From contig JAEWQS010000134.1 in NCBI GenBank assembly GCA_023399095.1, positions 24,399 through 88,398 of the forward strand: DNA of 64,000 nucleotides, in the 5' to 3' direction. The translations under genes were made by a program, and so were the position numbers. Positions 1 to 64,000 of this stretch are shown here, one piece after another (within the stretch, counting starts at the first letter, position 1; every line of letters starts with the position of its first letter). Source of the stretch: Bacillota bacterium (GTDB lineage Bacteria > Bacillota > Clostridia > Christensenellales > SZUA-584). The notes below the pieces were generated by a model. That model was not told the origin of the DNA and ran no database searches. It saw only the letters and a list, made by a program, of their open reading frames with translations.

Positions 1-664
1 TGCAGGCGAGTACGATGATCGCGCCTTCCATGCAGACAGCGGCATAGCTTTTCAAAAAGCTTTTGCCGATTTGAGATGTGGGTTCGCCCGCGAAGGTTGA
101 AATCGGTATCGGGGCGATGGCTGTGTAAAGATACAGCCGGAAGAACCGACCGTACACGCTCATGATCATGATGAACGACAGCACCGTGATGAATATGCCG
201 CCGATGAGCGTTAATGCCCAAAGCGGTATCGAGTCCCAAAACCCCACCTCGTTGATCTTCTGCACGATGATGTCCGGCAGCACGATATTGTTCTGCGCGC
301 CTGAACCGACGGCATTCATTGCTGTAGACATAATTCCCTGCACGATTCGGAAGAACGCCATCATGATATCAAGCCCGTACGTGACGACGGCTTTGGCCAG
401 CACGAACCGGATGAATATCTTTAGTGCTACCTCCGGCCGCTTGATTTCTGCAAAGCTGCCGCATGTCCGAATAACACCGGCCACAAAGAACAGCACTAAA
501 AGTGCCAGTCCGATGGCCTTGAGCGCGTCGTTGATAGTCATGATGACGTTCCAGATATCGCCGCCCTTGAAGTTCTCGGGGGATTGTGTGATGATCTGCC
601 ATATTTCAGACAGCTTTTGATTCCATGTATCAAGTGCATTATTCAGGTTGTCGATAATGCCCAT
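1..664 (-). CDS. VirB6/TrbL-like polytopic conjugal-transfer membrane protein (N-terminal part; the gene runs off the left edge)
   Basis: It is absent from the ORF track because the window edge cuts it. My manual reverse-strand translation from ATG 664-662 (RBS GGAGG at 671-675) is stop-free to position 1: MGIIDNLNNALDTWNQKLSEIWQII...LLVLFFVAGVIR...IPLWALTLIGGIFITVLSFIMIMSVYGRFFRLYLYTAIAPIPISTF. It has several hydrophobic helices. Its position next to Maff2 and the coupling protein is typical of Firmicutes ICEs. Confidence 0.6.
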   Translation of the reverse strand, partial: MGIIDNLNNALDTWNQKLSEIWQIITQSPENFKGGDIWNVIMTINDALKAIGLALLVLFFVAGVIRTCGSFAEIKRPEVALKIFIRFVLAKAVVTYGLDIMMAFFRIVQGIMSTAMNAVGSGAQNNIVLPDIIVQKINEVGFWDSIPLWALTLIGGIFITVLSFIMIMSVYGRFFRLYLYTAIAPIPISTFAGEPTSQIGKSFLKSYAAVCMEGAIIVLAC

Positions 665-724
665 ATCCTGCCTCCTGTCTTTGAGGCAGACCTGCTCTTT
701 AACAGCTCTGCCTACGCAATTTCA

Positions 725-955
725 TTACCGGCAGGGTTCATCTCTGCCGGGCGTTTTGTCCTTAATCACGCCATACTTGTCATCCACATAAAAGCGACCG
801 ACGAAGGGATTAAAAATAGCGGAGCAGCGCACACCGCCAAACTCCGCCACATACTTGTTATCGCCGGTCTTTTCCACAATCGTCGCTTCCCGCAGCTCGC
901 CGTCCAGCGAGTGGATGTGCATGGGCTCTGTTATCGGAAGGTTGAACATATGCAT
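725..955 (-). CDS. small ICE protein of unknown function (76 aa)
   Basis: It is in the ORF track. Its start overlaps the stop of the Maff2 gene at 955-957, which suggests translational coupling. I can name no motif. Confidence 0.45.
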   Translation of the reverse strand: MHMFNLPITEPMHIHSLDGELREATIVEKTGDNKYVAEFGGVRCSAIFNPFVGRFYVDDKYGVIKDKTPGRDEPCR

Positions 956-1263
956 CAGCCTCCCGTGATGAGATTCAGAATCTCTTTGGCGAAGGTGATG
1001 ATCACGCCGCCTGCCAGCGTCAGAAAGCCGTTAGCGCGCTGCGACGGATCGTGGCTCTTGAGCGATAAACCCACCTGTACGATACCGAACGCCAGCAGGA
1101 TAAGACCGATAGCACGGATCAGACCGAATATGAAATCAGACAGGTTAGTAACCACCTGTATCGGGTCGTCATCGGCTGCAAAGGCCGTCACCGAGATAGA
1201 GAGCACCAGCACAAGGGCACAGAAGGCGCTGAAAAGCAGCCTCATTCTTTTGGACATCTTCAT
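955..1263 (-). CDS. Maff2-family small membrane protein (possible pilin/VirB2-like T4SS component)
   Basis: The protein is 102 aa. It has a signal-like N-terminus MKMSKRMRLLFSAFCALVLVLSISVTAFA followed by two hydrophobic helices (FIFGLIRAIGLILLAFGIVQVGL, LTLAGGVIITFA). The pattern matches Maff2 family members as I recall them. It is coupled to the upstream coupling-protein gene. Confidence 0.65.
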   Translation of the reverse strand: MKMSKRMRLLFSAFCALVLVLSISVTAFAADDDPIQVVTNLSDFIFGLIRAIGLILLAFGIVQVGLSLKSHDPSQRANGFLTLAGGVIITFAKEILNLITGG

Positions 1264-3047
1264 TAGTTTTGTTCCTCCGTTTCTTTGTTAAGTATTTTAT
1301 TGATTTCCTCATCGGACACCACTTCAAAGTCGGCGTAATCGCCGTCCAGAAGGATATCGTCCATATCGAGGGCAAGGGGAATTTGGCCATGCATATATGG
1401 TGACATACCGCCGTCCGCAGTCAGTTTGATGTTGGGGTGGCGCAGGATGTCGTATTTGCCGTCCTGCACGGCGCGTTCACCGCGTATGAATAGCAGCGCA
1501 TAACGGTTGTCAAGCATGCGCACCTCATCCGGCATGTACAGCTCACGCCCGGCAATCTGCCAGTTTGTTGAGTAACTGCCGCTGCGGCCTTTGCTCTGGC
1601 CGTAGGTGTTGGTATCAATGGTCGCCTTGCCAAGCAGCTTGCTGATGTACTCGTGCGTGGACTGTTCGTTGCCGCCGAGGTAAACAAATTCATCGCAGTT
1701 GCCCACGATGGATTCCCATTGCTTCTCAAACAGCGCCTTGAGCTGCGCGAGGTTCTGCAGTATGATGCTGACGCTAATTTCCCGCGAACGCATGGTGGAC
1801 AGTATCTTGTCAAACTCATCGGGCAGAGCCACGTTCGCAAACTCATCCATCACACAATGGACATGGACAGGCAGCCGCCCGCCATACCCATGGTCGGCGA
1901 GATAGTACAGCTCCTGAAAGAGCTGCGTATAAAGCATGCCTATGATGAAGTTGAGTGACGAATCGTTGTCGGGGATCAGCGCAAACAGCGCTACTTTCTT
2001 TTCGCCCAGTGTGGGGAAGTCCAGCTCGTCATGGCTAACGACGCTCGCGATCTGTGGCAGATTAAATTTCTCCAGCCGCACGCCAAGGCTGATGAGGATG
2101 CTTTTGGCGGTCTTACCTGCAGCCAGCTTAAAAATGTGATACTGCTTAACTGCCAGATGCTCCGGGTCGCGCATCTCAAGGCGCTCGAACAGCTCGTCCA
2201 GCACGCTGGCGTATTCCTCGTCCTCCTCGCGAACATCCGCTGCGCCGATCATCTCCATCACTATCGGGAAGTTCTGCTCATGCGGCGGCGCTTCGTGGAC
2301 GAGGTAGAGGATGAGCGCTTCCATGAGTGCCGTCTCCGCGCGCTCCCAGAAAGGATCGTTGCTCTGTGCGCCCTTTGGCGTGGTATTGCGCACGATGTTG
2401 TTGACGAGCTTCAGCACGTCCTTGTCATCCCGAAGGTAGGTAAACGGGTTGTAGCCGTGCGAACGCTCCGTATGGATGAGGTCGAGTATGCGCAGCTCGT
2501 AGTCCTGCTGCTTGAGCAGATAACCCGTATCCCGCAGGATTTCTCCTTTGGGATCGAGCACCACGAATGACGTGTTGCACTGCATGACATTGGGCTTGGC
2601 GTAGAAGCGCGTCTTGCCGCTGCCACTACCGCCCACCACCATGACGTTGAGATTGCGCCGATGCTTGCGCCCATCCAGCCCGATACGAACGTTCTGCGAG
2701 AGTAGTATGTTATCGGGCTTGCTTTTGTCCGCATATTTACGGCAAAGCTGCTTTGAATCTCCCCACTTGGCGCTGCCGTGTTCCTCGCCCTTGCGGTAAT
2801 TGCGTTTCATGGCGTAATAGATGCCGATGCCCAAGCCGTAGATCAGCAAGAAGATCAGAACGGCTTTAGGCGAATCGGCGCACCACAATATAGCCGTTGG
2901 GTCTTTCAGGCCGTTTGTGAATGCGGCTATGATGCCCGAAAGTCCTTGAGATAAAAAAGGAGCGACGATTAACGCCGCCCACACCACGGGGAGAAGCCCA
3001 AGTCCCCAAAGGACCAGGCTTGTTTTATTCGCATTTGGTTTATTCAT
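1263..3047 (-). CDS. Type IV secretion coupling protein (VirD4/TraG/TcpA-like)
   Basis: The protein is 594 aa with two N-terminal TM helices. It has Walker A VVGGSGSGKT (encoded at 2611-2640) and a Walker B-like VHCVMDEF. The overall TraG/VirD4 layout is present. Confidence 0.9.
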   Translation of the reverse strand: MNKPNANKTSLVLWGLGLLPVVWAALIVAPFLSQGLSGIIAAFTNGLKDPTAILWCADSPKAVLIFLLIYGLGIGIYYAMKRNYRKGEEHGSAKWGDSKQLCRKYADKSKPDNILLSQNVRIGLDGRKHRRNLNVMVVGGSGSGKTRFYAKPNVMQCNTSFVVLDPKGEILRDTGYLLKQQDYELRILDLIHTERSHGYNPFTYLRDDKDVLKLVNNIVRNTTPKGAQSNDPFWERAETALMEALILYLVHEAPPHEQNFPIVMEMIGAADVREEDEEYASVLDELFERLEMRDPEHLAVKQYHIFKLAAGKTAKSILISLGVRLEKFNLPQIASVVSHDELDFPTLGEKKVALFALIPDNDSSLNFIIGMLYTQLFQELYYLADHGYGGRLPVHVHCVMDEFANVALPDEFDKILSTMRSREISVSIILQNLAQLKALFEKQWESIVGNCDEFVYLGGNEQSTHEYISKLLGKATIDTNTYGQSKGRSGSYSTNWQIAGRELYMPDEVRMLDNRYALLFIRGERAVQDGKYDILRHPNIKLTADGGMSPYMHGQIPLALDMDDILLDGDYADFEVVSDEEINKILNKETEEQN

Positions 3048-3238
3048 CGCTCTAATTCCTTATTTCGTTTTCTCTCCTTCCGGGTGGGCGCGTCCATCAC
3101 ATCTAGCAGCGTTTCGTCCACAAAGTCGGTATCGCGCCCCTGTGCTACCAGCTCGTTGCGCGTTTCATTCAGTGAGCCGATGATGAGGCGCTGTTGGTAC
3201 TCGTCCACCTCGATGACGCGTTTGTCCTCCATCTGCAT
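3044..3238 (-). CDS. small hypothetical protein (64 aa), translationally coupled
   Basis: I trimmed track ORF 3044..3427 to the internal ATG at 3238-3236. This forms a TGATG stop/start overlap with gene 3238..4113. The longer form would overlap that gene by about 190 nt. Confidence 0.4.
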   Translation of the reverse strand: MQMEDKRVIEVDEYQQRLIIGSLNETRNELVAQGRDTDFVDETLLDVMDAPTRKERKRNKELER

Positions 3239-4113
3239 CACCTCTCCGGCTGGTTTTTCTGCTGCTGCCGCTCGGCATACAGGTTCCTGTCCACGCGCTC
3301 CATGATATCGCAGGCGGCTTCGCGAATACGGCCCAGCACCGCCCGCTTGCTGGCGGTATCCAGTCTCGCTACGCTGTCGGGTATCTGTTCGTTCGATGCA
3401 ACATTTGAGATACCATATCGACGGCAAACGATATCCGCCGCGCAGCTTGATATAAAGGCATCACGGGACGGCTCGTCGGTCGTGTTTTCGGCATGGGCCA
3501 GCTCGCAGGCGATATGTGCAAACAGTGACTCGCCATCCATGTTGCGAGCAACATACATCGTGTTGTCCTTATCTGAATACAACGCCCCAATCTCCTGTGA
3601 AACCGAATCGGTCACATTGATGGGAACGGGCGTATCCGTCACCAGCGCCTTAAGCTTTGAGCGAATGGAGGCTTGCTCGCGTTCGCGCAACGGCTTGCCT
3701 TGCGTCTGCGAGACGTCGAACACGCGCTTTGCATCGAAGCTGGTTCCCGTTGTTCCGTCCTCGCGCTGATATTCGCCGTTGGCCTCCAGCACCATCAGGG
3801 CTTTTTCATTGCGTTTGACGGAGCGCCCGCGCTGGTGCCAATCGTCGAAGCTCATGACATATGTGGCGTCCGGCTTCTGAGCCAGCACCAGCAGCGTATT
3901 GGCAACGCTTGTCCTGCCGAGCCGCGACTGCATACCTAGATAATCAGAAAGTGTCTTGGCGCTGGAAAAGGCTAAATCCGTCATGCCGTCGATGGCCTCG
4001 TAAAGCTTGGCACGTTCCGCCTGCTTGCGCTGTGCCCAGGCTTCCTTGTCAAATGGCCGGTCATTGTGAAATCCTGAGCTTTGGTTCTCAAATAAACTGT
4101 CGAAGTTCTCCAT
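3238..4113 (-). CDS. ArdC-N-like (ssDNA-binding / antirestriction-type) domain protein
   Basis: The protein is 291 aa. The segment LGRTSVANTLLVLAQKPDATYVMSFDDWHQRGRSVKRNEKALMVLE resembles the ArdC N-terminal domain and the head of the giant protein starting at 21021. The C-terminal part has only a degenerate protease-like CELAH, not HExxH. Confidence 0.5.
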   Translation of the reverse strand: MENFDSLFENQSSGFHNDRPFDKEAWAQRKQAERAKLYEAIDGMTDLAFSSAKTLSDYLGMQSRLGRTSVANTLLVLAQKPDATYVMSFDDWHQRGRSVKRNEKALMVLEANGEYQREDGTTGTSFDAKRVFDVSQTQGKPLREREQASIRSKLKALVTDTPVPINVTDSVSQEIGALYSDKDNTMYVARNMDGESLFAHIACELAHAENTTDEPSRDAFISSCAADIVCRRYGISNVASNEQIPDSVARLDTASKRAVLGRIREAACDIMERVDRNLYAERQQQKNQPER

Positions 4114-4118
4114 GTAAT

Positions 4119-4907
4119 TTACCGTCCTTTCGATGAATTCTTATTTTTTCTTCTTCGTGCAGGCTGCTGATGGGTGGTTTGCCGCGTCTTGTCCTTTGCA
4201 GGAGCACTCGTTTGCTGTCGCGCATTCCTGATCTCTTTGATTTGTTGGCGCACGGACGGGCGCTCAGGTTTAGCGGTATCTTCTTTGGTTTTTGAGAAAG
4301 GCGCGAACGGAGTCGATTTTTCCGTCCCCGCCTTCGTAGGGTTTGACATATTCGTGGGCTGCTTGTGCTCAGTTTTCTTTGGGCCGTTCAACAGCTCATC
4401 CAGCAGGTTATCGTCCATGGTATGTCCGGTCTTTTCGGACGGTGGGATTGAGCGCTCCTTTTCGGTATCCGGCTGCTTTGCCTTGGTTTCTCGTGCCTTC
4501 TTGATATCCTCGCGGATTTTCTCCACATCCACAGTGGAGAGTGCGAACCGCTCCGCGATTCGGTTGACTTTGGCCGCGTCGTTGGCGTTCACCACGATGT
4601 CGCACAGTCCGTCCTGCTGCTTGCGGTTCAGTACGGCGGCGTACAACACACCATACTTGCGCGCTTCCTCCGCAAAACGTCTGAGTTCGCTTGTCTTGAT
4701 GACGAACACCTTGGTCGGCTTTCCGTTGAACGCCTGCATCCTCGTCTTGCCCTTGGTGCGCTTCTGATCCTTAAGCGCCGCGATGAGGAATGTGGCGAGT
4801 GACAGTGCAGCTTTGCCTGCAAGATTGGTTGCCACCTCAATTCCTTTCACGGTCAGATTAGTCGCCATACTGACGACCTGTTCTGCCGCATCTCCTGTTT
4901 GGGTCAT
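4119..4907 (-). CDS. PcfB-family (DUF3801) conjugation protein
   Basis: The protein is 262 aa. The N-terminal region VVSMATNLTVKGIEVATNLAGKAALSLATFLIAALK...VFVIKTSELRRFAEEARKYGVLYAAV matches the PcfB/DUF3801 pattern from memory. It has a basic low-complexity tail. Confidence 0.7.
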   Translation of the reverse strand: MTQTGDAAEQVVSMATNLTVKGIEVATNLAGKAALSLATFLIAALKDQKRTKGKTRMQAFNGKPTKVFVIKTSELRRFAEEARKYGVLYAAVLNRKQQDGLCDIVVNANDAAKVNRIAERFALSTVDVEKIREDIKKARETKAKQPDTEKERSIPPSEKTGHTMDDNLLDELLNGPKKTEHKQPTNMSNPTKAGTEKSTPFAPFSKTKEDTAKPERPSVRQQIKEIRNARQQTSAPAKDKTRQTTHQQPARRRKNKNSSKGR

Positions 4908-4933
4908 ATACTTCAGCTCCTTTCTTGTAATTT

Positions 4934-4969
4934 TGGGTATAAAAAAGACGCCTCCCGTAGGATACGTCT
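4934..4969 (-). terminator. hairpin + T-run terminator fused to conserved RBS module (copy M1, upstream of pcfB)
   Basis: The minus strand reads cAGACGtatcctacgggaggCGTCTTTTTTATACCCAaaattacaaGAAAGGAG followed by ATG at 4907. The stem is AGACG/CGTCT (4946-4950 / 4965-4969). The 17-nt CGTCTTTTTTATACCCA is identical to the copy at 21046-21062. Confidence 0.55.
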
Positions 4970-5051
4970 GATAAATATGATTTACCTGAAGACTATATAG
5001 ATGTTTTGTCGATTTACCATTATTGGACTAACTTATTAATCCAAACTATCA

Positions 5052-5765
5052 TTACCTATTTGAAGTGAATTTTAATATATGGGATAGCAACTCTTCTTTA
5101 TGTGTCTCAGTTATTTCATGCCCCCCGTTAATTTGATAAATATTAGCGCCGTATTTTTTTGATAGTTCGGTAAAAATAGTATCTGTATCTACCATGCTAT
5201 CATGCTTACCTAATAGAATAAGCACTTCATTTGCATTAAACATTTTTAATTCATCAATTAAATTATATCTTACTATTTTCTGATAAGACTGTCTTAAAAA
5301 TTTAGTTCCATATTTCATTTCTGGAGTCTTCTTAATATAGATAACATAAAAATCCCTTATCTTGTTTCTTAATGGTTCAATCATTTTCGGGGTATTAATA
5401 AATTTCTTGCTGTTTGTGCTTTTTCTTAATATTGCTGGGACAATTAAGATTATTGGCATTGAAGAATTAATAAATGATTTATATCTTACAGCCACTTCGC
5501 CACCAAAGGAATTTCCTAATACAAAGTCAATCTTTAGGTTATTCGATTTAATATAATGATCAATATATCGAGCATAATCATTTAAGTCGTACGCTTCATT
5601 AGGTTCATCTTCTCCGCAAAATCCAGGAAAAAAAGGAGTATATACATTGTAATATTTTTCCAATATATTAATAAATTCTTGTTTGTTGTGCCATGGAGTA
5701 GAATGGTTAGTAATTTTAGAATAACTACTATAACCCCATCCATGTAACAATAAAATATTATTCAT
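5052..5765 (-). CDS. alpha/beta-fold hydrolase (cargo)
   Basis: The protein is 237 aa. It has LLLHGWGYSS near the N-terminus, a nucleophile elbow GNSFGG, and a C-terminal NGGHEI histidine. The region is visibly AT-rich. Its start forms an ATGA overlap with the upstream ligase gene (5762-5765). Confidence 0.7.
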   Translation of the reverse strand: MNNILLLHGWGYSSYSKITNHSTPWHNKQEFINILEKYYNVYTPFFPGFCGEDEPNEAYDLNDYARYIDHYIKSNNLKIDFVLGNSFGGEVAVRYKSFINSSMPIILIVPAILRKSTNSKKFINTPKMIEPLRNKIRDFYVIYIKKTPEMKYGTKFLRQSYQKIVRYNLIDELKMFNANEVLILLGKHDSMVDTDTIFTELSKKYGANIYQINGGHEITETHKEELLSHILKFTSNR

Positions 5766-7102
5766 ATTTTGATTCCTTTCACTTTGTAAGTATAGTCATA
5801 ATTAATCAAATTATTATAATCCAACTCGCTAAATGTATGAAAATAGCCACTATAAACATACACTATTTCGTTGTTAATTCTCTCAATAAAAGAATGGTCT
5901 TTTACTAATTCTACATTTTTAAGTTGTTTTAAGGCGTTAATATAATCATCTCCAATATCATCGAAAACGTATACTTTCCCAAATTTTTTGATATTATTTA
6001 TTAACAACTTTACGTCTGTAAATGTGGATTTTGCTCCTATTTTTCTAAGTATTAAAGTTTTATTTTTAGCTTTATCATCAGCTATAGTTGCAAGCCTTGA
6101 ATTATGAACTGTTTCTCCTAAGAATGTTATAGGTTTGCTATTTATTTCAGATCTTATAAATCTATGTTCAACGGGTACGAACTTGATTATTTGATCTTGT
6201 ATTTCATCTTTGCGCAACCCTAATTCAAAGGCTATATTAATAGCAATTACATATTGTTGTAAACTTAGATTTGTTTCTAAAAACGGTTTAAAAGTTATAC
6301 CACGATAAATATAACCTCCATTTTTTTTGACACAATCTAACGTATTAAAAATTTGAATTTTGTCATAGCAAACTGAATAACTTTCCAATTCAATTGGGAG
6401 AAAATTTATTTTGGATTTTTTAAAAATTTTTAATTTTCCTTCTACTATGTCCTTATAGGTTTTTAATCCAAGTTTACCAATATGCTCATTGGTAATGTTT
6501 AATACTACAGCAATATCGGGGGAAAGTATATTAACCAAATTTTCTACGTGATTTTTAGCATAAATAGCATATTCCATTATTATGTATTCTGTATCATTTT
6601 TAAGATAATTCAACAAGTAACCTTTTAATAATAATGGAGTTATTCTTGATGAATAAATACGTAAAATTTTATATTTTTTTTCTAATAACCTCTCTATTAA
6701 CCCAACACAGGTCGTTTTTCCAACGCTTCCTGTAACCCCAATTACCTTTGCATTATTGTTCGACATTTTGTACTGATGTAATTGATCAATAGCCTTCCTA
6801 ATGCTATCAACAACAATATACTTAGTATTTTTCAATAAATAAGGTTTTTGTTCTTTTTCAATGACAAAAGTAGCATTTGGTACATTATTTATTACTTTGT
6901 CAGCGTATTCCCTTAGATCGAAATGATTACACCATTCGTTTTTTTCTTCTTCCTCTGTACTATAATTTAAAAAATATAGCATGTTCTTATATTTTGTTTC
7001 ATCCTGCTCAAATCTTTGTGTTCTAAAAAAATCAAAACATAAATTTCCTTTGATATTTGCTTCTTTTATATCTATAATACTTGCGAGTTCATTATAATCC
7101 AT
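5762..7102 (-). CDS. Mur ligase family protein, MurF-like (cargo)
   Basis: The protein is 446 aa. It has the P-loop VIGVTGSVGKTT and the central-domain pattern IMEYAIY..HVENLVNILSPDIAVVLNITNEHIG...IVEGKLKIF typical of MurF-type ligases. The C-terminal domain is divergent. The region is AT-rich. Confidence 0.65.
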   Translation of the reverse strand: MDYNELASIIDIKEANIKGNLCFDFFRTQRFEQDETKYKNMLYFLNYSTEEEEKNEWCNHFDLREYADKVINNVPNATFVIEKEQKPYLLKNTKYIVVDSIRKAIDQLHQYKMSNNNAKVIGVTGSVGKTTCVGLIERLLEKKYKILRIYSSRITPLLLKGYLLNYLKNDTEYIIMEYAIYAKNHVENLVNILSPDIAVVLNITNEHIGKLGLKTYKDIVEGKLKIFKKSKINFLPIELESYSVCYDKIQIFNTLDCVKKNGGYIYRGITFKPFLETNLSLQQYVIAINIAFELGLRKDEIQDQIIKFVPVEHRFIRSEINSKPITFLGETVHNSRLATIADDKAKNKTLILRKIGAKSTFTDVKLLINNIKKFGKVYVFDDIGDDYINALKQLKNVELVKDHSFIERINNEIVYVYSGYFHTFSELDYNNLINYDYTYKVKGIKI

Positions 7103-7148
7103 ACATAACCCCCCTTTTAGTGATTATAGACATGATGCAGGCATCTAA

Positions 7149-7174
7149 CGTTATATTTCGACATAAATATTCCA
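7149..7174 (-). promoter_or_regulatory. shared upstream element, copy A (operator/promoter-like) of the MurF-like cassette
   Basis: The minus strand reads TGGAATATTTATGTCGAAATATAACG. The core TGTCGAAATATAA (plus 7151-7163) is identical to 23411-23423. The inverted hexamers ATATTT/AAATAT flank ATGTCG. A TATAAT lies about 21 nt downstream, and the core lies about 49 nt from the start codon. Confidence 0.4.
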
Positions 7175-7195
7175 AAACCCTTGTTTATATTTTCC

Positions 7196-8560
7196 TCAAC
7201 GGAAAGGTTTGGCTTTATCAATCATCACATATTCCTTATTGTTTTGCCTCGGCTGCTTTAATTGTTCCTGTTTCTCTGAAATTGTCATAGATCGTTCCAA
7301 AACAGCTTTGCATAGCTTAACATCCCTCCTAAGTGATTTGAGTTGTGTGGATAGTTCGCTAGTATGCTTACCAATATACGTACTGCGTTTTTCAGGGACG
7401 GACGCGCGGCGCTTCTCATTTAACAGCGCCTTGCGTTCATCTTTTAGGGCATCAATCTGCCTTTCTGTATTTATACGGAAAGCTACAAGCTGCTCCTCGC
7501 TATCAATCCCGTGCAAATGCAAAAACTTTGCCTGTTCAGAAATAGAATCTATAAGACATAAATCCTCACGCAATAAAAAAGGTGCCTGGCCTGCTGGTTG
7601 GCGCTGCGCCTCTCGGAGCTTGTATAGGTAGTAAAAATACAATGCACGTAGCCCTTTCCATGTGACGCGGGAAAGCCTGAAATCTCCACGCACCTTCACG
7701 CGTTTAATAATAGGCGGAGTAGGCTTTGGCGGTCGTTCCGGCATCCTTTGACTAAGAATGCGCTGCTTTATGGCTTCCTCGGTGTATTCGTCGCCAAGTG
7801 AGCGAAGCCGCACAAACCGTTCCTTACCCTGTGGCCGCACCTTTATATATTTGCCGCCCGTAACAACCTCATAACCCTTTTCCTTCAGGCTGCGGATGAA
7901 CGCCTGAAAGCTCATGGATACCATTACGGCCTGATCCACATTCTCGCGGATGGCGCTGCGCCATGTGCGTTGTCCTTCATTCTCAGCTTTCCATTCAGCA
8001 TAGTGTTTGGCTCTGCCGCACTCAGGATTCTCCACAATAGAAAGTCCGTACGCTCTGCATATTCTGTCGGATGTCTGCCGAAGCAACCGATATGACGCAT
8101 TGCAGTCGTTATACTTCTTTCCATCCAAAAACGACACCGAATTGATCACGAAATGGTTGTGGAGATGCCCTTTGTCGAGATGGGTAGCGACGATGATTTC
8201 AAACCGCTCTTCCCAAAGCTCCTGTGCCAATTTCACGCCGATCTCATGCGCGGTATTCGGCGTCGTTTCTCCCTTGGCGAAGGACTGATATGCATGAAAG
8301 GCTAGAATTCCATCCTCTTTGCAAAAGCGCCGCTTGGTCATAACCATCTGATCACGGGCTGTTTCAGGATCGCAGTTCAATCCGGTGACAAACAGCTTTT
8401 TCTCAGTCTTATGATCCTGCATCGTATAATTCATGACATCTCCAAGCCCCTGCAACTCGCTCTTGGAATATAGGGCAGCGTCAGTTTTCTCAGGGTTCTT
8501 TGCGTAGTTGACAACCTTGTCGAGCCTGCCTTTGATATCCCATATCGCCGTCGTAGCCAT
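7196..8560 (-). CDS. Relaxase / mobilisation nuclease (MobA/VirD2-type, PF03432-like)
   Basis: The histidine triad THLDKGHLHNHFVIN is present. The N-terminus is MATTAIWDIKGRLDKVVNYAKNPEKT. I trimmed the track ORF (..8629) to ATG 8560, which has RBS AAGGAG 7 nt upstream. Confidence 0.85.
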   Translation of the reverse strand: MATTAIWDIKGRLDKVVNYAKNPEKTDAALYSKSELQGLGDVMNYTMQDHKTEKKLFVTGLNCDPETARDQMVMTKRRFCKEDGILAFHAYQSFAKGETTPNTAHEIGVKLAQELWEERFEIIVATHLDKGHLHNHFVINSVSFLDGKKYNDCNASYRLLRQTSDRICRAYGLSIVENPECGRAKHYAEWKAENEGQRTWRSAIRENVDQAVMVSMSFQAFIRSLKEKGYEVVTGGKYIKVRPQGKERFVRLRSLGDEYTEEAIKQRILSQRMPERPPKPTPPIIKRVKVRGDFRLSRVTWKGLRALYFYYLYKLREAQRQPAGQAPFLLREDLCLIDSISEQAKFLHLHGIDSEEQLVAFRINTERQIDALKDERKALLNEKRRASVPEKRSTYIGKHTSELSTQLKSLRRDVKLCKAVLERSMTISEKQEQLKQPRQNNKEYVMIDKAKPFR

Positions 8561-8582
8561 ATACGCACTCCTTCTTGAAAAA

Positions 8583-8609
8583 TAAAAAAATCGTGGTTGA
8601 AGACGATTT
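8583..8609 (-). terminator. hairpin + T-run terminator after the nuclease cassette, fused to RBS module (copy M4, upstream of the relaxase)
   Basis: The minus strand reads AAATCGTcttcaaccACGATTTTTTTATTTTTCAAGAAGGAG followed by ATG at 8560. The stem is 8588-8594 / 8603-8609. Confidence 0.55.
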
Positions 8610-8647
8610 CTTTTAGTGTAATGAACCATTCTATTCGGGATAAAGAT

Positions 8648-9943
8648 TTACATGTTAAAAGAAATACCATCTGTCTGTATTTCGACCTTGCCTGAAATGC
8701 CCTCAAAGGCATCCGGCGTCATCGTGTGGATAGGCACGATTTTTTTAGGATTGACTTCTATCATAACACGTCTGATATCGGATACCGACGCGTGGCCGCT
8801 TGTATGCAGCGATTTTATCAAAAAACCGGCGCTTTGTAGCATTTGCTCTAATTTAAGCTGGGGTTCGCTGTTGCGGTAACCCTGCCACATGGAATACAAG
8901 AATGTTCCGTTTTCTAGCGTGCATCTTTCGATGTCTTTAATCATGGATGGGCGCACCAGCATAACAGCTTGATTCTGAACCTCTTTTAGTTTGTCTTTTG
9001 GCATATGGAACGCTGAAAAGCGTTTCGCATATTCTCCACCAATCTCGTTGAATACCCTTTGCGTAAGATAATAAGGATAGAATACTTTGATATTTGAATA
9101 CTGCTCGGATGGATAGGGCAGGTTGTTCCCGAGCTGGCGCAGCTCAAACAGCACGTTGGCAGTATATACGTCGATAACGAACAGCCGCTTTGCTTTCAAT
9201 GAAGCACGAAAGAAACTAACCAGACGGTCGATGTTCTGGCTGGATGACTGAAACAGCACCAGCCCGGAACATTGGTTCATCATTTCGACAGCCTCATTTT
9301 CCAATTCTTCTTCCGTCAATACCTGCTCGTCCTGCCTACCAAACATTGTACCTTCAATGAGCAGCGCATCCGCGCCGCGCGGTACTTGGGTGATGAAACG
9401 ATCCAGGCAGACCGCCTTGCGTCCATGTCCGCGAAAATCGCCAGTGTAGATCACCGTTTTCCCTTCGTTGGTAATTTCAAACGCTGCTGCGTCAAACGCA
9501 GAGTGATCCATCAAATAGGGCTTGATCCGAAAGTCTCCTGCGGAGAACGGCTGGTACATCTGAAAGATATGGGCATTTAACGAAAAAGCGTCGCATATTT
9601 TGAACCGTTGCGAAATCTCGATCAATTTTTTCGTTCCAGCTGATATGAACACAGGGATGCTTTCATGAATATAGGGCAGCAACCCGTAGTGGTCGATATG
9701 CGCATGCGAAATGACCACAGCGTCAATCGTCGGGGAATCCCACTTGTATAATCCTTTTATATCGGGCAACACCCCAAGCGACAGGAGCTGCCCGCTGGGT
9801 AGGGAGGCAATATGGTCGTCGATGGGTTTTCCATGTAAAAACAGCGGATAGCCCGCATCCAGCAATATACGGCTACACGCCGTTCTGAGTTCAATGAGTG
9901 TGCCTCCGATTTCGTGAGTTCCTCTATAAACGGTGATATTCAC
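8648..9943 (-). CDS. beta-CASP family metallo-beta-lactamase-fold nuclease (RNase J / SNM1-like), cargo
   Basis: The protein is 431 aa with the full motif series: VISHAHIDHYG (encoded about 9686-9716), MDHS, YTGDF, EGT, TSGHAS and PIHT. It has a GTG start in a GTGA overlap with the upstream ORF (9940-9943), and RBS GGAGAGG. Confidence 0.8.
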   Translation of the reverse strand: MNITVYRGTHEIGGTLIELRTACSRILLDAGYPLFLHGKPIDDHIASLPSGQLLSLGVLPDIKGLYKWDSPTIDAVVISHAHIDHYGLLPYIHESIPVFISAGTKKLIEISQRFKICDAFSLNAHIFQMYQPFSAGDFRIKPYLMDHSAFDAAAFEITNEGKTVIYTGDFRGHGRKAVCLDRFITQVPRGADALLIEGTMFGRQDEQVLTEEELENEAVEMMNQCSGLVLFQSSSQNIDRLVSFFRASLKAKRLFVIDVYTANVLFELRQLGNNLPYPSEQYSNIKVFYPYYLTQRVFNEIGGEYAKRFSAFHMPKDKLKEVQNQAVMLVRPSMIKDIERCTLENGTFLYSMWQGYRNSEPQLKLEQMLQSAGFLIKSLHTSGHASVSDIRRVMIEVNPKKIVPIHTMTPDAFEGISGKVEIQTDGISFNM

Positions 9944-11544
9944 TGGTCAGCCCTCTCCCCAAAATGTCTTTTCAAATCCAGTGAAGTTCGGATATCCGTG
10001 ATGGCATTCTGGTGCTCGGTGAAATAAATATAGTTCAACCGGATGATGTCCTCGTCCACAGCCAATTCCATGCCAGCAAAGGATTCGTCATCATATTGAC
10101 CCGTGGGCATCACGCAGGCGGCAATCAGTTTCAGTTTGTCGGGAATGCTGCCACCAAAACCAAACAGCCGCCACCAGTCTGAACCGGCTTCGCTGCGCAG
10201 GAGTTCACGAATAAACACGGTATAAGCAATCGCCTGCTTGAGCGCGTCCTTGGGCGGTTCTTTGGCCATGTTTTCATCCTTGAGCTCCAGAATGGCAAGG
10301 GATGTTCCCTTGCCTTTGCCCATGCGTGCAAAAAGATCAATACCACCACCCCGAAACCCGGAATACTTCACCTGTACGTGTTGACTGGCGCTTATCGGCG
10401 TGGGCATGGGGAAACGTAGCTTGGCCACTCTGACCGGCTGTATGAACTGCAGCGTCTTATCTGTTACCTTGGAGAATTCACTGAGCAACAGGCTCTCCAA
10501 CCGGTGTTCCTCATTGCTTTTACCCTCTGCATTGCGCTGTGCCGCCCGTTCTTTAAAAAACGAACGAACAGCTGCCGCTGACGGACTATCCCACGGTACA
10601 CCATGAGCACTCAGCGTACAGCCGAAGTCTCTCTGATTGAGTGCATCATATCCGGCCGTGTCCAGCAGTAGGGTAGTTTTATAGCGCAACTGAGCTACAG
10701 TCTGTCCAAGATACCGAAGTTCAAATACAAGATGCTGTTTTGCTTTCTTGGCGTTTGAAACATTCAGATACAGCATAAGCGGAGCCCACTCATGAAAACT
10801 GCTACGTACCTTTTCAATGTAGCTTTCGTTTATATGAATGTCCTCGGCATAGCCTTTGTAGCGTGTTTCCCATTCAGGGTTTTCTGCCAGTAGCTTTCTG
10901 GTTTCCACGATTACGCCTAGAAACTCCTGCTGAAGCACAATCCGTCTGACAGCTTCCAGTGCCGAGCCATTATCGGTGGCAAGGGTAAGATGTACGCCGT
11001 TTTCAAGGATCAACTGACCCGTCTCCAAATTGCATGCAACAATTGGGGTATGGACATAGAGTATGATCCACCACGGTATATGTTCCTGCCAATTCTGTGT
11101 CGAAGCAATGGGGTAGTGCGAAAATGCGGTCGCTGCTTCGCTGAGGCCGGAACCATAAGCCCCGTCATGCCATGCGTTGCGAATACTTATGCCCTTATTT
11201 GTTGTAAGCAACTCCAGCAAAAAATCCATTGCGGCAAAGGGACGTGCTTCGCGGTTCAGCGTCAGCTTAGCTTGCAGTGCCGCATCGTCGGCCAATTGAC
11301 GCACTTGCGACGTTGTCATTCGTTCCTGATATCGCAACACCTCGTCACCTGCGAGGATACCCGTTCCGTTGAGGTTGATGGAGATAACCGGGTGCAATCT
11401 TCCCGCATTCTCCCGCGCAACGGCCAGGCAGGCATATTGCTCGTCGCAGGGGTATGTCATAAGCGCTATCAGTTTTTCGTCGCTGCGGGTAAGGATCTGG
11501 TGAAGTATTGACCAAGCGGCAGCATTTTTGGACAGCACTGGCAT
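9940..11544 (-). CDS. 534-aa protein with an unknown N-terminal region and a C-terminal RecB/Cas4-type PD-(D/E)xK nuclease-like domain, cargo
   Basis: RBS GAGGAGG lies before ATG 11544. The C-terminal motif set is EEHRLESL, GGGIDLFAR (10321-10350), LAILELKDE (10273-10299) and KQAIAY (10220-10237). This gives the E / D / ExK / QxxxY pattern. I can name no family for residues 1 to about 350. Confidence 0.6.
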   Translation of the reverse strand: MPVLSKNAAAWSILHQILTRSDEKLIALMTYPCDEQYACLAVARENAGRLHPVISINLNGTGILAGDEVLRYQERMTTSQVRQLADDAALQAKLTLNREARPFAAMDFLLELLTTNKGISIRNAWHDGAYGSGLSEAATAFSHYPIASTQNWQEHIPWWIILYVHTPIVACNLETGQLILENGVHLTLATDNGSALEAVRRIVLQQEFLGVIVETRKLLAENPEWETRYKGYAEDIHINESYIEKVRSSFHEWAPLMLYLNVSNAKKAKQHLVFELRYLGQTVAQLRYKTTLLLDTAGYDALNQRDFGCTLSAHGVPWDSPSAAAVRSFFKERAAQRNAEGKSNEEHRLESLLLSEFSKVTDKTLQFIQPVRVAKLRFPMPTPISASQHVQVKYSGFRGGGIDLFARMGKGKGTSLAILELKDENMAKEPPKDALKQAIAYTVFIRELLRSEAGSDWWRLFGFGGSIPDKLKLIAACVMPTGQYDDESFAGMELAVDEDIIRLNYIYFTEHQNAITDIRTSLDLKRHFGERADQ

Positions 11545-11563
11545 AAACGCCTCCTCGCACTAA

Positions 11564-11640
11564 GTTATATATAACAGGGTATATAAATACGGGGTATATA
11601 AATATATTTTACCACATATCTTGTACAAAATCTGGTACAG
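11564..11640 (-). promoter_or_regulatory. promoter/operator-like region of the two-nuclease cassette
   Basis: This is an AT-rich spacer after the mobC stop. It has an extended -10-like TGgTAAAAT on the minus strand (plus 11606-11614). It also has two 13-nt direct repeats GGGTATATAAATA (11577-11589 and 11592-11604) and a perfect 12-nt palindrome GTTATATATAAC (11564-11575). Confidence 0.35.
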
Positions 11641-11689
11641 CTTTATGTCTTAAGAGATACTTAAGAGAGGTTAATTTGCTACTACTATG

Positions 11690-12019
11690 TTAAACCGTCT
11701 TTTCCGGCAGTGTTACCGCCTTTTGAATTTCTAATATCGTCCTTCGCAAATGAGCCGCCTCGTGTTCAAAGCCTGATTCATCTATAAATCCGGTTGTATT
11801 CGCCTTCGCCGCAAGCTGATTGATATTGCCTCCAATAGCGCGCAGCTCGCGTATCATGTTATAAAAATCAATAGACGGCAGTTGTTTTGGCACATGCCCG
11901 TTTATCAATGAGCGCAGATAGTTTTCCTGTGACAATCCGGTTCTTTTCGCATTGTCACGCAACCGCTGACTTTCAGCTTCATTCAGCCAAACCTGTGCAC
12001 GAATATTTCTTTTTCGCAT
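11690..12019 (-). CDS. mobC: MobC-family relaxosome accessory protein
   Basis: The protein is 109 aa. It has an RHH-like N-terminus (RAQVWLNEAESQRLRDNAKRTGLSQENYLRSLI) and the MobC signature LRAIGGNINQLAAKAN. Confidence 0.8.
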   Translation of the reverse strand: MRKRNIRAQVWLNEAESQRLRDNAKRTGLSQENYLRSLINGHVPKQLPSIDFYNMIRELRAIGGNINQLAAKANTTGFIDESGFEHEAAHLRRTILEIQKAVTLPEKTV

Positions 12020-12055
12020 TCTATTTCATCACCTCCGTCACGCATTGAAGGGGTA

Positions 12056-12138
12056 TTAGGGGCAACCAGCCCCTAACAAGTGGATTTTGGGAGACAAAAT
12101 CCAGTGCTTGCTAAGACAACGCAGGGCGTTGCCCCTAT
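12056..12138 (-). promoter_or_regulatory. putative oriT: three consecutive hairpins upstream of mobC
   Basis: Three inverted repeats are present: TTAGGGGC/GCCCCTAA (12056-12076), GGATTTT/AAAATCC (12082-12102) and CAACGC/GCGTTG (12117-12131). An outer inverted copy of AGGGGCAAC also occurs (12057-12066 vs 12128-12138). The location directly 5' of the relaxosome genes supports the call. I cannot assign a nic site. Confidence 0.35.
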
Positions 12139-12155
12139 ACCTGCCGGGAAAGAAA

Positions 12156-12968
12156 TCACTTCTCATAATCCCTCGTACTGCGGCTATCTGGCGTTCTCGC
12201 ATGGCTTCTATCAAAGTGATCCAGCTGCTTAAATCCGAAGCTGTCCACATAGTACGATGTACTTTTGCTGCGTTCTTTGACGACAATTACATCGCTCACC
12301 GATAAGGAATGACCTTTGAAATCCTCCGGACGCTCCATATTGAACTTATAGAACAGATTCTCTAGCGTTTCGTTTGGCCTCATGTGGCCGGAATAGACCA
12401 AGTCGTAATTGCGGATATCGCATTTGATACCGTTTTTCATCAGATAATCAAAAGCCTCAAACCGGATACCGTGCAGATCATCAGAGCGTTTGAGCTGATA
12501 AATTGAAAATTGGCGCTGCGATGAGGGATTAATCATGGTGTTTTTATCCGTGGGCTTTGGCAAGTCCTGTTGTTCGGCTTCCTCAGATATTTGCTCAGTG
12601 GCTGGCACTTCCGTCTTCTGCACCTCAATCCGACCGTTCATCGAGCAGAACATTTCCGGCGATTCAAAGAGCTTTGCATACTTATCTGCCAGTTTATCGG
12701 ACAGTTCAGCGAAGTTATCCTCACTCAATCCCACGATGAGGAAGGTTCCGGCGATGATATCAAACATCTCACCGCTTTTGCTGTAGATAGCGCGGTTAAG
12801 CGGAAGCCCTTGCATTTTTCCTTCTTCATTGCATACCAGCCCCACCAAATCTTCATATGGATATATCGCCTCGATATATCCGCCCACCTCCTGTTGCAGC
12901 GAATGCAGGCCGGAGTCGATGTCCTTCATATACGGTTTTTTCATGGGCTCAACAACTAATACGTTCAT
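12156..12968 (-). CDS. DUF3846 + YodL-like domain ICE protein
   Basis: The protein is 270 aa. The N-terminal half (MNVLVVEPMKKPYMKDIDSGLHSLQQEVGGYIEAIYP...) matches DUF3846. The C-terminal half (FSIYQLKRSDDLHGIRFEAFDYL...) matches the YodL-like pattern. Both assignments are from memory. Confidence 0.6.
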   Translation of the reverse strand: MNVLVVEPMKKPYMKDIDSGLHSLQQEVGGYIEAIYPYEDLVGLVCNEEGKMQGLPLNRAIYSKSGEMFDIIAGTFLIVGLSEDNFAELSDKLADKYAKLFESPEMFCSMNGRIEVQKTEVPATEQISEEAEQQDLPKPTDKNTMINPSSQRQFSIYQLKRSDDLHGIRFEAFDYLMKNGIKCDIRNYDLVYSGHMRPNETLENLFYKFNMERPEDFKGHSLSVSDVIVVKERSKSTSYYVDSFGFKQLDHFDRSHARTPDSRSTRDYEK

Positions 12969-12991
12969 TAAAATTCTCCTTGATTCTTTTA

Positions 12992-13975
12992 TTATCTTTC
13001 GGGCTCGCCGCGCATACGGATGGCTAGTGATATCCCTTTTTCAATTCGGAGCTGGTGGTTGTAGTCCTTGCCCTTATCCGGTAATAGCAGCTTTGTGGTA
13101 TAGCATTCTGGCAGCAGAGCGCAGATCGTCTTCGCAGCTAATCTGCCTACCTCATCATTATCTAAACAAAGTGCAACACGATTGATGTGCGGGTTGTCCT
13201 GTAAATATTGCATGAGCGCTATGGGTAGGGATGTATCGGATAGCTCCTTCTTTTGCTGATAAACGCCCGATAAAGAAAGATAATTTTCTGGCGTCCATCC
13301 GCCTGTTCCCATGCACTGTAATTCCACAAATGAAAGGCAATCTATGGCGCTTTCAAATAAATACAAGGTATTGGATTGCCTCTGCGCTGGCAGGGAGAAG
13401 GAATACCTCTTGTCGCTTCCTTCCACATCTCGCAAAAAGGTGGAGCCTGCGTTACTGCTGCGGAGCATGGCATAGCGGGGAATACCTTGGGGGTCAAAGC
13501 CCACAAAGCAGCAATTGTGCCGTTCATCCTCATACAGCCTGCCCGTGCTGATGCAGAAGCGTAACAGCGCGATGCCGATGCCGCGCTGCATGAGGTAGTC
13601 GATCACCCGATCATTGCTTCTGCCCGACTTGGGTAGCATGAAGGACGGTTTTTGGGGCGGCCTTGACGTATAGCTTTTTTGAGGTTGCTCAAAGCGCTGG
13701 CAATCACATACGTGCTGAACAGCTTCTACAAACTCCTTACCGCGAACCTTAATGAGATAATCCAGCGCGCTCCTGCCGCCAATACCCTGCGACCACCAGC
13801 ACCATTTACCTTTGGAAATCTTCAGACTGTCATGGGTGCGAGTGGTGTAAACGTCCGGGTTAATTTGCACCAGCTCACTCGGCTCATAAGTTTGCAGATA
13901 TGAAAGCAAGTCCATCTGCTTTGCCTGTTCAATCTGCTCTCTGGTGACATAATTCTGTCTCATGTTCTTTGCCAT
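12992..13975 (-). CDS. DUF3991 / Toprim domain protein (TraC-primase-like)
   Basis: The sequence DLLSYLQTYEPSELV...SLKISKGKWCWWSQGIGGRSALDYLI is followed by a Toprim-like YLFESAIDCLS...ALCLDNDEVGR. The start is set at ATG 13975, which has AAGGAG 6 nt upstream. The track start is 14002. Confidence 0.75.
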   Translation of the reverse strand: MAKNMRQNYVTREQIEQAKQMDLLSYLQTYEPSELVQINPDVYTTRTHDSLKISKGKWCWWSQGIGGRSALDYLIKVRGKEFVEAVQHVCDCQRFEQPQKSYTSRPPQKPSFMLPKSGRSNDRVIDYLMQRGIGIALLRFCISTGRLYEDERHNCCFVGFDPQGIPRYAMLRSSNAGSTFLRDVEGSDKRYSFSLPAQRQSNTLYLFESAIDCLSFVELQCMGTGGWTPENYLSLSGVYQQKKELSDTSLPIALMQYLQDNPHINRVALCLDNDEVGRLAAKTICALLPECYTTKLLLPDKGKDYNHQLRIEKGISLAIRMRGEPER

Positions 13976-14043
13976 AATCATCTCCTTGTATGAAAAGAGC
14001 ACCGGATTGCTCTGATGCCCTTGTCGTTTAATGATCTATTCTT

Positions 14044-17000
14044 TTACCTTGATATATAGTCTATCTCCCTCTCATCCTCCTGATCTGGCTCGCCATCAAG
14101 CATTTCCGAACTGCTCTTTTCCATGTTCAGCAATGCGTCCAGTTCAGCCAGCCTTGCTGCTTTTTCCAACAGCTCCTGTTCCTGTGCAAACGGTTTACCG
14201 ACCTCCATCTTGCCCTCTTCCACCTGTCGCTGCAAATCTTCCAAGCCGCGTTTACATTGCTCCACTCTCTCCGGCAACCCGGCCAGTACATTGTCTATCC
14301 TCGATATGTTTCCAAATACATCGCTGCCTAAGATGATCGAATGGCTGAGTACGTTTTTCAGCGTTAATTGGAATGCCTTTGAAAACGTATCAAAGGACAG
14401 TACCAGTGTGAAACCGCGATATTCGCCAATCGCTGCAGGCTCTGGCGAGGTCTTGGCTTTGCACGCTTCCAGCAGCGCCTTACCGGCGAGTTCCTTTTTA
14501 TCATACTGAATACAGCCTATTGTCATGGGCGAAAACTTCTGATCGTCCTCCAGCACAAATTCGTTTATCCGGGCGATGTCCTGCTCATATCCGCAGATAC
14601 GCTCCTCGGTCTGCCGTATCTGTGAAGGGAAATACTTATGCAGGTTGTCCTCCATCGCGTACCGTTGGCTTAAGTGGCTTGCTTTCAGCAACTTCAGCCG
14701 AGCCACTTGAATATCCAAATCCATTTTCTCTTTGATATATGGATTGCCGGTGGCCAAGGCTTTGACCTCGGCGTAGGAGAGTGCGGTCTCGTCTATGTCC
14801 TCGCAACTGCGTACAGGGCTCTTGCTTGTCATGATCTGTGAGATGAACTTCTGCTTATTCTCGATGGTCTGCCACATATAGCTGTCGAAGGTGTTTTCTG
14901 TGACATACCTGAATATATGCACCTGATCGTTGCCGTTGCCCTGCCGAATTATCCTGCCTTCGCGCTGTTCGATATCCGAAGGACGCCACGGCACGTCAAG
15001 GTGATGCTCAGCCACCAGCTTTTTCTGCACATTCGTCCCCGCGCCCATCTTGAAGGTTGAACCCAGCAGGATGCGGACGTTGCCCTTGCGGACATTAGCA
15101 AACAGTTCGCTCTTTCTTATTTCCGTGTTCGCGTCATGGATAAATGCGATTTCATCCTCCGGCACGCCTATTCCGATCAGTTTAAGCTTGGTATCGTCGT
15201 ACACATTAAAATTGCCGTCGTAATGGGGCGTTGAAAGGTCGCAGAACACCAGCTGTGTCAGCCGTTTATCTCTGTTCTGTTCCCACAGGCGGTAGATATT
15301 GTCCACACAGGCGCTGACCTTGCTGTCCTCATCATCAGGCAACAAATCGCTTATCAGCCGCTGATCCAGTGCCAGCTTGCGCCCGTCGTTCGTAATTTTG
15401 AGCATATTGTCTTCGGTCGCGTCCACCATACCATTGCGTACTTTTTCCGCACGCTCGGCTAACTCTGCCACCATATTGCGCTGGTGCTCGCTCGGCTTGA
15501 TCACTACGTTATGATACTCCGCTTCCGGTACGGGCAGATTCAGCATGTCAGCAGTCTGGATATCGGCGACCATCTTGAACATGCTAATCAGCTCCGGCAG
15601 GTTATAAAACCGTGCGAACCGTGTTTTTGCCCTGTAGCCCGTACCTTCGGGCGCAAGCTCGATGGCTGTCACCGTTTCGCCGAACGTCGATGCCCATGCG
15701 TCGAAGTGCTGCAAACCCTGACTGCGCAGCGTCTCATACTGTAAATACCGTTGCATGGTGTAAAGCTCGGTCATCGAGTTGCTTATTGGCGTGCCCGTGG
15801 CGAACACCACACCGCGCCCGCCGGTCAGCTCGTCCAGATAACGGCACTTCATGAACAGGTCGGAGGATTTTTGCGCCTCCGTCTGTGCGAGGCCGGCAAC
15901 GTTACGCATCTTCGTGATGAGGAATAGGTTTTTGAAGTTATGTGCTTCATCTACAAACAGACGATCCACGCCTAGCTCCTCGAACGTTACCACATCGTCC
16001 TTACGGCTGGTATCGTTGAGCTTATCCAACTTGAGCTTGATAGCTTTCTTCGTCTTTTCAAGCTGTTTGACCGTAAACCGCTCTGCTTTCGCGGCTTTGG
16101 CGTCCGCGATGCCAAAAACAATCTCATCGAGCTGCTCCTGCAGTGTGGCTTTCTGCCGGTCTATGGACATGGGTATCTTTTCAAACTGACTGTGGCCGAT
16201 GATCACCGCGTCATAGTCGCCGGTGGCAATTCTGCCGCAGAACTTCCTGCGATTTCGTTTTTCAAAATCCTTTCTGGTTGCAACCAAAATGTTGGCGCTG
16301 GGGTAAAGCTGCAGAAACTCAGCCGCCCACTGCTCGGTCAGATGGTTCGGCACAACAAACAGGCTCTTACTGCATAACCCGAGGCGCTTACTTTCCATTG
16401 CCGCAGCAACCATTTCAAACGTCTTGCCCGCGCCCACAACATGCCCCAGCAGCGTGTTGCCGCCATAAAGGATGTGCGCAATGGCATTGACCTGATGCGG
16501 TCGCAGTGTGATCTCCGGGTTGATGCCTGAGAATTTAAGGTGGCTTCCGTCGTACTCACGCGGTCGGATGCTGTTGAACTTTTCGTTATAGAGCTGGACA
16601 AGCCGCTCGCGCCGGTTATGATCCTTCCATATCCACTCGCGGAACGCGTCCTTGATCTGCTGCTGCTTCTGCTGTGCAATCGTGGTTTCTTTCCGGTTCA
16701 GGACGCGAATCTCCTTGCCGTCCGCATCAAGCTTTTTATCAAATATTCTGACATCCTTGAGATTGAGGGTCTGTTCGATGATCTGATAGGCGTTGATGCG
16801 ATCTGTCCCATAGGTCACATTGGCCAATACACCATCGTAATCCGCCTTCTTCCCTTCAAGGCTCCAAGATGCGGTATAGGGAGAGTAGTGAACTTTGATA
16901 CGGCTTTCGGCGTAGTAGCTTGGTTTAAGAAACTCAATTACAAACTGTTGAATGTCCTCCTGCGGCAGCCATGTCGCGCCCAGCCGCACGTCAATTTCAC

Positions 17001-20000
17001 CTGCCGCCAGGTCTTGGGGCTGTACGACTTCCAGCGCCGTCACATTGGACTGTATTTTTTCTGCCTGATCAGCAGGCAGGATTTTAACGAGCTCGCGTAC
17101 CTGCTTCAGCTTTTGGCGCACATTACCCGACAGATATTCATCTGCCGTGACCAGCGGAAAACGCTCCGCCTGAAAAAAGGCGCTCGGTACATTTTCGGGT
17201 TCCACGTTGCTGAAATCCCGGAAGATGACGCCTTTCAGCTCCGCTTCAATCTGTTCCTCGGACAGTCCCGCCAAGCTCGCCATATACGGGAGATCCACAC
17301 AGGCTTTTTCCGCGAGGGATACTGCAAGCGCTTCACTGGCTGTGTCCACCGAGGCCACAACCGTATGGGGCTTGATGGTGCGCTTGGTGAACATGTCCGC
17401 TTTGCGCTCCAGCTCGCCGTTTTCGTCGATCACTTCAAGAGAGCAAAGCAGGCAATAGGAGCTGTCATCCGAGAACGCCATGTCGTTGGCGCGGCTGTTG
17501 ATCAGGCCATACTGCGCCGTGAAGCGGTCATACAGTGTGTTTAGCTTTTGCTGTTCACGCTGGATGGCGTCGTCCGGGTAACCCTCCAGCTGGTATTCGA
17601 TAAGACGGCGTGTGCAGTCACGCAGCTCGATCATGCCCCGTATCCGGTTTGCTGCCGTGACGGAAACCTCGATCTTGTTCATACGCGAGTTCTCGCGGTA
17701 ATAGACCTGCCCATCCACCAGCGCAAAGCTGAAATTGCGCACGTTCGGGTCGGCTGGGATAGACTCTGTTTCGTTTTCCTCCAGCTCATCTCGCTCGTAA
17801 TCGGTCAGCTCCGCATGGATGTTTTCAATGGCGATTCTCAGTTGGTCGGCCAGATCAGCGCCTTCAAAGGGTACACAAGTGGTCTCGCTATGGTTGCCGT
17901 ACATCATGTCGTCGAACGCCATCGTCCCCAACACCATATCAGGGTTCACCGCAAAATAGCTGTTGATGGGGATGCCATCCTCGGTCTGGGAAAGATGCAC
18001 CCAATTCGGATCAGTTTCCACGGGGTGGTCGCGCTTCTGCAGGAATAAAATATCCGATGTGACCTGCGTACCCGCGTTTGCGGTAAACGCGTTGTTGGGT
18101 AGCCGTATCGCGCCAATCAGATCGGCGCGCTGCGCGATGTATTTCCGCACGGCGGGGTTGCGTTTGTCCAGCGTTCCCTTGCTCGTAATGAACGCTATAA
18201 TTCCGCCCGGTCTGACCTTGTCCAACGTCTTGGCAAAGAAGTAATCGTGGATCAGAAAGTGGTTTTTGTCGTACCGCTTATCCGCGATGCCGTAGGAACC
18301 GAACGGCACATTGCCGATGGCGAGATCAAAGAAGCTGTCCGGAAGATTCGCTTCCTCATATCCCTGCACGGCGATGCGGGTAGACTGGTACAACTGCTTG
18401 GCAATACGACCTGTGATGCTGTCCAGTTCCACACCATACAACTTGCTGTCCTTCATGCTCTCCGGCACAAGCCCGAAAAAGTTGCCGATGCCGCAAGCGG
18501 GTTCCAGTACATTGCCTTTCTTGAAGCCCATGTTTTCAATTGCCTGATAGATGGCCTTGATCACGATGGGCGATGTATAATGCGCGTTTAGTGTGGAGCT
18601 GCGCGCCGATTCGTACTCATCTTCGGAGAGCAAGCCTTTCAGCTCGGCGAATTCATTTGACCAGGAGGCATTTTCTGCGTCAAATGCCTGTGGGATTCCA
18701 CCCCAGCCCACATACCGAGAAAGGATTTCCTGTTCCTCAACGGTGGCCATTCGGTTTTCTGCATCAATGGCTTGTAAGGTGCGGATGGCGGCAATGTTGA
18801 ATCCGTATTTCGTTTTCGCACCACCGTGGCCAAGCTTGTCATCTGTGATACGAAAATTATGCTTTTCAATACACGGTTGGGTAAAGTCCAGAACGATGCT
18901 TTTCAGTTTGACTTGGGCAGGCTGTTCCTCGGGCAAATCAGGTTCTTGATGCTCAAGCGCATATTGCACAAAGGCAATGCTTTCAGAACGGAAGATAGGG
19001 AAACCAACTGCGTCGGCAAAGGTTACGTCGCGCAGACTGACCTTATCCCACTTGGTATCCACGCTGTCGATCATAAAGCATCGTCCGTCAAGGGTCAGCT
19101 TTGTACCGATCTCAAGTGCATCCTTTTCTCCGGCTGGTTCTGTTTCTTCTGCGACATTGGGCACAATATCACGTGCAATAAGGCCGTCGTTGAGCGGATT
19201 TTCGCGCAAACGGCGGTCGAATTCGGCGCGGGGCATCTCTTTGGACAGCAGCGGGAACTTCTCGTCGCTTAAAGTGACGGTTTCATCGTCATATCCAATA
19301 ACGGTATATTCACTCGCACCGATGTGGACGGTATCGCCAAGGGCATACCAGTATTGAGCGTCATGGCGTGTATCCGTCATTTTTTCCGAGGCTCCCCGCA
19401 GGGCTTCGCGGGCTTGTTGTTTCTCCTGATAGACCGGTAAATGAGCTTTTTCCGCATCCGAGAGATAGCGGTCTACGGCGATTAGCTCGCCGATGCGCTT
19501 CGCGACACGGTTCCATGTCAGCAGGATTTCAGCGTCCGGACTGAGCAGTGAACCTCTTGTGAGCTTGATGCCCTTACCGTCATGGTTTTCCCAGCTATGG
19601 TCGGCATCTTTTAGCGCGTGGCTGCGCCCGCCAATGCCGTATTCCTCCCTGAGAAACGCTGCTTTGTCCTGCAGTAAATGTGGTTCAAGAAAGTACAGAT
19701 AGATGCGGTATTTGCCGTCCGTAACGCCGCTGCCTTTTGTCAGCACCTCGTCGATATCGGCCTGTGAAATAGAAAAAGCAGAGGTTTTTTCCGCCTCTGC
19801 CTGTTCAATTGCTTCAATCTGTTCTTCTGTTGTGGGGAATAGAGCTAGCTGTAGATGAGGCCCTGAAGCACCGCTTCCTCTGCCTGGAGCTTGATCATGT
19901 TCATAAGCCCCGTCCATTTCATAGGGTCTTTGGCTTTCAGTACCTCTGTCACGCCTTGCTCCTGCGCCATCTGTGCTATATCCGCTTTCACTTGCTCCCG

Positions 20001-21021
20001 TGCCGTCTGGTCGATCTCCGCCAAGTGACTGTCCAGCTTCTCCGACAGCAGCATCCCCGCGTATGTCCCTTTCCTGTGGTTCTTGAGGAATGACTTTCTC
20101 AGCATTCCGTATTTCCCGATGGGACACGTCTCCGGTTCGCCCAGTGCCAGGTCGGGTATCAGGTAGTCTCCCTGCTGCGTGTATGTGATCTCCATACTCA
20201 TCGCTCCTTTCGTTTTCATCTTTGCTTATATTCTGCTTTAAGCGCTCCGGCTTTGCAAGCCTGTCGCGCTCCTGCCTCTCGATGCTCTTGATGGTGCGCT
20301 CAATCTGACGAAGCACCATTTCGGATATATCGCTGACTGCTCCGCCCAGCTGCATGACCGTATCGAAGGTATTGAAGTTGAAGATATCCTTGAACAAGTC
20401 ATTGGGTAATGCTTTTATATCCAGCCCCAACCGGCTATATACCATGTAGGAAACGCTGTCGGTCAGAGCCTCTCTGAATACAACGCCTGCGCTCATCTCA
20501 TCCAGATCGCCCAGATAACTGCCGTCTTGCATTTTAAAAAGTTCGGTAATATAATCCGCCATATTATCCTGAATGGCATTACGGATAATATCTCTGAGTT
20601 GACTTTCAAAACCGGTGGTTGTTTCATCTGCATCGCCGAATTGGTGGGACAGCTCTTCAATCACCTGCTCCTGATACACTTTTTCCATTTGCCATAAGTG
20701 GAACGGCGTATGTTCCAGACTGTGCGTATCCGACACATCGAAGACATGTCTAAGCGTCATTCTGCCCGAGCTGTCATCGATGAGGGCGATTCCCTTCGCG
20801 CCTCGGTTCACCCAGCGGCGCATATGCTTGTTCCAAAACTCAATGGAAGCGCAGGCAGTGGCGTCTGGACGCTGCGCGTAGATGAGAACTTGCTCCTCAA
20901 ACGGATACTTATAGAGGCGGGCAGCGGTTTGCAGAAAATCAGCCCATACCTGTGGATTGTCCGTTATCCGATTAACTGTCTGGCCGATAAGCTCGGATAT
21001 TCGTTGCAGTTTGCTTGTCAA
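14044..21021 (-). CDS. Giant ICE protein: ArdC-N-like head, disordered linker, N6-adenine DNA methyltransferase, SNF2/DEAH helicase
   Basis: The protein is 2325 aa with a TTG start (21021) and AAAGGAG 9 nt upstream. MTase motif I is VLEPACGIGNFF (18475-18510) and motif IV is NVPF (18301-18312). The helicase has Walker A GAGKT (16411-16440), DEAH in LFVDEAHNFKN (15928-15960), and motif VI QREGRIIRQG. Confidence 0.85.
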   Translation of the reverse strand: MTSKLQRISELIGQTVNRITDNPQVWADFLQTAARLYKYPFEEQVLIYAQRPDATACASIEFWNKHMRRWVNRGAKGIALIDDSSGRMTLRHVFDVSDTHSLEHTPFHLWQMEKVYQEQVIEELSHQFGDADETTTGFESQLRDIIRNAIQDNMADYITELFKMQDGSYLGDLDEMSAGVVFREALTDSVSYMVYSRLGLDIKALPNDLFKDIFNFNTFDTVMQLGGAVSDISEMVLRQIERTIKSIERQERDRLAKPERLKQNISKDENERSDEYGDHIHAAGRLPDTRPGTGRTGDVSHREIRNAEKVIPQEPQERDIRGDAAVGEAGQSLGGDRPDGTGASESGYSTDGAGARRDRGTESQRPYEMDGAYEHDQAPGRGSGASGPHLQLALFPTTEEQIEAIEQAEAEKTSAFSISQADIDEVLTKGSGVTDGKYRIYLYFLEPHLLQDKAAFLREEYGIGGRSHALKDADHSWENHDGKGIKLTRGSLLSPDAEILLTWNRVAKRIGELIAVDRYLSDAEKAHLPVYQEKQQAREALRGASEKMTDTRHDAQYWYALGDTVHIGASEYTVIGYDDETVTLSDEKFPLLSKEMPRAEFDRRLRENPLNDGLIARDIVPNVAEETEPAGEKDALEIGTKLTLDGRCFMIDSVDTKWDKVSLRDVTFADAVGFPIFRSESIAFVQYALEHQEPDLPEEQPAQVKLKSIVLDFTQPCIEKHNFRITDDKLGHGGAKTKYGFNIAAIRTLQAIDAENRMATVEEQEILSRYVGWGGIPQAFDAENASWSNEFAELKGLLSEDEYESARSSTLNAHYTSPIVIKAIYQAIENMGFKKGNVLEPACGIGNFFGLVPESMKDSKLYGVELDSITGRIAKQLYQSTRIAVQGYEEANLPDSFFDLAIGNVPFGSYGIADKRYDKNHFLIHDYFFAKTLDKVRPGGIIAFITSKGTLDKRNPAVRKYIAQRADLIGAIRLPNNAFTANAGTQVTSDILFLQKRDHPVETDPNWVHLSQTEDGIPINSYFAVNPDMVLGTMAFDDMMYGNHSETTCVPFEGADLADQLRIAIENIHAELTDYERDELEENETESIPADPNVRNFSFALVDGQVYYRENSRMNKIEVSVTAANRIRGMIELRDCTRRLIEYQLEGYPDDAIQREQQKLNTLYDRFTAQYGLINSRANDMAFSDDSSYCLLCSLEVIDENGELERKADMFTKRTIKPHTVVASVDTASEALAVSLAEKACVDLPYMASLAGLSEEQIEAELKGVIFRDFSNVEPENVPSAFFQAERFPLVTADEYLSGNVRQKLKQVRELVKILPADQAEKIQSNVTALEVVQPQDLAAGEIDVRLGATWLPQEDIQQFVIEFLKPSYYAESRIKVHYSPYTASWSLEGKKADYDGVLANVTYGTDRINAYQIIEQTLNLKDVRIFDKKLDADGKEIRVLNRKETTIAQQKQQQIKDAFREWIWKDHNRRERLVQLYNEKFNSIRPREYDGSHLKFSGINPEITLRPHQVNAIAHILYGGNTLLGHVVGAGKTFEMVAAAMESKRLGLCSKSLFVVPNHLTEQWAAEFLQLYPSANILVATRKDFEKRNRRKFCGRIATGDYDAVIIGHSQFEKIPMSIDRQKATLQEQLDEIVFGIADAKAAKAERFTVKQLEKTKKAIKLKLDKLNDTSRKDDVVTFEELGVDRLFVDEAHNFKNLFLITKMRNVAGLAQTEAQKSSDLFMKCRYLDELTGGRGVVFATGTPISNSMTELYTMQRYLQYETLRSQGLQHFDAWASTFGETVTAIELAPEGTGYRAKTRFARFYNLPELISMFKMVADIQTADMLNLPVPEAEYHNVVIKPSEHQRNMVAELAERAEKVRNGMVDATEDNMLKITNDGRKLALDQRLISDLLPDDEDSKVSACVDNIYRLWEQNRDKRLTQLVFCDLSTPHYDGNFNVYDDTKLKLIGIGVPEDEIAFIHDANTEIRKSELFANVRKGNVRILLGSTFKMGAGTNVQKKLVAEHHLDVPWRPSDIEQREGRIIRQGNGNDQVHIFRYVTENTFDSYMWQTIENKQKFISQIMTSKSPVRSCEDIDETALSYAEVKALATGNPYIKEKMDLDIQVARLKLLKASHLSQRYAMEDNLHKYFPSQIRQTEERICGYEQDIARINEFVLEDDQKFSPMTIGCIQYDKKELAGKALLEACKAKTSPEPAAIGEYRGFTLVLSFDTFSKAFQLTLKNVLSHSIILGSDVFGNISRIDNVLAGLPERVEQCKRGLEDLQRQVEEGKMEVGKPFAQEQELLEKAARLAELDALLNMEKSSSEMLDGEPDQEDEREIDYISR
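19845..20195 (-). CDS. tnpV: TnpV-family protein ORF nested out of frame inside the giant gene
   Basis: The ORF is 116 aa from ATG 20195, with SD AAAGGAG at 20205-20211 and 9-nt spacing. It is on the same strand as the giant ORF but in a different frame. The sequence MEITYTQQGDYLIPDLALGEPE..IGKYGMLRKSFLKNHRK..YAGMLLSEKLDSHLAEIDQTA...EQGVTEVLKAKDPMKWTGLMNMI...LIYS follows the TnpV pattern of Tn4451-type elements as I recall it. Confidence 0.6.
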   Translation of the reverse strand: MEITYTQQGDYLIPDLALGEPETCPIGKYGMLRKSFLKNHRKGTYAGMLLSEKLDSHLAEIDQTAREQVKADIAQMAQEQGVTEVLKAKDPMKWTGLMNMIKLQAEEAVLQGLIYS

Positions 21022-21045
21022 TTAATTATTCTCCTTTCTGAAAAA

Positions 21046-21076
21046 TGGGTATAAAAAAGACGGCTTGTGTGCCGTC
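21046..21076 (-). terminator. hairpin + T-run terminator fused to conserved RBS module (copy M2, upstream of the giant gene)
   Basis: The minus strand reads GACGGCacacaaGCCGTCTTTTTTATACCCATTTTTCAGAAAGGAG followed by TTG at 21021. The stem is 21059-21064 / 21071-21076. Confidence 0.6.
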
Positions 21077-21157
21077 AACTAATCAATAAAAAATCAATTC
21101 ACATTAGTATAATGTGTTCTTATTATAGTTACAATCATTTAAACCATCCCTGTGGCT

Positions 21158-22348
21158 TTACCTGATTATAATATCATTTGTATAATATGAATGCTTCCCA
21201 AACTCATCTTCCCAATACAGTAATGTTGCTTGTTCTGTTTCGTTGATTATTGATTCACCCAATTTGAGGGCTGATCTTGAGGCTTCAACCATGCCTTCTG
21301 TTTTGTTTCGCGTATTTAATTCGGATAGGGCTTCATTGGTGCTTTCAAATGATTTTCTTTGATTTCGTTTTCCCCCAAGCCAACTAGGCATTATTTTCTG
21401 CCATCCGTTCATGGCTGAAACAATTTCTTTAAGTGATTGTGTTAATTCTTCTACTTGTTTTGGACTGTTTTCAATGCTGTTCCAGAACGTTTGATACCGC
21501 TTAGCCTTTTCAACTAAGTTTGTCGCTAATGTCTTTATAAACGCCGGATTCTCTTGCAGTGTCATTTTAAGTCGTAAGATATCAATTCTTAAATCCAATA
21601 TCGACAAAAGAGTCGCCATGTAAGCGTCTGAGTTCTTAAGAGCTAATCCTTCTGTGCTTAAGTTTATATCGATTATCTGAGCTTCATAAAGATAGTGGTA
21701 TCTCTCGAAAATCGGGTTCACTTTATCCTCAATCAGTGCCAAACGTATTACCATGTCGTTCGTAAATCTGTTTGAAATATCGTGTTCATTTTCCAATGCC
21801 TCAAGCCTTGAAGCGGCGGAAATAAACTCACCAATAAATGTAGCCTCAGATCTTTGTAGCTTACGGCTGACTTCCTGCTGCATTTTATCGAGCTTTTCAT
21901 TAACAGCTTTAAACTGCTGCAGCACCATGATGGTCGATAACGCTTGAAACGCAAGTAGAGGCGCAGCAACAGGCATGATAGCACCGGCTACCGGGATAAA
22001 CGGAGCCTGACTGACAATTCCTCCGGCACCCATAACTGCACTGCCTACACCATTTCCTATCGCCATCAGTGTAGCGGGGTTTGCTGTCGCCATAAACAAG
22101 GTGCCAGAAGTTGCAGTGGCTAGCCCAAAAGCCCCGCCTCCACTGGCGAGCAATGTCGGAATGCACAGTTCTGAAAGAGCCCCGCCGTTTTTTATGTGAT
22201 ACCCCTGCGCCATAAAATTTGACTGGAAATTTGCAATAATATTATTTTTAAGGTCGCCGTTAATTGCCATGAGGCCAAACTTTTCACCACTTTCGGGGCA
22301 TTCATAAATTCTTGTATAATTTTTGGTATGCTTTCGCTTTTTGAACAT
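21158..22348 (-). CDS. 396-aa protein with a glycine/alanine-rich hydrophobic (glycine-zipper-like) region plus a long coiled-coil region (cargo, function unknown)
   Basis: The region is AT-rich. Residues about 55-135 read GGALSELCIPTLLASGGGAFGLATATSGTLFMATANPATLMAIGNGVGSAVMGAGGIVSQAPFIPVAGAIMPVAAPLLAF. The rest is heptad-like and helical. I recognise no family. Confidence 0.55.
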   Translation of the reverse strand: MFKKRKHTKNYTRIYECPESGEKFGLMAINGDLKNNIIANFQSNFMAQGYHIKNGGALSELCIPTLLASGGGAFGLATATSGTLFMATANPATLMAIGNGVGSAVMGAGGIVSQAPFIPVAGAIMPVAAPLLAFQALSTIMVLQQFKAVNEKLDKMQQEVSRKLQRSEATFIGEFISAASRLEALENEHDISNRFTNDMVIRLALIEDKVNPIFERYHYLYEAQIIDINLSTEGLALKNSDAYMATLLSILDLRIDILRLKMTLQENPAFIKTLATNLVEKAKRYQTFWNSIENSPKQVEELTQSLKEIVSAMNGWQKIMPSWLGGKRNQRKSFESTNEALSELNTRNKTEGMVEASRSALKLGESIINETEQATLLYWEDEFGKHSYYTNDIIIR

Positions 22349-22425
22349 AGTTTAACCCCCTAATAGTTAAAACAATTGTAGGTGAATACATATAAGAGAC
22401 TACTAGTGCTCATAAGATTACTGTA

Positions 22426-23367
22426 TCACATAATTTCAATTCTGCAATTTCGTAAAACAAGATTATGATTAATTGTGCATAGCATATCATATAGTTCTTT
22501 ACCCAAAGAAGGATATTTGCAATTTTTAAAAGTATGGTTATTCCACAATTCTTTCGGTTTTAAATTTCCATCGTCATCTTGTTCAACTAAATCTTGAAAA
22601 TAATTAATATTTATGAATTCGCTCCATGTATTATGGTAATATTGTTTTAAGTAGTATTTCAATCGTATTATTGACTGCGAAATATGATAATCTATACTCT
22701 TCCAGTCCGGACTATCAGAGATTCCGTTAAATAATTGAACTAAAGGCAAGTCATCTGAAGTGTCATTTAGATATGTATAAATAGCACATAATAACAAGTC
22801 ACTAAAATCATATTGTCCATAATTAGAACGTTCAGCGTTGAAAAGTGGTAGGCATGGGAAGAAATTTCCCCTTGTCCCGCTTAATTGAGCCAATATTTCA
22901 AACTGCATTAGTATTGGTCTTGACCATTCTACTTTATTTAAGTTCTCGTCACTAAAAATAACATCAAAATTAAACAGCATTTCTTGATTATAATCACTAT
23001 TTTTCCACTCTGTTTTTTCATACTTTATTTTAGTTGTGAATTCTTTGAGAAAAAAAGTAAAAGTGTGTTTCATAGAATTTAATGTGTCACCAAATATTAC
23101 GTATCTACCCTCTTGTTCAGGTAACAAAATCTGTTTTTTGAGATTGTTTTTATTAAAATTGTCGCTTTTATTTTTAATTTCTCCTTTGTTTAGAAAACCC
23201 CATTTTTCCTTATAGAATTTCATTGCATCTTCTGAAACATCTGTATCGTATTGCTTTTCAAGAGATTCGATATAAGATTCTATATACGCCCTAATACCCG
23301 GATATCTTTGATTGATATTTTTTGCATAACTTTTATTAAACTCTTTATCGATATTTTTAAATAGCAT
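22426..23367 (-). CDS. 313-aa hypothetical protein (cargo, function unknown)
   Basis: This is an AT-rich ORF and the first gene of the cassette. I recognise no catalytic motif. It contains ..SGTRGNFFPCLPLFNAERSNYGQYDFSDLLL.. Confidence 0.5.
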   Translation of the reverse strand: MLFKNIDKEFNKSYAKNINQRYPGIRAYIESYIESLEKQYDTDVSEDAMKFYKEKWGFLNKGEIKNKSDNFNKNNLKKQILLPEQEGRYVIFGDTLNSMKHTFTFFLKEFTTKIKYEKTEWKNSDYNQEMLFNFDVIFSDENLNKVEWSRPILMQFEILAQLSGTRGNFFPCLPLFNAERSNYGQYDFSDLLLCAIYTYLNDTSDDLPLVQLFNGISDSPDWKSIDYHISQSIIRLKYYLKQYYHNTWSEFININYFQDLVEQDDDGNLKPKELWNNHTFKNCKYPSLGKELYDMLCTINHNLVLRNCRIEIM

Positions 23368-23408
23368 AGTAATCCTTCATTATAATCATAAGCCCACAAG
23401 ATATCATC

Positions 23409-23433
23409 GCTTATATTTCGACAATTATATCCA
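23409..23433 (-). promoter_or_regulatory. shared upstream element, copy B (operator/promoter-like) of the 313/396-aa cassette
   Basis: The minus strand reads TGGATATAATTGTCGAAATATAAGC. The core TGTCGAAATATAA (plus 23411-23423) is identical to 7151-7163. A TATAAT lies about 25 nt downstream, and the core is about 44 nt from ATG 23367. Confidence 0.4.
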
Positions 23434-23498
23434 TATTACCTTTATGATGAAGTGTAGCAGAGCCAGAAAATTGTTGACTCTATTACACTCAAAATCTC

Positions 23499-23762
23499 TT
23501 ACATCTTAAGCCAATAGCGATTTGAAAGTCTGCCTCCATCATCAGAGTACCGGGGAGCAATATCCAGCATATCCATGCGCTTTAACCGATAAAGGTTTTT
23601 TCTTATTGCAGAGTGCGAAAGGCCGATATTCTTACCGATCTGCTTCACTGATATGGCGATATTGCGTCCATTCGATTTGTCCAATAGATAGCAATATATG
23701 AGCTTTGCGGCTGCAGGAACAGGAAGCCCCGCGCACAGTTTATATCTTGTCAAGTCATTCAT
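23499..23762 (-). CDS. winged-helix/HTH DNA-binding protein (ICE regulator-like)
   Basis: The protein is 87 aa from ATG 23762, with AAGGAG 6 nt upstream. The sequence is MNDLTRYKLCAGLPVPAAAKLIYCYLLDKSNGRNIAISVKQIGKNIGLSHSAIRKNLYRLKRMDML. I trimmed it from track start 23816. Confidence 0.6.
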   Translation of the reverse strand: MNDLTRYKLCAGLPVPAAAKLIYCYLLDKSNGRNIAISVKQIGKNIGLSHSAIRKNLYRLKRMDMLDIAPRYSDDGGRLSNRYWLKM

Positions 23763-23772
23763 TTTCTTCTCC

Positions 23773-24372
23773 TTATCTTTCCGGTTCATGCTGTGTTTTG
23801 TTCTTCTGTTTTTCACGAGCCTGTTTCAACTTCTCCGCTGCCCAGTCGGGCATATATTCGGGTTTCAGTACGCCCAAAATATCCTCCCTGTTCCAGCGTG
23901 CTTCTTTGCCTGTGTAGAGGTTGACCGTATAGACCGCCCGGCCTCTGGCATTTTCATATGCGCCGAAGCCTCCCGTTGCCAAAACCAGCTGCTTAGCGGC
24001 GGTTCGGTATTCAGGAAGAAGGCATTCTGGGCGGATGACGACAACCTTGTTTTCAATGCTTACGGTATTTTCGTTAGGTTTACAATGCTCATGTGTAAAA
24101 AGGCGGATCGGCGTTTCAACACGCTCCGCTTTAACAGCCTCAAGTTGTGCATTAACGCGCGCAATGAATTCGGTCATCATCTCAAAATAGTCCGTGCTGC
24201 CAACGGCGTTGTCGTACTGATCTATTCCAAAAGGGTTGTCCCATGTGCAATCGCAAACTATGTACGGGTTGTCGGTTTTCGTCTCATCCATCCCAAACAG
24301 TATTTCTTTGTTGCCTATATAAATGGCGTGCTTGATTTCATATCCATCCACCATACGTCCCACAATATCCAT
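23773..24372 (-). CDS. conserved ICE protein of unknown function (199 aa)
   Basis: It is in the ORF track, with RBS AGGAG upstream and a basic C-terminal tail. I cannot assert a family name with confidence. Confidence 0.5.
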   Translation of the reverse strand: MDIVGRMVDGYEIKHAIYIGNKEILFGMDETKTDNPYIVCDCTWDNPFGIDQYDNAVGSTDYFEMMTEFIARVNAQLEAVKAERVETPIRLFTHEHCKPNENTVSIENKVVVIRPECLLPEYRTAAKQLVLATGGFGAYENARGRAVYTVNLYTGKEARWNREDILGVLKPEYMPDWAAEKLKQAREKQKNKTQHEPER

Positions 24373-24397
24373 TTGCTTTTCTCCTATCTGTGATCAG

Positions 24398-24425
24398 TAA
24401 AAAGGGGCGGACGCGCCGCCCCTTT
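24398..24425 (-). terminator. strong rho-independent terminator ending the Tad operon
   Basis: The minus strand reads AAAGGGGCGGcgcgtCCGCCCCTTTTT. The 10-bp GC-rich stem is 24401-24410 / 24416-24425 and is followed by a T-run. Confidence 0.75.
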
Positions 24426-24437
24426 ACCGATCTTCGG

Positions 24438-24524
24438 TCATTTCGATCTGCGTTTTTTGATCTGGAAGTATACAATCGCACCCAGTATAAACACACAAAG
24501 CCCAACCATAATCGCGGTTTTCAT
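24438..24524 (-). CDS. 28-aa single-TM micro-ORF downstream of the HD-GYP gene
   Basis: My manual translation is MKTAIMVGLCVFILGAIVYFQIKKRRSK. GGAGG lies 8 nt upstream of ATG 24524, inside the end of the HD-GYP gene. The ORF is followed by the operon terminator. It is below the ORF-track size cut-off. Confidence 0.35.
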   Translation of the reverse strand: MKTAIMVGLCVFILGAIVYFQIKKRRSK

Positions 24525-24528
24525 AAAA

Positions 24529-25059
24529 TTAACCTCCGTTTTCTTCTATAGATATTAAAACCTCAACCCACTCTGGGTCGAATAATATACCGCTGTTCTG
24601 CCACATAAAGTCCAGCACGGCTTCTTTGCTCCATGCCTTTCGGTAGGCGCGGTCATGACATAGCGCATCATACACATCGGCTACCGCAACTACTCGCCCC
24701 GGAAGGCTGATCCCCAGCGCCTTTTTGCCCATATAGCCGGTTCCATCCCAGCGCTCATGATGTTCTAATGCGGCTGACGCAGCATCGGTTATTTCTTTAA
24801 CGTCGGATTCCTTGAGCTTTTCATAGCCGATAACGGTGTGCGTCCGGATGATTTCCCATTCTCCATCCGTAAATGGCGCAGCCTTCTCCAACAACCCCGA
24901 ATGCTGCCGGTCAATGATCTCTTTCCCAACATCGTGCAGGAACCCCGACATAAACCATGAGAATATCTCATTTTCGCTGGCACTTGGATTTTTGCACTGA
25001 ATCAAACGCTTTGTAAGCACCGCAACACCGTTTCGATGCCTCAGATATTCGTCGTTCAT
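24529..25059 (-). CDS. stand-alone HD-GYP domain phosphohydrolase (candidate c-di-GMP phosphodiesterase)
   Basis: The protein is 176 aa with FLHDVGK and HHERWDGTGYMG motifs. It has no sensor domain. Confidence 0.75.
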   Translation of the reverse strand: MNDEYLRHRNGVAVLTKRLIQCKNPSASENEIFSWFMSGFLHDVGKEIIDRQHSGLLEKAAPFTDGEWEIIRTHTVIGYEKLKESDVKEITDAASAALEHHERWDGTGYMGKKALGISLPGRVVAVADVYDALCHDRAYRKAWSKEAVLDFMWQNSGILFDPEWVEVLISIEENGG

Positions 25060-25072
25060 TTCACACCTCGTC

Positions 25073-25507
25073 TCATAGATTCATCAAGGCATACAGATAG
25101 CCCGTGAGTATTGCACCAACCGCACCGAAGGTAAGAAACGGCGCAAAAGGTATCCGGCATTTTAATGTTTTTTTCTTTATCAAAGATTGGATTATGAGTA
25201 CTGCAAGAGCCGGAACCATCAGTGCAAAAGCAATCACCGCATTTAATAGCCCCAAATAGAGGGTGATCACTATAACCAGCTTAACGTCGCCTGCGCCCAT
25301 ACTGCCTCTCAACCATGAAATGAAAAAAGGAATGGCGAAAACCATCCCCGCCGGATATGTCCACCATGTGCCTCCAGCCAGTACGATTAATACCGCGTGC
25401 ATAGTTCCCAGGAATAGCATCAGAATAACCACAAGATTGGAAACAGCGCGGTTTCGCATATCCGTGTAGCTGCACCACATAAGCAGAGCAATAAAAAAAG
25501 CATCCAT
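25073..25507 (-). CDS. tadV: A24-family prepilin peptidase (TadV/CpaA type, no methyltransferase domain)
   Basis: The protein is 144 aa and polytopic. The two catalytic-Asp contexts are SYTDMRNRAVSN and GAGDVKL. Confidence 0.8.
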   Translation of the reverse strand: MDAFFIALLMWCSYTDMRNRAVSNLVVILMLFLGTMHAVLIVLAGGTWWTYPAGMVFAIPFFISWLRGSMGAGDVKLVIVITLYLGLLNAVIAFALMVPALAVLIIQSLIKKKTLKCRIPFAPFLTFGAVGAILTGYLYALMNL

Positions 25508-25537
25508 CAGGACGCCATTAATCAGTTCTATAACTCA

Positions 25538-28108
25538 TCACCTCTTTATCGTCGTAATTCGATCATACATGTCGCCTTCAATCGTCAGCACGTCGGTTTT
25601 GTATTCATACAACTGCCCGACAGGAGACCATGCGTAAAACGTCTGCACCCATGCAGTGTAGATACCATCTGGGTACCACAGCGGAGTATAGTGCAACCGG
25701 CTTCCCGTCGCTGAATACGGATTGATGGCAAGCTGCCATGTAACCGTCATGTCACCGGCTTCGCCTGTTTTTATTTCCAAGCTGTCCCGGATATTCTGCC
25801 AGCCAGCTATCTGCCCATACGCGCTCTCGGGATACCGTACCCAAACCATCTGTGCGCCAACAAGCTTTTCGGGATGATCGTAGTTGGTGGTTAATGTGGT
25901 CGTGCACTGGACGCAAAAGCCAAAGCCCGACTCCATCTGACGTGGCTTGTCGGCATAAGCGATGCGGCTATCTGGTGCAATGGAAAACGTGGTGGTCAAA
26001 CGGGCGTAGAAGGTCTTTGTATTGTAGCTACCGTTTTCCAGTCGAACCTCTTGCCATGAATGATAGGTGGATGAGGCAGCAGTCGGCAGGTTGGTCAATC
26101 CATACGCGTCATAACGCCGCTCCATCTCGCTGCTGTCGGGGTCGGCTACAATACTGGTTGGGACAGCCAGCACCTGAATATTTTTAGTCAGTGTGTTGTT
26201 ACCCTCATCCGTCTCGCTCAGAGCGCCGGTCGGGTCTGCAATTAGTTCCACGGCGTAGCTTCCGGCTTGTGGTACGGTGATTCTGAATACCGCAATGTTG
26301 CTCCCGTTCCCGGCAATGGGAATACTCTCCGTATAGGACGCACCACCAATCGACAGTCGGATGGCGACAGCCGGGACAAGCTGTGCCGTACGATTCCGCA
26401 CAGTGGCCGATACCGTGACCTCCATACCAGCGTACCAATCAGTTATAGTGGAATCCACGATCTCTATATCCGGTCTAAGCGCATTGACTGATATCATCAC
26501 CGTTTTGCTGTTATTGCTCTCATTGCTTTCCTCAACCAGATTACTGGGATCGACCAACGCAGTCATAGTGATGGTCTGTGCGCTGAGTGAAGTAGGCGCT
26601 GTACAAGAAAACGTGACCATCTGGCTGGCTCCCGCGTTCAGTGCGGATACATTGGCTGAAAAAGTTCCAATGCCCGGTATGGTCAGTCGAACCGTCGTGG
26701 CGGATGCCGTGCCGACCCCAATATTTTTTACCGTACCTGTAATGGTCATTGTTTCTCCGGCTTCATATAGCGCTTTATCTCCGGCAAGTGCAGTCACCGT
26801 CAGATCAGGCAACGGAGGAACATATGCTAGAACCTTGAATGATGCCGTGCGGGTATTATTGCCCTCGTTGCTCTCGGTCACAGCACCAGTCGAATCCGCC
26901 GCAGCCGTTATGCTTATGTTTTTATCCGCAGCATACCGGCCAGTCGTATAAGCGAAGGTAACATTTGTGCTTCCACCTGCTGCAAGCGAGGATATATATT
27001 TCGTCTGCGTTGTGAGGTCAGCAGAGGACAGCGCCACATAGAAACCACTCGCGGAACGAAGCCCCTGATTCTGAATCGTTGCCGTCACAGCAACAGTTTC
27101 ATCGGCATTATAGACGGATTTATTTGTGCTTAAGGATGTAACCGTCAGGTCGGCATAAATCTGCGGTGTGCCAAAGGAAACAGAGACTGTCTTAGCTTCG
27201 TTGTATATGGCTGATTTGGCCACGATCACGCGCTGGAGGCTGCTGGAGTTGGGTGCGTAGGCGAACATGTTGCTTCGCAGTCGGTTGTCGCGGCCCGTTG
27301 CAGATATGCTGAATGAACGGTTTGCATTGGCCTCGCTGAGCGGTATCCATATCATCAGCGAATCGCCGGATTGCCCCGTATAGCCAGATACGCTGGAGCC
27401 GGATGGCAATGCGGAGGTGTCGAGCGTATATCCTCCGTTCATATTCGCCAGCCAAACAGACGCGATTCCGACGAAATAGTTGCCGCTGATGGACATGGAC
27501 GGTGCGGAAAGCGAGATGTCATGCGTCATGATGGCCTGCGAACGTGCTCTGATTAGCAGTTCTATAGCAAATTGGAGGACGTCGGTATATCCCGACCTCG
27601 CCCTGATCTTACTGCCGATCTGTCCATTCGCCGCGGCAGTACGCAGCTGCGCATCCGTATAAGAACCAAGATTGGTGAAGTTGTATTGCCCGCTGTCGCC
27701 GTTTTCAGAGAGCCAGAACCGTATGGCGTTAGCAGTGGCATATCGCGCCTCGGTCGCCGTCAAACCGCCCGTTGCATACGGATAACCGTTTTCAAGAATA
27801 ATACGCAACCCCGTCTGAACACGGGATGAATAACTGCTTAGAATGTCTGAGTCGTTGTAGGCAGAATTGTTTGGGCTGCTATTGCGGTGCTGAAGACAGT
27901 AGGCCACCTGCTCCGGCGAGCTTCCGGCAACGTAATGCTCGGGCGTGTCAAGGCTTTTCCAGCCGCTTCCGCCGTTGTAGTCGAACATATCCGTCACACT
28001 GCGAGAGCTGATATTTACGGCCAACGCCGTGGACATGAACAGCATGGATATCATGAGTACAATCAGCGCGGCAGATACGATAATGGCAATCCTTTTTTTC
28101 TTTTTCAC
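25538..28108 (-). CDS. large surface protein with three CARDB repeats (TadG-like pilus-associated adhesin candidate)
   Basis: The protein is 856 aa with an N-terminal signal/anchor MKKKKRIAIIVSAALIVLMISMLF. It has three CARDB-like repeats ending ESNEGNN, ESNESNN and ETDEGNN (aa about 319-646). It has no LPXTG motif. Confidence 0.7.
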   Translation of the reverse strand: MKKKKRIAIIVSAALIVLMISMLFMSTALAVNISSRSVTDMFDYNGGSGWKSLDTPEHYVAGSSPEQVAYCLQHRNSSPNNSAYNDSDILSSYSSRVQTGLRIILENGYPYATGGLTATEARYATANAIRFWLSENGDSGQYNFTNLGSYTDAQLRTAAANGQIGSKIRARSGYTDVLQFAIELLIRARSQAIMTHDISLSAPSMSISGNYFVGIASVWLANMNGGYTLDTSALPSGSSVSGYTGQSGDSLMIWIPLSEANANRSFSISATGRDNRLRSNMFAYAPNSSSLQRVIVAKSAIYNEAKTVSVSFGTPQIYADLTVTSLSTNKSVYNADETVAVTATIQNQGLRSASGFYVALSSADLTTQTKYISSLAAGGSTNVTFAYTTGRYAADKNISITAAADSTGAVTESNEGNNTRTASFKVLAYVPPLPDLTVTALAGDKALYEAGETMTITGTVKNIGVGTASATTVRLTIPGIGTFSANVSALNAGASQMVTFSCTAPTSLSAQTITMTALVDPSNLVEESNESNNSKTVMISVNALRPDIEIVDSTITDWYAGMEVTVSATVRNRTAQLVPAVAIRLSIGGASYTESIPIAGNGSNIAVFRITVPQAGSYAVELIADPTGALSETDEGNNTLTKNIQVLAVPTSIVADPDSSEMERRYDAYGLTNLPTAASSTYHSWQEVRLENGSYNTKTFYARLTTTFSIAPDSRIAYADKPRQMESGFGFCVQCTTTLTTNYDHPEKLVGAQMVWVRYPESAYGQIAGWQNIRDSLEIKTGEAGDMTVTWQLAINPYSATGSRLHYTPLWYPDGIYTAWVQTFYAWSPVGQLYEYKTDVLTIEGDMYDRITTIKR
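26171..27154 (-). repeat. three tandem CARDB-domain coding repeats inside the adhesin gene
   Basis: Each unit is about 105 aa. Units begin with (P)DLTVT / PDIEIV and end with E(S/T)(N/D)E(G/S)NN. They are divergent at the DNA level. Confidence 0.6.
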
Positions 28109-28123
28109 GATATCTCCTTTCCG

Positions 28124-28588
28124 TCACTCAATATACAGGATCGATGAACGCACATTTATGGGGATACGGACTATGCTTAAATCGCCTATGTCCCAAGGGA
28201 GGGGGATAGCCAGCGTTGCACTTATGCTCATCGACTTGCCTTCAACCTCCACCGTCATTTCATCAAGGCTGTAAATGAGTTTTCCACCCTCATATCGGTT
28301 CCAGCGTCCGCCCTCAAGCGTCCAGCCCGCTTCGGTCAGGCATGCAAAGAACGATACCTTAGCGGATTCAGCCGGTACATCCAGCATCAGATCGCGCACG
28401 TTTGCATTAAGCATGCTTTTATCCACGGTGACGGTCGCTGCGCGCTGCACCTCGGTTTCGCAGGCCTGATATTTGGCATACACCGTCACGCCCGCATAGA
28501 CCACCGCGGATAGCGTCATGAGGATGAGAATAAGGAAAACCACCCATATAAGCGCGCTGCCTGTTTTGTCATCCCAAAAACGCTTCAT
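28124..28588 (-). CDS. TadE/TadF-like pseudopilin
   Basis: The protein is 154 aa. The N-terminus MKRFWDDKTGSALIWVVFLILILMTLSAVVYAG has the TadE/G-like hydrophobic helix. Confidence 0.6.
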   Translation of the reverse strand: MKRFWDDKTGSALIWVVFLILILMTLSAVVYAGVTVYAKYQACETEVQRAATVTVDKSMLNANVRDLMLDVPAESAKVSFFACLTEAGWTLEGGRWNRYEGGKLIYSLDEMTVEVEGKSMSISATLAIPLPWDIGDLSIVRIPINVRSSILYIE

Positions 28589-29007
28589 TTCCAGTACACC
28601 TCCGATATGCCGCGCGCGGTGGCCGTAATTTGCACATTGATGACAACCGGGTCACCCAGTGCCGGACGCAGAATGACGATAGGGACGGTCTTTGTTATTG
28701 TGACAGTGAAAGAGTATTTAAGCTGTATTGTTTTTTCTGCTGCGTTCTGCCATTCCGCCTCTACCTCCACGCTGTCTGGCGCAAAGAAGCCATCCGCTGT
28801 AACGGACGCAAGCGTCTCGTCATCAGCTTTGCCATACAGTTCAATGGTTCTGGCCATGTATTTCGCTGTCTGGTTCAACGACTGCTGTGCGGTGAATATG
28901 GGATATAGCGCCAACAGTGAAGCCATAAGAGTAAAGACGATCAGTATGGTGACGGCCACATCGATGTAGCCCTCCGCCGTCTGGTCGCGTATGAATTTTC
29001 GTTTCAT
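28585..29007 (-). CDS. minor pilin / pseudopilin sharing the Flp-type leader
   Basis: The protein is 140 aa from ATG 29007. The sequence MKRKFIRDQTAEGYIDVAVTILIVFTLMASLL has the same AEG[FY][LI]DVA junction as the Flp gene. I trimmed it from track start 29064. Confidence 0.6.
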   Translation of the reverse strand: MKRKFIRDQTAEGYIDVAVTILIVFTLMASLLALYPIFTAQQSLNQTAKYMARTIELYGKADDETLASVTADGFFAPDSVEVEAEWQNAAEKTIQLKYSFTVTITKTVPIVILRPALGDPVVINVQITATARGISEVYWK

Positions 29008-29071
29008 AATTGTCCTCTTTCTGAGATGGTAGGGCTGCCTTGCGGCAGCCCACGCCATACACAATGTTTGT

Positions 29072-29275
29072 TTACGGCAGTACGTTTACGCCGGTGAGTT
29101 CGCCGCTGATCTTGTCAATCAGGTTCTGGAACAGGTCAGGCATCGCAGCGTTCATGATGAGCAGAATAGCCGCGCCAATGACCACGACGATCAATATCTT
29201 CATAGCGACGTCCAGAAAGCCCTCCGCCTTCTTCTCGGAAACAAAACGTTTGACAGTGTTCTTGATTTTCAACAT
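29072..29275 (-). CDS. flp: Flp-family type IVb/IVc pilin
   Basis: The protein is 67 aa: MLKIKNTVKRFVSEKKAEG|FLDVAMKILIVVVIGAAILLIM. It has a short basic leader, a glycine at the predicted cleavage site, and then a hydrophobic helix. Confidence 0.7.
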   Translation of the reverse strand: MLKIKNTVKRFVSEKKAEGFLDVAMKILIVVVIGAAILLIMNAAMPDLFQNLIDKISGELTGVNVLP

Positions 29276-29327
29276 ACAGTGTACTTCCTTTCAATTTTTG
29301 TTTAGTTGGATTGGGGTTTATATGAAA

Positions 29328-29390
29328 AATCCGCTTTCTGCGGGCAGCAAAAACAGCAGCCCTCCTTCCCACGCTGCCATTAAAAGCGGA
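29328..29390 (-). promoter_or_regulatory. long imperfect hairpin + U-run between tadC and flp (attenuator / processing-site candidate)
   Basis: The outer stem ATCCGCTTT/AAAGCGGAT (29328-29336 / 29382-29390) encloses GGCAGC/GCTGCC (29342-29347 / 29372-29377). On the minus strand it is followed by TTTTTCA. Confidence 0.4.
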
Positions 29391-29399
29391 TATAGTGGG

Positions 29400-30278
29400 T
29401 CAGAAGCCCACGGCCTGCAAGTTGTTGATAATGAGGATCACAAGGGGAACCATAAAGAGAAATATGAGCAGTATTGTCAGGATAAACGATGCCGCCTTGA
29501 TGCGGCCAGGGCGTTTCTCCATCAGCCGCCTAAGCGTCTCTCGCTCCTTCGCGCGCATGTCCTGCTCCAGCACCAACAGGCTGGTCCGCTGGTCAACGCC
29601 CTGATGGACGCCACACAGCACCGCGCACAGAGCTGAAAAAGACGGAAGACCCAACCGTGCGTCCATGCTGCACAGTGCCGCCTCCGAATTGCCTGTTTTC
29701 ATGTCGAGTATCAGCCGGTTAAGCTCCATGCCTAGCGCTTTGCCTGCAACTCTCCTGTACTTTTCGAAGAACGATATCAGGTCACGGCTGTCTTGCAACG
29801 AGTAGATGAGTGTTTCCGTCAGGCGTGGCAGCTCCGCTTCAATCTCGCGGCTTAGTGCCTCCACCTTTTTTCGGATGGTCTGCGTTGTTTGAAAATAGGC
29901 CAGTACTGCAATGACTGCGGTCAGCAACGTCAGCCATGGAATACCAAACGGAATGAACAATGCCCCGATAAAAGCCAGCAACAATGACCGTGCCTTCGCT
30001 TGTGAGAGGAAATCCTCTGGCATCTGTGCGATACGCAGCCGCGCGAAGTCCGCATCCAACCGCTTCTTTCTGTACTCGCTCATGGGGAACAGTTTTGAGA
30101 GAAGCCTTGCCAAAGGCAGCAGCACGTCCTGAAACCGCTGCGAAAGATTGCGTTTGCCGTGGATATCTTGTATCACGCGGATGGACTTGCCGGAAGGGAA
30201 AACGAACGCCGCTTGAGCCATCCGGTAAAGCCCCAGCGACAACAAAAAGACGGACAGCGCATAAAGTATGAGCATCAT
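29400..30278 (-). CDS. tadC: TadC (type II secretion system F-family platform protein)
   Basis: The protein is 292 aa and polytopic. It is overlap-coupled to tadB and occupies the TadC position in the operon. Confidence 0.75.
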   Translation of the reverse strand: MMLILYALSVFLLSLGLYRMAQAAFVFPSGKSIRVIQDIHGKRNLSQRFQDVLLPLARLLSKLFPMSEYRKKRLDADFARLRIAQMPEDFLSQAKARSLLLAFIGALFIPFGIPWLTLLTAVIAVLAYFQTTQTIRKKVEALSREIEAELPRLTETLIYSLQDSRDLISFFEKYRRVAGKALGMELNRLILDMKTGNSEAALCSMDARLGLPSFSALCAVLCGVHQGVDQRTSLLVLEQDMRAKERETLRRLMEKRPGRIKAASFILTILLIFLFMVPLVILIINNLQAVGF

Positions 30279-31201
30279 TTTTTCTCACCGCCTCCCACTG
30301 GGCGGTATAACTGCGCCACCCATCCCGCCGTAGCGAGCACAGCGGCCAGCACCACTGCCAGAGTAATTTTTCCGGCCAGCGTGGCGATCAGCATGCTGTA
30401 CCAGTCGGGCATCATTGCGCCCATCAGCGGGATAGCGCCAAACACGATCATGACTGTGACGATATAATCCCCGAGTTGCTTGCGAATCGCGGTGTCGGTT
30501 TCCATCTGCACGCGCCGCATTTCGCCCAACCGTCCCACAATGCCGGGAAGCGCATACCTGAGCTGCCTGTCTCGCTGGCATTGCACCAGCACATCGCACC
30601 AATCGCGCCAGTACCGGTTGTCTATCCGCTCACGCAGACGATGAAGCGCTTTCACCACGTCGGAGTCAACTAGCTGAGTTTCAGCATAGAACTGGCGGAA
30701 CATGCCGTCCAGTGGGGCAACCAGCAGGTGAATGCTGCTTTGCACCGCACCAATCAAATCACCCGACGCCACATAGCTGTTGGTGACCGTGCCCAATGCG
30801 CTCTCCAGCTTTTCGTTCAGGCTCCGTATATAATCGCCGGTGCGGATGCGGATCACGATTAGGGGCGCGCATCCTAGCCCAGCGGCCAGCACCAGCGCTG
30901 CGAGTATGTTGTCAAGCACCAGACCAAAAAGCAGCCCGAGCAGAACCAGTATGGCAGATGCCCACCGGTATGAAGTGATCTGTCCACCCATACCTGTCAC
31001 CGTCAGCATCTCTTTGGCACTGTCCACCGTTGCCTCCAGCTTTCCTTTCGGCTTGCCGGTGATGCGGCGTATGCGTTTCTTCTTATTTCGTTGCCGCTGA
31101 AGCGGCTTTGCAAGCCAGCCAGACATGTCAGACGGACGAACTCTGAATATAAAAAATAGCCCTGACATAAACAGCAGAGCACACAGTATTTGAGTAATCA
31201 T
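30275..31201 (-). CDS. tadB: TadB (T2SS F-family platform protein)
   Basis: The start is set at ATG 31201. It forms an ATGA overlap with the cpaF stop, and GGAGG lies upstream. The track start is 31222. The protein is polytopic. Confidence 0.7.
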   Translation of the reverse strand: MITQILCALLFMSGLFFIFRVRPSDMSGWLAKPLQRQRNKKKRIRRITGKPKGKLEATVDSAKEMLTVTGMGGQITSYRWASAILVLLGLLFGLVLDNILAALVLAAGLGCAPLIVIRIRTGDYIRSLNEKLESALGTVTNSYVASGDLIGAVQSSIHLLVAPLDGMFRQFYAETQLVDSDVVKALHRLRERIDNRYWRDWCDVLVQCQRDRQLRYALPGIVGRLGEMRRVQMETDTAIRKQLGDYIVTVMIVFGAIPLMGAMMPDWYSMLIATLAGKITLAVVLAAVLATAGWVAQLYRPVGGGEKK

Positions 31202-32529
31202 ATTCGCTCCTCCCTGAACCATTCAGTCGCCGCCTTATCCGCACCGTTACCGCGCATGCTTTCAGCGAGCTCGTTCGTGATGCCGTGTTCACGGACATAT
31301 TCGCCCGTTTCGGTCTCGAACCGATAAATTGTATTAGCCTGAACCACACCGTTCTGTATGCCTGTCGCCTCGACGATCTCCATAATACGGCGCGTCCCAT
31401 CCGGCATCTGCTTCTTGAAAACCATGATCGGAAACGCTTCGGCTACAAAGCCCATGAGGATGTGGGTGGATATGTTGGTTCCCGACATCTGGCACATACT
31501 CAATATGCGTCCATAGGCCTTGTGCGCGGAGTTTGCGTGCAGACTGGTCACAACAACGTGCCCTGTGCGGGCGGCTTCCTGAGCCACCATTGCCTCTGCG
31601 CCGCGTATCTCCGCCACCGCGATAATATCTGGTGAAAATCTCAATGCTTTCCGCAGCAGATCGTTCATGTCGATGTTGGCGTTCTGCAAATCGCTTGGCC
31701 GTGTACAGGTGTGGATCACTCGGTTTTGTGCGTTCCCGTCCTTATCCTCGCTGAACAAATCCAGCTCGCGCGTTTCCTCGATTGTGTAAATACGTTTACT
31801 TGCATCAACTGCGTTGAGTAAAAACGCGATGTCCGTCGTTTTACCGCTGCCTGTCTTGCCCGCAATGCCGACTGAAACACCGTGATTGACGCACAGCGTC
31901 AGGAATTCCAGCATCTCCGGTGTCGCTGTTTGCCAGCCGATGATTTGCTCCTTGGACACTTTTGCCATGCGTTGACGGCGAATGGAGAATACGATACCGC
32001 TGCGTCTGTCTGCGACGGGTGGAATCATGGCTGACACGCGGATGCCCTCGGTGATGTAACTGTCCACAATGGGGTTAGTACCGTCCAACACCAGACCGCC
32101 CAGGCGCACCATTTTGCGCAGGGTATCAGCGGCATGCTGGGGAGATAAAAAACGCTCCGGTATTTTGCGCCAGCCGGAGCGCGTCACGATCTCGATATCC
32201 CGCCACGAGTTTCCGTTGATCTCCTCGACTTCCGAATTGGTGATGTACTTATCCAAAAAACCAAAGCCAGCCATGTCACCGTACAGTTTATCGGTCAGTT
32301 GCTGCATGGACAGGCCGCTGATGTGGTGTTGATGGCTGCCGACATATTCGCCGATGAGACGCTTCACCGTTTCCGAAGCATCCTTCTTTGTGATGCTTTG
32401 TGCAAGTGTCTCCGCATGATCTTTTGAAATGTCTACGCGGACCTGCTCCAGCAGGGTTTCATATGCGTCCTTAGCCTGCGGCGCGCTGTGCTGCCGTTCG
32501 TAGGTCAGTTCCTTGAACGTCCGGCTCAT
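31198..32529 (-). CDS. tadA: TadA/CpaF secretion ATPase
   Basis: The protein is 443 aa with Walker A GKTGSGKTT. It also has the Asp box and Walker B region IIAVAEIRGAEA, and a His box TGHVVVTSLHANS. Confidence 0.9.
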   Translation of the reverse strand: MSRTFKELTYERQHSAPQAKDAYETLLEQVRVDISKDHAETLAQSITKKDASETVKRLIGEYVGSHQHHISGLSMQQLTDKLYGDMAGFGFLDKYITNSEVEEINGNSWRDIEIVTRSGWRKIPERFLSPQHAADTLRKMVRLGGLVLDGTNPIVDSYITEGIRVSAMIPPVADRRSGIVFSIRRQRMAKVSKEQIIGWQTATPEMLEFLTLCVNHGVSVGIAGKTGSGKTTDIAFLLNAVDASKRIYTIEETRELDLFSEDKDGNAQNRVIHTCTRPSDLQNANIDMNDLLRKALRFSPDIIAVAEIRGAEAMVAQEAARTGHVVVTSLHANSAHKAYGRILSMCQMSGTNISTHILMGFVAEAFPIMVFKKQMPDGTRRIMEIVEATGIQNGVVQANTIYRFETETGEYVREHGITNELAESMRGNGADKAATEWFREERI

Positions 32530-33245
32530 ATCGCATCAGCTCCTTTCAGTAAAGCTTGGAGCTTCTTTACCTCCCGCAGATACCGCATGGCGGCAGGCGT
32601 CGCGCTATTACTTATACACTCCTGCCGGAATTCCCGTACATAGGGCAGCGCCGCAGCGACTTTTATATCAACTGCCTTTTCCACGCATGACATGTCGTGC
32701 TGTCTGTCTGTCATTGCCATGACAGGCAGGATGCGCTCCTGTGCGTTCATGGTGCTGATGAGCGGCTTGACGCTGTTGAACCAGCAGATTCCCTGCACAT
32801 CGGGCATGAACAGGGTAATCACCTTATCCGCATGGATGAGCGCACCGGGTAAAAAGGGGTCGCTGCGCTGCCCCGACAGGTCGAGGATGACCGTGTCGGC
32901 AAGCTCAATGCACCGCTCCACAAAGTCCTCCGCTGCGTGATCCGCTTCCAACCCGAGCTCATATGATAGATACTCGTCATGGTCAGTCAGCCCAGCATAG
33001 AACAGGTTTTTCAGCTTTGGATGTTGGTGCAGATACGGTGCTGCATCCATCACTCCCATCCCTATGGCTCGACCAAGTGACTTGTCGGAGTCGAACTTCT
33101 GTCCGTCTAGCCGCGTAGGCAGCGTTGGCTGCGTCAGGTCAGAGTCGATGATGACCGTCACGCCTTGTCTGGCAAACAGTATACCCAGCGTATCACAGAG
33201 TGTGCTTTTCCCGATTCCGTCTCGTCCCCAAACGGCGATAACCAT
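32526..33245 (-). CDS. tadZ: TadZ/CpaE-like ParA/MinD-family ATPase
   Basis: The protein is 239 aa with a deviant P-loop VWGRDGIGKST. It sits between cpaB and cpaF. Confidence 0.65.
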   Translation of the reverse strand: MVIAVWGRDGIGKSTLCDTLGILFARQGVTVIIDSDLTQPTLPTRLDGQKFDSDKSLGRAIGMGVMDAAPYLHQHPKLKNLFYAGLTDHDEYLSYELGLEADHAAEDFVERCIELADTVILDLSGQRSDPFLPGALIHADKVITLFMPDVQGICWFNSVKPLISTMNAQERILPVMAMTDRQHDMSCVEKAVDIKVAAALPYVREFRQECISNSATPAAMRYLREVKKLQALLKGADAI

Positions 33246-33246
33246 A

Positions 33247-34014
33247 TCAGTTCACCTCCGCTTCAGCGAGTACAGCGCCAGGTATGTACTGCGGCACACC
33301 CTGACCACGAGCGACGAAAGCAAGATGGATGATGCTCTGATTCTCCAGTTCCGCCAGCAGTACTGCCTGCTCCGGCGCAGCGTAGAACGAGATGGTGACA
33401 GGCAGGGTATTTTTCACGTTCGCGCTGGGCTGAGCTTCAACACTGGCATCTGAACCGTCGCTGGCCGTTACCATGCACACCTCGATGTACTGCAATTCGG
33501 GGTAGATAATTGCGCCAGCCAGATCAACTTCACCCGTTTCTGGTTCTACGCCCAGCGATTGATTGACGGAGCTTTTGGGCAGCGCCATGATCGTTACCAC
33601 ATCGCCGGGCAGCAGATGTCCGGATACTCCCGAGGCTAGTGTGGGCAGCGTGATTGACACCACTGTCTTGCCCTTTGCTGTACCAGCCGGGAAAGAAGAC
33701 TGATTTGCGACAAAGCCTGTGATCTTCTGCACGGTTAAACAATCTCCAGCGTATAGATCGGCAGTAGCATATCTACCCACCGCCAATGCAGTTTCACTGA
33801 TACCACCCTCGATGAGTTTTTCCGGCACTTTCACTGTCTCCAGCATTTCACCGGTGATCTGGGTTCCGGCCTCTATGTTCTGTTTGACACGGACAACGCT
33901 GACATACTCGCCTTGATTGCTGCTCTGCAATGCCGGCAAAGCAAAAAAGACGATGAGTAGTGCTGTGATGATGCAGAGTATCCCGATAACATATCTGTTT
34001 TTGAATAACTTCAT
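33247..34014 (-). CDS. cpaB: CpaB/RcpC-like SAF-domain pilus assembly protein
   Basis: The protein is 255 aa with an N-terminal TM anchor. It has a SAF-like segment VVRVKQNIEAGTQITGEMLETVKVP...AVGRYATADLYAGDCL. Confidence 0.7.
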   Translation of the reverse strand: MKLFKNRYVIGILCIITALLIVFFALPALQSSNQGEYVSVVRVKQNIEAGTQITGEMLETVKVPEKLIEGGISETALAVGRYATADLYAGDCLTVQKITGFVANQSSFPAGTAKGKTVVSITLPTLASGVSGHLLPGDVVTIMALPKSSVNQSLGVEPETGEVDLAGAIIYPELQYIEVCMVTASDGSDASVEAQPSANVKNTLPVTISFYAAPEQAVLLAELENQSIIHLAFVARGQGVPQYIPGAVLAEAEVN

Positions 34015-34175
34015 ATAGTTTTACCTCCTGATTGATTTTAGTTAATTTCTTTTTTCCGGCTGGTATTTCGGCTGGTAACTAGGGTTGGGGGTCTGGGGGA
34101 AGGGAAATGCAGTATTGCCCAAATCAGAAAAATTCACAGACTACCCCCTTGGTGTAGCCTTACCTGCTTTTTTGG

Positions 34176-34376
34176 CTAGGTATCAAAAACGATGCATTTT
34201 TCCTGCTTGCATTGTTTACGCCTCGAGTCATAAAACAGGCAATCAGGACAGTTGCGTTTTTGTATTGTCGGGTCGCGCAGTTGATTGGACTCAGATTTCC
34301 GCAGAATTCTAGGCGGTCTTGGAACCTCCGTCATCATGCGCTCAAACGAGCTGAGTTCACCTTCTGTAAACAGCAT
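34176..34376 (-). CDS. cysteine-rich small ICE protein (Cys-rich VLP-like)
   Basis: The protein is 66 aa from ATG 34376, with AAAGGAG upstream. It contains CPDCLFYDSRRKQCKQEKC. I trimmed it from track start 34454. Confidence 0.5.
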   Translation of the reverse strand: MLFTEGELSSFERMMTEVPRPPRILRKSESNQLRDPTIQKRNCPDCLFYDSRRKQCKQEKCIVFDT

Positions 34377-34410
34377 CTTTATAAGTCTCCTTTCTGAAAA
34401 AACGGGCATA

Positions 34411-34442
34411 AAAAAACGCCCTTGCTTCATGAGCTTGGGCGT
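34411..34442 (-). terminator. hairpin + T-run terminator after parB fused to RBS module (copy M3)
   Basis: The minus strand reads ACGCCCaagctcatgaagcaaGGGCGTTTTTTTATGCCCGTTTTTTCAGAAAGGAG followed by ATG at 34376. Confidence 0.5.
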
Positions 34443-34443
34443 C

Positions 34444-35391
34444 TCAGCGTTCATATTCTTTTTCCTGCTTCGTTCGTTCTATTTTTTTGTAGTACAGGTC
34501 GAGCGCTTTGATAATAATATCCTCCTTTTGCTTGGTCGTGTATTCTTTGGGAAAGTATTTTTCGAGTTGGCTTCCTTTGATCGTCAAGTTGTTCTGTTGG
34601 GGTTTTTCCTCACCCATGACCAACTCAATACCGTTACGATCCAGCTTGCCTTCCTGCGCAGCCTGTTTCATCCGTTGCGCCTGTGAAAGCGACGGAGTAC
34701 ATTCCTCCTGCTCAATCACATCCAGCAACTCGGTCTGAAGCTCCTGCGGCAGGTATGAAAGCTCCACAGCGGGATTAAAAGCAATCTTCTTATCGTCCAC
34801 CATCTGGAGCAAGGGTGGAGTGAGTTCAGTAAGGCGGATAAAGCGGTGAATATTGCGGGCACTATCGTTACTCTTTTCGCTTAGCATTTCAACACTCGTC
34901 AACTTCTCGCCAACTTGGCGAGAAGTTAGGTCTGTTCGTTTTCCTTGGCGATTTAGCGCCTCCAACTTCATCCTATATGCCTTGGCCTTTTCACTGAATG
35001 TAATTGTTTCGCGCTGGATGTTACCGTCCACCACCAATATTGTAGCTGCGTCGTCGTCAATCTCTCTGACAATAAGGGGAAGGGTATCACGACCTGCCAG
35101 TGTACTGGCCAGTTTGCGCCGATGTCCCGAGAGTAGTTCATATCCACCTTCTGCCCGTGGCCGAGCAAGGCAGGGCGTATGGACGCCGATCCGCTGGATA
35201 CTCTCCACCATATCCATGAGCTCCGCATCCTTCCGAACGTGATAGGGGTTTTTTGCGAAGTCAAATATCTCTGAAATAGGCACGCTTAAGACTTGTTCGC
35301 CCTGTTGCTGCCGCTCCGCCTGTCGGCTTTCCTCGCTGCTAAACAAGTCATCGACTGATGTCAGCTTCTTGTTTCTCACGTTGCTTGCCAC
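34444..35391 (-). CDS. parB: ParB/Spo0J-family partition protein
   Basis: The protein is 315 aa with the ParB box GGYELLSGHRRKLAS and an HTH region. It overlaps the end of parA. Confidence 0.85.
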   Translation of the reverse strand: MASNVRNKKLTSVDDLFSSEESRQAERQQQGEQVLSVPISEIFDFAKNPYHVRKDAELMDMVESIQRIGVHTPCLARPRAEGGYELLSGHRRKLASTLAGRDTLPLIVREIDDDAATILVVDGNIQRETITFSEKAKAYRMKLEALNRQGKRTDLTSRQVGEKLTSVEMLSEKSNDSARNIHRFIRLTELTPPLLQMVDDKKIAFNPAVELSYLPQELQTELLDVIEQEECTPSLSQAQRMKQAAQEGKLDRNGIELVMGEEKPQQNNLTIKGSQLEKYFPKEYTTKQKEDIIIKALDLYYKKIERTKQEKEYER

Positions 35392-36166
35392 CGTTTAATA
35401 CCTCCTTCGTCAGAGCTTCATATGCCGCAGCCGCCTTACCATGCCCGTCATATGCGTAAATACTTTTTCCTTCCGCGCTCGTTTCTGCCGCTTTGATGGC
35501 AAGGGGTATTTCCGTTTTGAATACGCGAAGCTTGTCCCCGTAATCCCGCCGCAGTACGAAGGAGATGTCCTTGGCGAAATTAGTTCGAGTGTCCACCATA
35601 GTCAGTAGCGCGCCTTCTATCTTCAAGTTGGGGTTAATGTTCTTTTTGATGCGATTGATAGTCTGCAAAAGCTGTGACATGCCCTTCGCGGGCAGATAGT
35701 GCGCCTGTACAGGGATAATGACGCTATCGGCAGCAACAAGCGCGTTGACGGTGATCATTCCAAGCGAGGGCATACAGTCGATGAGAATAAAGTCGTAATC
35801 TTTCTTCACTCCGTTGAGATAGTTACGCAGCACGATCTCACGGCTCATGGTATTTACTAACGATACTTCCATTGCGGACAGCTCGATGTTGGCCGGCATG
35901 AGATCAATGCCTTCTGCATGGTGAAGAATGCCCTCGTTGTGTTCAAAGGGCTCGTCCATGATGATCTTGGTCATGATGGTGGCGAGTGTAACAGACAGTT
36001 TGTCCGGCTCGTTCCAACCAAGGCTGTCCGTAAGGTTGCCCTGTGCGTCGGCATCTACTAGCAACACCTTTTTACCTTGCCGCGCTAACCCTATGCCGAG
36101 GTTAACGGCGGTTGTCGTTTTCCCTACGCCGCCTTTTTGGTTGGCGAGGGCGATAACTTTTGTCAT
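35348..36166 (-). CDS. parA: ParA/Soj-family ATPase
   Basis: The protein is 272 aa with the deviant Walker A NQKGGVGKTTT. It also has LLVDADAQGN and ILIDCMPSLG. Confidence 0.9.
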   Translation of the reverse strand: MTKVIALANQKGGVGKTTTAVNLGIGLARQGKKVLLVDADAQGNLTDSLGWNEPDKLSVTLATIMTKIIMDEPFEHNEGILHHAEGIDLMPANIELSAMEVSLVNTMSREIVLRNYLNGVKKDYDFILIDCMPSLGMITVNALVAADSVIIPVQAHYLPAKGMSQLLQTINRIKKNINPNLKIEGALLTMVDTRTNFAKDISFVLRRDYGDKLRVFKTEIPLAIKAAETSAEGKSIYAYDGHGKAAAAYEALTKEVLNGGKQREKQEADISR

Positions 36167-36272
36167 ATTGAATTCCTCCTTTATATATTTGCGTTTATTG
36201 GCTTGTTTGAGTAAAAAAATAGACGTTTCGTATTTTGAAACATCTACAACTTTGATGATTTGCTAAATATGT

Positions 36273-36836
36273 TTACTCGTTAAGTGAAGGTCTCTCTTTA
36301 ATCAGCTTTCCGTTTTGATCTAGTTCATAGTAATTATCGTAGAAATCATATAATTGAATTGTATCTCCAATAATCGTAAATGATTTATCAGCCCCGCTCT
36401 GCCTTACAAATATATCCCTCCCACTAAATCGCCATTCAATATCATAGTCTCTATTGAGTTTAACTATTTCACATTCGCCGTGAATGACATAGGCATCATC
36501 AAACGGATAAATCCCGAAATATGTACAAAATTGATCGTAATGCTTTTGAAGTATTAAATTCCCCGTATTTATATTGAAAACGTATAGAATATCGTCCATT
36601 AATACAACAAGCCTATCATTATCGAGGATAGCGCAATGGTCAAGTTGAGCAAAACAATAGTTTATAAGCAAGTAACAATATGTTTTTGTACCCAAAATAG
36701 TTACAGAAAAAGCTCGCCGTAATTCTTCATAGCTAGGCTCGGTTTCAAAAACAGCATCATATTGATTTTCGTTGATTTTTGCCAAAGCCGTAACGTCAGT
36801 TATATATACCTCAGCAATAGAATTTCTAATGATCAT
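36273..36836 (-). CDS. 187-aa hypothetical protein (beta-rich, repeat-like)
   Basis: This is an AT-rich ORF with RBS GGAG. It lies directly downstream of the EcsC-like gene. I recognise no motif. Confidence 0.45.
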   Translation of the reverse strand: MIIRNSIAEVYITDVTALAKINENQYDAVFETEPSYEELRRAFSVTILGTKTYCYLLINYCFAQLDHCAILDNDRLVVLMDDILYVFNINTGNLILQKHYDQFCTYFGIYPFDDAYVIHGECEIVKLNRDYDIEWRFSGRDIFVRQSGADKSFTIIGDTIQLYDFYDNYYELDQNGKLIKERPSLNE

Positions 36837-36909
36837 AGCCGGTCTCCGTAACCATGAAGGGGGTGCTGTTTGGTCTTTGTATAATGACGATGAAATATTA
36901 CTTTTCGTG

Positions 36910-37926
36910 TTATACCAATACTATATCGCCGTCATCAAACGGGTCGCCACATTCCGGACAGAACTTTGGTGGTTTTGTCTTATCATCCGGTTCCCAACCG
37001 CACTTATCACATTTGTATTGCGGTATCCCGGCGGGCTTTGCTATACCACACTCAGGGCAGAATTTACCTTTGTTCTCCGCACCACAAGTACACACCCAGC
37101 AGTCTGTCGCAGCCTCCTCAATCACTACTTCAACAATTTCGCTATCTATGTCTGAACCTTCCGCATCGATGACAATAGCGGCTTCGTATTTAGCAAACTC
37201 TTCTGGCGACATATGAGCCATTGTTGAGAGATGTTTCTTGAGTTTGTGTGCCATTGGCTTAAACGTTGCCAGCGTGAGTCCCCCTGAGATGACCCCGCCA
37301 ACTACAGGAACAACTTTTGAAACACCCTTGGCAAATGTTGCCTTAACCATGTTTTTGCCCAGCAATTCCGCAATTTTCTTGACAATTGGATAGTACCACG
37401 TTTTGGTGAGTGCTTTGGCGGCAATCTTTTTTGCAACAGATTTCATTGCTACTTCACCAAACAACTTGCCTACCACTTTGTTGGCGGCTCCTACACCGGA
37501 CATTACGCCGATAAACAATACAAGTTGAGACTCCGTGCCCGCATCAAGCGCAGACGATTCGGTAAACATCTCGTCCCATCCGTATATGTATGCCAGCTCT
37601 TGCGCAGTACGGATAACAAATGCATAGAACTGCGCCAAGTCAGCCGGAATAGTAGCAGCCATAGCAATTCCGCCTGGTATTCCTGCAGCTGCTGAAATGG
37701 CAGTTACCTTGATGGTTTCTGCGTTAATAACAGCGTTTGCCAGACTATCCAATGTTGCAATCGGGATGTCGGCTTGAAGCGTTCCCTCACTGATAGCCTT
37801 TTGCAGCTGCGATGGTGTACACAGCTTGTTGAGATTCTTGGTCAGAAACTCCGTACGGTTGATGCGAACAAGCGGAAGTTTTGCCGCGCTCTCCATGACG
37901 GAGGTGAATGATAGTTGCTGAGTCAT
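36910..37926 (-). CDS. EcsC-family domain protein with C-terminal double zinc-ribbon
   Basis: The protein is 338 aa. The segment AAAGIPGGIAMAATIPADLAQFYAFVIRTAQELAYIYGW is EcsC-like. The C-terminus CWVCTCGAENKGKFCPECG...YKCDKCGW...KFCPECGDPF forms two zinc ribbons. Confidence 0.6.
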   Translation of the reverse strand: MTQQLSFTSVMESAAKLPLVRINRTEFLTKNLNKLCTPSQLQKAISEGTLQADIPIATLDSLANAVINAETIKVTAISAAAGIPGGIAMAATIPADLAQFYAFVIRTAQELAYIYGWDEMFTESSALDAGTESQLVLFIGVMSGVGAANKVVGKLFGEVAMKSVAKKIAAKALTKTWYYPIVKKIAELLGKNMVKATFAKGVSKVVPVVGGVISGGLTLATFKPMAHKLKKHLSTMAHMSPEEFAKYEAAIVIDAEGSDIDSEIVEVVIEEAATDCWVCTCGAENKGKFCPECGIAKPAGIPQYKCDKCGWEPDDKTKPPKFCPECGDPFDDGDIVLV

Positions 37927-38188
37927 AGGCCTCTCCTTACAATGTTTAATTGTATTTCCGCTTTTGGCTGTGCGGATAAAGATGTTTTCATTATTAGTTT
38001 CGTATTATTTACGAGAAATTTGGAATAATCGCATCCATATATTATCATAGACTATTGAAACATACCAATGTTTATTTTACATTAATCTTCCACGAACCTT
38101 AACTAACATTTCTTTAAGTGTGCTGACGCTTCAATATATCCAGCCATTTTTTTAGATTATAATAACCTTTATAAAAATCTTTAGGCGA

Positions 38189-38213
38189 GAAAGAAAGAGT
38201 CTTTGTCAGACTC
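38189..38213 (-). terminator. hairpin + T-rich tract after the lipoprotein gene
   Basis: The minus strand reads GAGTCTgacaaAGACTCTTTCTTTCT. The stem is 38197-38202 / 38208-38213. Confidence 0.45.
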
Positions 38214-38228
38214 AATCTTGTTGCAATT

Positions 38229-38726
38229 TTATTTCTTTTTGCTTGTTTGGCATATTACATAGATAATATCATTTTCTTTATCTAAGCTAACCTCTACCCA
38301 ATACTTTCCATCATTGGTATATGCGCCGAAATCGCTACTTCTTTTTTCATTTGTCTCATAAATAACGTCATTAAAGCCCATCTCTTTACATTCTGAGACA
38401 TACGACTCATATTCACCATCGGCATAGCCGGTAACCTCAAATATGTAAGCCTTTCCACCATCACCGTCAGTAATGCTAATGTCGCCATTTGCAAATATTA
38501 CTTTTGGATCTGGAATTAATTCCGAGTATTTAATATCGGAATTATCAGGACTATTAGTTGGGGTTTGAGATTCCATACGACCCGGCGTTACTGGAGCTGA
38601 GTTTGTGCTTGGAGTAGATACTGGAGCCGTGTTAAAGCTCGGAGCAGGAGCCGGTTCTACCTTAGCGGTGCAAGCTGTAGGTAGCAATAACACTAAAATT
38701 ACGACTAGACATAAACCTTTTTTCAT
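38229..38726 (-). CDS. lipoprotein of unknown function
   Basis: The protein is 165 aa. It has a signal peptide with lipobox LLLPTAC, followed by a Pro/Ser/Thr-rich linker. Confidence 0.65.
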   Translation of the reverse strand: MKKGLCLVVILVLLLPTACTAKVEPAPAPSFNTAPVSTPSTNSAPVTPGRMESQTPTNSPDNSDIKYSELIPDPKVIFANGDISITDGDGGKAYIFEVTGYADGEYESYVSECKEMGFNDVIYETNEKRSSDFGAYTNDGKYWVEVSLDKENDIIYVICQTSKKK

Positions 38727-39154
38727 TTTCTTTCTCCTTCATAAAATGTTTTTGGTGTTTTCCATATAAGATCATGTAAATTTCGCGAATACACTTTATT
38801 TTTTGCCATGTTTTGATGTCCATGGCATATCCATATCGTATTTATTTTATAACAAAGAACTATCGTCCCTTGTTTTTGACTTAATATCATATGATTCCAG
38901 CAACTATTGATTTTTTTTGCGTTTATAAATAAAAAGCGAATACAACTTGTTCATGCTGCATTCGCTCCAATTTTCATTTTCATTTTACCGGCCAATTGCC
39001 CTAATATTGACGTGTGGTAATGCTTTGAGCATTCGTTCCTTTTCGAATAGTAAATGTTTTAATCTATCCCTTGATACCTTGTAATGTGTAAGCTGATAAA
39101 TATGCAAAATGGAAGCTAATCCTTTGTCAGGCGCTCCCATTTGTGCGGATATTG

Positions 39155-39515
39155 TGGTGGAGGCGAGGGGAGTCGAACCCCTGTCCGAAAGTTCCAAAAT
39201 CAGACTTTCTCCGGGTGCAGCTCAGGGTTTAAAATTTCCCGCATTCGCAAGCCCCCCTGTGCAGGGCAAGCGCGCGGTAGCTTCATGATCCCTTCCCTCG
39301 CTCAAAGCTTTGCGTGGGCGGTTCCCCTAATTAATGGTGCCTTGACCCGTCGCTTAGGGAGACGTCGGCAAGACATACACTGCCTTAGGCAGCGTAAGCT
39401 AGTTCAGTTTTATCTGCAACTAAAATTTAGATCCGGCTTTTTAACGCAGCACTCCGGAACTGCGACCCGCTTATCCAACTCCGACAAACCCCCGTCGAAA
39501 GCCAAATACGCCCCC
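39155..39515 (-). ncRNA. ssrA: tmRNA (SsrA)
   Basis: The minus-strand 5' end is GGGGGCGTATTTGGCTTTCGACGGGGG. The 3' end is GGACAGGGGTTCGACTCCCCTCGCCTCCACCA (tRNA-Ala-like acceptor and T-arm). The candidate tag frame GCA GAT AAA ACT GAA CTA GCT TAC GCT GCC TAA encodes ADKTELAYAA (39417-39385). It sits directly downstream of smpB. Confidence 0.92.
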
Positions 39516-39558
39516 ACGGTGAAGTCCCCTTTATGGAGACTAAATCTTTGCCGATCTT

Positions 39559-40017
39559 CTATCTGGCCAGCTTGGTGGCCACTTCCTTTTTCCTCTGAGC
39601 GTCTCGCTCAGCGATGCTTTGGCGCTTGTCATACAGCTTTTTGCCGCGTGCCACACCGATTTCCAGCTTCACAAGGCCGTTTTTTAAGTAAACGGCCAAC
39701 GGCACGAGCGTCAGACCCTTCTGCGTTACAATGCTGTGCAGCTTTACAATCTCGCGCTTATGCAGCAACAGCTTGCGAATGCGCATAGGGTCCTCGTTAT
39801 AGATGCTGCCCTTCTCATACGGGCTGATGTGCATGCCGTGAATGGATGCCTGCCCATTCAGTATACGCACAAACGCTTCTCTTATGTTCGCCTTACCGGC
39901 GCGAATGGACTTCACTTCGCTGCCGACCAGCGCAACCCCTGCTTCATATGTCTCTTCTATAAAGTATTCATGATAAGCTTTTTTATTCTTTATCAGAATC
40001 TTGACCCCGTCGCTCAC
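39559..40017 (-). CDS. smpB: SsrA-binding protein SmpB
   Basis: The protein is 152 aa. The sequence [32 protein letters not shown]...LLLHKREI is the canonical SmpB pattern. Confidence 0.95.
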
Positions 40018-40039
40018 AAAACAACCTCTCCACTTGCTC

Positions 40040-42109
40040 TTAAAGTACCGGTGTAAACTCGATACGCGGCGGATACACGCTTACGCTCTCCACACGCACG
40101 CGCATTTCATCGCCCATACTCAGCTTTCGCCTTGTCCTTTCACCGATTACACAGTACAGTTTTTCATTGTAAACATAGTAATCATCTTGCAGGGATGATA
40201 ATGGTATCACACCCTCCACCGTATTGTCAAGCTGTACAAATATGACATTCCTTGACACACCGCTGATGATTCCATCGAATTCCTGACCCTCTTTGCCATA
40301 CATATACTCGGCTTTTTTCATATCATCTACCGCGCGCTCCGCTTCCATCGCCGCACGTTCGCGCAGGCTGGATTGCCTTGCAGCTTCCTCAACCTTGGCG
40401 GCAAGTGCGTCCATCGCTTTGGCAGTCAGACGCCCATTCAAATCACGCTTGATGATGCGGTGCACCGCCAGATCGGGGTACCGCCGTATCGGCGACGTAA
40501 AGTGACAGTAGTACTGAAAGCTGAGACCAAAATGGCCTTTGCATTCGGGGCAGTATTCCGCTTTCCTGAGTGAACGCAGCATGATCTGGTTAATGATGTT
40601 TTCATGCGGCTTTCCTTTGACGTCTTCAAGGATGCTTTGCAGCGTTTTGGGTCGAATATTTTCAATCTTACCCTTGAAACTCCCAAAATTCTGGTAGAAT
40701 GCGGCAAATGTGCGCATCTTCTCCTCGTCAGGCTGATCGTGGACGCGGTACACAAACGGGATGTCCCGCCAAAAATACATTTCGGCGACCGATTTATTGG
40801 CCACAAGCATAAACTCCTCGATGAGCCTTTCCGCTTCTCCGCGCACGCGCGGCTCCACACCGATCACACGCCCTTCCGCGTCGTACCTAAACGCCGTTTC
40901 ATCGAGCTCAAAATCAATGCTGCCCTTCTCTTCACGGCGCGCCCGCAGCAGTGTCGCAAGTCCTCTCATTTCGAGCAAATCTGAGAGTATATCCGCGTAT
41001 TCGCGCTCCAGCTCGTCATGGCCGCCGTCAAATATCTTATTGACGTCGCTGTAGGTGAGCCTGTGCTTAGAGCAGATCACCGTCTGCGCGACGCGTGCCT
41101 CATAGATGTTGCCATTCACATCAAGCTTCATGAAGCACGAAAGCGCCAGCTTGTCGGTGCCCTCAGACAGCGAACATGCGCCGTTAGACAACGCTTTTGG
41201 AAGCATGGGAATCACGGTATCCGCCAGATAAACGCTTGTGCCGCGCTTAAACGCTTCCTTGTCGAGCTTCGAGCCTTCCTTGACATACTGCGCCACATCC
41301 GCAATGTGCACACCTAGCTCAAATCCGTCACCCAGCTTCTTGATGGACACTGCATCGTCTAAATCCTTGGCATCTGCGCCGTCTATGGTAAACACATTCA
41401 TTCCCCGCAGATCCTCACGATCCGTCGCGTCTATGATATAGCCTGCCGATCGTGCCGCCTCGGCCTCCACATCTGCCGGAAATGCTTCGGGCAAGTCATA
41501 CTGACGAATCAGGCTTTTTAGTTCGACGCTCGCCACACCGGCTGTACCCAGAACCTCAGTGATTCGCCCTTCAGGGCTTTTGCCATCCTTGCCCCTTTTG
41601 GTGATCTCAACAACCACCTTTTGGTTATTGCTCGCGCCGCTTAAGTCCTTGCGCGATATAAACACCTCATCGATGCGCTCATCATCGGGAGACAGATAAC
41701 GTCCTGTTAGCGTTCCGACCACGACTTTTGTTTTTTCTTCGATGATCTCCTTGACTTCGCCCTCACGTTTTCTTTCTGTCTCGGCCGCGGAAAGCAACCT
41801 CACCAGCACGAGGTCACCGTTTAATGCGCCGCCTTTCTTATCCGCCGGAATAAATATGTCTCCTTGCTCATTGAGCAAAAAACCGAATCCGGACCGTTTT
41901 ACATCGAGGCGGCCCGTAAAAAAACCAAACTGCCCTGGCAAGAAAAACTTGCCCTTGAGCGAACGGATGACCTTACCCTCAGAAATTAGCTCACTCACAG
42001 CCTGCCTGCATTCCGCAGGGTCGGCGGATAGGCTTTTAATCAAATCATCAAAGTCTATCTTCTTTCCAGCCGTATTCAACTCATTTATGATTAAATCCTT
42101 TAATTCCAA
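40040..42109 (-). CDS. rnr: Ribonuclease R
   Basis: The protein is 689 aa. It has an RNB domain ([16 protein letters not shown]) and a C-terminal S1 domain. Synteny with smpB-ssrA supports the call. Confidence 0.92.
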
Positions 42110-42244
42110 ATCAATCTCCTCATATTTCTCATATTAAACTCATTTATTATCATACCCAAAAACGCTGCATTCTTTGATGCTTTCAACTAAAAAACGCCTT
42201 TCCGTAAATTTGGAAAGGCGTCATAAGAGCTAAATTGCCAAATG

Positions 42245-42610
42245 CTACTCCGCAGGCGATACTGTCGGCGCTGCATCAGCATCACCGGCTTGATCGGTCG
42301 TATCCACTTGCGCCGTCGGCGTCGCCGTGGGCGCGGCATCCGTTGTGCCGGTGTTATTCGGCATCACATACACCTGAATCAACACGAGCGCAACAGCCAG
42401 CACCATGATACCGACAGCGGCCACCTTCGTTAGTTTCTTCAGCTTTCCTTCATAGCTCTTCGCTTTGCCTTTTCCAAGGAATGTCTCTGCGCCGCCCGCG
42501 ATATCGCCTGACAACCCGGCACTCTTGCCGGACTGCAGCAGCACCACAGCGATCATGAACAAAGAGAACAAACAAAGGACTATCTCGATGACAAGCACTA
42601 AAATGGCCAT
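42245..42610 (-). CDS. secG: preprotein translocase subunit SecG with a T/A/P-rich C-terminal extension
   Basis: The protein is 121 aa with LLQSGKSAGLSG..GG motifs and two TM helices. A promoter-like TTGCTT-N17-TAGAAT lies upstream at about 42650-42680. Confidence 0.8.
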   Translation of the reverse strand: MAILVLVIEIVLCLFSLFMIAVVLLQSGKSAGLSGDIAGGAETFLGKGKAKSYEGKLKKLTKVAAVGIMVLAVALVLIQVYVMPNNTGTTDAAPTATPTAQVDTTDQAGDADAAPTVSPAE

Positions 42611-43091
42611 TGCTACCTCCTAAAAATCTACAGCACGAGTATTCTAACATGCGGACATGCAAAAAGCAAGCATAAAATACGCATATATAAGCCATTTTAG
42701 GGCACATTTATTGTTGCCTACTTACGTCAATTTTGCCCGGATTATTAAGCTTTATATCGTTTGCTTTTACCCTAATAATCGGGAGCCGGATACGGTCAAG
42801 CCGATCGCTCCCGCTCTCACACTCGCCCCTTTCAGTGGTGTTTGTGCTGTTATCTTTTCCAGCTCCTGCTTTGTATATGCTGCCTGTATAGACGTTTTCA
42901 AACCGGGTCTATCTGAAATGTTAACATAAATGCGACATTTTTTAATTTCAATGGATTGTATGTTTAGTATCAATACATTATAATTTTTAAAGAATAAGAG
43001 AGTCAGAACCAAATTGAGGCAATCTTAAAAAGTTGACCTCAACAAAGCTTTTGATCCGTTAAATTCCGGCATTGCCTGAGGAGGTATCTCG

Positions 43092-44429
43092 TTGAACGAC
43101 AGCAGCTCGGTCTTGGGGCAGGTTTTATTACAGGTATTACTCATTCTCATCAACGCGCTTTTCGCGTGTGCGGAAATAGCCATCATATCCATGAATGACA
43201 ACAAAATTGTCAAGATGGCCGCAGCGGGAGACAAGCGTGCCATTCGGTTATCCAAGCTCACTGCCCAGCCAGCTCATTTCCTCGCAACGATTCAGATCGG
43301 CATCACGCTTGTGAACCTGCTGGGCAGCGCCTTTGCCGCTCAGAACTTTTCTGACAGGTTGGCAAGCGCATTGGAGGGCATTGGCCTTTCCATACCGGTT
43401 CCTGTGCTAAGCACGTTATCAGTCATTATCATCACGCTACTCCTCACATATTTTACGGTCACACTCGGCGAACTGGTGCCAAAGCGTATCGGCATGAAAA
43501 AGGCGGAGAAGCTTGCCCTCTCACTCTCCCTGCTTGTTTATGTGATCTCCAAGATATTTGCGCCCGTTGTATGGCTGCTCACGGTGTCCGCCAACGGCAT
43601 TCTGCGGCTTTTCGGTATGAACCCGCATGGAGAGGATGAGCAGATCACCGAGGAAGAAATACGCATGATGGTGGATGCAGGCAGCGAGAAGGGCGCGATA
43701 CAGCCGGACGAAAAGGACATGATACAAAACGTATTCGAGTTCAACGATATTTCCGCAGATGAAATCATGACACACCGTACGGAGGTTTCGCTGCTGTGGC
43801 TTGATGAATCCGACGAGCAATGGGAGCAGACAATCAACCAAAGCCGTCATTCCATATACCCCATCTGTTCGGACAGCCCCGACAATATTGTGGGTGTCCT
43901 TTACGCCAAGGACTACTTCCGGCTGGGTAATAAAAACCGTCAGACCATGATGGAAAGCGCCGTTAAGCCTGCTTATTTTGTGCCGGAGACGGTGCGCGCC
44001 GATGTGCTGTTCCGCAACATGAAAAAGAGCCGAAAACATTTCGCCGTGGTGCTGGACGAGCATGGCGGCATGAGCGGTATCATCACAATGTACGATCTGC
44101 TTGAACAGCTCGTGGGAGATCTTGAGGACGATATAGCCATGCCTGCCGAATTGCCGATAATCGAACGAATCGATTCAAAAACGTGGCGTATTCACGGGGC
44201 AGCGCCGCTCGATAAGGTATCCAAACAGCTGGGTGTCATCCTCCCTGAAAACGAATACGATACCTTTGGCGGTCTCGTGTTCGGCATGCTTGGCACCATA
44301 CCTGACGACGGCAGCACACCCGAGCTTGAAGAATTCGGTCTCAATATCAAAGTAAAAACTGTCAAGGATCATCGACTGGAAAGCGCCGTTGTTTATTTAA
44401 ACGAGAATCCGAAAAACGGAAAAGTATGA
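43092..44429 (+). CDS. CNNM/DUF21-CBS-CorC_HlyC family (hemolysin-like) membrane protein
   Basis: The protein is 445 aa with a TTG start after GAGGAGG. It has an N-terminal DUF21 membrane domain, a CBS pair and a CorC/HlyC C-terminal domain. Confidence 0.85.
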   Translation: MNDSSSVLGQVLLQVLLILINALFACAEIAIISMNDNKIVKMAAAGDKRAIRLSKLTAQPAHFLATIQIGITLVNLLGSAFAAQNFSDRLASALEGIGLSIPVPVLSTLSVIIITLLLTYFTVTLGELVPKRIGMKKAEKLALSLSLLVYVISKIFAPVVWLLTVSANGILRLFGMNPHGEDEQITEEEIRMMVDAGSEKGAIQPDEKDMIQNVFEFNDISADEIMTHRTEVSLLWLDESDEQWEQTINQSRHSIYPICSDSPDNIVGVLYAKDYFRLGNKNRQTMMESAVKPAYFVPETVRADVLFRNMKKSRKHFAVVLDEHGGMSGIITMYDLLEQLVGDLEDDIAMPAELPIIERIDSKTWRIHGAAPLDKVSKQLGVILPENEYDTFGGLVFGMLGTIPDDGSTPELEEFGLNIKVKTVKDHRLESAVVYLNENPKNGKV

Positions 44430-44438
44430 GGACTCTTA

Positions 44439-44789
44439 TTATCCATTAAAAAGCTTTGCAATATAAGGAATGAAAACGATGAGGCCAACAGCGGCGGAAA
44501 ACGCACAAACCGCAAGCGAAGCGCCCGCAGCTGCATCCTTTGCTTTTTTGGCAAGCGGATTGCGGCCCTTTGCCGCAAGATCTACCGCAGCTTCCACCGC
44601 CATATTAATAATCTCCATACCCAGAACCATACCGCAGCAAATCAGCACAGCCAGCCATTCATAGTGCGTTATCTCAAAAATCACGCCTGCCGCCACCACA
44701 AACATGAAAAAAGCCAGCATGAAGCGAAAATTATGCTCGGTGCGGATGGCCTCTACGATACCCTGAAATGCAAACTTAAAACTTCGCAG
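44439..44789 (-). CDS. dgkA: diacylglycerol/undecaprenol kinase (DagK family); the N-terminus and start codon are uncertain
   Basis: The track ORF starts at ATG 44720. The in-frame upstream codons encode the conserved LRSFKFAFQGIVEAIRTEHNFRF, with no ATG/GTG/TTG before an in-frame TGA. GAGGAG precedes a CTG at 44789. Confidence 0.6.
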   Translation of the reverse strand: MRSFKFAFQGIVEAIRTEHNFRFMLAFFMFVVAAGVIFEITHYEWLAVLICCGMVLGMEIINMAVEAAVDLAAKGRNPLAKKAKDAAAGASLAVCAFSAAVGLIVFIPYIAKLFNG

Positions 44790-44867
44790 ATGTGTGCACG
44801 CTCCTCTTCACATGATACCAATAGTAGTATATGAAGAAAAACGCTTACTACCATCTCAAATTTTAAA

Positions 44868-45143
44868 TTATAATAGGATAAGCTTAAGTACAAACAGTAA
44901 TATGATCCCCGGCAGGCCAAAATAACCTGCAATCAGGGCGCTTAGCGGGTTGATTGCGATTGTCACGTTGAAAATTCCGCCGATGAGATTGATAATCACA
45001 AGAAAAAGAGCGCCCAAAAGGCCGCTCACAATGAACTTCATGATAAATTTCAAAGGGGCAAGCAGCAGCCATCCCGTAAAATAGAGGAGCACGAGTCCCA
45101 GTCCAAAGAAAAGCACTATTGAGAAATCTATGCCCAGCCCCAT
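44868..45143 (-). CDS. bofA: BofA-family pro-sigmaK processing inhibitor
   Basis: The protein is 91 aa and hydrophobic. The sequence ...LLAPLKFIMKFIVSGLLGALFLVIINLIGGIFNVTIAINPLSALIAGYFGLPGIILL is BofA-like. Confidence 0.7.
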   Translation of the reverse strand: MGLGIDFSIVLFFGLGLVLLYFTGWLLLAPLKFIMKFIVSGLLGALFLVIINLIGGIFNVTIAINPLSALIAGYFGLPGIILLFVLKLILL

Positions 45144-45200
45144 CGCCTTGCCCCCTAAAACAGCAGAGTATCAATTCATACTATGCTGCGGGAGTCTATG

Positions 45201-46118
45201 CTATTCCGCCGCGATGCCAAACTCCTCCTGGCCGAGTATTACCGCGCCGCCGTCAAACATGCACGCCATATGCCTTTTGCTCTCCCCATTATCTGTGATA
45301 ACCTGCTCGTTTTCACCATTTATATCCGCATTGCAGCAGACCCATTTACCGTCAATCTCACGGGTGTAGAACATGCCGTATAGGTTGATATTAAAACCGC
45401 TGCACGTATAAGGAACCACCGTCTCAGGACTCGGTTCGTCCGCTGTCACACGTTTTATGTTGCCATCAGCGCTGTCGATATAATAGAAGACACCTTCGAG
45501 TATAGAAAACTGCTTCACATCAAAATCGAAAAGCATTTCAGCGTCCGATCCGTCCGTGTTCGCCTGCCAGATCTGCCCCGTGGCGCTGTCGATATAGAAA
45601 AGCTTGTTTTCGTATACGGTTAGGCATGACGCGCCTTCAATGGGTGTGAAGTCCACGGCTTCGCCGTTTGCAGACGCGCTCTTGATCGCACCGTCTTCAA
45701 TATAGAACATCTTCCCCCCAGATATCTGAAGCTGCTCAGCATTGCCCTCAAGCAAAAGCTCGGGCTTGAATGTGTCCATCGGCGCACGGTAGATACCGTC
45801 CTCCTTGCAGTAGTACAGGCTATCCTCATAGATGCTCAAATAAAGGCCGCCATCATGCATGGCGAGGCTGTTGTCTCCCGTTTTGGGATTGGATTTGATG
45901 ATATCGCCCGCTTCATAGGTGTCTCCGCTTGTGAAATAGAAATACAAATCCTCGTCTTGCTTCACGGCAAATCCAAGGTTTTGTATATTACCCGCCGTCG
46001 TTCCGTTGATCAGCGTCGGCTTTAATGACTCCACAGAGCCAAACATCGAGCATCCGCCAAGCGCCGACACGGCAAGCGCCACGGCCAATACGACGAGCGC
46101 CTTTTTGAATCTTCGCAT
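45201..46118 (-). CDS. lipoprotein with DUF5050-like beta-propeller repeats
   Basis: I trimmed it to ATG 46118 (MRRFKKALVVLAVALAVSALGGC lipobox). It has repeated ..LYY/FYYID.. blades. Confidence 0.55.
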   Translation of the reverse strand: MRRFKKALVVLAVALAVSALGGCSMFGSVESLKPTLINGTTAGNIQNLGFAVKQDEDLYFYFTSGDTYEAGDIIKSNPKTGDNSLAMHDGGLYLSIYEDSLYYCKEDGIYRAPMDTFKPELLLEGNAEQLQISGGKMFYIEDGAIKSASANGEAVDFTPIEGASCLTVYENKLFYIDSATGQIWQANTDGSDAEMLFDFDVKQFSILEGVFYYIDSADGNIKRVTADEPSPETVVPYTCSGFNINLYGMFYTREIDGKWVCCNADINGENEQVITDNGESKRHMACMFDGGAVILGQEEFGIAAE

Positions 46119-46204
46119 TATTCCCTCCAACGACACATTTCGATCGTGTGATAATAAAAATCCGGCATTCGCAGTCAGCAAACGCCGGACTTATCATTAA
46201 TCGT

Positions 46205-47134
46205 TCACGCTTTGCCTGCGCAGCCGAGCACAACTTCGATCTTGTGCTTCACCATGTCTTTGATCGCGCTGCGCGCCGGTTTGAGATACTGTCTCGGGTC
46301 GAAGTGAGACGGATTCTCGGCAAAGTACTTTCTGACTGTGCCTGTCATCGCAAGACGCAGGTCGGAATCGATGTTGATCTTGCAGACCGCGCTTCTGGCC
46401 GCCTGACGCAGCATTTCTTCAGGAACGCCCTGTGCGCCCGGCATGTCGCCGCCGAACTTGTTGATCATTTCCACGAACTCGGGGATAACCGACGACGCAC
46501 CGTGCAGCACGATCGGGAAACCGGGCAGCTTCTTCGTGATCTCTTCAAGTATGTCAAAACGTAACACGGGCTCACCCTTAAACTTAAACGCGCCGTGACT
46601 TGTACCGATCGCGATGGCCAGAGAATCCACGCCTGTTTTGCTCACGAACTCTTCAACTTCCTCAGGACGGGTATAGGACGAATCCTCCGCCGATACCTTG
46701 ATATCGTCTTCAACGCCCGCAAGACGGCCAAGCTCGGCTTCCACGACCACGCCGTGATCGTGCGCGTATTCCACAACCTTCTTGGTGACCGCGATGTTTT
46801 CCTCGAAGGAATGGTGAGAGCCGTCGATCATGACCGATGTGAAACCGCCGTCAATGCAATCCTTGCAGGTTTCGAATGTATCGCCGTGGTCAAGGTGCAG
46901 ACAGATCGGAAGCCCTGTATCTTCAAGCGCCGCTTCGACGAGCTTTCTCAAATAGATCGGGTTGGCATAGGACCTGGCGCCTTTGGAGACCTGAAGAATC
47001 AGCGGGGCACTCAATTCCTTGGCCGCCTCAGTGATACCCTGAACGATTTCCATGTTGTTCACGTTGAACGCGCCGATGGCGTAGCCGCCGTCATAAGCTT
47101 TCTTGAACATGTCTGTTGATGTTACCAATGGCAT
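46205..47134 (-). CDS. fba: class II fructose-1,6-bisphosphate aldolase
   Basis: I trimmed it to ATG 47134. It contains MPLVTSTDMFKKAYDGGYAIGAFNVNNME, LHLDHG, MIDGSH and IGTSHGAFK. Confidence 0.92.
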   Translation of the reverse strand: MPLVTSTDMFKKAYDGGYAIGAFNVNNMEIVQGITEAAKELSAPLILQVSKGARSYANPIYLRKLVEAALEDTGLPICLHLDHGDTFETCKDCIDGGFTSVMIDGSHHSFEENIAVTKKVVEYAHDHGVVVEAELGRLAGVEDDIKVSAEDSSYTRPEEVEEFVSKTGVDSLAIAIGTSHGAFKFKGEPVLRFDILEEITKKLPGFPIVLHGASSVIPEFVEMINKFGGDMPGAQGVPEEMLRQAARSAVCKINIDSDLRLAMTGTVRKYFAENPSHFDPRQYLKPARSAIKDMVKHKIEVVLGCAGKA

Positions 47135-47410
47135 ATTTATATCCTCCTCTAAAATAATTGTAAACCGCAAAATATTCCTCTATTAAGGTATTATATATTA
47201 AATCGATGGTTAATAAAAGAAAAAAATACTGCGAGGCTGCAAATTTCGCCGGCGAAAAAAGCATACAATACCGAATTGATCTTGTCTGCGTTATGAGAAT
47301 GCGAAGCAATGCATGCAATGTAAGTCAATTATTTTATTTATTTCTATATTCGCATAGCACTTTTGCTCTTCTGAAACGTCTTACAGGTGAATAAAACAAA
47401 TGGAGAAAAA

Positions 47411-47596
47411 ATGGCAGATGATATTATTAAAGATAGTGTACTTTCATTGTTTAATCCGTTTCAGACAGACTTTGAATATGTGCTATCGCAGATCGTTTAT
47501 GTCGCGGTGGCGGTCACCATCGTGATCGGATGTGTGTGCTTGAGCATCTTTCTTGTGAAAAAAATCGTCACTCAACTAAAACGACACCCAAAGTAA
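47411..47596 (+). CDS. small membrane protein (61 aa)
   Basis: ATG 47411 follows GGAGAAAAA. The protein has a single TM helix VYVAVAVTIVIGCVCLSIFLV. Confidence 0.35.
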   Translation: MADDIIKDSVLSLFNPFQTDFEYVLSQIVYVAVAVTIVIGCVCLSIFLVKKIVTQLKRHPK

Positions 47597-47671
47597 TTAA
47601 ACATGCTCCACCACCAATTGCCTCCCTGACGGCTATCCTTTATAATGGCTCTTGGGGAGGCGTTGTTTTTT

Positions 47672-48082
47672 ATGCTGAATGTGATTGTGGTGGATGCCCA
47701 AGGCGGCGGCCTTGGCGCGGCCATCGTCAAAAGGCTTGTCGAGAAATACGGTGAGCGAGTCCATCTGACCGCGGCCGGCACCAACGTGGCGGCGACGGCA
47801 GCGATGAATAAGGCAGGCGCGAAAAGCTGCGCGACGGGCGAAAACGCCGTCTGCTTCAACGCCAAGAGCGCCGACGTGATTATCGGCGGCATTGGCATCA
47901 TCGCGGCGAGCGGCATGCTGGGCGAAATTACGCCGCGCATGGCGCGCACCATTGCCGAGAGCAGCGCCAAAAAGATACTCATCCCCTTATCGCGCTGCAA
48001 CATCATCATTCCCGGCTTCGCGGAGCAGAGCGCGAAGGTGCTTATCGACCTCGCCGTGGATGAAATTGAATCACTACTCTAG
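47672..48082 (+). CDS. DUF3842-family protein
   Basis: The sequence MLNVIVVDAQGGGLGAAIVKRLVEKYG...AAGTNVAATAAMNKAGA matches the DUF3842 pattern from memory. I trimmed it from track start 47645. Confidence 0.6.
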   Translation: MLNVIVVDAQGGGLGAAIVKRLVEKYGERVHLTAAGTNVAATAAMNKAGAKSCATGENAVCFNAKSADVIIGGIGIIAASGMLGEITPRMARTIAESSAKKILIPLSRCNIIIPGFAEQSAKVLIDLAVDEIESLL

Positions 48083-48871
48083 GGAAGAGATTTTTGTTTT
48101 GCTCAGTATATCTTTATCACATATGTCCACCGCGTCAGTATTCGGCGCAATGACGTAAAGCATCACCGTGCAGTCATAATCCTCAAGGTATTTGATATAC
48201 AGCCTGCCATGCAGTGTGGTGACAGCGAAATCCTCATCCACCGACGTCATGGGCGGGCCATATTGCAGATACGCCGTTTTGTCCTCTTTATACTGATGCG
48301 CCACGCCGTTTGTGGTGATCGACGCGTCAATGCGCGTCCATCCGTCGCTGCCCGCGTATGAAACGTCCGTTTGCTGCTCGAATTCATCCACACCAAACAC
48401 AATATCATCACAGCCAAAGCCCGCCAGCACAAGCTGTGTGTAGTCATACTTCACCGCTTGCGTGATCTCATCCCTATCCACATCACCGTCGTCCGTCAAT
48501 CCAAAAGCACCGTCATTTTGGTGCAGCACGTACGCGCCATAGAACGCGCAGTATTTATCGCTGTCTGAATCATAGAACGACGATGTGCGCGTGGCAGTAT
48601 CAAACGCGCCAAAGTTGTACAGGATCGACATGACCGAGTCGATGCCCGACCATACTGAAAAATCGTCCGCGTTGTACGTCATCACGAACGGAGACCAGCC
48701 CTGCCCCGACGGAATATCGAGCGAGAAGCCCTGCTGCTTGAGTACGCTTTCATTGCCGTGCTGCCCCGAATACACGCTCATCACGATCAGACTGCGCAGC
48801 GGATAGAAGAACCAGAATATGAGCGCCGCCGCAAGCAGCAACACAGCAAGCACGATCAGTTTCTTTTTCAT
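48074..48871 (-). CDS. membrane-anchored hypothetical protein (265 aa)
   Basis: I trimmed the track ORF (..49216) to ATG 48871 (MKKKLIVLAVLLLAAALIFWFF). The longer form would run antisense through mnmA. Confidence 0.5.
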   Translation of the reverse strand: MKKKLIVLAVLLLAAALIFWFFYPLRSLIVMSVYSGQHGNESVLKQQGFSLDIPSGQGWSPFVMTYNADDFSVWSGIDSVMSILYNFGAFDTATRTSSFYDSDSDKYCAFYGAYVLHQNDGAFGLTDDGDVDRDEITQAVKYDYTQLVLAGFGCDDIVFGVDEFEQQTDVSYAGSDGWTRIDASITTNGVAHQYKEDKTAYLQYGPPMTSVDEDFAVTTLHGRLYIKYLEDYDCTVMLYVIAPNTDAVDICDKDILSKTKISSLE

Positions 48872-48964
48872 ATGGTCAGTATAGCATAAGCAGTGCGCCT
48901 GTCCACAAGCGCTTGCAAATCTGCCATGGCGGGCGGTATAATGTAGCAATATCGGAGGCTTATT

Positions 48965-50050
48965 GTGAGAGAGAATCAGAAGATTCGCGTGGTTTGCGGC
49001 ATGTCGGGCGGTGTGGATTCCGCCGTGGCGGCGCATTTGCTTAAAAAGCAGGGCTATGACGTGATCGGCGTGTTCATGAAAAACTGGCAGGATGACGGCA
49101 AGGGCTGCAGTGCCGTGCAGGATTTTGATGATGTGAAAAGCGTCTGTACCGCCATCGATATCCCGTATTACACGGTCAATTTCGAGCAGCAGTATTACGA
49201 TCGCGTTTTCACGCACTTTCTAAATGAATACAAGCGCGGACGCACGCCCAATCCGGACGTGCTCTGCAATTCTGAAATCAAGTTCGCAGCGTTTCTGGAT
49301 CATGCTAAAATGCTTGGCGCACAAATGATCGCCACGGGGCACTATGCGCACACCAAAGGTGACGGGCATCTGTACAAATCGGCGGACACCGGCAAAGATC
49401 AGACGTATTTCTTGTGCATGCTGAGCCACGCACAGGTGCAAAGCGCGATGTTCCCGCTGGGCGACATACAAAAAAGCGAGGTGCGCGATATCGCGTCGTC
49501 GCTGAATTTAAAGGTCGCGCAGAAGAAGGATTCCACCGGCATCTGCTTTATCGGTGAACGCAAATTCCGCGACTTTCTCTCGGGCTTTCTGCCTGCGCAG
49601 CCGGGCGATATCAAGACGCCTGACGGCAAAGTCGTCGGCAAGCATCAGGGTGTGATGTATTACACACTGGGTCAGAGACGCGGTCTCGGCATCGGCGGTC
49701 GCGAGGACGCCAAGGACACGCGTTGGTTTGTGATCGACAAGGACGTGGCGGCAAACACGCTGATCGTGGCGCAGGGCGAGGACGGCGGCGAGCCGGACGC
49801 GCTGTATTCAAAGGCGCTATTCGCACCGGACTTTCATTTCATCAACGAAGCGCCGGGCGATGCGTTTTCCTGCACGGCCAAGTTCCGCTATCGACAGAGC
49901 GACCAGCAGGTGCATGTCGCGCTCAAAGACGGCGGGGCGCATATCGAGTTTGACCAGCGTCAGCGTGCCGTGACACCGGGACAGTATGCGGTGCTCTACT
50001 TAGGCGACGAATGCTTGGGCGGCGGCGTGATCGATAAAGTTTTTTATTAG
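48965..50050 (+). CDS. mnmA: tRNA 2-thiouridine(34) synthase MnmA
   Basis: The protein is 361 aa with a GTG start. It has the PP-loop CGMSGGVDSAVAA and KDQTYFL. Confidence 0.92.
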   Translation: MRENQKIRVVCGMSGGVDSAVAAHLLKKQGYDVIGVFMKNWQDDGKGCSAVQDFDDVKSVCTAIDIPYYTVNFEQQYYDRVFTHFLNEYKRGRTPNPDVLCNSEIKFAAFLDHAKMLGAQMIATGHYAHTKGDGHLYKSADTGKDQTYFLCMLSHAQVQSAMFPLGDIQKSEVRDIASSLNLKVAQKKDSTGICFIGERKFRDFLSGFLPAQPGDIKTPDGKVVGKHQGVMYYTLGQRRGLGIGGREDAKDTRWFVIDKDVAANTLIVAQGEDGGEPDALYSKALFAPDFHFINEAPGDAFSCTAKFRYRQSDQQVHVALKDGGAHIEFDQRQRAVTPGQYAVLYLGDECLGGGVIDKVFY

Positions 50051-50056
50051 GAGCAT

Positions 50057-50740
50057 ATGATGACTTATATTCCATCCGGCGAAGACGAAATTCGTTTCTT
50101 GAAAGGCTACGATGCCACCAAATATCAAAACCCCGGCTTTGCGGCAGACACTGCGCTTTTCGCAGTGGGCGACGATGCGCTGCAGCTTCTGCTCATTAAG
50201 CGCGGCAGCTACCCCTACAAGGGATGCTGGGCGCTGCCCGGCGGTTTTGTGGACATTGACGAAGACATTGAAGTTGCCGCAGACCGCGAGCTCATGGAGG
50301 AGACAGGGCTTTCGGGGCTGTATCTTGAGCAGGTGTTCACATGGGGCCGGCCCGACCGAGACCCGCGCTACCGCACCATCACGGCGAGCCATGTCGCGAT
50401 GGCGGACGCATCGGCACTGAAGCCCGTCGCGGGCGATGATGCCGCTGAAGCAGGCTGGTTCACGCTTTCGGATTACACGGTTGAAAAAGCAGGCGGCGAA
50501 ACGCGCATCAGCTACACGCTGCGCGGTTGCGAAGAGATGCATCCCGTCGTGGCGTTCCCCACCGAACAGATACAGAAAATTTATCCCATTGATAGCGCGG
50601 GGCTGGCGTTTGACCACGCCGAGTCCATCGCCTATTCATATGAATATTTGAAAAAGCGCGCACAGGAAGGCTTTCTCGACCTGGCGTTCAAGGACGAGGC
50701 GATTAAGGCGCGCGCAAGAAAGCTGCTGCTTGGCAGGTAG
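50057..50740 (+). CDS. NUDIX hydrolase (ADP-ribose pyrophosphatase / NrtR-like)
   Basis: The Nudix box GGFVDIDEDIEVAADRELMEETG is present. The C-terminal part contains AFDHAESIAY. Confidence 0.8.
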   Translation: MMTYIPSGEDEIRFLKGYDATKYQNPGFAADTALFAVGDDALQLLLIKRGSYPYKGCWALPGGFVDIDEDIEVAADRELMEETGLSGLYLEQVFTWGRPDRDPRYRTITASHVAMADASALKPVAGDDAAEAGWFTLSDYTVEKAGGETRISYTLRGCEEMHPVVAFPTEQIQKIYPIDSAGLAFDHAESIAYSYEYLKKRAQEGFLDLAFKDEAIKARARKLLLGR

Positions 50741-50767
50741 AATGGAAAGAAACAAATATACTATGCT

Positions 50768-53203
50768 CTACAATCCAAACGAGGAGGAAACAATATACAT
50801 TCTAGCCTTTTTTATTACTTCAGGGATATTCTTAATATAACTTCTGTAATAATTTTTCCCTTCTTCATTTAACTCATGCCATGGCAAAAAGCATTTATCA
50901 TCCATTTCAGAAGCTTCTATATCTTTATCTACAATAAGTTTATTAAACCTCTGAGCAAAGTCATCTATCAATTTATCTGGTATTGTTTCCAAAATTGGGC
51001 ATGGCACTTGTCCTGTATCAAAATCATAGTAAAGTTTGTATCCCCTCATAACTCTCCAACTCAATGCCGAAATGACTAATGAGGCTCTTTTTCGGTACTG
51101 TGCTTTTTCATCCTCAGGTAGTCTCGCCCATATGGATGTTGTTTCAGGGTTAGAAATGAAATATTCTGCTTCTGCTATCCTTTCAACGACTTCTGCTCTC
51201 ATAATATTTGTTAATACATATTTCATAAACTTTTTGGAATCAACATGTAATTCTAATTGTTCACGTGATGGTAAACAAGATTGCTCCCATTTTGATTTAT
51301 TTGTGAAATTACTCATTTCAATAATTGCTTCTAAAGAACGAATGTTATGCTTATATTCAGGAATATAAAGTAAAGCACTTAGTACACCATCGTCAATGTT
51401 AACATCTTTTCTTGAAATAATGTTCTTTACTTTTCTTTCAATAAGACTTCTTAGAATTATAGCTCTTTGAAGCATAAAAATATTATCATTCTCATTTGGT
51501 TCCTTGTTTATCCCTTGAATGTCAATATAGCCACGCAATCTGCTAACGAAATCAGGAACTTTTTTATTTTTGAAGTTCTCTTTTTTTGAAATTTTATTAA
51601 ATTCATCAAATGTTTCAGCTATTCCTCCAGCGAAAACAAATATGCATGGACCAAGGCTAAATCTAATGTTATCCTGCACAAAATACCCATCTTGCATAGG
51701 CATAAGAAATATTTGTAACCATTTTAGTTCCTCGCAGTCAAACTCATCAAAAAATACTAAAGGAGTATTACCAGATATAATTACGTCTCGTATTCTTTGA
51801 AAGGCTATACATAATTCTTTAAAATCTTTATATTGCGATAAATTGAACTCTAATTTTTCTATTTTTCTGGCTAATTTAGTATCTGATGCTACTGATTTAG
51901 CAATTTCTGATATCCCAAACGATTTCCCATTTCCGGGCTTCCCGAATACAGCAAAACATAATGGCCTTCCGGGCTTTTCACTCGTAAGATAGTTAAATAT
52001 GAGTTTCTTAATATCCAGATATCTTTCTATTTCATGTCGGTCAGCAGTCGTAAGATTCCCAATGGTAAGTACCGGAAAATTAGATAAGGTCGTGTCATAT
52101 CCATGAATCACAATCGTTTTAATATATTCTTCAAATGACTGATTCGGAATATCATCAATTAATCCTTTAACAATGCTCCATCTATCTATTCCAGCATAAT
52201 CGGGGACAACTATTTTTTTTAAATGACTACTTTTATTAACTATTTCGTGGTACCCCGATATAATTTCATAAGTATTATCGTTTTTAACAATACTGTAGCC
52301 TTGGTCGATAGAATATTTTGCTGAGGTAAGAGCACTACCTACGGAATTTTTGAGCGTTTCCCATGGGTCTTTGTCGCTTAGTGAGTTGAAAAATTCTATA
52401 GCTATATTGGCAACCATAATACCCCAAGAATCAGGTATATCTCCAAAAGCATTATTTCGTATATCGCCTTCAAATTTACTTGGAAGATACCATAGAGTCC
52501 TTGTATAATTAATATTATCAAATACTAGTGCGCCTTCTAAATCAAAATTAACAATAATAAAATTAGCTCGAAGTAATGAATGGAGATTTTCATTTCCTCG
52601 TATTTGCCATATACAATTTAATGCTATAGTTTCCCATGATGTGTTACTTGGAATTAAGGCTCCATTTTTTCTTAATACAGATGCATCAATAATTACTACA
52701 CAGTTTTCTCCCATTTGAATCATTTCATTAGTTGTTGGCAAGTCTTCTCTTGATATCCACATATAATAGCCATTGATATCTGGAATATTTCTTTTTCCTT
52801 TTTCTTTACTCCAAGCCCTATGCTTTTTGTTTTCATTCCATATTAATACCAAATTATTCTCTAAGGTTTTGTCGAACTTGATTGTCTCAGTATCAATGCC
52901 CCATTTTATTTGACCTGATTTATACCCCAACTTCTTGGTAACATAATAGTTTCCGTCTTTATGCTTTTGTATTTCAAGACATTCTTTATATAGTAAATCA
53001 GTATTAAGGTTCTCACCATCGACTGGAATTCCATTTTCTTTAAATGCTTCAGCAAGCCAATATGCCCCCGCTGGGACGATAATGGTTACATACTCTTCAT
53101 CATTAGTAAAATAAAATTCCCTCTTCCATGCATCACCAATACAATAAACAGAGCCTTTTGACAAAGCTATATCCTCCAATTTGTTATTAATATATTGTAT
53201 CAT
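50768..53203 (-). CDS. 811-aa AAA+ ATPase with an unknown N-terminal domain of about 400 aa and a C-terminal RyR-like domain
   Basis: This is an AT-rich islet. It has Walker A FGKPGNGKSF, Walker B LVFFDEFD and a sensor-2-like DFVSRLRGYIDI. The C-terminal LPWHELNEEGKNYYRSYIKNIPEVIKKARMYIV resembles RyR-domain repeats. Confidence 0.6.
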   Translation of the reverse strand: MIQYINNKLEDIALSKGSVYCIGDAWKREFYFTNDEEYVTIIVPAGAYWLAEAFKENGIPVDGENLNTDLLYKECLEIQKHKDGNYYVTKKLGYKSGQIKWGIDTETIKFDKTLENNLVLIWNENKKHRAWSKEKGKRNIPDINGYYMWISREDLPTTNEMIQMGENCVVIIDASVLRKNGALIPSNTSWETIALNCIWQIRGNENLHSLLRANFIIVNFDLEGALVFDNINYTRTLWYLPSKFEGDIRNNAFGDIPDSWGIMVANIAIEFFNSLSDKDPWETLKNSVGSALTSAKYSIDQGYSIVKNDNTYEIISGYHEIVNKSSHLKKIVVPDYAGIDRWSIVKGLIDDIPNQSFEEYIKTIVIHGYDTTLSNFPVLTIGNLTTADRHEIERYLDIKKLIFNYLTSEKPGRPLCFAVFGKPGNGKSFGISEIAKSVASDTKLARKIEKLEFNLSQYKDFKELCIAFQRIRDVIISGNTPLVFFDEFDCEELKWLQIFLMPMQDGYFVQDNIRFSLGPCIFVFAGGIAETFDEFNKISKKENFKNKKVPDFVSRLRGYIDIQGINKEPNENDNIFMLQRAIILRSLIERKVKNIISRKDVNIDDGVLSALLYIPEYKHNIRSLEAIIEMSNFTNKSKWEQSCLPSREQLELHVDSKKFMKYVLTNIMRAEVVERIAEAEYFISNPETTSIWARLPEDEKAQYRKRASLVISALSWRVMRGYKLYYDFDTGQVPCPILETIPDKLIDDFAQRFNKLIVDKDIEASEMDDKCFLPWHELNEEGKNYYRSYIKNIPEVIKKARMYIVSSSFGL

Positions 53204-53267
53204 AACTATTATTGGTAATAAAATAAAAAGTCATATTTATGGAAACATCAATTTATAAAAGAGTATA

Positions 53268-53321
53268 TTAAGAACGTCGATATTACACTCCACAGGATCT
53301 GTGCAAGATCGACGTTCTTAA
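53268..53321. repeat. perfect 14-bp inverted repeat (hairpin) upstream of the AAA+ gene
   Basis: TTAAGAACGTCGAT (53268-53281) and ATCGACGTTCTTAA (53308-53321) are separated by a 26-nt loop. Confidence 0.7.
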
Positions 53322-53831
53322 TTGTTCAAGGATTCAACTTGTTTGTTGTAAGGAAACAAAATAGTTTGGCAAAAATATGCCATAAAAAAGGCTCATTTCG
53401 GGGATTTAATACAAAAAAGATTGGCAAAAATAATTCCCTAACAGATTTATATCAGTATTTTATATTCTTGTCAATTGTTGATGTTCGCATAACTTCCTTT
53501 TTAATGTTGAGATCGTCACGACGAAGACAACCAAGGAGAGGAAATGGCTTAAGCCTTATATGGGTAATGCTCATGCTTCACTTACTCATAATCTCTATGA
53601 ACACTTCAAGAGCAGAGCAGAGCCATCCAATTTGCGATACTAACTCATACACTGCAACCGTATATCCAACGCTCCATATTTTTTGCATAATCCTGATGTT
53701 TACAACAAAGTTAACAGGATGATCCGCAAGAAATTAGTAGGTGTCAACGATATCAAAGCGCAACAAATACTTTTCTTCATGTAAAGCACCACGATAATCG
53801 GGTTCTACTGGACTCCTCACAGTAGGAAAGC

Positions 53832-54506
53832 TTACTCATCGACGAATAATATGTTTTTGTCAAAACGTTTTACAGATTCTATCAAACCTCCTATATCCTC
53901 TGATTTGAATAGGGCGCTACCCATAACAATAACATTTGCACCGTTCTCAAAGCATTGCTTTCCCGTAGTAAGATTGATTCCGCCATCCACTTCGATATTA
54001 ATGTTTTTGTTGCCAATAATTTTTTTAACCTCAGCAATTTTACTGAGCATACTCTGTAAAAACAATTGATTCCCAAAACCAGGCTCAACTGTCATGACCA
54101 AGATCATATGACAATGATCCAGATAAGGAATGATGGCTTCTGCCGGTGTACTCGGTTTTATCGCCAACGCAGCTCGGGTACCCGCTTGCCGAATACGATT
54201 AAGAGCTTTCAGCACTTCTTCTTCGGAGTCCGCTTCAACATGAACAGTGAGAATATCAGCCCCTGCATCGCAAAAATGCTCCACATAGCGAATAGGCTGA
54301 TGAATCATCATATGTACATCAAGAACAGCAGAAGCTGCTTTGCGGATAGACGAAACGGCATGCAAGCCAAATGCCATATTTGGTACAAATAAGCCATCCA
54401 TTACATCTATATGAATGTAATCTGCTCCCGAATCTATTAAGTGTTTAATATCATTGCCCAAGCTCATGAAATCTGCCGCTAGAATTGATGGTGCTACTTT
54501 AATCAT
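53832..54506 (-). CDS. rpe: ribulose-phosphate 3-epimerase
   Basis: The protein is 224 aa. It contains MIKVAPSILAADF...HIDVMDG.FVPN...DVHMM and VDGGIN. Confidence 0.9.
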   Translation of the reverse strand: MIKVAPSILAADFMSLGNDIKHLIDSGADYIHIDVMDGLFVPNMAFGLHAVSSIRKAASAVLDVHMMIHQPIRYVEHFCDAGADILTVHVEADSEEEVLKALNRIRQAGTRAALAIKPSTPAEAIIPYLDHCHMILVMTVEPGFGNQLFLQSMLSKIAEVKKIIGNKNINIEVDGGINLTTGKQCFENGANVIVMGSALFKSEDIGGLIESVKRFDKNILFVDE

Positions 54507-54864
54507 ATATTCTATTTCCTTTTATATTGTAACATCGCGCTATACAAACAGAAAGTTCTCACTCCACATCCGGCGTTGTATGAACGGCATAATCGTTTGA
54601 TGTACAAATACAATAAACGTTCGTATGAAAACAATACCAAGCCTATCCATGGAAACGATACAACTGTCTTCACAAAGACGTTCGACTAAGACAAAGACGA
54701 TGCTCAGCTTCCGCCATATTGCCGCACTGGATAGACTGGCTAGCCATATGCCGTTTTCTAAATGCAGATATTCCTTATCGATAGCAGAACCTGAGCCAAA
54801 GCAGCCTTGCGCGCTTTGGCTCACTTCCCACTGCTTTGGTTGTTACATTGTCCAAAGTTCAAAA

Positions 54865-57630
54865 CTAAGCCTCATCACCCAGTACCTGAAAGTTTAGTAA
54901 TTTGGGCCCTCCAGTCGGCGCGATGCCTGCATAAGGCACGATCTTAAAGTTTGTAACAGCAACCCCCGGTAAAATCTCAGCAAGGTTACCGGTACTGACT
55001 TTGTACACATCGCCCTGATTAGCATAATCATATACGGCGCGTTTCCCCGTATTGACCACACTCACGGGAATGCTGGCCGTTTCCCATGTTTCGCCGAAAT
55101 CGGCCGAGTAGAATAGCGTGAGGTCGTTCAGCGCAAGATCCGGATCGCCGATCTTTTCGTTAAGCCACATTTCAAACTCGGCGTGCACTTCATCGTAATT
55201 GTTTGTTGTCACCAGCATATTGGGCGTTGTAATCTGTATCCTTTCGCTGCGCGATACCCATATGATATATCCGGCAGTCTGCCCATCCACAGCAACCCCA
55301 AAATACCGCGCGGCACCCGCGTTGGAGCTCCATCCATCTGCATCCGTAATGCTTTGGAACGCCACATTCAGCAGCGTTTCCTCGCCAACCGGCGGCTCAG
55401 GCGGTGTATAATATCCGCCAATAACGGGATTGCCCGCGACATTGGTCACATCAGCATATGTGAAATGCTCATTTGTCACGGCATAAGTGCCCACTTTTAT
55501 AGCCATTTGAGCGCGCGTTATGACATGATTGATGCTGACGTTGTACATATCTCCTGCCACAGCTTGCTTAACAGTGGCGTAATTGGTATCCCCGAGCTTG
55601 ACCGCGGCTGCTACGCTTGGGCCACCCTCTTCGATCGTCGCATCGTGGATATTTTCAATGTCGATGTTATAGATTTTGTTGCCATCCTGCATGAGCAACC
55701 GTACAATATGATGACCGCCCATTACACGAGTATTGATATTGTATATCTGCACATCGTGGATATCGGTATCCTTGCCCTCGACCATCCACTTGGTATCAAA
55801 ATTGTGCAGAAGCGCAGTCAATGCGACGCTATCATCACCCGTGTCCCCCGTCAAATTGCTGATGGTAAAATTATTGCAGCCAATTCGCAAGTCCACGCCA
55901 TCTTGATTGGGTACATTATTACGACAGTCAAAATCGATGTTTGTAATGAGCCCATTGCGGCAAAATATATTGGTAAACGTCCACCACCGGGAATCCTTTG
56001 TCTTTAAGTCGCGAATCTCAAGATTATTTACGTTTCGCATAAATACAAGCGTATTATAGATTATATGCGGAAGACCGTTAGTCTCAGAGGTAGCTTCAGT
56101 CAAGCCATTGTGGTTACCGCCGTCCAGCATCGCGTTTCCAAGGCCGATGATTTTTATATTCTGCTGTTCCTGTGCGACAGTCAGCGTCTCGTAATACGCT
56201 GTTTCATTGCAGAAAATATTGCAGTAGACACCGTCAGCAAGACGCAGCGTGCAGTTGTTTATATATATTGTCATATCCGATGGCAGTTCAATAGCCTCGC
56301 CGATCACCCATACACTGCTCCCGTCACGCGGATTCACTTCGGGTATCGTCACCTGTGTCTGTCCGGCTGCTTTCGCGTTGTCAATCAGCGCCTGAATGAC
56401 AGGAGAATCATTGATCACAGGCACGGGCTCCGGGATAATTTCGTTCTCGCCCTTCGCCGAAACCGTAAAGTCCATCAGACGCATCGCACCCGCTGTGGCC
56501 ACTGCCGTAAAGGGAACGATCTTAAAGTTTGTAATCACCTGTCCGGGGGCGATATCGCAGAGGTTGCCCGTTGTATACGTATATACCGGCCCATAGTAAC
56601 CGCTGTATCCGACGATTTCTGCGGTCTCCCCTGTATTGACTGCCGTCAGCGGCACGCTCGCAGCCGACCATGTCGATCCGAAATTGGTTGAGTAATATAG
56701 CGCCGCGTTTGCAATATCAGGGTCGGGCGCACCCGCCGTCCCGACATGCCGCCAGATGGAAAACCGCGCGGTTACCTCGGTGTAATTATCCAAAGTCACA
56801 CTCATATCAGGTGTCACGCCATAAAGAAGATCGCTAAGACCTGATACCACGAACGTGACATAATCTTCCGCGTCACCGCCATCCACCGAGCACGAATAAT
56901 CGGTAATCAGTGCGCGGTCAGAGTTGGTCGTCCATCCCGATACATCGTTCGTATTGAGTGAATAAAGATCACCTGTATGCAGCACGGGCTCCGGGACAAT
57001 TTCGTTCTCGCCCTTCGCCGAAACCGTAAAGTCCATCAGACGCATCGCACCCACAGTGGTCAGCGCCGTAAAAGGGACAATCTTGAAGTTCGTGATGACC
57101 TGCCCGGGTGCGATATCGCAAAGGTTGCCTGTTGTGTACGTATACACCGGCCCATAGTAACCGCTGTATCCGACGATTTCTGCGGTCTCACCCGTATTGG
57201 TTGCTGTCAGCGGTATGCTCGCAGCCGACCATGTCGCGCCAAAATCGGTTGAATAATACAGCGCTGCGTCCGCAATGTCCGGGTCGGATGCACCTGAAGT
57301 TCCCACATGCCGCCAGATAGAAAATTCCGCAGTGACCTCGGTATACCTGTCTGTTGTCACGTTCATACCGGGCGTTGCGCCGTAAAGAAGATCGGTGAGT
57401 CCTGAGACCACGAACGTGACATAATCTTGCGCTTCACCACCGTCCACAGAACACGCGTAATCGGTGACCAGCGCACGGTCGGAATTTGTTGTCCATCCAT
57501 ATACATCGTTTGTGTCGAGCGAAAAAAGCTCACCCTCGTATGCAGCATCGGCAGCCATAGCCGGAGCCGCAAATCCGAAGATCATGAACAATCCCAAAAT
57601 CAGCGATAAAGTCTTTGAAATTTTCTTCAT
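54865..57630 (-). CDS. secreted right-handed beta-helix glycoside hydrolase-like protein (GH28-like) flanked by three Asp-box-containing modules
   Basis: The protein is 921 aa with signal peptide MKKISKTLSLILGLFMIFGFAAPAMA. The beta-helix core contains NQDGVDL, GDDSVAL and GGHHIV. The Asp-box SxDxGxTW occurs as YYSTDFGATWS, YYSTNFGSTWS and FYSADFGETWE. Confidence 0.65.
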   Translation of the reverse strand: MKKISKTLSLILGLFMIFGFAAPAMAADAAYEGELFSLDTNDVYGWTTNSDRALVTDYACSVDGGEAQDYVTFVVSGLTDLLYGATPGMNVTTDRYTEVTAEFSIWRHVGTSGASDPDIADAALYYSTDFGATWSAASIPLTATNTGETAEIVGYSGYYGPVYTYTTGNLCDIAPGQVITNFKIVPFTALTTVGAMRLMDFTVSAKGENEIVPEPVLHTGDLYSLNTNDVSGWTTNSDRALITDYSCSVDGGDAEDYVTFVVSGLSDLLYGVTPDMSVTLDNYTEVTARFSIWRHVGTAGAPDPDIANAALYYSTNFGSTWSAASVPLTAVNTGETAEIVGYSGYYGPVYTYTTGNLCDIAPGQVITNFKIVPFTAVATAGAMRLMDFTVSAKGENEIIPEPVPVINDSPVIQALIDNAKAAGQTQVTIPEVNPRDGSSVWVIGEAIELPSDMTIYINNCTLRLADGVYCNIFCNETAYYETLTVAQEQQNIKIIGLGNAMLDGGNHNGLTEATSETNGLPHIIYNTLVFMRNVNNLEIRDLKTKDSRWWTFTNIFCRNGLITNIDFDCRNNVPNQDGVDLRIGCNNFTISNLTGDTGDDSVALTALLHNFDTKWMVEGKDTDIHDVQIYNINTRVMGGHHIVRLLMQDGNKIYNIDIENIHDATIEEGGPSVAAAVKLGDTNYATVKQAVAGDMYNVSINHVITRAQMAIKVGTYAVTNEHFTYADVTNVAGNPVIGGYYTPPEPPVGEETLLNVAFQSITDADGWSSNAGAARYFGVAVDGQTAGYIIWVSRSERIQITTPNMLVTTNNYDEVHAEFEMWLNEKIGDPDLALNDLTLFYSADFGETWETASIPVSVVNTGKRAVYDYANQGDVYKVSTGNLAEILPGVAVTNFKIVPYAGIAPTGGPKLLNFQVLGDEA
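56413..57534 (-). repeat. tandem duplication of a 561-bp (187-aa) module inside the GH28-like gene
   Basis: aa 33-219 and aa 220-406 are near-identical (GELFSLDTNDVYGWTTNSDRALVTDYACS... vs GDLYSLNTNDVSGWTTNSDRALITDYSCS...). The antisense track ORFs 56065..56691 and 56977..57252 also mirror each other. A third, divergent copy lies at the C-terminus. Confidence 0.85.
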
Positions 57631-57836
57631 ATTAATATACTCCTTAATGTTTATTTAAGAGTAAGATTGCTTATTTTGTCTGCCTCGTTTAACTTTTCTA
57701 TCTTCCGATAGGGGTTTTCTTTTCTATATGATGAGGTCACAGGGAACTTGAGCGCGGCAGCGAAGATCAGAACCGTGAGCCGATCAGCTTATTATCACGC
57801 TAAGCTAATTCCAATTAAAATAAAGATCACAAAAGT

Positions 57837-59306
57837 TTAATGCATTTGGGCAATTTGCAGCGTCATATCGTATAGCTTGCAGAATTGCCTGTACTTTCTT
57901 TCGAGCAGCGCACTCCTGCGGGGTTTGAACATTCTATCGTATTTCACCGTTTGTTTAACAGCTTCATCATAATCTCGAAAAGTACCGTCTGATACTGCCC
58001 CAATTATGGCTGCTCCGAAGCAGGCGGCTTCTTTTTCTCTTGGTATGATCACAGGCAGATCCGTCACATCCGCCTGTATTTGGCACCACAACGCAGACCT
58101 CGCGCCACCTCCTGTTGCGATAATATAGGAAATATTTGTCCCCTTTGCTTTGATATCATCACAGTTCTTCTTCAACAGAAATGCAACGCCTTCCATCACT
58201 GAATACGCCATATCATAAGCATCATGCTGGGTTCTGAGCCCGTAAAAAACGCCACTGGCATTAGGGTCAAACTCCGGTGCATTCGTGCCAACAATATACG
58301 GCAGAAAAACCAGATCGTTTGGAGGACGTCTCTTTTCAATTTCCATATCAATTTCAGAATAGGGAACATCGTTCAGACAGATACTTTTGAACCATTCCAA
58401 GCAAGCGCCGCCACTCTCTGCCACCGGCAGCATCACATACGTGTCTGGTATAAAGCCATAATGCATGGCGATTCCTTGATAGGCTGAAACGGGCGATGGC
58501 GCCATCGTAGCTAACGCCATAACCGTACCGGTAGAAAGGCTTATGCTCCCCTCTTGCACGTTGCCTGTCCCAATCATGCCCGCAAAATGATCAAGCGTTC
58601 CCTCATTCACTTTGACTTGCTTTGGCAGACGCAGTCTATCTGCCACACACGCTCTTAATGGACCCGCAATGCTGCACGGTTCAATCAACGGCGGTAATTG
58701 GTCTTCCGTTATTCCACACGCATCCAGCATTTTTGTCCAATAGCATTTTTTATAAATATCAAAACAGAACGAAAATGTCGCAATCGAGCAGTCAGCAAAC
58801 ATTTTTCCCGTTAAGCAATACACCACATAGTCTTTCAGCAGCATAAATTTGGCCGCACGGGCGAAAACTTCCGGCTTATGCCGTTGAAGCCACAATATCT
58901 TTGTGGCAGGCCAAGTTGGCAATACGGCAAGCTGGCCTGTGACCGCTTCAAATTCCTCACCGGGAAACGATGCTTCGAGAAGACCGCATTCTTCCGCCGA
59001 CCGCTCATCCATCCACGATATGGCATTCATTAACGGAACTCCCGCTTCGTCCAGCACCACAAGAGATTCGGCCTGCCCTGTGAATATAATTTGTCTAATG
59101 GTCAATGCCGCTTGCTCAATCTTCGATTCCAAACCGGCTACAATATCAACGAGAAAATCCACATAGCTGCAGGCATCAAATTCTACAAAGCCGTTTGTTC
59201 TGTCGTAAACAACCGGCTTGCTGCTTCGCGCAATGCACTCCAGCTTTGTATTATAAACGGCCACTTTAATATTTGTGCTGCCTAAATCGACTGCAATAAA
59301 CCCCAT
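57837..59306 (-). CDS. FGGY-family carbohydrate kinase (xylulokinase-like)
   Basis: The protein is 489 aa. It has the N-terminal FIAVDLGSTNIKVAVY and a C-terminal ATGGGARS. Confidence 0.8.
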   Translation of the reverse strand: MGFIAVDLGSTNIKVAVYNTKLECIARSSKPVVYDRTNGFVEFDACSYVDFLVDIVAGLESKIEQAALTIRQIIFTGQAESLVVLDEAGVPLMNAISWMDERSAEECGLLEASFPGEEFEAVTGQLAVLPTWPATKILWLQRHKPEVFARAAKFMLLKDYVVYCLTGKMFADCSIATFSFCFDIYKKCYWTKMLDACGITEDQLPPLIEPCSIAGPLRACVADRLRLPKQVKVNEGTLDHFAGMIGTGNVQEGSISLSTGTVMALATMAPSPVSAYQGIAMHYGFIPDTYVMLPVAESGGACLEWFKSICLNDVPYSEIDMEIEKRRPPNDLVFLPYIVGTNAPEFDPNASGVFYGLRTQHDAYDMAYSVMEGVAFLLKKNCDDIKAKGTNISYIIATGGGARSALWCQIQADVTDLPVIIPREKEAACFGAAIIGAVSDGTFRDYDEAVKQTVKYDRMFKPRRSALLERKYRQFCKLYDMTLQIAQMH

Positions 59307-59353
59307 GAGCGTTCTCCTGTCAGGTAATTAAAAGGCATCGGAAAGCATGGCAC

Positions 59354-60826
59354 TTATCTGCGCCACAAATCGGACAAAACATTCAATGTCTTTTCCACCA
59401 GAATATCTCCGCCATCCGGGCCGCAGCTGGTTGATGCCGGCTTGCTGCTGTATGACCCGCCATCTACGGCATCTTGCGTGGGCAGATAGCCGCCAAGGCC
59501 GTTGGCAAGCTGAATAATAAACACCTGCTCTGCCTGTGCTCTTGCCTTGATGCGCAATGCATATTCGTGGAAAAGCTCAAACGGATTGGTCGCCACCGCG
59601 ACGTTACCCAATCTTAATATATGACACTTAAACGAATACTCACCGGAAATGCGCTGCTGTTCATAGCGGATGACGACGCCTTGAGGCTCAAAAGCGGCTA
59701 CCAGATCACCCATCGTCATTGGGTTTTCTGTGGAAAATTGAGCTTTGATCCGTTGAACCTCTTGCGCTGCTGTTTTGTATTCTTCCTCACTGACCTGCCT
59801 GATCGGCAATTCCATTTGAAGGACTTCATGCGCAATAACTGGAGTATAATCGATATAGTTGCGTGCCTTCTTCCAGCCCCTCACGACCGCTTCCGATATT
59901 CTGTCGGCTATTGCCTGACATTCCTCTGTCATGTCAAAATTACGCCAAACTTCTTTTGTTTGGCCACCCCATTCCCGAAGTTCTTTCTTATTCGTTTTGC
60001 TTATTTTCACCAGATCAATCGGCGATAAATCACCTGCTGCGCCGCATGCAGGCAGCACATACACCTGACCAAGCTTCTCTCTGATTTCATTGCGAGTAGG
60101 TGCCCAGAAGTCAGCCGATATAAATCGATGCAGTTCATAAACCTGAGACGGGCAGGGCACATTGACCACAATCCCTGTTAAACCTGCGTCTTCATCCCAT
60201 GTATAAAGCATATCAATCGATGTATCTGTGCCGCCTTCAAACTGAATAAAATCAGATCGTGAACAGTCGCCGTACATAATACTCTCTTTATGTCCGTTCT
60301 GTTTAAAAACAGGCCTCCGGTTGAAGCCGACAACCGCATAATCATGCGAATAACTGATACCACCCGGCTTACGTTTTTCCCAAGCACGGACAATAAGCGT
60401 ATACAAAGCCTCCACCAAAAACTGCTGCGCTTCATCCGAAGAAAAGAGGTCTTCCGGCATATCTATTTGCGGTAAGATCTCACTGCCATAAACATGCTCA
60501 TTCTCTTCACGCATAAAGTCGCTATGAAAATCCGTGGAATTATGACTATGTGTCACATTAAAGCTAATCTTATCAAAATCTATTTCTTTATGGCCCGCAA
60601 GCTTGCTCTTTAATAATTCCGAAGCATGCATCGGTACTTCTGTCATATCTAACGAGACAAACGTAACCTGTACATTTCCATTCTCTATAACAAGCGCCGT
60701 CGCCGTAATCGGGTCATGCACATATCCGGAAATTCTTTGATACATCTGCCCAAGCATAACCACCGGCCGGGTTGGTGTTATATTCGTTTGTGCCCATCCA
60801 ATTCTGATGTCTTTATGTTTTGTCAT
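59354..60826 (-). CDS. uncharacterised hydrolase-like protein (N-terminus resembles the neutral ceramidase family)
   Basis: The protein is 490 aa. The sequence IGWAQTNITPTRPVVMLGQMYQRISGYVHDPITATALVIENGN is the basis for the call. It lies within the sugar cluster. Confidence 0.4.
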   Translation of the reverse strand: MTKHKDIRIGWAQTNITPTRPVVMLGQMYQRISGYVHDPITATALVIENGNVQVTFVSLDMTEVPMHASELLKSKLAGHKEIDFDKISFNVTHSHNSTDFHSDFMREENEHVYGSEILPQIDMPEDLFSSDEAQQFLVEALYTLIVRAWEKRKPGGISYSHDYAVVGFNRRPVFKQNGHKESIMYGDCSRSDFIQFEGGTDTSIDMLYTWDEDAGLTGIVVNVPCPSQVYELHRFISADFWAPTRNEIREKLGQVYVLPACGAAGDLSPIDLVKISKTNKKELREWGGQTKEVWRNFDMTEECQAIADRISEAVVRGWKKARNYIDYTPVIAHEVLQMELPIRQVSEEEYKTAAQEVQRIKAQFSTENPMTMGDLVAAFEPQGVVIRYEQQRISGEYSFKCHILRLGNVAVATNPFELFHEYALRIKARAQAEQVFIIQLANGLGGYLPTQDAVDGGSYSSKPASTSCGPDGGDILVEKTLNVLSDLWRR

Positions 60827-60841
60827 TATTATCTGTCTCCA

Positions 60842-62203
60842 TTACATCATTTCAATACCGTTAAGCTTACAAAAATCCTTCAAGGCTTCTTTGTAATCCC
60901 CGTAAGCCACAATTACATGCTGGCTTGATACTTTTTGTGCAAATTCTTCAACACTGCACGAATCCGGGAATACTTCAAGGCTTGGTAGCTGCGGAGCAGG
61001 CGGCGTCCAGCCGCATTCCTCCCATACCATGGGCGTTTTGGCCTCGGCGGTATACACATGCATCTTGTAGCGGCCATTTATATAAATTAAGCGCGCACAG
61101 GTGACATAACCTGTCTTCACCTTGGACACATTGAGCAATGATGCCGACAACAAACCAAAAGCAGTAGGAAGGACTCTCACATCTCCGTCTGTCGCCGCTT
61201 TCGGAATGTAATCCGGCACACCAATTAGCATGCTCTTTTCAAAGAACTCATAGTATTCAAGGTAGGGCACCGTCTGCCCGGTAATATACTTCATAATCAG
61301 CTGCGTCACAGCTCCCATCACGTCATTTTCTGGAACCGTTAGCACACCGTTAAAATGTTCAAGCAGCATAAAAACCATAGCGGGCGGAAACCCGAGCAGC
61401 TTTTTCATACCATCCACATCAATCAGCGAAATCGCCTCATAGCCGCGCTCTTTAATCTTTTTGCTGATGGCAAGTGCATATTTAACACCCTGCTCTATGA
61501 TTGCATCATCGCAGCGTTCCGCAAATTTCCATTCCCTCTTGATAAAATCGACGCCATTTTGAATAGCCTGGTTCTCTAAACATTCAATGTTTTGCACCAT
61601 CTCGAGCATCTCAAAGGGTTCAACCTCTACACCTATTTGACCGCGCAGCGAATTACCTTCATATTGCGTACCATAAAGCAGCATATCCCTATAACCCATC
61701 GTGCCTACGCGTGCCATACGGAGGAGACGTTTTGCGTGACATGCACAAACAAACGCATCAATCTTCCCGATTGGCGTCGGTTTGTTAATAACGCTGTATA
61801 TGTATTTGAAGGAGTAGCCTAAAGCTTCAAATGCAGGCCGTATTGCTGTTGTTCCCGCTTGATCCGCCGTAGTCACCAAATGTCCATTTTCAATCCAGCC
61901 ACAAAGCCCCCAAAGCAGCATGGGAATGTGTCGTAATGCATCTGTGACATGAATCACCGCATGAGTCGGAACCCAACCCGCCACGCATATGATCAGACAA
62001 TCCATTTCAAAGGGTTTTAATGTTTTAATAGCTCTGTCTGCCGTTTCGTATTTCGTATCATCAATCACAATACCCGCATCCAATATGTCATATTCAAGAT
62101 TTGAAATCGTTGCGATGGCTTCATCATGTTTCAACTTCAGTCTGTCAATAGGAGTGTTGACTTCTCCAAAACAGACAAATCCAACTTTTTTCACAGGCTC
62201 CAT
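60842..62203 (-). CDS. L-fucose/L-arabinose isomerase-family protein
   Basis: The protein is 453 aa. The N-terminal KVGFVCFGEVNTP and the overall size and layout fit the family. It sits next to a kinase gene and a LacI gene. Confidence 0.55.
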   Translation of the reverse strand: MEPVKKVGFVCFGEVNTPIDRLKLKHDEAIATISNLEYDILDAGIVIDDTKYETADRAIKTLKPFEMDCLIICVAGWVPTHAVIHVTDALRHIPMLLWGLCGWIENGHLVTTADQAGTTAIRPAFEALGYSFKYIYSVINKPTPIGKIDAFVCACHAKRLLRMARVGTMGYRDMLLYGTQYEGNSLRGQIGVEVEPFEMLEMVQNIECLENQAIQNGVDFIKREWKFAERCDDAIIEQGVKYALAISKKIKERGYEAISLIDVDGMKKLLGFPPAMVFMLLEHFNGVLTVPENDVMGAVTQLIMKYITGQTVPYLEYYEFFEKSMLIGVPDYIPKAATDGDVRVLPTAFGLLSASLLNVSKVKTGYVTCARLIYINGRYKMHVYTAEAKTPMVWEECGWTPPAPQLPSLEVFPDSCSVEEFAQKVSSQHVIVAYGDYKEALKDFCKLNGIEMM

Positions 62204-62224
62204 TGCCTCCTCTCGACATAATAT

Positions 62225-63214
62225 CTATTTCTCTTTTAACGAGCGCGTTGATCCACGCACCACCAGTTTACTTTGCAATGCAACATTTTGCACAACATGA
62301 GCTGACGGATTTTTTATGTTATCCATCAGCAGCTTAACCGCAATGACGCCCATCTGATTGACCGGGCTGTTGACGCTTGTAATTTGAATCGGCAGATATT
62401 CATCCATGACCGTGTTATCAACACCAACAATGGAAATGTCCTCAGGAACTTTGATACCACTTTCATGAAACGCCCGCATTGCGCCAAACGCCATCTGGTC
62501 ATAACTAGCGATCACTGCCGTCGGTCTCTCATCCTCTTGCAACAGTTCACATGCCCTAAGATAACCGCCTTTTTCAAATCTCTCTTTCCCTCGTTTAATA
62601 AATTTAGGTATAATTTCAATTGAATTTTGCCTTAATACGTCGCACAATGCGTTGTAGCGTACATCAGAATTGAATTCACCAATGTAGCCGATTTTTTTAT
62701 GTCCCAATTGCGTAAGGTGCTCTACGGCGAGTCTCATTACACTATCCGTCTTAACAAAGATTGAATCTAACGGATATGGAAGATTATATTCTGTAAATAA
62801 GACAGTGGGAATTCCTTCTTCTAGGATGCACTTACACATCTGCTCATCTATGAAATTACTGCCGCTTATAAAAAGCCCTTTGTTGTTATACGGCAATAAC
62901 TTTTCGTATGCATCTACGATTCCTTTTGCAGAGAAGTCGCTGAGCATTGTGACCATGGAATACCCATACTTGTTGATTTCATTACTTAAAGAATGCATCA
63001 GCTCAGCATAATAGTGACTGCGAACTTCAGGCAAAATTACCCCTATCGACTTTGATATATGAAGCGATTTCTTTGGGCGGTATCCCATTTCATATGCTGT
63101 CATCTTAACCAGCTGAATCGTTGATTCGCTGATCTCAGGGCTGTCGTTTAAAGCCTTAGAAACCGATGCCACAGTTATTCCTGTTTTGGCTGCAATATCT
63201 TTAAGTTTAACCAT
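62225..63214 (-). CDS. LacI-family transcriptional regulator
   Basis: The HTH is MVKLKDIAAKTGITVASVSKALNDSPEISESTIQLVKMTAYEMGYRP. It is followed by a periplasmic-binding-fold sensor domain. Confidence 0.9.
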   Translation of the reverse strand: MVKLKDIAAKTGITVASVSKALNDSPEISESTIQLVKMTAYEMGYRPKKSLHISKSIGVILPEVRSHYYAELMHSLSNEINKYGYSMVTMLSDFSAKGIVDAYEKLLPYNNKGLFISGSNFIDEQMCKCILEEGIPTVLFTEYNLPYPLDSIFVKTDSVMRLAVEHLTQLGHKKIGYIGEFNSDVRYNALCDVLRQNSIEIIPKFIKRGKERFEKGGYLRACELLQEDERPTAVIASYDQMAFGAMRAFHESGIKVPEDISIVGVDNTVMDEYLPIQITSVNSPVNQMGVIAVKLLMDNIKNPSAHVVQNVALQSKLVVRGSTRSLKEK

Positions 63215-63305
63215 AAGTTATCCTCAATATCTGTACTGTTGTTTAACGTACGGAGAGCCTGTATATCTTCATTGTCAGGCCCTCCGCACGCACTCATCTC
63301 TCTGT

Positions 63306-64000
63306 TTACTTCAGCGGTGTACCTTTGCGAATAATGGCCGCCATCAAGTCGTCTTTATATGTATCAACGTTAGTTGAATCGATCAGCACCACACCGGAGT
63401 CGTTGTATTTTTCAAACGAATCAGCATTGCCATTCTCCAAATATTCCACAGCCATACGAACCGATTCATAGCCTCTTTTGAAGAAATTCTGTGCCAATGT
63501 CGCCCATTCTGTACCATTCTTGATATTGTCAATTGTCTGATCAACTGCATCAATGTCAAGTATAAGAACGTCTTTATCCATTTCTGTCGCTACCTTTGCC
63601 GCAGACGGACCACCTGTCGCTTCTACCATCCAGACTACGTCAACCTCAGGATAAGCTGTAAAGACTTCTTCGAACTTAGATACCGCTGTCGCTGTATCAG
63701 CGTTATCTGCTTCCGTAACAACAATCTTGATTTCAGGATAAGCTTCTTCAATTCTTGATTTAAAGCCATCGATTTGTTCAAGCTGGTTTGTTGCCGCCAG
63801 TTGAGACATCATGATGCAAACATTTGCCTTGCCACCAGTCTTTTCAGCAATCATATCCGCGGCTTTTATACCGTAATTTTTGTTGTCAGTGCCAATCCAT
63901 GAAACAAAGTAATCTTCATTGTCCGGCACATTGCTTGTGCAAAAGTTCGGAATGCCCGCTTCATATATTTTCTTCATGGATGCATTGAGCGTGGTATCCC
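63306..64000 (-). CDS. sugar ABC transporter substrate-binding protein (C-terminal part; the gene continues past the right edge)
   Basis: It has a ribose-type periplasmic binding fold. The frame stays open upstream of the track ATG 63977 (..DTTLNASMKKIYEAG..) to the window end. Confidence 0.7.
   Translation of the reverse strand, partial: DTTLNASMKKIYEAGIPNFCTSNVPDNEDYFVSWIGTDNKNYGIKAADMIAEKTGGKANVCIMMSQLAATNQLEQIDGFKSRIEEAYPEIKIVVTEADNADTATAVSKFEEVFTAYPEVDVVWMVEATGGPSAAKVATEMDKDVLILDIDAVDQTIDNIKNGTEWATLAQNFFKRGYESVRMAVEYLENGNADSFEKYNDSGVVLIDSTNVDTYKDDLMAAIIRKGTPLK

Follow-up and report, generated by a model that had tools for sequence, protein, structure and literature searches.

A secretin-less Tad-type pilus operon belonging to an integrative conjugative element of Clostridia, with a possible role in mating contact

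The conjugation systems studied in Gram-positive bacteria function without pili, and we count this against the explanation favoured below. The question raised by the present locus is what a pilus operon does within an integrative conjugative element (ICE). In the window (the whole stretch of DNA analysed, 64,000 nucleotides), positions 24438-34014 of the minus strand hold 12 tightly packed ORFs, in which neighbouring genes overlap by 4 nt or lie 1-30 nt apart; only two gaps are larger, one of ~60 nt ahead of minor pilin 1 (counted to its probable start) and one of 124 nt ahead of the pilin gene. A terminator-like hairpin with a T-run behind it (24409-24421, minus strand) marks the end, and the single minus-strand operon described in an earlier note on this DNA was thus recovered. 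The operon has no secretin gene. The same order of full-length ORFs in ~35-40 independent loci excludes a chance arrangement. The results support a complete secretin-less Tad-type gene set, which is best explained as a Tad-type (type IVc) pilus machine in the version for a single-membrane envelope. That the operon forms a functional pilus module of the Tad type and belongs to the ICE is given a probability of about 0.9.

To identify the products, we searched them against Pfam and NCBIfam models. Among the models that the earlier note had suggested, T2SSE, Peptidase_A24, CARDB and SAF found matches, while Flp_Fap and T2SSF did not. The CpaB/RcpC-like pilus assembly protein (33247-34014, minus strand; 255 aa with an N-terminal TM helix) matched SAF (33.5 bits) and RcpC (30.7 bits) above the cut-offs, as expected of a SAF-domain cpaB-like gene, and matched TIGR03177 CpaB below the cut-off (E 6.6e-15); the gene is full length in relatives. 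Next to it is a TadZ/CpaE-like ParA-family ATPase of 239 aa with the ATPase domain only (32526-33245, minus strand). Its matches to ParA, CpaE_hom_Actino and MinD were weak and all below the cut-offs, and the assignment was made from the P-loop GRDGIGKST, read in the sequence, and from the position, which is kept in relatives together with the length.

The TadA/CpaF-type secretion ATPase (31198-32529, minus strand; 443 aa) matched T2SSE with 99.7 bits, in agreement with the tadA/cpaF call; 2480 homologues were found by homology search, and its dN/dS was 0.05-0.08. Its best NCBIfam matches, all below the cut-offs, were the TadA family TIGR03819 (E 3e-42), FlaI and VirB11, the last with a nearly equal E of 3e-38. 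It could thus be argued that the protein is a VirB11-type traffic ATPase of a type IV secretion system (T4SS), that the genes around it encode accessory proteins of that system and that there is no separate filament system. VirB11 annotation was historically used for pAW63 and LGI1 (PMC1196294, PMC2834635), and MOB-suite types the plasmids that carry cognate clusters (see below) as MPF_T. However, the ATPase shares its operon with CpaB, the TadZ-like ATPase, two GspF-fold paralogues, a prepilin peptidase and three proteins that carry leaders of the prepilin type, whereas VirB11 needs no such partners, and the T4SS genes, after the coupling protein, are ~21 kb from the operon. We consider the VirB11 reading very improbable.

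The two platform proteins of the Tad machine were more difficult to recognise. The TadB-like gene (30275-31222, minus strand) probably starts at the ATG at 31201, which yields 308 aa in line with relatives, most of which have 300-309 aa; the TadC-like protein (29400-30278, minus strand) has 292 aa. Neither matched any Pfam or NCBIfam family, T2SSF included, even across 29 and 27 homologues, respectively, and the TadC-like protein had no PDB match by sequence. The two proteins are paralogous (hhalign probability 94.9%, E 4e-8), and the AlphaFold (AF2) model of the TadC-like protein (pLDDT 72.8) superposes on the cytoplasmic domain of the GspF family, its best PDB fold matches being OutF (5nbg_A; TM 0.73, rmsd 2.7 Å, 107 columns) and EpsF (2vma_B; TM 0.65), a modest fold match since the Foldseek E was 0.44 although the TM to the target was 0.73. 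The TadB/TadC platform assignment, proposed earlier from the sequence, is thus supported by paralogy and a GspF-type fold, the only features through which it is recognisable, but not by the T2SSF model. This basis of the assignment is a point against the best explanation. The TadV-type prepilin peptidase (25073-25507, minus strand; 144 aa without a methyltransferase domain) is the short A24 enzyme that had been predicted (Peptidase_A24, 42 bits), with both catalytic Asp motifs visible at Asp16 (YTDMRNR) and Asp74 (GAGDVK).

What would such a machine assemble? The major pilin precursor (29072-29275, minus strand) has the 67 aa claimed for a Flp pilin, but it matched DUF6133 (30.6 bits, cut-off 27) and not the Pfam model Flp_Fap. 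By its sequence, it is assigned to the DUF6133 family with an atypical G/F-L-D junction, the slash marking the cleavage site. The predicted cleavage after Gly20 (KKAEG/FLDVAMK) would release a mature peptide of ~47 aa. The pilin is near-invariant across 35 homologues, with dN/dS of 0.02-0.09. Minor pilin 1 (28585-29064, minus strand; DUF4320, 75.6 bits), with a probable start at the ATG at 29010 (141 aa), has the leader QTAEG/YIDVAV, aligned and conserved in 43 homologues, and an N-terminus related to the pilin (hhalign probability 93.9%). The leader junction that the earlier note had seen in both proteins (KKAEG/FLDVAM and QTAEG/YIDVAV) is thus conserved in 35 and 43 homologues, respectively. 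Minor pilin 2 (28124-28588, minus strand; 154 aa), which had no Pfam match, carries a TadE-like leader (DDKTG/SALIW), is homologous to minor pilin 1 along the whole length (hhalign probability 93.8%) and is conserved in 34 homologues.

Directly after the minor pilin genes, always in the same place, is the gene of a secreted adhesin of 856 aa (25538-28108, minus strand). The protein has a Sec signal peptide, a thioester-domain homologue (~30-310; TED, 27.2 bits), three CARDB repeats (~320-650; 164.7 bits) and a conserved C-terminal domain (~655-856), and its AF2 pLDDT was 85-94 for residues 30-560, 63-85 for residues 560-650 and low at the C-terminus. The three CARDB repeats and the lack of an LPXTG motif in its sequence had been reported correctly, while the N-terminal domain had been overlooked. 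As Cys71 is invariant and the TQxA position reads T-A-N-A, this domain is, from its sequence, a thioester-domain homologue without the thioester Gln. Relatives have 3 to ~9 CARDB repeats. The adhesin is Sec-secreted and has neither LPXTG nor a prepilin leader for attachment to a filament, another observation against the best explanation.

The Com and type II secretion system (T2SS) pseudopili are type IV filament machines without long fibres. With these precedents, the constant adjacency of the two minor pilin genes and the adhesin gene, and an adhesin with a Sec signal and without a wall anchor, could indicate a short pseudopilus, that is, a T2SS-like piston or wall-spanning scaffold that moves or positions the adhesin or T4SS parts through the peptidoglycan. 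We consider this improbable: in its small size and high conservation, the pilin is like typical fibre-forming Flp pilins, CpaB and TadZ are characteristic of Tad pili and not of T2SS, and nothing ties adhesin export to the machine.

The ICE that contains the operon has as its insertion site the 3' end of the tmRNA gene (39155-39515, minus strand; ARAGORN and Rfam, 162 bits), beyond which are smpB, RNase R and secG. Within the window, this tmRNA 3' end was not found a second time, and the elements of relatives abut different tRNA genes instead. Directly upstream of the operon is a partition module (34176-36166, minus strand; AAA_31, 206 bits; ParB_N, 50.7 bits) of parA (35348-36166), parB (34444-35391) and a small Cys-rich ORF (34176-34454). 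The same strand continues downstream with an HTH gene, an SNF2 gene and a primase-like gene, then the genes of NikA/MobC (11690-12019), the relaxase (7196-8629), the coupling protein (1263-3047) and a TrbC/VirB2-like protein (955-1263). This transfer and DNA-processing set of the same element (955-14002, minus strand) also includes YodL and Toprim/DUF3991 (the latter 12992-14002), ArdC-like and DUF3801 genes. In L063, a relative with 89% identity, VirB2-like, PrgI, VirB4-like and NlpC/P60 genes come after the coupling protein. For the element studied here, VirB4 and the integrase are outside the window, which counts against the best explanation. The presence of parAB upstream, transfer genes downstream and the boundary at the tmRNA support the claim that the operon is part of the mobile element.

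Cognate clusters, with cpaB, an AAA ATPase, the ATPase, two membrane proteins, DUF4320 and, where annotated, small pilins, were found on four plasmids: C. difficile pCd5_2, in which the cluster is beside VirD4-like and pLS20_p028-family genes, an Oscillospiraceae plasmid, a B. cereus (group) plasmid and Thermoanaerobacterium pMU3262. Since equivalents in pXO1, pAW63/pXO2, Listeria LGI1 and several Clostridia were described in 2005-2011 (PMC1196294, PMC2834635, PMC3244431), the cluster is of an already known kind. The tra region of pAW63, a proven conjugative plasmid, includes a 444-aa 'VirB11' and, after it, two proteins of 250-280 aa (PMC1196294). In agreement with the earlier note, no experimental characterisation of this or any cognate cluster was found in the searchable literature.

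In Clostridia genomes of different species, ~35-40 related loci have an intact module in conserved synteny, with the order parA-parB-cpaB to peptidase as full-length ORFs and parAB syntenic with the Tad block in ~35 loci. Every operon gene has dN/dS of 0.02-0.27, with dS near saturation. Nearly all relatives thus have intact Tad genes that evolve under purifying selection, and the refutation proposed in the earlier note, Tad genes pseudogenised or absent in most related ICEs, was not borne out among them; these relatives were sampled by TadA similarity, which we count against the best explanation. One contig of 2.47 Mb (JAXGMA010000001.1) has three divergent copies, each with its own Tad set (TadA identity 86, 75 and 55%), and a stretch of 16.5 kb that begins just upstream of parA is 95.5% identical in nucleotide sequence between two loci with different family labels. 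Rearranged loci, too, keep conjugation genes beside the module: the coupling protein is directly downstream of the module in three (L017, L020, L021), VirB4-like or coupling-protein genes occur in two (L051, L053) and primase-like genes in three (L036, L038, L040). The best explanation is that the module is backbone of a Clostridia/Christensenellales ICE family and not variable cargo.

Tad loci elsewhere are classic horizontally spreading adhesion and biofilm cargo, which also counts against that explanation. The operon could likewise be merely carried as a transferable factor for colonisation, aggregation or biofilm formation, from which the host cell would profit by attaching to surfaces or to a host. 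Tad pili canonically serve adhesion, the adhesin, with its varying number of CARDB repeats, is a typical surface protein of the 'periscope' kind, an HD-GYP-like gene (see below) suits c-di-GMP-type control of a biofilm lifestyle, and Flp-pilus plasmids of Gram-positive Cutibacterium acnes have been discussed as colonisation factors (PMC5696575). However, cargo usually varies, whereas this module is fixed beside parAB across relatives with saturated synonymous sites, is kept in each of several co-resident elements of one genome, and recurs beside conjugation genes on unrelated plasmid backbones. Cargo is a possible but rather unlikely reading. Nothing is decisive between a mating-pair organelle and a transferable colonisation factor, and both appear reasonable.

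By analogy with known pili, we propose, at somewhat less than even odds, that the main job of the module is donor-recipient contact (mating-pair formation). The A24 peptidase would cleave the three pilin-like precursors at the conserved Gly, and the T2SSE ATPase, the two platform paralogues, the ParA-like TadZ and CpaB would polymerise the ~47-aa pilin, the components of both steps being observed or strongly supported. The Sec-exported 856-aa protein has a thioester-domain-like head, a CARDB stalk and the conserved C-terminal domain, and the filament may present it or cooperate with it. Extension, and possibly retraction by the single ATPase, may then capture and hold recipient cells and so allow the element's own T4SS, of the Gram-positive type, to form the mating junction. 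A single Tad ATPase is known to power both extension and retraction (PMC6920026). The proposed role is that of the thin type IV pilus with PilV adhesins of IncI plasmids (IncI/TP114), which together with the PAPI-1 pilus provides a functional precedent (PMC9045228, PMC12857230), although a review of December 2025 states that the studied Gram-positive conjugation systems encode no conjugative pili (PMC12857230).

A filament of this type might also serve DNA uptake or other recipient-side functions, like a competence pilus, and not donor adhesion. Tad-type pili are linked to DNA uptake in Micrococcus luteus. A similar link in Liberibacter is indicated by a paper that appears among the references of PMC11680825. 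The operon and its flanks, however, have no ComEA, ComEC or DprA-type genes, uptake of competing DNA would bring the element little gain, and a dedicated large adhesin indicates binding to cells or surfaces, which leaves the uptake reading hardly credible.

At the end of the operon, a stand-alone HD-GYP-like protein of 176 aa (24529-25059, minus strand) matched HD_5 with 63.9 bits and the HD-GYP part of a c-di-GMP phosphodiesterase family with E 1e-17. It had been listed as an HD-GYP member of the operon; the domain and position stand, but the motif is HHERWDGTGYM, so that GYP reads GYM, and the gene is missing in most relatives, in which the peptidase gene leads directly to the micro-ORF. The gene is thus an accessory insertion and not a core part of the operon. 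Its product is 38% identical to an HD protein within the Tad-like cluster of pMU3262 and, where present, may tune expression or activity via a cyclic-nucleotide signal. The last ORF (24438-24524, minus strand) encodes the 28-aa single-TM micro-protein that had been noticed earlier; in each of the 10 relatives checked for gene order it comes directly 3' of the peptidase gene, and its dN/dS is 0.13-0.27.

Twelve open reading frames run on the minus strand from 34014 to 24438, and most of them are separated by 1-30 nt or overlap by 4 nt. Wider spacers lie ahead of the pilin gene (124 nt) and of the probable start of minor pilin 1 (about 60 nt), and a terminator-like hairpin with a T-run is found at 24409-24421. 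A promoter scan returned no more sites than shuffled sequence. The first gene (33247-34014) encodes a CpaB/RcpC protein that passed two Pfam models, SAF with 33.5 bits (against a cut-off of 21) and RcpC with 30.7 bits (against 28.8). The tadZ-like protein (32526-33245) gave sub-threshold matches only (ParA 18.4 bits, CpaE_hom_Actino 20.5 bits); it has a P-loop, and its size and position are conserved among relatives. TadA (31198-32529) matched Pfam T2SSE at 99.7 bits and carries the Walker A motif GKTGSGKTT. The prepilin peptidase (25073-25507; Peptidase_A24, 42 bits) has 144 aa with both catalytic Asp motifs and no methyltransferase domain, as in the TadV type. The best NCBIfam match of the ATPase was the TadA family TIGR03819 (E 3e-42, under the equivalog cut-off), and the protein is about equally distant from the TadA, FlaI and VirB11 models. 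The ATPase cluster might on that account be read as a VirB11-type accessory, which is less likely than a filament machine in view of the genes around it.

The two membrane proteins encoded after tadA (tadB-like, 30275-31222, 315 aa; tadC-like, 29400-30278, 292 aa) matched no family in Pfam or NCBIfam, T2SSF included, and none of 29 TadB-like and 27 TadC-like homologues scanned singly against Pfam at E<=1 matched T2SSF. A profile search of PDB sequences with the TadC-like alignment gave nothing meaningful. By hhalign the two proteins are paralogous (94.9%, E 4e-8), a relation that also holds between TadB and TadC. The AlphaFold model of the TadC-like protein (pLDDT 72.8) had few compact PDB matches, and the relevant ones are GspF-family cytoplasmic domains, from OutF (5nbg_A; Foldseek E 0.44, probability 1.00, TM to target 0.73, rmsd 2.7 A) and EpsF (2vma_B; TM 0.65, Foldseek E 1.8). 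We accept the pair as TadB/TadC-type platform proteins by predicted structure and gene context, not by family membership. The TadB-like protein likely starts at the ATG at 31201, which overlaps the tadA stop by 4 nt and gives 308 aa, matching relatives. Taken together, the family, profile and fold evidence for the 12 ORFs confirmed the observation of the earlier note that the operon is a secretin-less Tad operon with a CARDB adhesin.

The 67-aa pilin (29072-29275) is Flp-like in size, leader and hydrophobic helix. By family, the proposal that it is a Flp pilin did not hold: the protein matched Pfam DUF6133 and had no match to Pfam Flp_Fap. Its junction, KKAEG/FLDVAMK (predicted cleavage at the slash), has Asp at +3 and no Glu-Tyr, so that the G/XXXXEY motif of canonical Flp pilins is missing. 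Minor pilin 1 (28585-29064) is a DUF4320 protein with the junction QTAEG/YIDVAV, and the AEG junction that had been noticed in both proteins is indeed present in the sequence and conserved in 35 pilin homologues and 43 minor pilin 1 homologues. In minor pilins 1 and 2 (the latter at 28124-28588) a hydrophobic helix comes after a leader that contains Gly, and neither protein matched Pfam TadE. By profile comparison, minor pilin 2 is homologous to minor pilin 1 along its full length (probability 93.8%), and pilin and minor pilin 1 have a common N-terminus (probability 93.9%). Literature searches on DUF4320 and DUF6133 found no paper.

As in the canonical Tad/Flp systems of Aggregatibacter (tad) and Caulobacter (cpa), the operon has a single ATPase, and counterparts of CpaB/RcpC, TadA/CpaF and the TadV-type peptidase are present here, with probable counterparts of TadZ/CpaE, the TadB/TadC pair, the small pilin and the TadE/F-like minor pilins. 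The Bifidobacterium breve tad locus is another canonical system with the same component list. The secretin-less layout is as expected for monoderms. On the other hand, the platform proteins and the pilin score below the Pfam T2SSF and Flp_Fap models, TadZ lacks an N-terminal receiver-like domain, and a large secreted adhesin and a 28-aa peptide are encoded within the operon. Unlike the canonical Tad locus, which is a chromosomal island, the operon is a module of the element backbone.

The adhesin (25538-28108, 856 aa) has a Sec-type signal peptide (...TALA/VN) and three CARDB repeats, and its end, ...GDMYDRITTIKR, contains no LPXTG, C-terminal anchor or TM segment. Its N-terminal domain matched Pfam TED at 27.2 bits (cut-off 22) over profile positions 1-67 of 102. 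In an alignment of 37 sequences Y70-C71-L-Q does not vary, and the segment aligned with the TQxA(I/V)W motif reads T125-A126-N127-A128-I-R-F-W. Here Ala126 takes the place of the thioester Gln; the 36 aligned homologues have Ala there too, and among close homologues it hardly varies. An exhaustive search with residues 30-330 returned 217 clusters of proteins of 105-3287 aa, most with the domain near the N-terminus. The most distant of these head homologues have the canonical motif (P0507 T-Q-A-A-I-W, P0503 T-Q-N-A, P0492 T-Q-A-A) and SpaA repeats; Pfam TED scores are higher in P0507 (46 bits) and P0503 (39.5 bits) and lower in P0492 (20.7 bits). Given the TED score, the retained Cys and the canonical motif in distant members, the adhesin head is, as judged from sequence, a genuine thioester-domain homologue that has lost the Gln and kept the Cys. 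A canonical Cys-Gln thioester was rejected as unsupported, the Gln being missing. Within residues 117-128 (27725-27760), Asn127, directly after the lost Gln position, is invariant, and a few relatives of the head have a Gln one position on (T-A-Q-A, T-T-Q-A; proteins compared were P0507, P0503, P0492, P0395 and P0476).

Like the known TED/TIE adhesins, the protein keeps the Y-C-[LIV]-[QE] cysteine motif and the ...A-[IV]-R-x-W context; unlike them, it has no thioester Gln, no LPXTG, and a stalk of CARDB rather than SpaA/CnaB domains. Searches of PDB sequences with the N-terminal domain, by single sequence and by profile, found no match. Because the Gln and LPXTG are missing, the stalk is of CARDB type and a PDB match is lacking, covalent binding to a target cannot be assumed. 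The AlphaFold model of the adhesin was confident at residues 30-650 and poor at 650-856, and Foldseek with the whole chain returned only tandem Ig/MG arrays (complement C3/C4, alpha-2-macroglobulin), which are uninformative on the N-terminal domain.

Members of the adhesin family are 849-1460 aa long. The C-terminus was considered as a swappable specificity domain like that of PilV, as the BLAST alignments with many relatives extended over no more than 63% of the query. This was ruled out because the length differences are inserted CARDB units of about 110 aa and the N- and C-terminal domains are both conserved in the family; thus, whereas PilV specificity changes through a shufflon, the adhesin varies in repeat number and not in its terminal domains. 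The conserved C-terminal domain (residues ~655-856, 25538-26146) has about 200 aa with invariant Trp, Tyr and acidic residues. It had no Pfam match in our scan, PF26615 DUF8195 is precomputed for this family in the database, and its AlphaFold confidence is very low. We consider it a candidate pilus-docking or ligand-binding domain.

At the end of the operon, a 28-aa single-TM peptide (24438-24524) is encoded directly after the A24 peptidase gene in 10/10 relatives checked for gene order (among them L003, L007, L009, L015, L028, L036, L040, L042 and L050, loci from other genomes or metagenomes). Its dN/dS of 0.13-0.27 indicates purifying selection, so the micro-ORF is probably a real gene, and its product may work with the peptidase, as a partner or as a small subunit. 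In the window, an HD-GYP-like gene (24529-25059) is inserted between the two. The HD protein matched HD_5 at 63.9 bits and has the motifs LHDVGK and HHERWDGTGYM, in which the Pro of GYP is replaced by Met; against the HD-GYP part of NF053512 it gave E 1e-17, far under the cut-off. Among close relatives the gene was found only in L001 and L004, both from one Christensenellaceae chromosome, and a 38%-identical HD protein lies within the Tad-like cluster of Thermoanaerobacterium plasmid pMU3262. From this distribution, the association of the HD protein with Tad clusters appears recurrent but not core.

A large protein collection contained 2480 TadA homologues, 70-100% identical among the matches listed. 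One genome scan at species level yielded 57 loci, almost all of them in Clostridia, Christensenellales or 'Bacillota' MAGs; this sample was anchored on TadA and covers module-bearing loci. In about 35-40 of the 57, the block from parA and parB through cpaB to the peptidase is whole, in the same order and with full-length ORFs; degradation is apparent only in L037 and L055. In comparisons with six relatives, dN/dS was 0.02-0.27 for every gene, with dS near 1 or saturated. Some genomes have three divergent copies. In more distant relatives the Tad block stands beside conjugation genes in other arrangements. Plasmids also carry clusters of the same kind: pCd5_2 of C. difficile, where the cluster adjoins VirD4-like and pLS20_p028-family genes, a plasmid from an Oscillospiraceae isolate, one of B. 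cereus, and pMU3262 of Thermoanaerobacterium. Metagenomic loci anchored on the coupling protein reach 10 kb, and the Tad operon lies 21 kb away from that gene.

Directly upstream of the operon are a small Cys-rich ORF, parB and parA, followed by an unknown ORF, a candidate defence gene (PDC-S30, see below) and, nearest the tmRNA 3' end, another small ORF. The element adjoins the 3' end of the tmRNA gene (39155-39515), and smpB, RNase R and secG are found on the far side of it. Downstream of the operon and on its strand are genes for an HTH protein, a 2325-aa SNF2 protein, a Toprim/DUF3991 protein, YodL, NikA/MobC and a MobA/VirD2 relaxase (PF03432, 138 bits), then for DUF3801, an ArdC-like protein and a VirD4-type coupling protein (T4SS-DNA_transf 193.7 bits, and TraG-D_C). 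The last gene before the window end, directly after that of the coupling protein, encodes a small TrbC/VirB2-like membrane protein (955-1263, minus strand), which is 81% identical to a protein of the metagenomic locus L063 that passes Pfam TrbC/VIRB2; thus, the element carries a VirB2-like protein besides the Tad pilin. In L063, whose coupling protein is 89% identical, PrgI, a 781-aa VirB4-like ATPase and an NlpC/P60 hydrolase come next. The element exceeds 39 kb and continues leftward of the window. No recombinase or integrase was found among the ORFs scanned within positions 1-39155, and no second copy of the tmRNA 3' end (att) within the window; both may lie beyond the left window edge. Assignment to an integrative conjugative element is well supported, and incomplete for this copy.

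At the position and orientation that the tmRNA gene has in the window, 10 of 34 scanned relatives have a tRNA gene, for six different tRNAs. The tRNA-adjoining loci include L003, L002 and L042 (Arg-CCT), L009 and L032 (Ser-GGA), L010 (Thr-GGT), L023 (Ser-CGA), L036 (Met) and L038 (Ser-GCT). This suggests that the element family has diversified its integration specificity, with the parAB-Tad end always proximal to the RNA gene. The loci L020 (4828-21302) and L021 (4831-21320), which come from a Peptococcaceae MAG and an Anaerofustis MAG, are 95.5% identical in nucleotide sequence over 16.5 kb from just upstream of parA, and this indicates either a recent transfer between families or a binning error.

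Related clusters have been described before. In the tra region of pAW63, a plasmid proven to be conjugative, a 444-aa 'VirB11' precedes two proteins of 250-280 aa and several small ORFs (PMC1196294). In Listeria LGI1, Gilmour et al. found virB4, virD4, virB11, cpa/tad genes and an adhesin; they pointed to comparable regions in C. kluyveri, C. bolteae and D. hafniense, and compared LGI1 with a pXO1 system that Grynberg et al. had proposed (PMC2834635). Those clostridial tad-like loci were classed by Imam et al. as a divergent group without a recognisable prepilin (PMC3244431), whereas a pilin is identifiable here, and this analysis supplies it as a candidate together with its cleavage motif. 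A chromosomal Tad locus of the uncultured Clostridia clade TANB77 has been studied for the effect of its pilin on immunotherapy (PMC11680825). Our literature searches turned up no functional work on Tad-like pili that are carried by ICEs or plasmids in Bacillota.

These Firmicutes Tad-like or 'VirB11' clusters (B. anthracis pXO1-type plasmids, pAW63/pXO2, LGI1 and the clostridial loci) share an order of cpaB, a ParA-like ATPase, a T2SSE ATPase, a pair of membrane proteins each about 300 aa long, small pilin-like ORFs and then a DUF4320 protein, and they share the setting of a mobile element with VirD4/VirB4-type genes and a surface protein nearby. The order was seen directly in the B. cereus plasmid, pCd5_2, the Oscillospiraceae plasmid and pMU3262. 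On the other hand, TadA is only 28-40% identical to the plasmid copies. The pilin-like proteins of the plasmids have their own leader variants, Flp-like G/ALTLLEW in Thermoanaerobacterium and G/MLIAL in B. cereus, against G/F-L-D here. The surface protein is TED-like with CARDB repeats here, of WxL/DUF916 type in B. cereus, and one with cell-wall-binding repeats in C. difficile. A cluster of this kind has already been noticed, and will not surprise those who know LGI1 or pXO1; the present analysis shows its breadth and conservation. The parts list is also clearer: it now names a pilin with its cleavage motif, two paralogous platform proteins, a CARDB adhesin with a Gln-less thioester-like head, and a peptidase that is coupled to a micro-peptide.

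Very probably, the operon is a functional Tad-type filament module that belongs to the element backbone. This much of the earlier note's interpretation is supported, and the mating or colonisation role that it attached to the module may be weighed as follows. By analogy with other conjugative elements, we propose, at a rough probability of 0.45, that the filament serves donor-recipient capture and mating-pair stabilisation. Conjugative elements with a type IV filament besides the T4SS are known in the IncI thin pilus (R64, TP114) and PAPI-1, whose adhesin-bearing pili promote contact between donor and recipient (PMC9045228, PMC12857230). A Tad filament would capture recipients and stabilise the mating pair as the IncI thin pilus with PilV and the PAPI-1 pilus do (PMC9045228, PMC12857230), and it could be retracted by its single ATPase as in Caulobacter (PMC6920026). 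The likeness is one of presumed role: those pili are type IVb filaments of diderms with a secretin, and the homology seen with the operon does not go beyond the superfamily level. Adhesins of the PrgB type or with LPXTG on Gram-positive plasmids are likewise element-encoded and proposed to join donor and recipient (PMC12857230); unlike them, the adhesin here has no polymer-adhesin domain or sortase anchor and is genetically coupled to a filament machine.

The main rival is that the operon is a self-transmissible colonisation or biofilm factor. The module would then still be an adhesion organelle that moves between families, for which the 95.5% identity between two differently labelled MAGs speaks if it is a transfer; we consider this reading less likely than the mating role, though ahead of the remaining ones. 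The pilin and minor pilins might also be taken for a pseudopilus or export machine, or the filament for a DNA-uptake device, and both are less likely. The mating-pair role is preferred over these because the module is conserved like a backbone, is retained by each co-resident element, and stays linked to conjugation genes across unrelated replicons.

More tentatively, a broad class of conjugative elements in Bacillota may encode its own Tad-type mating pilus, with a DUF6133 pilin, a DUF4320 minor pilin and a lineage-specific adhesin; it would span ICEs of Clostridia and Christensenellales, plasmids of C. difficile, the B. cereus group and Thermoanaerobacterium, and Listeria LGI1. If such a class is real, recipients might be bound through non-canonical chemistry by the Gln-less head, in which Cys71 and Asn127 are invariant. 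The neglected question is whether some Gram-positive conjugative elements have a mating pilus. A review of December 2025 states that Gram-positive conjugation systems encode no conjugative pili and rely on adhesins (PMC12857230). If the module serves transfer, that view will need revising, the textbook statement that there are no pili in Gram-positive conjugation will be wrong for this element class, and the filament will be a possible target for limiting gene spread in anaerobic communities. Since the module is conserved and under purifying selection, is linked to conjugation genes on many Bacillota ICEs and plasmids, and is present as an own copy in each co-resident element, the question is directly testable, and cultivable carriers are at hand in the C. 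difficile plasmids, B. cereus-group plasmids and Listeria LGI1.

Several further ORFs were noted in and around the element. The small ORF between parB and cpaB (34176-34454, minus strand) has a C-terminal CxxC...C...C motif. It matched no family, many relatives conserve it as a 57-101 aa protein (about 72% coverage), and its product could regulate the Tad operon. Outside the element, an 811-aa chromosomal ORF (50768-53203, minus strand) lies in a stretch of very low GC (0.34) and matched nothing in Pfam or PADLOC. Inside the element, between parA and the tmRNA end, a 338-aa PDC-S30 candidate defence protein is encoded (36910-37926, minus strand; PADLOC E 6e-97, 322 bits), with an 89% homologue in L003. 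Two blocks inside the element, 4000-8000 and 21000-24000, have a GC of 0.35-0.39 against about 0.5 elsewhere. One contains a Mur-ligase-like gene (5762-7102), an alpha/beta hydrolase gene (5052-5765) and most of the relaxase gene, and the other contains ORFs of 313 and 396 aa without a family match; both blocks are possibly later-acquired cargo.
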